Origin: an uncultured virus (IMG/VR IMGVR_UViG_3300037512_002166)
Lineage: Duplodnaviria; Heunggongvirae; Uroviricota; Caudoviricetes
Strand: one strand, 5' to 3'
Length of the DNA stretch: 20,310 bases
IMG/VR virus record: IMGVR_UViG_3300037512_002166
Part shown: positions 1-20,310 of the stretch, one piece after another
How positions within the stretch are numbered: the first letter of the stretch is position 1
Layout of the letters: each line of letters begins with the position of its first letter
Position numbers and translations under genes: made by a program
The notes under the pieces: generated by a model
Told to the model about the DNA's origin: nothing
Database searches by the model: none
The model's input: only the letters and a program-made list of their open reading frames with translations

Positions 1-401
1 TGCTGCATGATCTGCTGAATCGTGTTGTCAATCGCAGTTGTCTGCGACTGGCTCTGGCTGCCGCTCTGCGTGCCAGCAATGGAGTCGGTGATCGTCTGGG
101 TCATCGTGACTCCCTGGGCCACGCGCTCGGCGCGCTCGGTACCGAGCAGGTTAGCCAGGCTCGCGATCTGGGCGTTGTTGGCCTGGAACTGGGCGTTCGC
201 CAGGTCGCGGATGCCGTTGGCCTTCGCGTTCGAGAAGATCGGAGCGAAGATCCAGGCACCTACGCCAAGGGCGGCGCCGACGGTACCAAGCACGAGACCG
301 GCGACGGCCGTGCCGGACGGGCGGCGGGACGACATCTCAGAGACCTTGAAGCTCTCGTACGGGGTCAGCCCCATGTGGTTCATCATTTCATCTGCTGCCA
401 T
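1..401 (-). CDS. Membrane-anchored hypothetical protein, 3'-truncated by the window edge (not in the ORF track)
   Basis: Hand translation from ATG at 401: MAADEMMNHMGLTPYESFKVSEMSSRRPSGTAVAGLVLGTVGAALGVGAWIFAPIF...AQFQANNAQIASLANLLGTERAERVAQG...SQSQSQTTAIDNTIQQIMQ, open to base 1. It has GC-rich third codon positions, an AT-rich leader, one Gly/Ala-rich hydrophobic helix, then a Q/S/T/N-rich region. Confidence 0.85.
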   Translation of the reverse strand, partial: MAADEMMNHMGLTPYESFKVSEMSSRRPSGTAVAGLVLGTVGAALGVGAWIFAPIFSNAKANGIRDLANAQFQANNAQIASLANLLGTERAERVAQGVTMTQTITDSIAGTQSGSQSQSQTTAIDNTIQQIMQ

Positions 402-420
402 AGCAAATAGGATTAGGGTT

Positions 421-460
421 AAACAAAATGTACCAACGACTCGATCGAATCGTTGGTACA
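421..460 (-). terminator. 32-bp near-perfect palindrome followed by a U-rich tract; likely intrinsic terminator and/or operator
   Basis: 429-460 reads TGTACCAACGA-c-TCGATCGA-a-TCGTTGGTACA, with one mismatched pair. On the minus strand it is followed directly by TTTTGTTT (428-421). Confidence 0.65.
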
Positions 461-480
461 AAGTTGCTACTATATGCTAC
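459..480 (-). promoter_or_regulatory. Putative Bacteroidota-type -7 box variant with 10-bp-phased direct repeats
   Basis: Minus strand reads GTAGCA-TATA-GTAGCA-ACTTTG. CAACTTTG (466-459) differs from TAnnTTTG only at position 1. TGCTAC occurs at 465-470 and 475-480. Confidence 0.45.
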
Positions 481-521
481 GGGGAACGAGGTTTGGGTAA
501 AACTAAACCCAACCAGTTGAT

Positions 522-821
522 TTATTGCTTTTTATGGAGCCAATTCTTTGGTACAGCATCTCTGAACTTCGAGAAGGAATACATGACGATGTTGCGCCTT
601 GGCTTCCCCATGTAATTACGCTTGATCACGCCGTATATCGCCTCCTTTGGCTTGTCGTAGAAATCAGCCAGCTCATCTATCGTGGCAAGGACGTCCGAAT
701 CTTTGTCTATTGCGTTAAGAATGGCCATCTCCTGCTCGCGCGTGCATCCGCCGTGCTTGATCTTCTTGATCCAGAAGCGCAGCGTGGTTATGAGAATCTC
801 TTCAACAAAATTTTCCTCCAT
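522..821 (-). CDS. Small putative DNA-binding protein (excisionase/MerR-like HTH)
   Basis: 99 aa. The C-terminal half ATIDELADFYDKPKEAIYGVIKRN-x-KPRR-x-YSF fits a helix-turn-helix plus wing pattern. Its start overlaps the end of the upstream gene. Confidence 0.65.
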   Translation of the reverse strand: MEENFVEEILITTLRFWIKKIKHGGCTREQEMAILNAIDKDSDVLATIDELADFYDKPKEAIYGVIKRNYMGKPRRNIVMYSFSKFRDAVPKNWLHKKQ

Positions 822-1233
822 CGGTAAAGAAAACCCTATAAATTGCTATCAGAAATAGTATCAGCGTGATCGTGATCGTAATGACGGCCACGAGCCATGC
901 GCAGCGACCGAAATGATACACGTACGTGTCAAACAGATCCACCGATTGCGGCAGAAGTGGAAGGGAACAGGCAATCCTGTGCCACCTGCACATCATCAGC
1001 ATCCTCGAGTAGATCAGGTGCGCGGCAATGACGGCCGGCGAGACAAAGAAGAAGTAGTCGATGATGTCGAGCCAGACTCCATGGCAGAAGGAGTATGCCG
1101 CAAACAGGAAGACAAACATTCCGGTGTACACGAAAGGAAGCACCTGTACGGCCATCGTTATCCGCCTCAGAATCTCGACAAGGGACCTACTCCTCGGTGT
1201 CGGGCTTCTTCTCGAGATTCGTCTCATTCTCAT
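802..1233 (-). CDS. Integral membrane protein with 3-4 TM segments and a CRWHR motif; function unknown
   Basis: 143 aa with a basic N-terminus and hydrophobic stretches (VQVLPFVYTGMFVFLFAAYSF; YFFFVSPAVIAAHLIY; AWLVAVITITITLILFLIAIY). It overlaps both neighbours. The exact start is uncertain. Confidence 0.75.
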   Translation of the reverse strand: MRMRRISRRSPTPRSRSLVEILRRITMAVQVLPFVYTGMFVFLFAAYSFCHGVWLDIIDYFFFVSPAVIAAHLIYSRMLMMCRWHRIACSLPLLPQSVDLFDTYVYHFGRCAWLVAVITITITLILFLIAIYRVFFTDGGKFC

Positions 1234-1330
1234 TGTTGTCCGGAACTATTCTCGGGCGCGGACCGATATGCGGCGGTTTGACACCTTTTGTGGATGCGCC
1301 TCCCTTTTTCTTTCTCTTCTTCGGTTTCAT
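1187..1330 (-). CDS. 47-aa peptide with a basic N-terminus and acidic C-terminus (below the ORF-track cutoff)
   Basis: MKPKKRKKKGGASTKGVKPPHIGPRPRIVPDNNENETNLEKKPDTEE*. Its ATG (1330-1328) overlaps the rusA TGA (1329-1327) as ATGA, and it fills an otherwise empty gap. Confidence 0.55.
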   Translation of the reverse strand: MKPKKRKKKGGASTKGVKPPHIGPRPRIVPDNNENETNLEKKPDTEE

Positions 1331-1692
1331 ATTTCTACAATCTTAAATTCAACCCTGGGGTTATTCTTATCCACGAACTTCTCGGCCACGATCTTCACGC
1401 ACTTGTTGTCGTTCTTGATTGTCTTCGTGTACTGCAGGCAGTCAAGCAACGTCTTGAGGCTATTGTCGAGGTCTGGGCTGAGAGTCTCGAAATAGACGCG
1501 CACGTGCAGCTCGAAGAAGCCGCTGATCATCATATTCCGATACTTGCCCACCTGCATGAAGAAGTCCTTTTCGTACTTTTCCGTCGCGTTGGTCTTCTTC
1601 AGTGAAGCGTGCCCTCCGATGTAGACAATCTTGTAGTTGTTGGCTTTTGCCGGGCAATGCCCGATGATTGTTTGCCAATCGTGTTCTATCAT
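1327..1692 (-). CDS. rusA: RusA-family Holliday junction resolvase
   Basis: 121 aa with N-terminal G-x-x-P-A-K-A-N, PDLDNSLKTLLDCL, IKNDN and C-terminal NPRVEFKI, matching the RusA DxDN...D...DD-like acidic pattern. Confidence 0.85.
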   Translation of the reverse strand: MIEHDWQTIIGHCPAKANNYKIVYIGGHASLKKTNATEKYEKDFFMQVGKYRNMMISGFFELHVRVYFETLSPDLDNSLKTLLDCLQYTKTIKNDNKCVKIVAEKFVDKNNPRVEFKIVEI

Positions 1693-1768
1693 ATTTGCAT
1701 CTTTATAAAAGGCACCCGGATGCCGGCCCGATTTTCAGACAATCTGCAGGTAGAGCCGGGCGCCAATA

Positions 1769-2053
1769 TCATGGTTCCTGTACAGGAGCGAATTTCTCCT
1801 CAATCATGGCCTTGATCTCGAGCGCCGCCGCCATCAGAGCCGGGGCCACCTGGTCGTTGTCCGGCTCCATCCTGTACATCATCGAACTGGCCGTCTTCGA
1901 TGCACTGAAGCGGCCGAGGCCAGGAACAGCACCGCTGAAAGAGTTGATCGCAAAATCAGCCACGAGAGCATATTCGCCGGCGGCATTAAAGTCGCCCTCG
2001 ACCTCATAATTGCCCTTATGTTCGATGACCGAAAGTGTAATCGTGCTTGCCAT
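1769..2053 (-). CDS. Hypothetical protein
   Basis: 94 aa, ATG start, tightly packed in the operon 5 bp after the upstream stop. Confidence 0.7.
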   Translation of the reverse strand: MASTITLSVIEHKGNYEVEGDFNAAGEYALVADFAINSFSGAVPGLGRFSASKTASSMMYRMEPDNDQVAPALMAAALEIKAMIEEKFAPVQEP

Positions 2054-2058
2054 AGCTT

Positions 2059-2697
2059 TTATTTTCTGATTAGGTTATACTTCGCATTGACGGTGGCTAC
2101 TACTCCGTGTACCGGCTGACCGGCAACGAATCCACCACCATATCCGCCCTTGACCCCCATCTGCCAGCGACCCTTCCAGAAATCAAGCTCCAGGTTGGCG
2201 CTCGCGAAGAACGCGTTCGGGATGATCTGCGCCTCCACGGACGGAGACAGCATGAACTTCGGATACTTGTATTCCGGGACAGGCACGGTGATGTACGCCG
2301 TTTTCTGATTGACCTTAATCCAGTCGATCGTTGTGTGCCAGCCGGTAATCTGCGCCTCGTAGGTTGAATCCACTTCGTCGCGGAAGAGACTGGTCTCAAG
2401 CTGGACCGGGTAGTAGATGAATGTCGTGTCCGGCTCTACGGCGGACAGGGAGTCAATGATTCGCTTCAGTTCAGCAACGGTGCCAACCGGGTACATCTCC
2501 TTTCCAGCAGGCTTTACCTCGTATGGTACGGGCTTCTCGATGTAAACCGGCTTGTCAACGTACTCAGTATCAGGCTTGATGCTCGCAAGCGCGTCGTTGT
2601 AACCACGCCTATATTCGACCTTGCTGCTATGGAAGACCATGAGCGCAAAGGTGGCGACCACCACAACCCAAAATATCACCTTTCCGATCGTGCTCAT
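2059..2697 (-). CDS. Membrane-anchored lysis-cassette protein, possible spanin equivalent
   Basis: 212 aa with an N-terminal TM helix (VIFWVVVVATFALMVF), a Pro-rich linker and a beta-rich Gly/aromatic C-terminus. It has an ATGA overlap with the endolysin. The function is inferred from position. Confidence 0.6.
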   Translation of the reverse strand: MSTIGKVIFWVVVVATFALMVFHSSKVEYRRGYNDALASIKPDTEYVDKPVYIEKPVPYEVKPAGKEMYPVGTVAELKRIIDSLSAVEPDTTFIYYPVQLETSLFRDEVDSTYEAQITGWHTTIDWIKVNQKTAYITVPVPEYKYPKFMLSPSVEAQIIPNAFFASANLELDFWKGRWQMGVKGGYGGGFVAGQPVHGVVATVNAKYNLIRK

Positions 2698-3131
2698 TTC
2701 GTCATCGTTTTGATCTGCCGGCGCTGTTCGCCAGCGTTGTTGTAAAGGCCGATATGCAGCCAGCGGGCGCCGGATTTGCCATCTGTCTCGATAATGAGCT
2801 GATCGAAAGCGATATTGTTCTCAAGAAGCCAGTTCTTCGTGAACTCCACGAAATCCTCAAACTTCCCACCCGTCTGCAGGTCGACCGCATAACCAATCTG
2901 GTGGACGGACGTCTCGGAGCCGCCGATATATCTATTGAGGCCCTCGGAGCGGAATCCTGACGTCGCGTTGATAGCTTTCCCCCACGCCTCGCGGAGCGGG
3001 TCGAGAATCTTCGTCACCAGCTCATCAAGATGCACGACAACCTCCCAGGATGGAAGGTTTTCTATCTTGCACGAGAGCGCGGTGTTGGACCGAAGGAGCT
3101 CTTCGAGGGTGAAATACTTATGCTGGCCCAT
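2694..3131 (-). CDS. Endolysin, Zn-dependent peptidase M15 family
   Basis: SGFRS...LN..IGGS..SVHQIGYAVD (SxHxxxxAxD), FDQLIIE and WLHIG supply the His/Asp/His zinc ligands. It lies directly downstream of the holin. Confidence 0.9.
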   Translation of the reverse strand: MGQHKYFTLEELLRSNTALSCKIENLPSWEVVVHLDELVTKILDPLREAWGKAINATSGFRSEGLNRYIGGSETSVHQIGYAVDLQTGGKFEDFVEFTKNWLLENNIAFDQLIIETDGKSGARWLHIGLYNNAGEQRRQIKTMTK

Positions 3132-3133
3132 GA

Positions 3134-3658
3134 CTACGCCTCCTTCTTCACAAAACGGCCGGTTTTCTGGTCCCTGGCAGGCGCGCCAGCCTCCTTATAC
3201 CCATCGATGTTGAGTCCGGTTGTCTCCTCGACGCGGAATTTCATGAACTTGCGGAGCCATCTGAACACGGGGTGATCGGAGATGATGGCCGCATTTTCAA
3301 GGAACGACCAGAATTCGACACCGCAGGCAAATCCGGTGAAGTAGTTGGCCAGGCGGAGACGGCCCTCGTTCGCGATGGTACGGTCGAGCATCTCAGTAAG
3401 CACGATTCCAATAAGGAGGAACACATACTTGTAGATGGCGCGCCAGGCCTTGACGCTCTCGAAGGCGAACCTCTCCTTCTTCCTCTTCGCCACGACGGCA
3501 GATTTGATGCACCCGGTAATAAAGTCCACAAACTCGAAAACGGTTACAGTGATAAACAGCGGGAGAAGGTTCTCCGTGAATACGGTCAAGAAGCCGGCAA
3601 GGATGCCGGCCATGACTTTTTCGTGGTACAAATTCATCTGTATCATAGCATTACTCAT
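3134..3658 (-). CDS. Phage holin (Phage_holin_4-like)
   Basis: 174 aa with several hydrophobic segments and the DFITG and EFWSFLEN motifs typical of this family; immediately precedes the endolysin. Confidence 0.8.
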   Translation of the reverse strand: MSNAMIQMNLYHEKVMAGILAGFLTVFTENLLPLFITVTVFEFVDFITGCIKSAVVAKRKKERFAFESVKAWRAIYKYVFLLIGIVLTEMLDRTIANEGRLRLANYFTGFACGVEFWSFLENAAIISDHPVFRWLRKFMKFRVEETTGLNIDGYKEAGAPARDQKTGRFVKKEA

Positions 3659-5165
3659 TATTAGCTTGCGTAGCCTTTACGCCGGCGGCGGCCGCCTCCA
3701 GCTGCTTCTTCTCGGCCTCCTCGACCTCCTTGTCGACGCGCATCTGCTCGTCGGGCGTAGATTCGGTGTTCTTCTCGATGAGGGTCTGCCCAGAGATGCC
3801 GCCGGCCTTCCTCAGCGTTGTAAGCATCTGGTTGTACTCAGCCTCGCTGCGCGGACGCCAGATCTTAAACTCGGCATTGATGTCCATGGCATCAAACCTA
3901 GTCATCGCGGTGCTGTCTTCCGACTTAGCCACAAGCTCCTTGCCGACACCATGCTTGAACAGCCGGCACATCTTGCTCGCGACGTTCTGCCACTCGATGG
4001 CGGCAGACAGCGCCTCCTCGTTGTCGAGAGACTGAGCAATCTGCACGGCCACGCCAGACACATCGCCGGAGAGGCTGATGTCCTTCGGGAGAATGAACGT
4101 CACGCCGGCGCCCTTCTGGATGGTCTCCTCCATCGCCTTGAGCGTCTCGATCATGTTCTGCGGGCTTGGCGGCGAGAGGAACTTTGCGTCGCCGTCGCTG
4201 TTCAGCGAGGAATCGTTGAGCACGACGTTGCCGGCTATCTTCTTGGCCTTCTGGTCGAACTTTCCCTTGATATAGAGAACACCCCAGCCGTGCCGCTTCT
4301 GGATCACCAGGAAGATGTTATAGATGATCTCGTACACCTCAATGGTGTCTTGCACGTCATCCCAGGCGACCTGGCCACGCTTTGTCACGAGAGGGATCTC
4401 GTCGAATCCGTGATCTATGCCCCAGCAATCATCAACCTTCTTCCACTCCGGGCCCTCCTCTCCGGGGTTGCTCGAATCCTTCTTGAGGCGATACTGTTGC
4501 TTGTCGGTGTACACGTCAATAATCTCGACCTCTCCCTGGCGGTAGTACACGGCTTCGCAGAGGCGGTCGCCGTTATCGTCGTTGTGGGAGCAGATCACAT
4601 AGCCGTCCTGGTAGGAAATAAGGCGGCTCTTGATGCGCTTGTTGCGATCGAAGTAGTACAGCAGGCCAGCATCTCCACAGGACAGCTGCGCGGTCACCAG
4701 CTTGGTGCGCATACCGCCCTGGTTCCGCTGCTTCCAGTAGCGCTTGAAGGTCGCGAAATCCTTCTTGTCGTCCTCGCTCGGCTCCTCGTTATCGAGGGTG
4801 AACTGAATGTCATAGCCGCAAAGATGCAGGACCTTCTTCTTGAGGATCGCCCGCTGGAACGGGACCGGCATCTTCTTGAATTCGATGTCGACATAGCTGC
4901 CGTTGTTGAGCTTCGCGGTTATGGAGGGGATATTCTCGTCGAAAAGCACGTCATGACAGGCAGGGTCGAGTTCCGCCAGGTAGCGGGACTGAGATATAAC
5001 CCTCCGGTCGAATTTCGGAAGCGTGGCAGTCTGGACCTCGCCAACCTCTGCCGTCCTGTTCTGGAGATCTGGCGACTCCGGCTCCGGCTTGTCGCATCCA
5101 CGCGTAAAGGGCTTCTTTTTCAGAAGCTCTTCCGGGTGCTCGAGGAGATATTCGATAGTTGCCAT
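3651..5165 (-). CDS. Phage portal protein (SPP1 gp6-like)
   Basis: 504 aa of portal size. Recognisable segments include CGDAGLLYYFD, HGFDEIPLV, GDAKFL, SGDVSGVA, INAEFKIWRPRSEAE, GGISGQTLIE and a charged DEQMRVDKE tail. Confidence 0.75.
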   Translation of the reverse strand: MATIEYLLEHPEELLKKKPFTRGCDKPEPESPDLQNRTAEVGEVQTATLPKFDRRVISQSRYLAELDPACHDVLFDENIPSITAKLNNGSYVDIEFKKMPVPFQRAILKKKVLHLCGYDIQFTLDNEEPSEDDKKDFATFKRYWKQRNQGGMRTKLVTAQLSCGDAGLLYYFDRNKRIKSRLISYQDGYVICSHNDDNGDRLCEAVYYRQGEVEIIDVYTDKQQYRLKKDSSNPGEEGPEWKKVDDCWGIDHGFDEIPLVTKRGQVAWDDVQDTIEVYEIIYNIFLVIQKRHGWGVLYIKGKFDQKAKKIAGNVVLNDSSLNSDGDAKFLSPPSPQNMIETLKAMEETIQKGAGVTFILPKDISLSGDVSGVAVQIAQSLDNEEALSAAIEWQNVASKMCRLFKHGVGKELVAKSEDSTAMTRFDAMDINAEFKIWRPRSEAEYNQMLTTLRKAGGISGQTLIEKNTESTPDEQMRVDKEVEEAEKKQLEAAAAGVKATQANNE

Positions 5166-5184
5166 AGTCTAAGTCTTGATGTTT

Positions 5185-5265
5185 GTGCAAATTTTGACAC
5201 GACTGAAAAATCCTGCAAGGATTTTTTCTGCGGAGTTTTTCACATTTTGAGAATGGTGAAAAACT
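5185..5265 (-). promoter_or_regulatory. AT-rich intergenic region with two inverted repeats and a promoter-like element upstream of the portal gene
   Basis: AGTTTTTCAC/GTGAAAAACT (5234-5243/5256-5265) and AAAAATCCT-gca-AGGATTTTT (5206-5226). Minus-strand CTTG-N20-AAAATTTG resembles TTTG-N19-21-TAnnTTTG. Confidence 0.5.
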
Positions 5266-5272
5266 TTCTCGT

Positions 5273-5833
5273 CTACTGCTCGAGGAGGGATGGGTCAATG
5301 GAGATTTCCCGGTGGCAATGAGGGCAGACAGTGTCGAATTTGCTCTCGACGACGACGCGCTGCTCAACCACACGTTCCGTGGTGTTGAACTTCTCTGTCA
5401 GCTTCACGCGGATGTCTGCGATGCGGGCCACAACCTGGGCCATTTCCTTCGGGTCGAGTGCGGCGTATTCCTTGCCGTCGACAACCTTCTTTGCGTCGCG
5501 GAGCTCGATCAGCGAGTTCATATCGTCGATAAGGCCCTGCTTCAGATCGTCAAACGAGACAGTCTGGTCATCGGATTCCTCCGGGAAGAATTTCCCAACC
5601 TCGTGCTCTATCGTGATGGTTTTCCGCTCAACCCAGTATGCATTGTATTCCCCCTCGCTGGGCGGCTCACCGAACACGCTGCGGTAGGCCATGAGCCTGT
5701 CCCCGTACACATGTACGAGGACGGCGCATGACACATCGCGGAGACCGGCTTCTATGCCCTGCTCGCGAAGACCCGACAGGATCTCGCGCACGTCATCATT
5801 GCTGATCCCCATTTCCATTCTGCTTTTCGCCAA
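5273..5833 (-). CDS. Hypothetical protein with C-terminal CPHC; possibly terminase small subunit-like
   Basis: 186 aa, largely helical, located upstream of the portal gene. The ORF is solid; the TerS call is weak inference. Confidence 0.55.
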   Translation of the reverse strand: MAKSRMEMGISNDDVREILSGLREQGIEAGLRDVSCAVLVHVYGDRLMAYRSVFGEPPSEGEYNAYWVERKTITIEHEVGKFFPEESDDQTVSFDDLKQGLIDDMNSLIELRDAKKVVDGKEYAALDPKEMAQVVARIADIRVKLTEKFNTTERVVEQRVVVESKFDTVCPHCHREISIDPSLLEQ

Positions 5834-6329
5834 GCTTCGCGAGGTCTTCCTTGACCTGCTCGCCGGCCATCACTTCAGCCTCAAAGGCAATGTTCGCAAG
5901 TTCATCCTCCAGGGTGTCCTTGCGCGGCTCGGCGGCCTCCTTCTGAAGGCGCTCGTAGTACGCGTTGCGCTTCTTGATGATCTCGTTCGACACGTCGACC
6001 ATGAAGTCCTGGTTCGTGAAGATGTCGAGCGGCAGCGTAAGTGCGTTGATAATCATCGCACAGATGGTGTCGTACTGCTCCTGGTCTTCCGCGTTGTACT
6101 CATCGCGCTTGTCCATGTAGTCGCAGTACCACTTCAGCGTCTCGAAAAGGGCGCCGCCCTGCAGGTTGTTGGCCAGCGTAGGCTTCGACACGACGAAGAA
6201 GCCCGTGGCGTGCAGATAGATGAAGGTCCGGCAGCGCACGATCTCGATGGCCTCGGTGACCTTATAGCGCTTCACGATGTCGCCCTCCTCGATAAGGAGT
6301 TCGACCGGGTTCGTAATCTTCTCACTCAT
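5796..6329 (-). CDS. Hypothetical protein (177 aa; start reassigned from 6650 to 6329)
   Basis: The ATG of MSEKITNPVELL at 6329 overlaps the upstream TAA (TAATG). The extension to 6650 lies within another gene. Confidence 0.75.
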   Translation of the reverse strand: MSEKITNPVELLIEEGDIVKRYKVTEAIEIVRCRTFIYLHATGFFVVSKPTLANNLQGGALFETLKWYCDYMDKRDEYNAEDQEQYDTICAMIINALTLPLDIFTNQDFMVDVSNEIIKKRNAYYERLQKEAAEPRKDTLEDELANIAFEAEVMAGEQVKEDLAKLGEKQNGNGDQQ

Positions 6330-6760
6330 TAGTCTTCGGTTTTCTGGGATTGTTCTTTCTCGTACGCCTCCTGCTGCTTGATGCAGTGCGTGTAGAAGAG
6401 GCGGAGGCGCTCCTCCTTCTTCAGCTTGGACACCGACGATACGGACACGCCGTATACGTTGGCGATATACTGGTTGGTATCGGCCGCCCGGGAGAATTTC
6501 GGGACGAACTTCGCGTCCAGGAACTTGTACGGGTGTACGGATACTACCTTCGCGATGCCATCCGTATTGAAGGACTGGACGATGATCGGGGACTTCCCGT
6601 AGTTCATCTTCACGATGGCGTACGTCTCGCGGAGGTTGTGCGAGAGGCATTTCGCGATGGCGTTGATCCAGACCGGCGTCGTTGCGTCGGCCTCGGCAGG
6701 CATTTCCGGCAAGCCGGCATACATGAGCGCCTGGGTCTCATCCTGTTGTGTCTTGTTCAT
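6329..6760 (-). CDS. Hypothetical protein
   Basis: 143 aa, starts 2 bp after the upstream stop and is coupled to the downstream gene. Confidence 0.75.
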   Translation of the reverse strand: MNKTQQDETQALMYAGLPEMPAEADATTPVWINAIAKCLSHNLRETYAIVKMNYGKSPIIVQSFNTDGIAKVVSVHPYKFLDAKFVPKFSRAADTNQYIANVYGVSVSSVSKLKKEERLRLFYTHCIKQQEAYEKEQSQKTED

Positions 6761-6762
6761 AA

Positions 6763-7236
6763 TTATACTAATGTTCCACTATCATCACAAGATTTGCTGA
6801 TACCCCACATGTTCGTGAAGGGGAATTCGACGACGAGATACCCGCCGTCCTTGATCTCATCCGTCTGGATGTTCGGCTCGTCCTCAAAGAGGAGCCAGGC
6901 TTTCAGGTGCCGGGCGGTGTCCCAATAGAACAGCCGGCCGGAGTTCAGATAGGCCAGGAAGCTGCGATAGGACACCTTGCTCGTGAAGAGGAGCGTCAGC
7001 TTCACCTTCGTCTCCTCGTGCGCCACATCTCCGGACTTGTCGGCCGGATGGAACACACGCGGGCCACTCTGCTCCGCATAGCTCTCCTTGTAGATGTTCT
7101 TGGCCTTACCCTGGAGCTCGAGACCCTCGAATTTCGAGTAGTGGAGACCGGGGAAATCGGCCTCGAGGTTCTTTACCTCGCCGGTCGCGGAACCCGCCGC
7201 GTCCGTCGCCTGCATTTTGAAAAGATAGTTCGTCAT
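6763..7236 (-). CDS. Hypothetical virion protein, possibly distal-tail (Dit)-like
   Basis: 157 aa with an ATGA overlap with the upstream gene. The beta-rich pattern (VKLTLLF, SFLAYLNSG, YLVVEFPF) is reminiscent of Dit proteins; the function is tentative. Confidence 0.55.
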   Translation of the reverse strand: MTNYLFKMQATDAAGSATGEVKNLEADFPGLHYSKFEGLELQGKAKNIYKESYAEQSGPRVFHPADKSGDVAHEETKVKLTLLFTSKVSYRSFLAYLNSGRLFYWDTARHLKAWLLFEDEPNIQTDEIKDGGYLVVEFPFTNMWGISKSCDDSGTLV

Positions 7237-7721
7237 ACGGCTTTCTTGATTTTACATTCACCAGTTACGTTACGGATCTCGCCGCCGTAGTTCTCGACAT
7301 ACACGATACTGTTCGGCGAGCATTCGATATTCACGGAGCAGTTGGCGTCCAGGAAGATCTTCACGACCTGCCAGTCTCTGATCTTCACGGTACCACGGCA
7401 CCCAATCAGTACGAGCCAGCGGACGTCGTCAGTGATGTCCACATCGTCGATGCGGCACCATACCTGGGACCGAAGCTTTCTCTCGCCAAGCGGATGGATC
7501 GTTGTCAGGCCGCCATTGAGGTACGGCCGGAACGTGCGCTCCATATCCTCCGGCGTGGGGCCCCAGCCTTCAGCGATGGACTTCAGGAAGTAGTCCACCG
7601 CCGCAGGGCTACCGATAAGCTCAAACACGTCCTTTCTGCTCCTGCACCGCGAGAACGCCTCCAATCCCCGTTTGCAGGGGTCGTGCATCTTGAGCCGTTC
7701 TTCATAGTCGGTAATATTCAT
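7233..7721 (-). CDS. Hypothetical protein with a Cys-containing, beta-rich C-terminal half
   Basis: 162 aa, ATG after an A-rich leader; C-terminus has short repeating beta strands. Confidence 0.7.
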   Translation of the reverse strand: MNITDYEERLKMHDPCKRGLEAFSRCRSRKDVFELIGSPAAVDYFLKSIAEGWGPTPEDMERTFRPYLNGGLTTIHPLGERKLRSQVWCRIDDVDITDDVRWLVLIGCRGTVKIRDWQVVKIFLDANCSVNIECSPNSIVYVENYGGEIRNVTGECKIKKAV

Positions 7722-7739
7722 CTGATTCGTTTTTTTTGT

Positions 7740-7824
7740 TATATTTGCAAAGTTCTTTGCAATCTATTTTTAGATTGTGTTTTAAGGTTGGGACGGCCTG
7801 CCGGGATGGTAAGCCGTCCATTTT
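7740..7824 (+). ncRNA. Candidate small RNA transcribed opposite to the late operon
   Basis: Exact TAnnTTTG (TATATTTG, 7740-7747) on the plus strand, then a hairpin CAATCTA/TAGATTG (7760-7777), then GGACGGC...GCCGTCC (7791-7819) followed by ATTTT. Confidence 0.35.
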
Positions 7825-8349
7825 CTACTCATCTGGCATCTTCCACAGGATATCCTCAAAGACGAATTCGGCGTCCATCTTCTCCATCTCCATGGAGCCG
7901 TCGGCCGTGATCTTCCGGATAACGAGGATCTCGCCGGCGAGGCGGTCGACCGTGTCGGTCTTGTTCTCATCCTGGAGAGACTTCCACGCCTCGTACGGCA
8001 TGGTCTTGACGCCTTCGAGGATGACCTGCTCATTAAGCAGGCTGGTAAGCATGACGTTGAACTTCGCCCTCTTGGCGCGGAGGTCGGCCAGCACGAGCGC
8101 GTCGTCCGCGCTGAGGGTGTCCGCAACCTTCTCAAGGCTGTCAAGCTTCTCGTTGAAGGCCTGTTCGTCTTCGATGCCGACCTCGCGGAGGATGGCATTG
8201 CGGGACTCGTGGTAGGCCTTCATTAGCTTGTTGAAGACCTGCTTAAAGCGCACGACCTTATAGGAGTGCTCGGCAGGTATGGAGTGTACGGTAATGCTAT
8301 CGACACCTTTTTGGTTGCTCAAGGCAACCAGAACAGCATTACTTACCAT
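7825..8349 (-). CDS. Hypothetical protein (acidic, helical; possibly a tail-associated chaperone)
   Basis: 174 aa, overlapping the upstream gene end, with codon bias matching the region. Confidence 0.7.
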   Translation of the reverse strand: MVSNAVLVALSNQKGVDSITVHSIPAEHSYKVVRFKQVFNKLMKAYHESRNAILREVGIEDEQAFNEKLDSLEKVADTLSADDALVLADLRAKRAKFNVMLTSLLNEQVILEGVKTMPYEAWKSLQDENKTDTVDRLAGEILVIRKITADGSMEMEKMDAEFVFEDILWKMPDE

Positions 8350-8590
8350 CGGCCGCGTCGTTTTTCTTGTTGGACTTCATCGCCTTTGCGCGATGGTAGA
8401 TGTTGAAGCCCCAGAAGACGAGATTGGCGATGCCGACAAGCCAGAAGAAGTCCTGGTTGTCACCGGCCTGCTTTGCCAGGGTGGCGTAGTTGAAACACGC
8501 AGCGGAGGTCATGATTCCGAGGAGTCCGCCGAGGACGAGGAGAAGGACTTCCAGTCCAAGATCCAGATTGTTTTTGTTCTGATCGTTCAT
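8339..8590 (-). CDS. Small two-TM membrane protein
   Basis: 83 aa with two hydrophobic helices (LGLEVLLLVLGGLLGIMTSAACF; FFWLVGIANLVFWGFNIY) and a basic C-tail. Confidence 0.7.
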   Translation of the reverse strand: MNDQNKNNLDLGLEVLLLVLGGLLGIMTSAACFNYATLAKQAGDNQDFFWLVGIANLVFWGFNIYHRAKAMKSNKKNDAADGK

Positions 8591-8609
8591 GATGAATGAT
8601 GATTAAAGG

Positions 8610-10025
8610 TTATGGTAATTGAATTTCAAGCGTTTGGTTGGCGAGGGTGACGCGGTGGGCGTAGTCGTTGCTCCGCCAGGCGTCCACCTTGATTGTGAAT
8701 CTGGCTACATCCAGATCCTCGTAGATAAGGAGCGTGAGGTCATTGAGGCCATACTCCGAGAAGTCAACCGTGCCGGTATTGCCGGCGCGCACCAGCTTGT
8801 TGATAGGGTTCTGGAACGGGTACTGCTCGTTCGTCTCGAACGGGATATACACGGGACCTGGACCATCGTATTGATGGGTTCCGTCGTCAAACTCGAGAAC
8901 GGATCCGTTTCTGTCCTCGATGGACAGATGCAGGTTGAATGCGTTGCCACTCCAGCCGCTGTCCGCTACGATCGAAAGAACCGCACCGAGAGACACGTGG
9001 TAGTATCCGGACTGGTCGGGCTGGCCGAGCGCGCTGTGGCTGATCGCGAGAGTCGAGCTGAGGTGGCTCCAGTCTGAGCCGGCCGCGTTGAACTGGCCGG
9101 TGACGCGGTCCGCACCGAGCGTGAAGGCGAGAGACATCAGCGAGTTGACGCTCCAGCCGGAGTCGGTGTCGTTGTAGACGGAGTATTCTTTACCGACGGC
9201 GACGCTGAGGTTCGACATACACGCGATGATGGTGATGTTGTCACCAGAGTAGTTGCCGTTCTCCAGGAGTGGGATGCCGGGGTATCCGCTCCCGAGGTCG
9301 GCCGGCCCCTTGAGGAGGATGTATGCCCAATTGTAGAGCTGCGTGCGGAGCTGCGCCATCGTATACTTGGTGACCACCGCGCAGTAGCGGTTGCGGTCAC
9401 GGAACCAGAGGAGCAGCGTAAGGTGGTAGCTGCTGTAGTCGGTGAGACCCTGGCCGGGCGTGAGGAACTTCTCCACGGTGATGTTGACGTTCTCGTTGAT
9501 GGGATCGTCGTCATCGTAGTACGCCTGGTCGTCGAGCCGCACCTGGACCATCGTGCCGTCGCTGAAGATGTCCGTCTCGTGATTACCGATGAGAACCTCG
9601 AGCGGCGCCTTCGCGATGTCGGTATAGCCGTACTGCGTGCGGTGCTCGTTGTCGAAGAAGTCCCACGGCCGGAGCGGGTGCTGTCCGGGAATGGGCTTCT
9701 GGTACTGGTACACGGAGTCGGAGACGGCGTTGTTCGTCCAGCTGAGGAGCGGGAGGACATTGCCGAATCCATACCTGGTGGCCTTTCTCGCAGCCTCCTG
9801 GGCGGCGCCGTTGAAGAACAGTACGCTGTTGTCGCGGAAAGGCTTGAACGCGGCCATCGGGAGGATGGCGTTTGCGTCAGAGAGATTGCCCTGCTGGTCC
9901 TCCTGGAGGTCGGCTACGAGAAGCAGCTGCTTGTGGACCAGCGGGCGGTGGAGCGCCTGCTGGAGGTCTCCACTCGTTCCGATCTTCACAATCGGGTAGG
10001 TCAGTATATGATTACTCCACGCCAT
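8610..10025 (-). CDS. Putative tail-associated structural protein (probable start MAWSNH at 10025)
   Basis: About 471 aa, beta-rich, within the tail cluster. The N-terminal segments MAAFKPF and HPLRPWDF resemble, by recall only, Bacteroidales phage tail accessory proteins. Confidence 0.6.
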   Translation of the reverse strand: MAWSNHILTYPIVKIGTSGDLQQALHRPLVHKQLLLVADLQEDQQGNLSDANAILPMAAFKPFRDNSVLFFNGAAQEAARKATRYGFGNVLPLLSWTNNAVSDSVYQYQKPIPGQHPLRPWDFFDNEHRTQYGYTDIAKAPLEVLIGNHETDIFSDGTMVQVRLDDQAYYDDDDPINENVNITVEKFLTPGQGLTDYSSYHLTLLLWFRDRNRYCAVVTKYTMAQLRTQLYNWAYILLKGPADLGSGYPGIPLLENGNYSGDNITIIACMSNLSVAVGKEYSVYNDTDSGWSVNSLMSLAFTLGADRVTGQFNAAGSDWSHLSSTLAISHSALGQPDQSGYYHVSLGAVLSIVADSGWSGNAFNLHLSIEDRNGSVLEFDDGTHQYDGPGPVYIPFETNEQYPFQNPINKLVRAGNTGTVDFSEYGLNDLTLLIYEDLDVARFTIKVDAWRSNDYAHRVTLANQTLEIQLP

Positions 10026-10251
10026 CCTGTTCGTCGATTTGCGGTTCCGCATTCAGGTCGACGCGATAGCCATCCGGCATGTCGATCTCCTCAAAGTCCT
10101 CCGGTACGTCGTAATGCGGCGGGTTCTGCAGCACGCCGCCGATATAATGGGAGTACCCCAGGAAGATCTCCTCTCCGAAGATCTCCCCGGTATCCTTGCG
10201 GGCGAAGACCTTGCCTTCTTCCGCGATGATGTGTCTTCCGTCGATTGTCAT
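10012..10251 (-). CDS. Small acidic protein coupled to the LRR tail gene, possible fibre assembly chaperone
   Basis: 79 aa with a TAATG overlap with the 2110-aa gene. Confidence 0.65.
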   Translation of the reverse strand: MTIDGRHIIAEEGKVFARKDTGEIFGEEIFLGYSHYIGGVLQNPPHYDVPEDFEEIDMPDGYRVDLNAEPQIDEQDGVE

Positions 10252-13200
10252 TATTCAGGTATATTTCCGTTCTGGTCAAGTTCGTAGATACGGGAAGCAA
10301 AAGCACTCCAGTTTGTGGTGGTCTTATATGCATTCCCACAACCGTAAGGGACGTAAATCTTGAAGGTGTTATTCGTATTGCTGAGGGCGCCGGACGTGAG
10401 GGTTGGAGGTGTTGTTGCGAGACATTTAATATACACCAGCGCGGTGCATCCGTAAAACGCGCTGCCGCCTATCGTCGTCAGCGTGCTCGGCAGGACAACT
10501 GTCGTGAGCCTTGAGCAGCCTTGGAATGTACTGCCCACAAGGTTTGTAATAACGCCGAGAGAGGTAACAGTCTCTACATACGATCCAATAAACGGTCCGC
10601 CGTAATTGCTGGTTCTAAGCGTATTGAGATTCGGAAGATTGATATCCATCTGGGCTTTTACAGCACTAAACGCAGCGCCACCGATTGTCGTAATCGATGT
10701 GGGCAGCGAAATCGAAGTCAATGCGGTACATTGATAGAATGCATAGTCATCGATCGTAGTCAGCGTGTTTGGAAGCACCACAGATGTGAGGCTTTTGCAA
10801 TAGTTAAATGTACTTTGGCCAATTGTGGTTATTCTCCCAAGCGACGTAACCGCCGTGATGCCACTACCATTGAATGCGCTGCCTAAATTTTCAAGGTTGG
10901 GTAGATTTATGACGATAGGTATTTTTGCATTCAGGAACGCGTTACTACCGATTGACGTTATCGTCTGCGGTAGATTGATTGTCGCAAGAGCTACACATCC
11001 ATAAAAAGCATTCGCATCAATACTCGTCACGTTACCAGGAATCGTCACAGAAACAAGGTCTTTGCAGTCTTGGAATACTGAACCGGCAATTGAAAGAATA
11101 TTACCAAGAGATGTGACGGCAGTAACCTTCGTGCCACCAAAGGCACCACTACCAAGCGTCATGAGATTAGGCAAGTTTATAGAACCTCCGAGTTTCGTCC
11201 CATAAAAGGCTTGATATTCGACGGATTCTATCGATTGCGGAAATTCTACAGTCTCAAGGGCGGAGCAGTTAAAGAACGAACGCTGTGTTATGGTCGTTAC
11301 AGTATTCGGCAAGACAACAGACGTCAGCGCTGTGCAGTTTTGGAACGTCTGCTGTCCAAGAGTGGTTATACTACCGAGAGACCTGACTGCGGTGATCTTC
11401 GTGCCGACAAAGGCTTGATCACCGCTAAGTGATGTAAGATTCGGGAGATTGATCTCACCGGCCAGCTTCGAGCAACCTTGAAATGCGATTCGTTGAATTG
11501 TCGTTATGGAAGCAGGGAGATGGATGCTTTCCAGATTACTGCAACCATAGAATGCGCCAGACATAATATGTGTGGCCCCTTCTGGCAACCTCACGGAGGC
11601 CAACGCCGAACAACCTCTAAATGCCTCCGCTGCAGAATTCGCGCCAAACGCATTCTTGAAGTATTCAAGCTCGTTAAAGGATGTGATTTGCGTATCGTTC
11701 TTAAACGTGGTCCCCATCGACGCCACAGCCTCTGCGGCCGCCTTCGTAGTACCAGTTCCGTCGCCGTATGCGGTAGCGCACTTGCTCTGGACGCGGGCAT
11801 CGACAAAGCGGATATAGATCGTACTTCCGGTAATCACCAGGTTCGGGAATTTCTCGTTCAGCTCGTCCACGTCCTGCTGATAGATGCCCACGAGGACGTT
11901 GAGCGCGCCCTCGATGACCGGATCCTGCACGACCTGGCCGTCCGGAGAGAGTCCGTGGTAGTTACCATTCGCGATGGCTACCAACATGTTATACTTGCTG
12001 CCGTCCGTATCCGTCACAATGTTATCCCAGATGACGCGGATAAACTCGAGCACCTGTGACGCGCCGTAGACATCCGTGAGCATCTGCAGCGAATCCATCG
12101 CGTTGTTCTCCATCACGAGCGTAGCGACTGCCGCGAGGCTGTCCATGGAGAAGTTCGCGTTCGTGAGGTGCTTGAGGAAGCGCATACGCAAGGACTGGAG
12201 CGCCGGAAGGCTCATCTCCGTAACCTTGCTGCCCTTCTGGATCGTGACGTCGGTGATGGACGTTCCGGAGAGCTTCAGCGAGCGGAGGCGGCGGCAGACG
12301 GTGAGGTCAATGGCACCACGGATAGAGTCCGCGTTGCGCGCGTCGATGGTCTCCAGACACTTCGTGTTCGCAAACTCGAGGCCGGGCACGTTGGTGTTCA
12401 CGTTGCCGGCCACGGCGTCTCCAATCTTGAAGGTAACAAGCTTCGCGCCGGTGATGGTCAGCGGGTTGACGTACTGCGAGCCAAGGCGGAGCGCCTTGAG
12501 GTCGCCCAGCGAGGAGAGGAAGTTTGAACCCTGGATATAGAAGGACGTATTGCCGTCGCCCGTGGTCGCAAGGTGGCACGGCTGCCCGGGCTGCGTGCGG
12601 CCGCCGCCCAGCATCGTGTTCTGGCCGACACCGATAGCCGGATACAGCCACATCGCCGGCACCAGCTCGGTGTCGATACCGAGAGGACGGAAGGAAATCG
12701 TGCCAAGCGACGTGTCAGAGTAGTCCCCGAACGGGCCGGCATGGAACAGCGAGAGCATATAGACGGCGCGGCGATGCACCCACAGCATCTCTGCGGAGAT
12801 GTGGTTGCCCAGGGCCTGGGACAGCGGGTCGACGTTCTGGCCGTTGTTCAGCCACGCCTGCTCGTACTTGAAGTTCGCATCCACGTTGTAGGCGCTCTGC
12901 GGGAAGTAGCGCTGCGCCTTGTCCCAGAAGAGCATACCGATGTACTTAATGAAGCCCTCGTACGTGCTCGAAGCGTTCGACAGGTCGCGCATCTTCTCGA
13001 GGATGGCCTTGCCCATGGAGAGGAGGCCACGGGACACGTTGCCGGACACGGTGCTGTTGTAGTCATCCCAGTAGCACTCGAAGATGAGGTTCCAGAAGAT
13101 GCTCGCGGAGCCGGCGAAGTACGGGGAGCCGCCGACGGCGTCCGTATACTCGATATAGTACGGCTTCGTGTCGGCACCGGAGTTGTCGATGTCGAGGATG

Positions 13201-16200
13201 GAGTCAAGGTCGTCCTGGCGCCACTTCCAGCGGCCGCCGCTCGCCAGAAGGCCCATCTTGTAGGGATAGGTGTTCTTCGCGAAGTTATCCGTCGCACCGG
13301 TGATGATCAGGAAGTCGAAGTGGAAGAGGGCATCCTGGATGTCCCAATAGTTCTCGGCCGAAGCCTTGAAGGCCGCCCGGCGCTGCGCCTTGAAGTAATC
13401 GTTCTTCTCGGCGATGGTGCTTCCGGACGGGGCGCCGAGGCTCTGCCCGGCCACGTACTGGCCGAGTTTCACGTCGTAGAAGTACAGCACGTACTCGCCG
13501 TCGATCCAGAACTGCATGTCCGCATAGCTGAAGCGGTCATCGTAGCGCGTCTGGCGGAAGTCCTGGAGGTGGGAGTTAATGTATGCGAGCGTGTCGGCCG
13601 CCGTGGCCGCGTACGTTCCGAGCGCGATGCCGAAGATGAGCGTGGAGTTGTTCCATACCAGGTCGTAGGCCGGCTTGAACTCCTGCTGGAGGATCATCGC
13701 GATGGTCTCCTGGTCGGACGCCTTATCCGTGGAGTATCCGTGGCAGTTGCCGACCTCGAGGCCGGTCTCGTAGCTGCCGGTGCCCTTCACGATGGTCAGA
13801 CCCTCCTCGGAAGCGAGGAACTGCACGTCGTTGTTCCATGGATATGCGAACTTGGCCAGCGGCTGGGAGTGGTCGGTGCCTTCCATCGAGATGAGCGAAG
13901 ACTCGGTGGTGTCGAATCCGAAGGACGGCTTATCACCCTTGTCCGGCCCCATCGTGAAGAGGCCGCAGAAGGTGTAGGTCATATTCATGGGGTCGTACTC
14001 GAACCCGAAGAACGGATACTGGTACACCGCCGTGACGGGCACGGGCGTGCCGCCGGCGACGGCTGCCGCCTGCGCGTTGTTCAGCAGCCCGAGTGCATAC
14101 AGGAGGTCGCTGTACGCCTTCGTTGCACCCATCTTATGGGACTGCATGGAGGAAGCCATGTTGATCTTGCCGGTGATTCGCTTCAGCGCCGGGTGGTTGT
14201 TCGCGCCGTCGAAGAAGAGCGTCTTCTGGTCGGACGCCGGCCCCCAGGCGTACTGATAGGACTGGCCGACCTTCGTACGGGCAGTCAGATACTGCACGGG
14301 CACCTTCTTGCTGTCGTTGGTCTTGTCGATTCTCCAGCGGATATTCCAGCGGTAGTAGTCCATGGACGTGGTACCCTGGCCGGCGGTCTCCATAGGACCA
14401 GCCTTCCAGTCCCACTCCGGGTGCTTGCCGTAGTGTACCTCCAACGTAGAGAGGCCCTTCGTGGACTTGCCCCAGCCATTGGCCGCAGAGGGGATCGAAG
14501 CGCCATTCTCCATCGTGATGACAAAGAAGTTGAAGTCGTTGTTCTTCACCATCTCGAAGTCCACGTTCGTCTGGCCGGCATCAACCACGCTCCGGATGAA
14601 GGCATCCATGGCGATACGCTCGGAAGCCTCGTAGAGGGAGTTGATGTAGTTGTTCTGGGCCATCTGGTCGCCGAGCGCGGTCGCGTAGTGGCGCACGAAG
14701 TAGAGATAGACGTCAGACTTCTGCGGCGCGACGATAAGGTTCGCGTCGATCGGCCAGTCGGTGGAGGCGGAGTATGTGAATTCGAAAGCCTTGCAGCCGT
14801 TGACATAGCCGCGCACAAGCTTGTGCGTGCCCTCGAAATTCGGGTTGATGGTGATGAGCAGGTGTACGAGCTCCTCATCCTGCACCTTGGTGCCACGGGC
14901 CGGGTCATTGACGGCGGACGTGTCGGACGCGGAGTGCAGCGTCACGGTGTTCGTCTTCACACGAAGACCCTGGAAGCCGTCCTGCGTCGGATTCGTGGCG
15001 ATGGTGATGACATTCTCGTCGATCTCGGACACATTCTTTACGCGGTAGGCCATCTCAATGGTCATATTGTCGCGGTCGAAGAACTTGAATCCGCTGTACG
15101 GGATGCTCAGCGAGCAGCCGGCCGGGATCAGCAGGCAGCGGTGGCCATCCTCGTCCTCCGTCCATCCGTCCACGCCGTCGATGAAGTCCACGTTGCCCCA
15201 GGTAGCCGCGATCTCCGTACCGTTAACCTCGTTGACGATCTTGTCGCGGTTGCTGTCGCTGTTGGCGTGGGCGGCCGCGCTGAGATAGAAGTCGAAGCCG
15301 GGAGTCGGAGGGAACACCGTGGAGTTGTCGAGAGGCACGTCGCCCCTTGCGGTGCTCTGGCCGAGCGTCAGCTCGAAGGCGATGGAGTAGCCGTCGCCCA
15401 TCACCTCCCATTCCGCGCTGTACTGCAGGTCCTGCTTCACGGAGGTCTCGCGGTTCTCGAGGGTTCTCGTGGTGCTGTCCACCACGACCGCGCCGTTCAT
15501 CCGGTAGAAGGTCACCTGGACATCCGTGGTGAGGCCGCCGCAGTCGTACGCGGCAAACTTCGCCAGCGTGGAGGAGGAGTAGTTATAGATGCGGTCTGGA
15601 AGCTCGTTGGCCACCACGATCTGCGCCGTTGCCTCGTCGGCCGTACGGACATACATAACGCTGTACTCGATCGGCTCGGACTCCAGCGTGTCGGTGGACA
15701 CCTTCACGACGATGCGGTAGGCGCCCGTAGGGAGCGCGAGGAACGGAGACGCCGCCCCGAAGCGGTAGAAGTACGGGGTCGTCGCATAGGCGTTCGTCGT
15801 ACCGATATTCTGCGTGAACTCGTCAACCTTCGTGCCGGCCGTGTTGTAGACCTCGAAGTTGAGAACCTTGTAGCCTGCGCCTGCGATACGGAAGCCGCCG
15901 AGATACCAGGAGTTCTGGTCGGACTGCTTGACGGGCAGATACCACGTGTTCTCGAAGAGCTCGACATAGAGCTCCGCCAGGGAGATGGTGTAGATTAGGG
16001 ACTGCGTCACCGTGCCGTCCTCGGCCTCGTAGGTGATCTTCACGCGGCTGGTGCCGAGCACGAGGTCCCCGAAGACGTCGTAGTTGATGGTAGAGCCGGC
16101 CGGATAGAGCGTGCGCTCGGTCAGCGGCACGAAGGTACCGGTCACGCCACGGTCGATGGAAATGGTGACATACGCGCCGACCTGCGTGTCCGTCCAATCC

Positions 16201-16583
16201 GGGTCGGAGATGGCCTTCGTCTGCACGGTGAAATCGTTCGACAGCACCAGGGAGCCGTCGTTCGTCGATGCGTGAAGGTTCGTACTGCCGTTGTTGTTTG
16301 TGATATTGACACGGTACAGGGTGCCCGAGAACTCCATGGCGCACGCAAAGCTGATGAGGCCCACCTGCGACTGGTCGCTGATATACGCCGCCTTATCCTC
16401 TTCTGACGCGAAGAAGAACATAGTGTTGTTCGTAGGGTTGAACCATGCAGCCGCAGTCACATGCGCAAGATACGCCTTAATGAAAGACTGGATGGCCTCA
16501 CCGCTAAAGGGCATGCCTACCTGGATATCGTTTCCCCAATCCTGATTGAGGTTCGTGATGGGATTCGGGCTTACACCTGCCAT
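10251..16583 (-). CDS. Giant tail/adhesin protein: beta-rich N-terminus, LamG-like segment, CotH-kinase-like domain, BspA-type LRR C-terminus
   Basis: 2110 aa. The C-terminal repeats LxxVxLPxxLTxIxxxAFxxCxxL with a CLATTPPTL...IYVP cap are BspA/LRR_5 type. The centre has GQGTTS, FCGLF, TDNFAKNTY and QDDLDS motifs. The LamG-like segment lies at about 15060-14675. Confidence 0.8.
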   Translation of the reverse strand: MAGVSPNPITNLNQDWGNDIQVGMPFSGEAIQSFIKAYLAHVTAAAWFNPTNNTMFFFASEEDKAAYISDQSQVGLISFACAMEFSGTLYRVNITNNNGSTNLHASTNDGSLVLSNDFTVQTKAISDPDWTDTQVGAYVTISIDRGVTGTFVPLTERTLYPAGSTINYDVFGDLVLGTSRVKITYEAEDGTVTQSLIYTISLAELYVELFENTWYLPVKQSDQNSWYLGGFRIAGAGYKVLNFEVYNTAGTKVDEFTQNIGTTNAYATTPYFYRFGAASPFLALPTGAYRIVVKVSTDTLESEPIEYSVMYVRTADEATAQIVVANELPDRIYNYSSSTLAKFAAYDCGGLTTDVQVTFYRMNGAVVVDSTTRTLENRETSVKQDLQYSAEWEVMGDGYSIAFELTLGQSTARGDVPLDNSTVFPPTPGFDFYLSAAAHANSDSNRDKIVNEVNGTEIAATWGNVDFIDGVDGWTEDEDGHRCLLIPAGCSLSIPYSGFKFFDRDNMTIEMAYRVKNVSEIDENVITIATNPTQDGFQGLRVKTNTVTLHSASDTSAVNDPARGTKVQDEELVHLLITINPNFEGTHKLVRGYVNGCKAFEFTYSASTDWPIDANLIVAPQKSDVYLYFVRHYATALGDQMAQNNYINSLYEASERIAMDAFIRSVVDAGQTNVDFEMVKNNDFNFFVITMENGASIPSAANGWGKSTKGLSTLEVHYGKHPEWDWKAGPMETAGQGTTSMDYYRWNIRWRIDKTNDSKKVPVQYLTARTKVGQSYQYAWGPASDQKTLFFDGANNHPALKRITGKINMASSMQSHKMGATKAYSDLLYALGLLNNAQAAAVAGGTPVPVTAVYQYPFFGFEYDPMNMTYTFCGLFTMGPDKGDKPSFGFDTTESSLISMEGTDHSQPLAKFAYPWNNDVQFLASEEGLTIVKGTGSYETGLEVGNCHGYSTDKASDQETIAMILQQEFKPAYDLVWNNSTLIFGIALGTYAATAADTLAYINSHLQDFRQTRYDDRFSYADMQFWIDGEYVLYFYDVKLGQYVAGQSLGAPSGSTIAEKNDYFKAQRRAAFKASAENYWDIQDALFHFDFLIITGATDNFAKNTYPYKMGLLASGGRWKWRQDDLDSILDIDNSGADTKPYYIEYTDAVGGSPYFAGSASIFWNLIFECYWDDYNSTVSGNVSRGLLSMGKAILEKMRDLSNASSTYEGFIKYIGMLFWDKAQRYFPQSAYNVDANFKYEQAWLNNGQNVDPLSQALGNHISAEMLWVHRRAVYMLSLFHAGPFGDYSDTSLGTISFRPLGIDTELVPAMWLYPAIGVGQNTMLGGGRTQPGQPCHLATTGDGNTSFYIQGSNFLSSLGDLKALRLGSQYVNPLTITGAKLVTFKIGDAVAGNVNTNVPGLEFANTKCLETIDARNADSIRGAIDLTVCRRLRSLKLSGTSITDVTIQKGSKVTEMSLPALQSLRMRFLKHLTNANFSMDSLAAVATLVMENNAMDSLQMLTDVYGASQVLEFIRVIWDNIVTDTDGSKYNMLVAIANGNYHGLSPDGQVVQDPVIEGALNVLVGIYQQDVDELNEKFPNLVITGSTIYIRFVDARVQSKCATAYGDGTGTTKAAAEAVASMGTTFKNDTQITSFNELEYFKNAFGANSAAEAFRGCSALASVRLPEGATHIMSGAFYGCSNLESIHLPASITTIQRIAFQGCSKLAGEINLPNLTSLSGDQAFVGTKITAVRSLGSITTLGQQTFQNCTALTSVVLPNTVTTITQRSFFNCSALETVEFPQSIESVEYQAFYGTKLGGSINLPNLMTLGSGAFGGTKVTAVTSLGNILSIAGSVFQDCKDLVSVTIPGNVTSIDANAFYGCVALATINLPQTITSIGSNAFLNAKIPIVINLPNLENLGSAFNGSGITAVTSLGRITTIGQSTFNYCKSLTSVVLPNTLTTIDDYAFYQCTALTSISLPTSITTIGGAAFSAVKAQMDINLPNLNTLRTSNYGGPFIGSYVETVTSLGVITNLVGSTFQGCSRLTTVVLPSTLTTIGGSAFYGCTALVYIKCLATTPPTLTSGALSNTNNTFKIYVPYGCGNAYKTTTNWSAFASRIYELDQNGNIPE
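10430..11603 (-). repeat. BspA-type LRR array organised as four ~90-aa super-repeats plus a final repeat
   Basis: INLPNL and V(T/R)SLG each recur four times at about 90-aa spacing. Confidence 0.85.
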
Positions 16584-16589
16584 ATTGCT

Positions 16590-16772
16590 CTATACGTTAT
16601 TTTTCCAACCGAAATCATTTCTCCAAGGATACGCATTCACCCAGTATCCGTTACTGAAGCAGCAGTCGCTCTGGCGGCCCCACACGAGCTTGTCGCCCAT
16701 GTACTTGGCCACGATCTCCTTGCCTTGCCACCGTATGTCTACGATGTTGCTCTTTCCTTGGATGCTTATCAT
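16590..16772 (-). CDS. Small Trp-rich tail-associated protein
   Basis: 60 aa (YMGDKLVW...CCFSNGYWVNAYPWRNDFGWKN) that fills the gap between the two large tail genes. Confidence 0.75.
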   Translation of the reverse strand: MISIQGKSNIVDIRWQGKEIVAKYMGDKLVWGRQSDCCFSNGYWVNAYPWRNDFGWKNNV

Positions 16773-16773
16773 A

Positions 16774-19700
16774 TTACTCGTAGATCAGATAAATCGTTCC
16801 GGAATCCGGGTTCTGCAGCTGCGACCATTCCTCCTGCGAGAGGAGAACATGGGGCGTGCCGCCGCCACCGCCTCCGCCGCCCGGCGTCAGCGTGCCGCCT
16901 CCGTCCATGACCTGGTCTCCGCTGGTTACCAGAGGGTCGGTCAGATGGAAGCCGAGCAACGGGTTGCCGGGCGTGCCGTAATCCTTCAGCTCGATGTAGT
17001 GGCTCAGTCCGCCGAAGTACACGCGCCGGTCGGAGTCGCTGTTCGAGCCGTTGCCCACCGTCAGGCTGCACACGGAACGGAGGTACTGGGCCGTGAGGTC
17101 CAGGTTCGACGCGCCGCCGTGCGGGTGGTACACGTTATTGCCGATGGCGCCGACGATGTCCGGGCCGGAGATATCTATCGTGACATCCTCGAGGACGTTG
17201 TACGCGCCCTTCGTCGCGCCGCCAACCTTGAAGGTGAGGGTCTTCGCGGTCACGGAGCTGATGTATGTCGCATCGTCGAGGCTCCACGTGCCGTTCGCCG
17301 CCCGCTTGAGAAGGCCGCCGCCGGAGGTCAGCTGCGCGATCGCGTCCAGCTCGCCGTTGCGCGGCTGGTATGTGGCGCTCAGGTTCGGGATGTCGGATGC
17401 CACCAGCGTGCTCTTGAACGCGAGGTCGCCGAGGCCGTGGACATCCACGTTCGCGCCGGTGTTGCCGTTCACGTTCAGCCGCACCGTGCCGTTCTCGGTA
17501 CCCTCCTCCAGCACGACGCTTCGGATGTTGCCCTGGGCCGTGGAGGAGAGCGTGTAGACGCCGCCCTCGCCGGGCAGTAGGGAGAATCCCTCGCCGAGCT
17601 TCACGGCGTACCACTTGCTGCCGTTGTAGGCCATCAGGTCGTTGGCGTGCGCGGCAGCCGGGGACGTGGTGCCGTTGAAGCGGCCGACCGCGTTCTCATA
17701 GTTCAGCACGTCCGTCAGCTCGTAGAGGTACGTCGCACCGCCGCCACCGCCGCCGGGACCGATCGTGGCGCCGTTCATCACCTGGTCGCCGTAGGTCACG
17801 AACGCGCGTTCGTAGGTCACGCCGTTCACGGTCTTGCGCTTGAGGCGCAGGCCCCAGATGGGCTGCTGCTCCGTGCCGAAGTTCACCTCCTCGAACCACG
17901 AGAGGATGTCGTTCGCCGCGTTCACCAGGTCGGCTGCGGACTTCTCCGCGCCGGACATGGACTCCAGGCGCACGTTGGCGCCGATGGTGACGATCGTCTG
18001 GCCGGCCTCCCGGCTCCAGGTGATGCCGGGGATTCCGCCGTAGCCGTCCTCGTCCCAATAGATGTTGCCGGCAGCCATGTAGCCGCTTCCGTCGAAGCGG
18101 AAGACCGTCTTCGCGAAGGTATGCTGCATCCGCTCGCCGGGGGTCATCGCCTCCCAGTCGCTCTTCTCCAGCAGTTCGCCGCCGTACCATGCCGCAATGT
18201 CGGAGAGGGTGGTCAGGCCGTTGATGCCGGCCGTCACCCTGTTCTGGGCATCCGTCAGCGCGATGGTCTTCGACAGGATCAGGCCGCCGGCGATGAGGGT
18301 CTGGTTCTCATCCAGCGGAAGGGCGTCCTTGAGGTAGTCGAGGTCCGACAGCCCCGGGATGACCTGGCCGGGCTTGAACACCACCGTGGCCTTCATGGTC
18401 ATGCCGTAGGACGGATCGAACGCGATGTAGTCGCCCTCCTCGTCGCCGATGAACATCGGGCCGTAGTTGAAGAAGAGCGGCTTGTAGACCCCGCTCTGCG
18501 GCGCGGTCTCAGTGTATACGAAGCCGGAGATCGCCTTCCCAGCTAGGGAGAAGGAGTCGATGCCGGCGTAGATGACAAACGAAGGGCTGTCCTCGCCGTA
18601 GCAGGAGAGGACCTGCGCGGCACGGCGGGACGGATCGCTCTGGTTGCCCAGCTGCACGACGGTGTCCCCCACCTCGGGGGCGTCGCTGCCGGCGGCCGCA
18701 TGGCCGGAGGAGAGGACGATCCAGTCAGGGCCGACCTCCGTCACCAGGCGCCAGTAGTAGTGCGTGTTGTCGTTGCCGAAGGTCTGGCAGATGGCCTGGT
18801 CATCCACCCGGAAGGCGTTCTCCAGGGCGCCGCCGTCTGCGGTGTCGCTCTTGAAGTAGCACTTCCAGCCACCGGAGACCTCCTCCACGGCGCTGATCTT
18901 CATGTCGGCCAGCGTCAGCATGATCGTGCCGCCGACCTTGCGCATGGAATCGACCTCCACCTGCGTGAAGACGGCCTTGCGGCGCACCCGCAGGATGTCG
19001 ACCTCGGCGATGGCCTCGCCGGACTTTCCGGTATAGATGCTGCCGCCGATGCCGCCGGCGCCCGGGATGTAGTTCCCGATCCTGACACCCTTGCGGAAGG
19101 TCATCACACCCTCGGCGACATCATCAACGTCCTTGCGGAGGTATCTCGCGTCCGTCACGTCGACGGTAAGGCCGCCGCCCGATCCGCCGAAGACAACACG
19201 GGCGTCAACCGCCGAAGCGATCTTCTCGTCCAGGCCGGCAGTCCTCGTCTCGATGATGTCGGATGTCTCCACGCGGATGTCCGGCAGGGCCTCGCCCTCC
19301 TTCACGGAGACGGTCATCTGGGAGACGTACAGCGGCGCAGGGAGCGTCACGCCGGCGTAGGTCAGCAGCAGGGAGCTGCGCACCGACAGGCCCTCGCGAA
19401 CAGAGGGGTTCTCGGCGAGGTATACGCGGGAGAAGGCCACCGGGTACTGGAACTTGTCGGCGTTGTTCTCTGCCATGAAGCCAACAAGCTGGCGGTCAAG
19501 CTCGCGCTCCGCCGCCCGGAGGAACTCGTCGGGCAGGTCGATGTTCTCCAGCGTGTAGGAGTTGTCGGTCATGGGGCGCTGGCCGGCGCCGGTGGTCTTG
19601 TTGTAGTTCGGCATGACGCCGTTCTCTACCTCCGTGCCGCCGAAGGTGCTGTCGTCCTGCAGGAGTGCGACCCACACGGCGTTCGACGTGGTGTCCTGCT

Positions 19701-20310
19701 GGTTAGGCTGGATGTTGCCCTCGTCGATCACGCCGTAGCCGTCGACCTTCTTCAGGGTTCCGTTGGCGTTCTTCTGGACGGGGTTCTTGCCGTCTTCGGT
19801 CACGAGGATGCGGAAGTGGCAGCCGGCGCAGGGGCCGTCAGACATCACCACCGCCATCTCGCCGTCCTCGATGGCGCAGTCGAAGATGTTGAACCCGAGG
19901 GCCTTCAGCTTGACGAAGAAGTGGCTGTAGCGGAGGTTGCCGTCGGCGTCGGTGTCATCGATGTTGTAGCCGTCGTCGAAGTAGACGTCGGAAAGGACGT
20001 TCAGGGGGTTGCCCTGGCCGTCCTGCAGGTTCTTTATCGTCGGTTTGACGTCATCGAAGTCCTCAACGTGCTCGTGGGGCTCCAGGGCGTCGTACTGATG
20101 CTCGAAATCGTAGTTCTCGCCCGTCTCCGGGTTGACGTATGCCTGTGCATAGGCCTCCGGCGGCGTGTCGGTCGCCTCGTAGAAGCGGGAGGCGCCGTCG
20201 GTGTCGACGTAGATCGACGGCATGATGCAGCCGGTCGCGGGGATCTTGCGCGTCACGACCTGGGTGATGGTGTCGCCTACCTCGGGCTCGCCCTCGATGG
20301 AGAGGCCGAC
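16774..20310 (-). CDS. Large tail protein (baseplate/fibre-like), 5'-truncated by the window edge
   Basis: The frame stays open from 20256 to 20310 (VGLSIEGEPEVGDTITQV), so the track start is not the real one. It has poly-Gly hinges, YLRKD..D...G..TF.KG, YYWRLVTEVG, GDTVVQLGN and a C-terminal LSQEEWSQL..PDSGTIYLI fibre-type motif. Confidence 0.8.
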   Translation of the reverse strand, partial: VGLSIEGEPEVGDTITQVVTRKIPATGCIMPSIYVDTDGASRFYEATDTPPEAYAQAYVNPETGENYDFEHQYDALEPHEHVEDFDDVKPTIKNLQDGQGNPLNVLSDVYFDDGYNIDDTDADGNLRYSHFFVKLKALGFNIFDCAIEDGEMAVVMSDGPCAGCHFRILVTEDGKNPVQKNANGTLKKVDGYGVIDEGNIQPNQQDTTSNAVWVALLQDDSTFGGTEVENGVMPNYNKTTGAGQRPMTDNSYTLENIDLPDEFLRAAERELDRQLVGFMAENNADKFQYPVAFSRVYLAENPSVREGLSVRSSLLLTYAGVTLPAPLYVSQMTVSVKEGEALPDIRVETSDIIETRTAGLDEKIASAVDARVVFGGSGGGLTVDVTDARYLRKDVDDVAEGVMTFRKGVRIGNYIPGAGGIGGSIYTGKSGEAIAEVDILRVRRKAVFTQVEVDSMRKVGGTIMLTLADMKISAVEEVSGGWKCYFKSDTADGGALENAFRVDDQAICQTFGNDNTHYYWRLVTEVGPDWIVLSSGHAAAGSDAPEVGDTVVQLGNQSDPSRRAAQVLSCYGEDSPSFVIYAGIDSFSLAGKAISGFVYTETAPQSGVYKPLFFNYGPMFIGDEEGDYIAFDPSYGMTMKATVVFKPGQVIPGLSDLDYLKDALPLDENQTLIAGGLILSKTIALTDAQNRVTAGINGLTTLSDIAAWYGGELLEKSDWEAMTPGERMQHTFAKTVFRFDGSGYMAAGNIYWDEDGYGGIPGITWSREAGQTIVTIGANVRLESMSGAEKSAADLVNAANDILSWFEEVNFGTEQQPIWGLRLKRKTVNGVTYERAFVTYGDQVMNGATIGPGGGGGGATYLYELTDVLNYENAVGRFNGTTSPAAAHANDLMAYNGSKWYAVKLGEGFSLLPGEGGVYTLSSTAQGNIRSVVLEEGTENGTVRLNVNGNTGANVDVHGLGDLAFKSTLVASDIPNLSATYQPRNGELDAIAQLTSGGGLLKRAANGTWSLDDATYISSVTAKTLTFKVGGATKGAYNVLEDVTIDISGPDIVGAIGNNVYHPHGGASNLDLTAQYLRSVCSLTVGNGSNSDSDRRVYFGGLSHYIELKDYGTPGNPLLGFHLTDPLVTSGDQVMDGGGTLTPGGGGGGGGTPHVLLSQEEWSQLQNPDSGTIYLIYE

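What the first reader, a model, noticed from the sequence alone, without database searches (positions are those of the whole stretch)
1..1330. Candidate undescribed phage signalling module: peptide, CxxH membrane protein, HTH protein and an insulated target gene
Seen: three overlapping genes (47-aa charged peptide, 3-4 TM protein with CRWHR, 99-aa HTH-like protein), then a 120-bp intergenic region with phased repeats, a -7-like box and a palindrome, then a gene for a single-TM Gly/Ala-rich protein with a Q/S/T-rich tail. Two of the four genes are absent from the ORF track. Inference: this layout looks like a minimal sensor-activator-output switch placed after the lysis cassette, possibly for sensing membrane state or superinfection, lysis timing, or phage communication. 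I recognise no named system matching it and have no direct evidence of function.
Basis: partly seen in the sequence, partly recalled or inferred. Interest (0 to 1): 0.75.

Follow-up and report, generated by a model that had tools for sequence, protein, structure and literature searches.

The report
Conserved phage membrane–DNA-binding gene cassette
At the end of a late operon of an uncultured gut or rumen phage sit three overlapping genes of unknown function (a tiny basic protein, a small membrane protein and a DNA-binding protein), followed by a compact terminator-promoter junction that starts the next operon; the parts are real and conserved, but they are separable modules and not a proven signalling switch.

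Summary
On the minus strand, after holin, endolysin, a DUF6808 protein, a 94-aa ORF and RusA, lie three overlapping genes. They encode a 47-aa basic protein, a 143-aa membrane protein (CRWHR at residues 82-86) and a 99-aa protein with a predicted MerR/excisionase-like winged helix. A 120-nt spacer follows, with a Bacteroidota-type -7 box and a 14-bp hairpin plus T-tract, then a 167-aa single-TM Gly/Ala-rich gene. All four genes are conserved and under purifying selection. None matches Pfam, PHROGs, NCBIfam or PDB sequences.

The "switch" is modular. The small and membrane genes are always paired. The HTH gene lies next to the membrane gene in 15 of 18 lineages. In three genomes it sits 13-45 kb away, and in two of those it is again directly upstream of the downstream-type operon. 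It carries premature stops in two lineages. The -7 box, hairpin and leader belong to the downstream operon.

The small protein has no export signal, so peptide signalling is unsupported. The "phased repeats" are a non-conserved 6-mer pair.

Best reading (about 0.4): the HTH protein regulates the adjacent promoter, the hairpin insulates two operons, and the small/membrane pair is a separate late envelope function.

The parts
1327..1692 (-). RusA-like Holliday-junction resolvase, the gene upstream of the cassette. Its stop overlaps the next start as ATGA.
   Evidence: PF05866 E 2.4e-10. phrog_140 E 2.8e-11.
1187..1330 (-). Small basic protein, 47 aa, pI 10.0, with motif PPHIGPRPR and no hydrophobic segment.
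   Evidence: The ORF is open in every relative checked. The motif codes only in this frame, because the membrane frame has a stop there in the window, L025 and L017. Relatives of 40-65 aa with pI 10-12 were aligned, 15 of 15. dN/dS is 0.19-0.42.
802..1233 (-). Membrane protein, 143 aa: a basic N-terminal helix, 3-4 membrane helices and the juxtamembrane motif C82-x-W84-H85-R86-x-x-C89.
   Evidence: The family has 156 representatives at E<=0.001. Among 113 sequences: C82 in 111, W84 in 101, H85 in 96, R/K86 in 105, C89 in 100 and P33 in 113. No Pfam, PHROG, NCBIfam, PADLOC or PDB-sequence match.
522..821 (-). 99-aa protein: an N-terminal two-helix hairpin with invariant Cys26, then a C-terminal MerR/excisionase-like winged helix (residues 43-99).
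   Evidence: AF2 pLDDT 85.7. VIA-align Z 6.4 to the pSK1 Par DNA-binding domain, 6.1 to Pukovnik Xis, 5.3 to BldC and 5.1 to a TerS DNA-binding domain. Foldseek best E 0.15. C26 is invariant in 33 of 33 sequences.
493..512 (-). Weak imperfect inverted repeat just after the HTH stop, with no T-tract.
   Evidence: Not conserved in relatives.
459..466 (-). Bacteroidota-type -7 promoter box, CAACTTTG (7 of 8 to TAnnTTTG).
   Evidence: A box matching [CGT]A[AC][CT]TTTG (11 of 12 read [CGT]AA[CT]TTTG; L012 reads TACTTTTG) was found in 12 of 12 distinct spacers and again in L026, L029 and L042. The consensus comes from passages of PMC7366714.
429..460 (-). 14-bp stem-loop starting inside the -7 box.
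   Evidence: Top terminator-like site of the 1-3700 scan. z -5.3 on the minus strand against -3.4 on the plus strand. In 5 relatives 98.3% of cells pair and 4 of 12 pairs show compensatory changes; the G-U pairs are tolerated only on this strand.
421..428 (-). T-tract TTTTGTTT, completing an intrinsic-terminator shape.
   Evidence: Conserved in 5 of 5 subclade spacers.
410..424 (-). Leader motif GTTTAACCCTAATCC, 9-23 nt before the start codon.
   Evidence: Similar GTTTAAyyyTAAw strings occur in most aligned leaders. Seen by eye only, not tested statistically.
3..401 (-). First 133 codons of a 167-aa single-TM Gly/Ala-rich protein, the first gene of the next operon.
   Evidence: Full length from L016. 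1052 relatives at E<=0.001, the 120 listed 66-100% identical. C-terminal C160, C162 and C165 are invariant in 23 of 23. No Pfam hit above cut-off.
2059..3658 (-). Lysis cassette upstream: holin (3134-3658), M15 endolysin (2694-3131) and a DUF6808 membrane protein (2059-2697).
   Evidence: PF05105 E 1.4e-12, PF08291 E 3.4e-14, PF20647 E 1.4e-5. phrog_894 endolysin and phrog_199 holin.

Best explanation
Window 1-1330 holds the 3' end of a late operon of an uncultured tailed phage (host probably Bacteroidota) and the start of the next operon. It is a composite of three separable units.

(1) A constant two-gene core. This is a 40-65-aa very basic cytoplasmic protein and a roughly 130-145-aa inner-membrane protein with a near-invariant juxtamembrane C-x-W-H-(R/K)-x-x-C motif. 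Their reading frames overlap or abut, so they are probably made together. I take them to be a late-expressed envelope-associated function of unknown chemistry.

(2) A 93-110-aa protein with a helical hairpin (invariant Cys) and a MerR/excisionase-type winged helix. It is usually fused into the same overlapping gene string. Otherwise it is found directly upstream of the same kind of downstream operon. I infer that it is a DNA-binding regulator of the adjacent promoter, acting as an activator, repressor or AlpA/Q-like antiterminator.

(3) A terminator-promoter junction that belongs to the downstream operon. It consists of a host sigma(ABfr)-type -7 box, then immediately an RNA hairpin with a U-tract in the window's subclade, then a conserved leader. 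The full hairpin would stop read-through from the late operon. Transcripts that start a few bases after the box would lack part of the 5' arm and could pass.

Shown: the anatomy, conservation, modularity, predicted folds and hairpin covariation. Inferred: every function, the transcription start site and any protein contacts.
For: Anatomy and overlaps.

Purifying selection: dN/dS 0.07-0.42 for all four genes wherever it could be computed.

Small/membrane pairing:
- 15 of 15 aligned lineages, plus L022-L025.
- Junctions overlap by 4-53 nt in 12 of the 14 lineages measured. The other two have gaps of 1 nt (L031) and 26 nt (L032).
- The 3 lineages that lack an adjacent HTH gene still have the pair.

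HTH fold: pLDDT 85.7. Seven of the eight top VIA rows are small MerR/Xis-type DNA-binding domains aligned over about 50-56 residues, near-complete for the 52-67-residue targets. The third row is a 387-residue I-F3b Cascade-TniQ chain. There are weak HTH-motif hits to PADLOC mad1 (E 0.0015) and to a designed HTH repeat.

The HTH gene travels with the downstream operon. It is the gene directly upstream of a 165-aa-type or Gly-rich-type gene in 15 of 18 lineages. These include G006 and G008, where it is 13-23 kb from the membrane gene.

The promoter belongs to the downstream operon. The box, hairpin and leader recur 460 nt from the HTH gene in L026, and also in L029 and L042.

Hairpin:
- z -5.3.
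- Compensatory changes at 4 of 12 pairs, with 0 of 500 shuffles reaching the observed pairing or covariation score.
- Strong post-box hairpins (z <= -3.4) in 9 of 14 promoters.
- Distant clades instead carry a separate classical terminator before the box.

Precedents for a regulator next to a promoter-proximal terminator: AlpA (abstracts of PMC7969949 and PMC9371919) and lambdoid PR' (abstract of PMC7547250).

Host: -7 box consensus, and one relative of the downstream protein is named from a Prevotella sp. MAG.
Against: - No experiment or RNA data bear on function.
- Adjacency among related phages may only reflect shared descent.
- The HTH gene has an in-frame TAA in L005/L006/L017 and an in-frame TAG in G006. 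It is therefore dispensable there, or those copies are defective.
- Three lineages (L015, L032, G007) have the HTH gene without the downstream operon next to it.
- No conserved operator was found. The palindromes sit after the box in the window, around it in L012 and before it in L007 and L013, so there is no fixed geometry.
- The fold matches are below the level the tool calls distinctive (Z < 8; Foldseek E >= 0.15).
- The T-tract is confined to the window's subclade. Five of 14 promoters have a weak post-box hairpin or none.
- The start site inside the stem is assumed, not measured.
- One related locus (L015) sits in a Kiritimatiellia-labelled MAG contig, so the host is not settled.
Confidence: 0.4

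Rival explanations
1. No functional link. The genes are three unrelated accessory genes of a late operon, kept in order by common descent. The HTH protein acts elsewhere, for example as an excisionase-like directionality factor or a repressor of other promoters. The hairpin is simply the operon's terminator and the -7 box an ordinary promoter.
For: All loci come from related phages with collinear genomes. The HTH gene is unlinked from the pair in 3 of 10 genomes searched. Related genomes are temperate, with two integrases in G001, so an Xis-like role is conceivable. Fold hits include Xis, TorI and RdfS.
Against: Overlapping reading frames persist down to about 30% identity. The HTH gene re-associates with the same kind of downstream operon in G006 and G008 after separating from the pair. 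It is not next to the integrases in G001, which lie about 26 kb away.
Confidence: 0.25
2. The membrane protein senses membrane or redox state through its Cys/His motif, the 47-aa peptide modulates it, the HTH protein is released or activated, and the downstream Gly/Ala-rich membrane protein is the output. Possible roles are lysis timing, superinfection sensing or communication.
For: There are three overlapping genes in 15 of 18 lineages. C82 of the membrane protein is near-invariant and C26 of the HTH protein is invariant. The cassette lies downstream of lysis genes in many lineages. A promoter without an obvious -33 element follows it.
Against: The genes separate in three genomes. The 'output' gene belongs to two families with no detectable homology and is absent next to the triad in L015 and L032. 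The small protein has no signal peptide or TM in 15 of 15. H85 is Y or F in 15 of 113.
Confidence: 0.12
3. A packaging module. The 99-aa winged-helix protein is the phage's unrecognised small terminase or packaging-site binder. The very basic small protein is a DNA-binding helper. The cassette belongs with TerL, portal and RusA.
For: In G001 the string TerL-portal-243aa-RusA-small-membrane-HTH is one co-oriented block. No TerS family is recognised anywhere in that complete genome (88 proteins against PHROGs, 68 against Pfam). Fold hits include TerS DNA-binding domains and a TerS-binding protein. The small proteins have pI 10-12.
Against: No TerL is in the 20-kb window. In most lineages the cassette follows lysis or tail-fibre genes, not TerL. 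Premature stops in two lineages are hard to reconcile with an essential terminase subunit. The domain order, helices then HTH, is the reverse of lambda Nu1-type TerS (recalled). A membrane protein has no obvious packaging role.
Confidence: 0.1

Closest known systems
Pseudomonas aeruginosa AlpA and its alpBCDE promoter (small winged-helix antiterminator)
   Same: A small phage-type winged-helix protein is encoded beside a promoter that is followed closely by an intrinsic terminator. The regulator recognises a promoter element and lets RNA polymerase bypass the terminator (abstracts of PMC7969949 and PMC9371919).
   Different: There is no sequence membership: no Pfam hit at E<=0.1, which includes the Phage_AlpA family. 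AlpA did not appear in the fold lists. The protein here has an extra N-terminal helical hairpin with an invariant Cys. The terminator starts inside the -7 box, so it may not be fully transcribed from this promoter. Nothing was tested functionally.
Lambdoid Q / PR'-tR' late switch
   Same: The gene order is resolvase (RusA-type nin gene), then regulator, then promoter, then promoter-proximal terminator, then the next operon (order in lambdoid phages recalled). PR' is terminated immediately downstream (abstract of PMC7547250).
   Different: Here the lysis and structural genes lie upstream of the regulator, not downstream. In G001 the downstream operon holds unknown genes followed by recombination and replication genes. 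There is no similarity to Q proteins, and the promoter type is Bacteroidota.
MerR/excisionase (Xis)-type winged-helix DNA-binding domains (pSK1 Par, Pukovnik Xis, BldC, TorI, RacA, TerS N-domains)
   Same: Predicted fold of residues 43-99: Z 6.4 (rmsd 2.7, 52 aligned of 53), 6.1 (2.5, 51 of 54) and 5.3 (2.9, 50 of 52).
   Different: The scores are in the range the tool calls common (Z < 8). There are no profile matches to these families. The N-terminal half has no specific match.
Uncharacterised small membrane proteins of gut phages in BFVD (e.g. of uncultured crAss-like phage cr106_1)
   Same: Best structural neighbours of the membrane protein: Foldseek prob 1.00, TM 0.5-0.65, 15-23% identity.
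   Different: E-values are only 0.05-0.09 and none of these proteins has a known function. tblastn with three family members found nothing in 50,697 deposited phage genomes.

Membership tests
MerR/excisionase-type winged-helix DNA-binding domain | Helix-turn-helix followed by a beta wing, as a compact domain of about 50-60 residues | tested here: inconclusive
   AF2 pLDDT 85.7. VIA Z 6.4-5.1 over 50-56 residues to several such domains. Foldseek best E 0.15. This is below the tool's level for a distinctive match.
MerR/excisionase-type winged-helix DNA-binding domain | Profile match to a curated family (Pfam MerR, HTH_17, Excisionase-like or Phage_AlpA) | tested here: not met
   0 Pfam families at E<=0.1 for the 99-aa protein. 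0 NCBIfam. For L009's homologue only phrog_35 'transcriptional repressor' at E 0.0027. PADLOC mad1 E 0.0015.
AlpA/Q-like promoter-loaded antiterminator system | Regulator gene adjacent to the regulated promoter | tested here: met
   The HTH gene lies directly upstream of the -7 box and operon in 15 of 18 lineages.
AlpA/Q-like promoter-loaded antiterminator system | Intrinsic terminator in the initially transcribed region | tested here: inconclusive
   Hairpin plus T-tract in 5 of 5 subclade spacers. Other lineages have a hairpin without a T-tract or none. The start site is unknown and may lie inside the stem.
AlpA/Q-like promoter-loaded antiterminator system | Binding to RNA polymerase and terminator read-through | not testable with these tools
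   Needs in vitro transcription or reporters.
Arbitrium-type phage peptide communication | Secreted pro-peptide with an N-terminal signal sequence | tested here: not met
   No hydrophobic 19-residue window (maximum Kyte-Doolittle mean <= 0.4) in 15 of 15 small proteins; pI 10-12.
Arbitrium-type phage peptide communication | Large TPR-HTH intracellular receptor | tested here: not met
   The only HTH protein is 99 aa with no repeat domain.
Small terminase (TerS) | Match to a TerS family and a gene next to TerL | tested here: not met
   No TerS family hit. No TerL in the window. In G001 the gene is 5 genes downstream of TerL.
Small terminase (TerS) | Essential gene, intact in viable genomes | tested here: inconclusive
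   In-frame TAA (L005/L006/L017) and TAG (G006). The viability of those contigs is unknown.
Holin/antiholin | Match to a holin family, for the membrane protein | tested here: not met
   No Pfam or PHROG hit for the 143-aa protein. A separate PF05105 holin is present at 3134-3658.
Zinc-binding anti-sigma factor (ZAS) with ECF sigma | Cytoplasmic anti-sigma domain with an HxxxCxxC motif, and a sigma-2/sigma-4 partner | tested here: not met
   The motif here is CxWHxxxC, on a juxtamembrane helix. The cytoplasmic N-terminus is about 25 residues. There is no sigma family hit for the 99-aa protein. The ZAS motif is recalled.
Bacteroidota sigma(ABfr) promoter | -7 box TAnnTTTG | tested here: met
   CAACTTTG in the window (7 of 8). 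Exact matches in L011, L012, L014, L026 and L029. Consensus from PMC7366714 passages.
Bacteroidota sigma(ABfr) promoter | -33 TTTG element 19-21 nt upstream | tested here: inconclusive
   None seen by eye in the aligned spacers. The cited paper notes that the -33 motif is not always found.
Intrinsic (Rho-independent) terminator | GC-containing stem-loop followed by a U-tract, with the structure conserved by covariation | tested here: met
   14 pairs (6 GC), loop of 4, TTTTGTTT tail. z -5.3. 4 of 12 pairs compensatory.

The most novel reading that the evidence does not exclude
A membrane-gated transcription switch of a new type. The CxWH(R/K)xxC helix of the membrane protein would hold the winged-helix protein at the membrane through a shared metal site or disulfide with its invariant Cys26. 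The basic small protein would act as a cofactor. Loss of membrane potential or a redox change late in infection would release the regulator, which would then act on the promoter-proximal hairpin/terminator of the next operon.
Probability: 0.06. Interest if true: 0.8.

Novelty: new variant of a known kind. Interest (0 to 1): 0.45.

Why it matters
Three protein families that exist only in metagenomic phage contigs are defined here by boundaries, invariant residues and context. The membrane family has at least 156 clusters at 50% identity. The downstream protein has over 1000 close relatives.

The work turns a vague 'signalling module' into testable units:
- a constant small-protein/membrane-protein pair;
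- a winged-helix protein that tracks one promoter;
- a compact junction in which a terminator begins inside a Bacteroidota -7 box.

If the winged-helix protein controls that junction, it would be a first handle on temporal gene control in temperate phages of Prevotella-like hosts. Almost nothing is known about that. It could also serve as a compact insulator/promoter part for Bacteroidota genetics. If not, the finding is ordinary phage dark matter with well-described anatomy.

Tried and rejected
- **Complex prediction** of the membrane protein (A3) with the HTH protein (A4): no verdict, score 0.00 in both runs, controls not run. This is no evidence either way.
- **RNA evidence:** no RNA holder was listed for window 1-1400.
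- **Whole genome:** none is held for the window. The record behind L016 is not held.
- **Earlier findings:** nothing by place or by sequence.
- **ESM Atlas:** no usable hit for the membrane protein. For the Gly-rich protein only unnamed viral clusters.
- **Rfam:** 0 matches in window 1-2000 at E<=1.
- **PDB profile searches.** HTH: only a designed HTH repeat and chance rows. Membrane family: 0. Downstream family: flagellin at E 0.46.
- **Membrane fold:** the VIA wide search gave only generic helical bundles, Z <= 8.9 with rmsd up to 11.
- **Deposited phages:** blastn with window 1-3200 found only a 69-nt RusA match. tblastn with three membrane-family members, the HTH protein and the downstream protein found nothing.
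- **Genome collection:** one locus only, a MAG contig.
- **Broad family alignment A6** was too divergent for locus search. Sub-alignments A7 and A8 were used instead.
- **Homology between the two downstream families:** rejected (hhalign probability 0.26%).
- **Stop-codon recoding** as the explanation of the in-frame TAG. Reading TAG as Q opens the G006 HTH frame, but neighbouring genes need no recoding, so this is undecided.
- **Leader motif AACCTTAAA as a genome-wide regulatory site:** only 0-3 copies per genome in five genomes.
- **'Phased repeats':** one 6-mer pair, not conserved.
- **An operator for the HTH protein:** no palindrome with fixed geometry across lineages.
- **tRNAs:** none.
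- **Literature:** no paper holds DUF6808 or DUF7841. A search for Prevotella, prophage, antitermination and late genes listed nothing on such a cassette (listing and abstracts only).
Full report
**What is in the window**

All genes of the 20.3-kb window read on the minus strand. Read 5' to 3' on that strand, the order is:
- large tail-type proteins, among them a 2110-aa BspA-LRR protein;
- an SPP1-type portal (3651-5165);
- a holin (3134-3658, PF05105);
- an M15 endolysin (2694-3131);
- a DUF6808 membrane protein (2059-2697);
- a 94-aa ORF;
- RusA (1327-1692).

The finding follows:
- A 47-aa ORF at 1330..1187. Its ATG overlaps the RusA stop as ATGA.
- A 143-aa membrane ORF at 1233..802, with a 47-nt overlap.
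- A 99-aa ORF at 821..522, with a 20-nt overlap.
- A 120-nt spacer at 521..402.
- A gene that starts at 401 and leaves the window.

A 100%-identical metagenome locus (L016) completes that last gene at 167 aa. No whole genome is held for the window.

**Are the genes real?**

*The 99-aa protein.* It has 54 relatives at 55-98% identity, all metagenomic and without Pfam domains. More distant versions come from viral contigs. Across 33 sequences L14, C26, A52, R68, K73, P74, R76, Y81, F83, P91 and W94 are invariant.

*The membrane protein.*
- It has 40 close relatives.
- A profile search finds 156 representatives at E<=0.001 among clusters at 50% identity, 130 of them at E<=1e-10. Most of the 150 listed are 125-150 aa long.
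- Ten representatives looked up carry no name and come only from metagenome sources.
- In 113 sequences (the window's plus the 112 of the listed 150 that are 120-175 aa long), C82 is present in 111, W84 in 101, H85 in 96 (Y or F in 15), R/K86 in 105, C89 in 100 and P33 in 113.
- The protein does not start at MAVQV as the short form suggests. Relatives have L or T at that position and conserve the preceding (I/L)xxL(R/K)xIT segment.

*The 47-aa ORF.*
- It is open in every relative checked.
- Its core PPHIGPRPR can be coding only in its own frame, because the membrane frame carries a stop there in the window, L025 and L017.
- More distant phages have 40-65-aa versions with a shared hYxT(K/R)A(K/Q)hxxH...G(Q/K)PR pattern.
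- All 15 aligned versions have pI 10-12 and no hydrophobic stretch.

*Selection.* dN/dS is 0.07-0.42 for the four genes wherever synonymous change was not saturated. The pairs for the small ORF rest on few changes.

**What the proteins look like**

The 99-aa model (pLDDT 85.7) has two long N-terminal helices, with the invariant Cys in the loop between them. A helix-turn-helix with a wing follows. Seven of the eight best VIA-align rows for residues 43-99 are small MerR/excisionase-type DNA-binding domains. They include the pSK1 Par domain (Z 6.4), Pukovnik Xis (6.1), BldC (5.3), TorI, RacA and a small-terminase DNA-binding domain. The third row is a Cascade-TniQ chain. Foldseek lists the same kinds at E >= 0.15. 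These values are in the range the tool calls common. I therefore treat the fold as likely and family membership as unproven. No Pfam or NCBIfam family matches.

The membrane model (pLDDT 81.2) shows a basic N-terminal helix running into TM1, a kinked TM2, a short helix carrying CRWHRIAC, a further amphipathic helix and a long last TM. Its structural neighbours in the PDB are generic bundles. In BFVD the best neighbours are uncharacterised gut-phage proteins at E 0.05-0.09.

No member of the four families was found in 50,697 deposited phage genomes.

**The spacer**

On the minus strand the spacer reads, in order:
- a weak imperfect repeat;
- CAACTTTG at 466..459;
- a 14-bp stem-loop at 460..429 that begins inside that box;
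- TTTTGTTT at 428..421;
- GTTTAACCCTAATCC;
- the ATG.

The stem-loop is the strongest terminator-like site in the first 3.7 kb. It folds far better than shuffles on the minus strand (z -5.3) and less well on the plus strand (z -3.4).

The box matches the Bacteroidota sigma(ABfr) -7 consensus TAnnTTTG in 7 of 8 positions (consensus from passages of PMC7366714). A box matching [CGT]A[AC][CT]TTTG occurs in 12 of 12 distinct related spacers, and again in L026, L029 and L042. Eleven of the 12 read [CGT]AA[CT]TTTG.

In the five sequences of the window's subclade:
- 98.3% of stem cells pair;
- 4 of 12 pairs show changes on both sides;
- two pairs alternate between G-U and Watson-Crick pairs, which is tolerated only in the sense-strand RNA;
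- no shuffle of 500 reaches the observed pairing or covariation score, and slid controls fall to 31-47% pairing.

Five sequences are few and related, so this is good but not overwhelming support for an RNA structure.

Across 14 promoters of this kind, a strong hairpin directly after the box (z <= -3.4) occurs in 9. Four are weak, and L012 has none after the box but a palindrome around it. The T-tract is a feature of the window's subclade. Several distant lineages (L007, L013, L026, L029, G006) instead have a separate classical terminator between the HTH stop and the box.

It is not conserved.

**The cassette is modular**

I compared 18 distinct HTH-bearing lineages: the window, the G001 type, the L006 type, L019, L018, L007, L008, L011-L015, L026, L029, L032, G006, G007 and G008.

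- *Small/membrane pair.* The small gene sits directly before the membrane gene in all 15 lineages aligned and in L022-L025. The junctions overlap by 4-53 nt or leave a gap of 1-26 nt.
- *HTH next to membrane gene.* This holds in 15 of 18 lineages.
- *Unlinked cases.* In G006, G007 and G008 the pair is followed by other genes, and the HTH gene lies 13-45 kb away.
- *Re-association.* In G008 and G006 the displaced HTH gene is again the gene directly upstream of a Gly-rich-type operon. G008 also has the box and a strong hairpin there. In G007 it is followed by a TnpB-like insertion.
- *HTH next to the operon.* The HTH gene precedes a 165-aa-type or Gly-rich-type gene in 15 of 18 lineages. The exceptions are L015, L032 and G007.
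- *Promoter ownership.* In L026 the box and hairpin sit 460 nt from the HTH gene but just before the downstream gene. They belong to the downstream operon.

The first genes of that operon fall into two families. One is about 165 aa (the window's). The other is about 300 aa and Gly-rich. They show no detectable homology (hhalign probability 0.26%). Both are N-terminally anchored and Gly-rich with Cys clusters.

The HTH gene carries an in-frame TAA in L005/L006/L017 and an in-frame TAG in G006.

The upstream neighbour of the cassette varies:
- RusA (window, G001 type, L006, L024);
- a lipoprotein or TM protein of the lysis cassette (L009, L011-L014, L022, L027, L028);
- tail fibres (L015, L032);
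- other genes (L026, L029, L031).

**Genome context**

G001 is a 67.6-kb relative rated 100% complete. It is temperate, with two integrases and a CI/Cro-type regulator. One co-oriented arm reads: TerL, portal, a 243-aa protein, RusA, the cassette, the promoter, the 165-aa gene, about a dozen unknown genes, then RecE-like exonuclease, SSB, NinB, DnaD-like loader and DnaB-like helicase. The junction therefore separates a packaging or late block from a block that ends in recombination and replication genes. No small terminase is recognised in that genome.

A Bacteroidota host is suggested by the -7 box and by one relative of the downstream protein named from a Prevotella sp. MAG. One related locus sits in a contig binned as Kiritimatiellia. 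Binning of phage contigs is unreliable, so the host is not settled.

**How it most likely works**

*Shown:* the anatomy, conservation, modularity, a probable DNA-binding fold and a conserved RNA hairpin.

*Inferred:*
- The winged-helix protein acts on the neighbouring promoter region, because its gene tracks that promoter even when it leaves the membrane pair. The direction (activation, repression or antitermination) is open. AlpA and lambdoid Q show that a small regulator next to a promoter-proximal terminator can work by antitermination (abstracts).
- The hairpin with its U-tract ends read-through from the late operon. It starts within the -7 box, so transcripts initiated a few bases downstream would lack part of the 5' arm and may escape. 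That would make the element an insulator and not an attenuator. This depends on an unmeasured start site.
- The small basic protein and the membrane protein form a separate, co-translated late function at the membrane. The conserved Cys/Trp/His face of a juxtamembrane helix suggests a cofactor or partner site.

I put about 0.4 on this package. The anatomy within it is close to certain.

**Rivals**

- Pure shared descent without functional links: 0.25.
It is weakened by the separability of the genes, the non-homologous 'outputs' and a small protein that cannot be a secreted signal.
- A packaging role (small terminase or pac-site binder): 0.10. It is supported by the G001 operon and the missing TerS, and weakened by variable context and premature stops.

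**Comparison with the known, and novelty**

Functionally the nearest precedents are AlpA and lambdoid Q with their promoter-proximal terminators. Structurally they are MerR/Xis-type winged helices. Membership in any of these families was tested by profiles and not met.

The membrane and small-protein families match nothing described. Searches of Pfam, PHROGs, NCBIfam, PADLOC, PDB sequences and folds, BFVD and the ESM Atlas were negative, and two literature searches found nothing.

I rate it a new variant of a known kind, a phage regulator plus terminator/promoter junction, carrying an uncharacterised membrane pair. The interest is moderate.

Noticed in passing
L006:6338-6652 (also L005 and L017); L044:1492-1944 (G006): The HTH gene has an in-frame TAA where relatives have D or E (L005/L006/L017, three contigs). 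In G006 it has an in-frame TAG at a different codon. Neighbouring genes are intact under the standard code.
   Followed up: partly
window 7722-7824 (minus strand): A second junction of the same style. After the 174-aa gene's stop comes a GC-rich hairpin, then the string AACCTTAAAAC, then a -7 box GAACTTTG embedded in the palindrome TTGCAAAGAACTTTGCAA, 27 nt before the start of the 162-aa gene at 7721.
   Followed up: partly
window 3134-5165: The portal gene is followed directly by the holin gene, with overlapping ends. No large terminase is recognisable anywhere in the 20-kb window. In the relative G001, TerL precedes the portal and the lysis genes lie on the other arm.
   Followed up: partly
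window 10251-16583 (minus strand): A 2110-aa protein with BspA-type leucine-rich repeats (PF13306, E 4.8e-80), a weak CotH-like stretch and matches to large PHROGs of unknown function. It is presumably a tail-fibre or host-recognition protein.
   Followed up: no
window 450-460 and 545-555 (plus-strand coordinates): The 3' arm of the hairpin (TCGTTGGTACA) recurs with one mismatch (TCTTTGGTACA) inside the 3' end of the HTH gene, where it encodes the conserved VPK of VPKNW. This may be chance.
   Followed up: no
L016 versus L025, locus coordinates 1-2585: Two near-identical phages are mosaic. RusA is 99% identical and the 94-aa ORF 96%. The DUF6808 protein is only 68% identical. The last membrane helix of the CxWH protein is much more diverged than the rest (dS 0.30 against 0.11 for the small ORF).
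   Followed up: partly
L004:7305-7940 (G001 17489-18124): An HNH/NUMOD-type homing endonuclease gene on the opposite strand is inserted between the 165-aa gene and the next gene of the operon. It is absent at the same place in the window's own continuation (L016). G001 holds at least two more HNH genes.
   Followed up: no
L046:993-1244 (G007); L026:1556-2722; L032:4593-5948: Mobile or retro-elements lie next to the cassette. A TnpB-like ORF follows the HTH gene in G007. Reverse-transcriptase genes (PF00078) flank the cassette in L026 and L032, possibly diversity-generating retroelements.
   Followed up: no
window 1187-1330: From recall, the K-P-P-H-I-G-P-R-P-R core of the 47-aa protein resembles the Pro/Arg-rich core of insect proline-rich antimicrobial peptides that bind the ribosomal exit tunnel. 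This was not tested, and distant relatives keep only a G-x-P-R motif.
   Followed up: no
L016:3487-5125 and L009:7737-10442: The operon behind the promoter encodes a run of small proteins of unknown function. They include Cys-rich 150-160-aa proteins, a small membrane protein with a CPKC motif and a DUF7841 protein that is shared by both operon types.
   Followed up: partly
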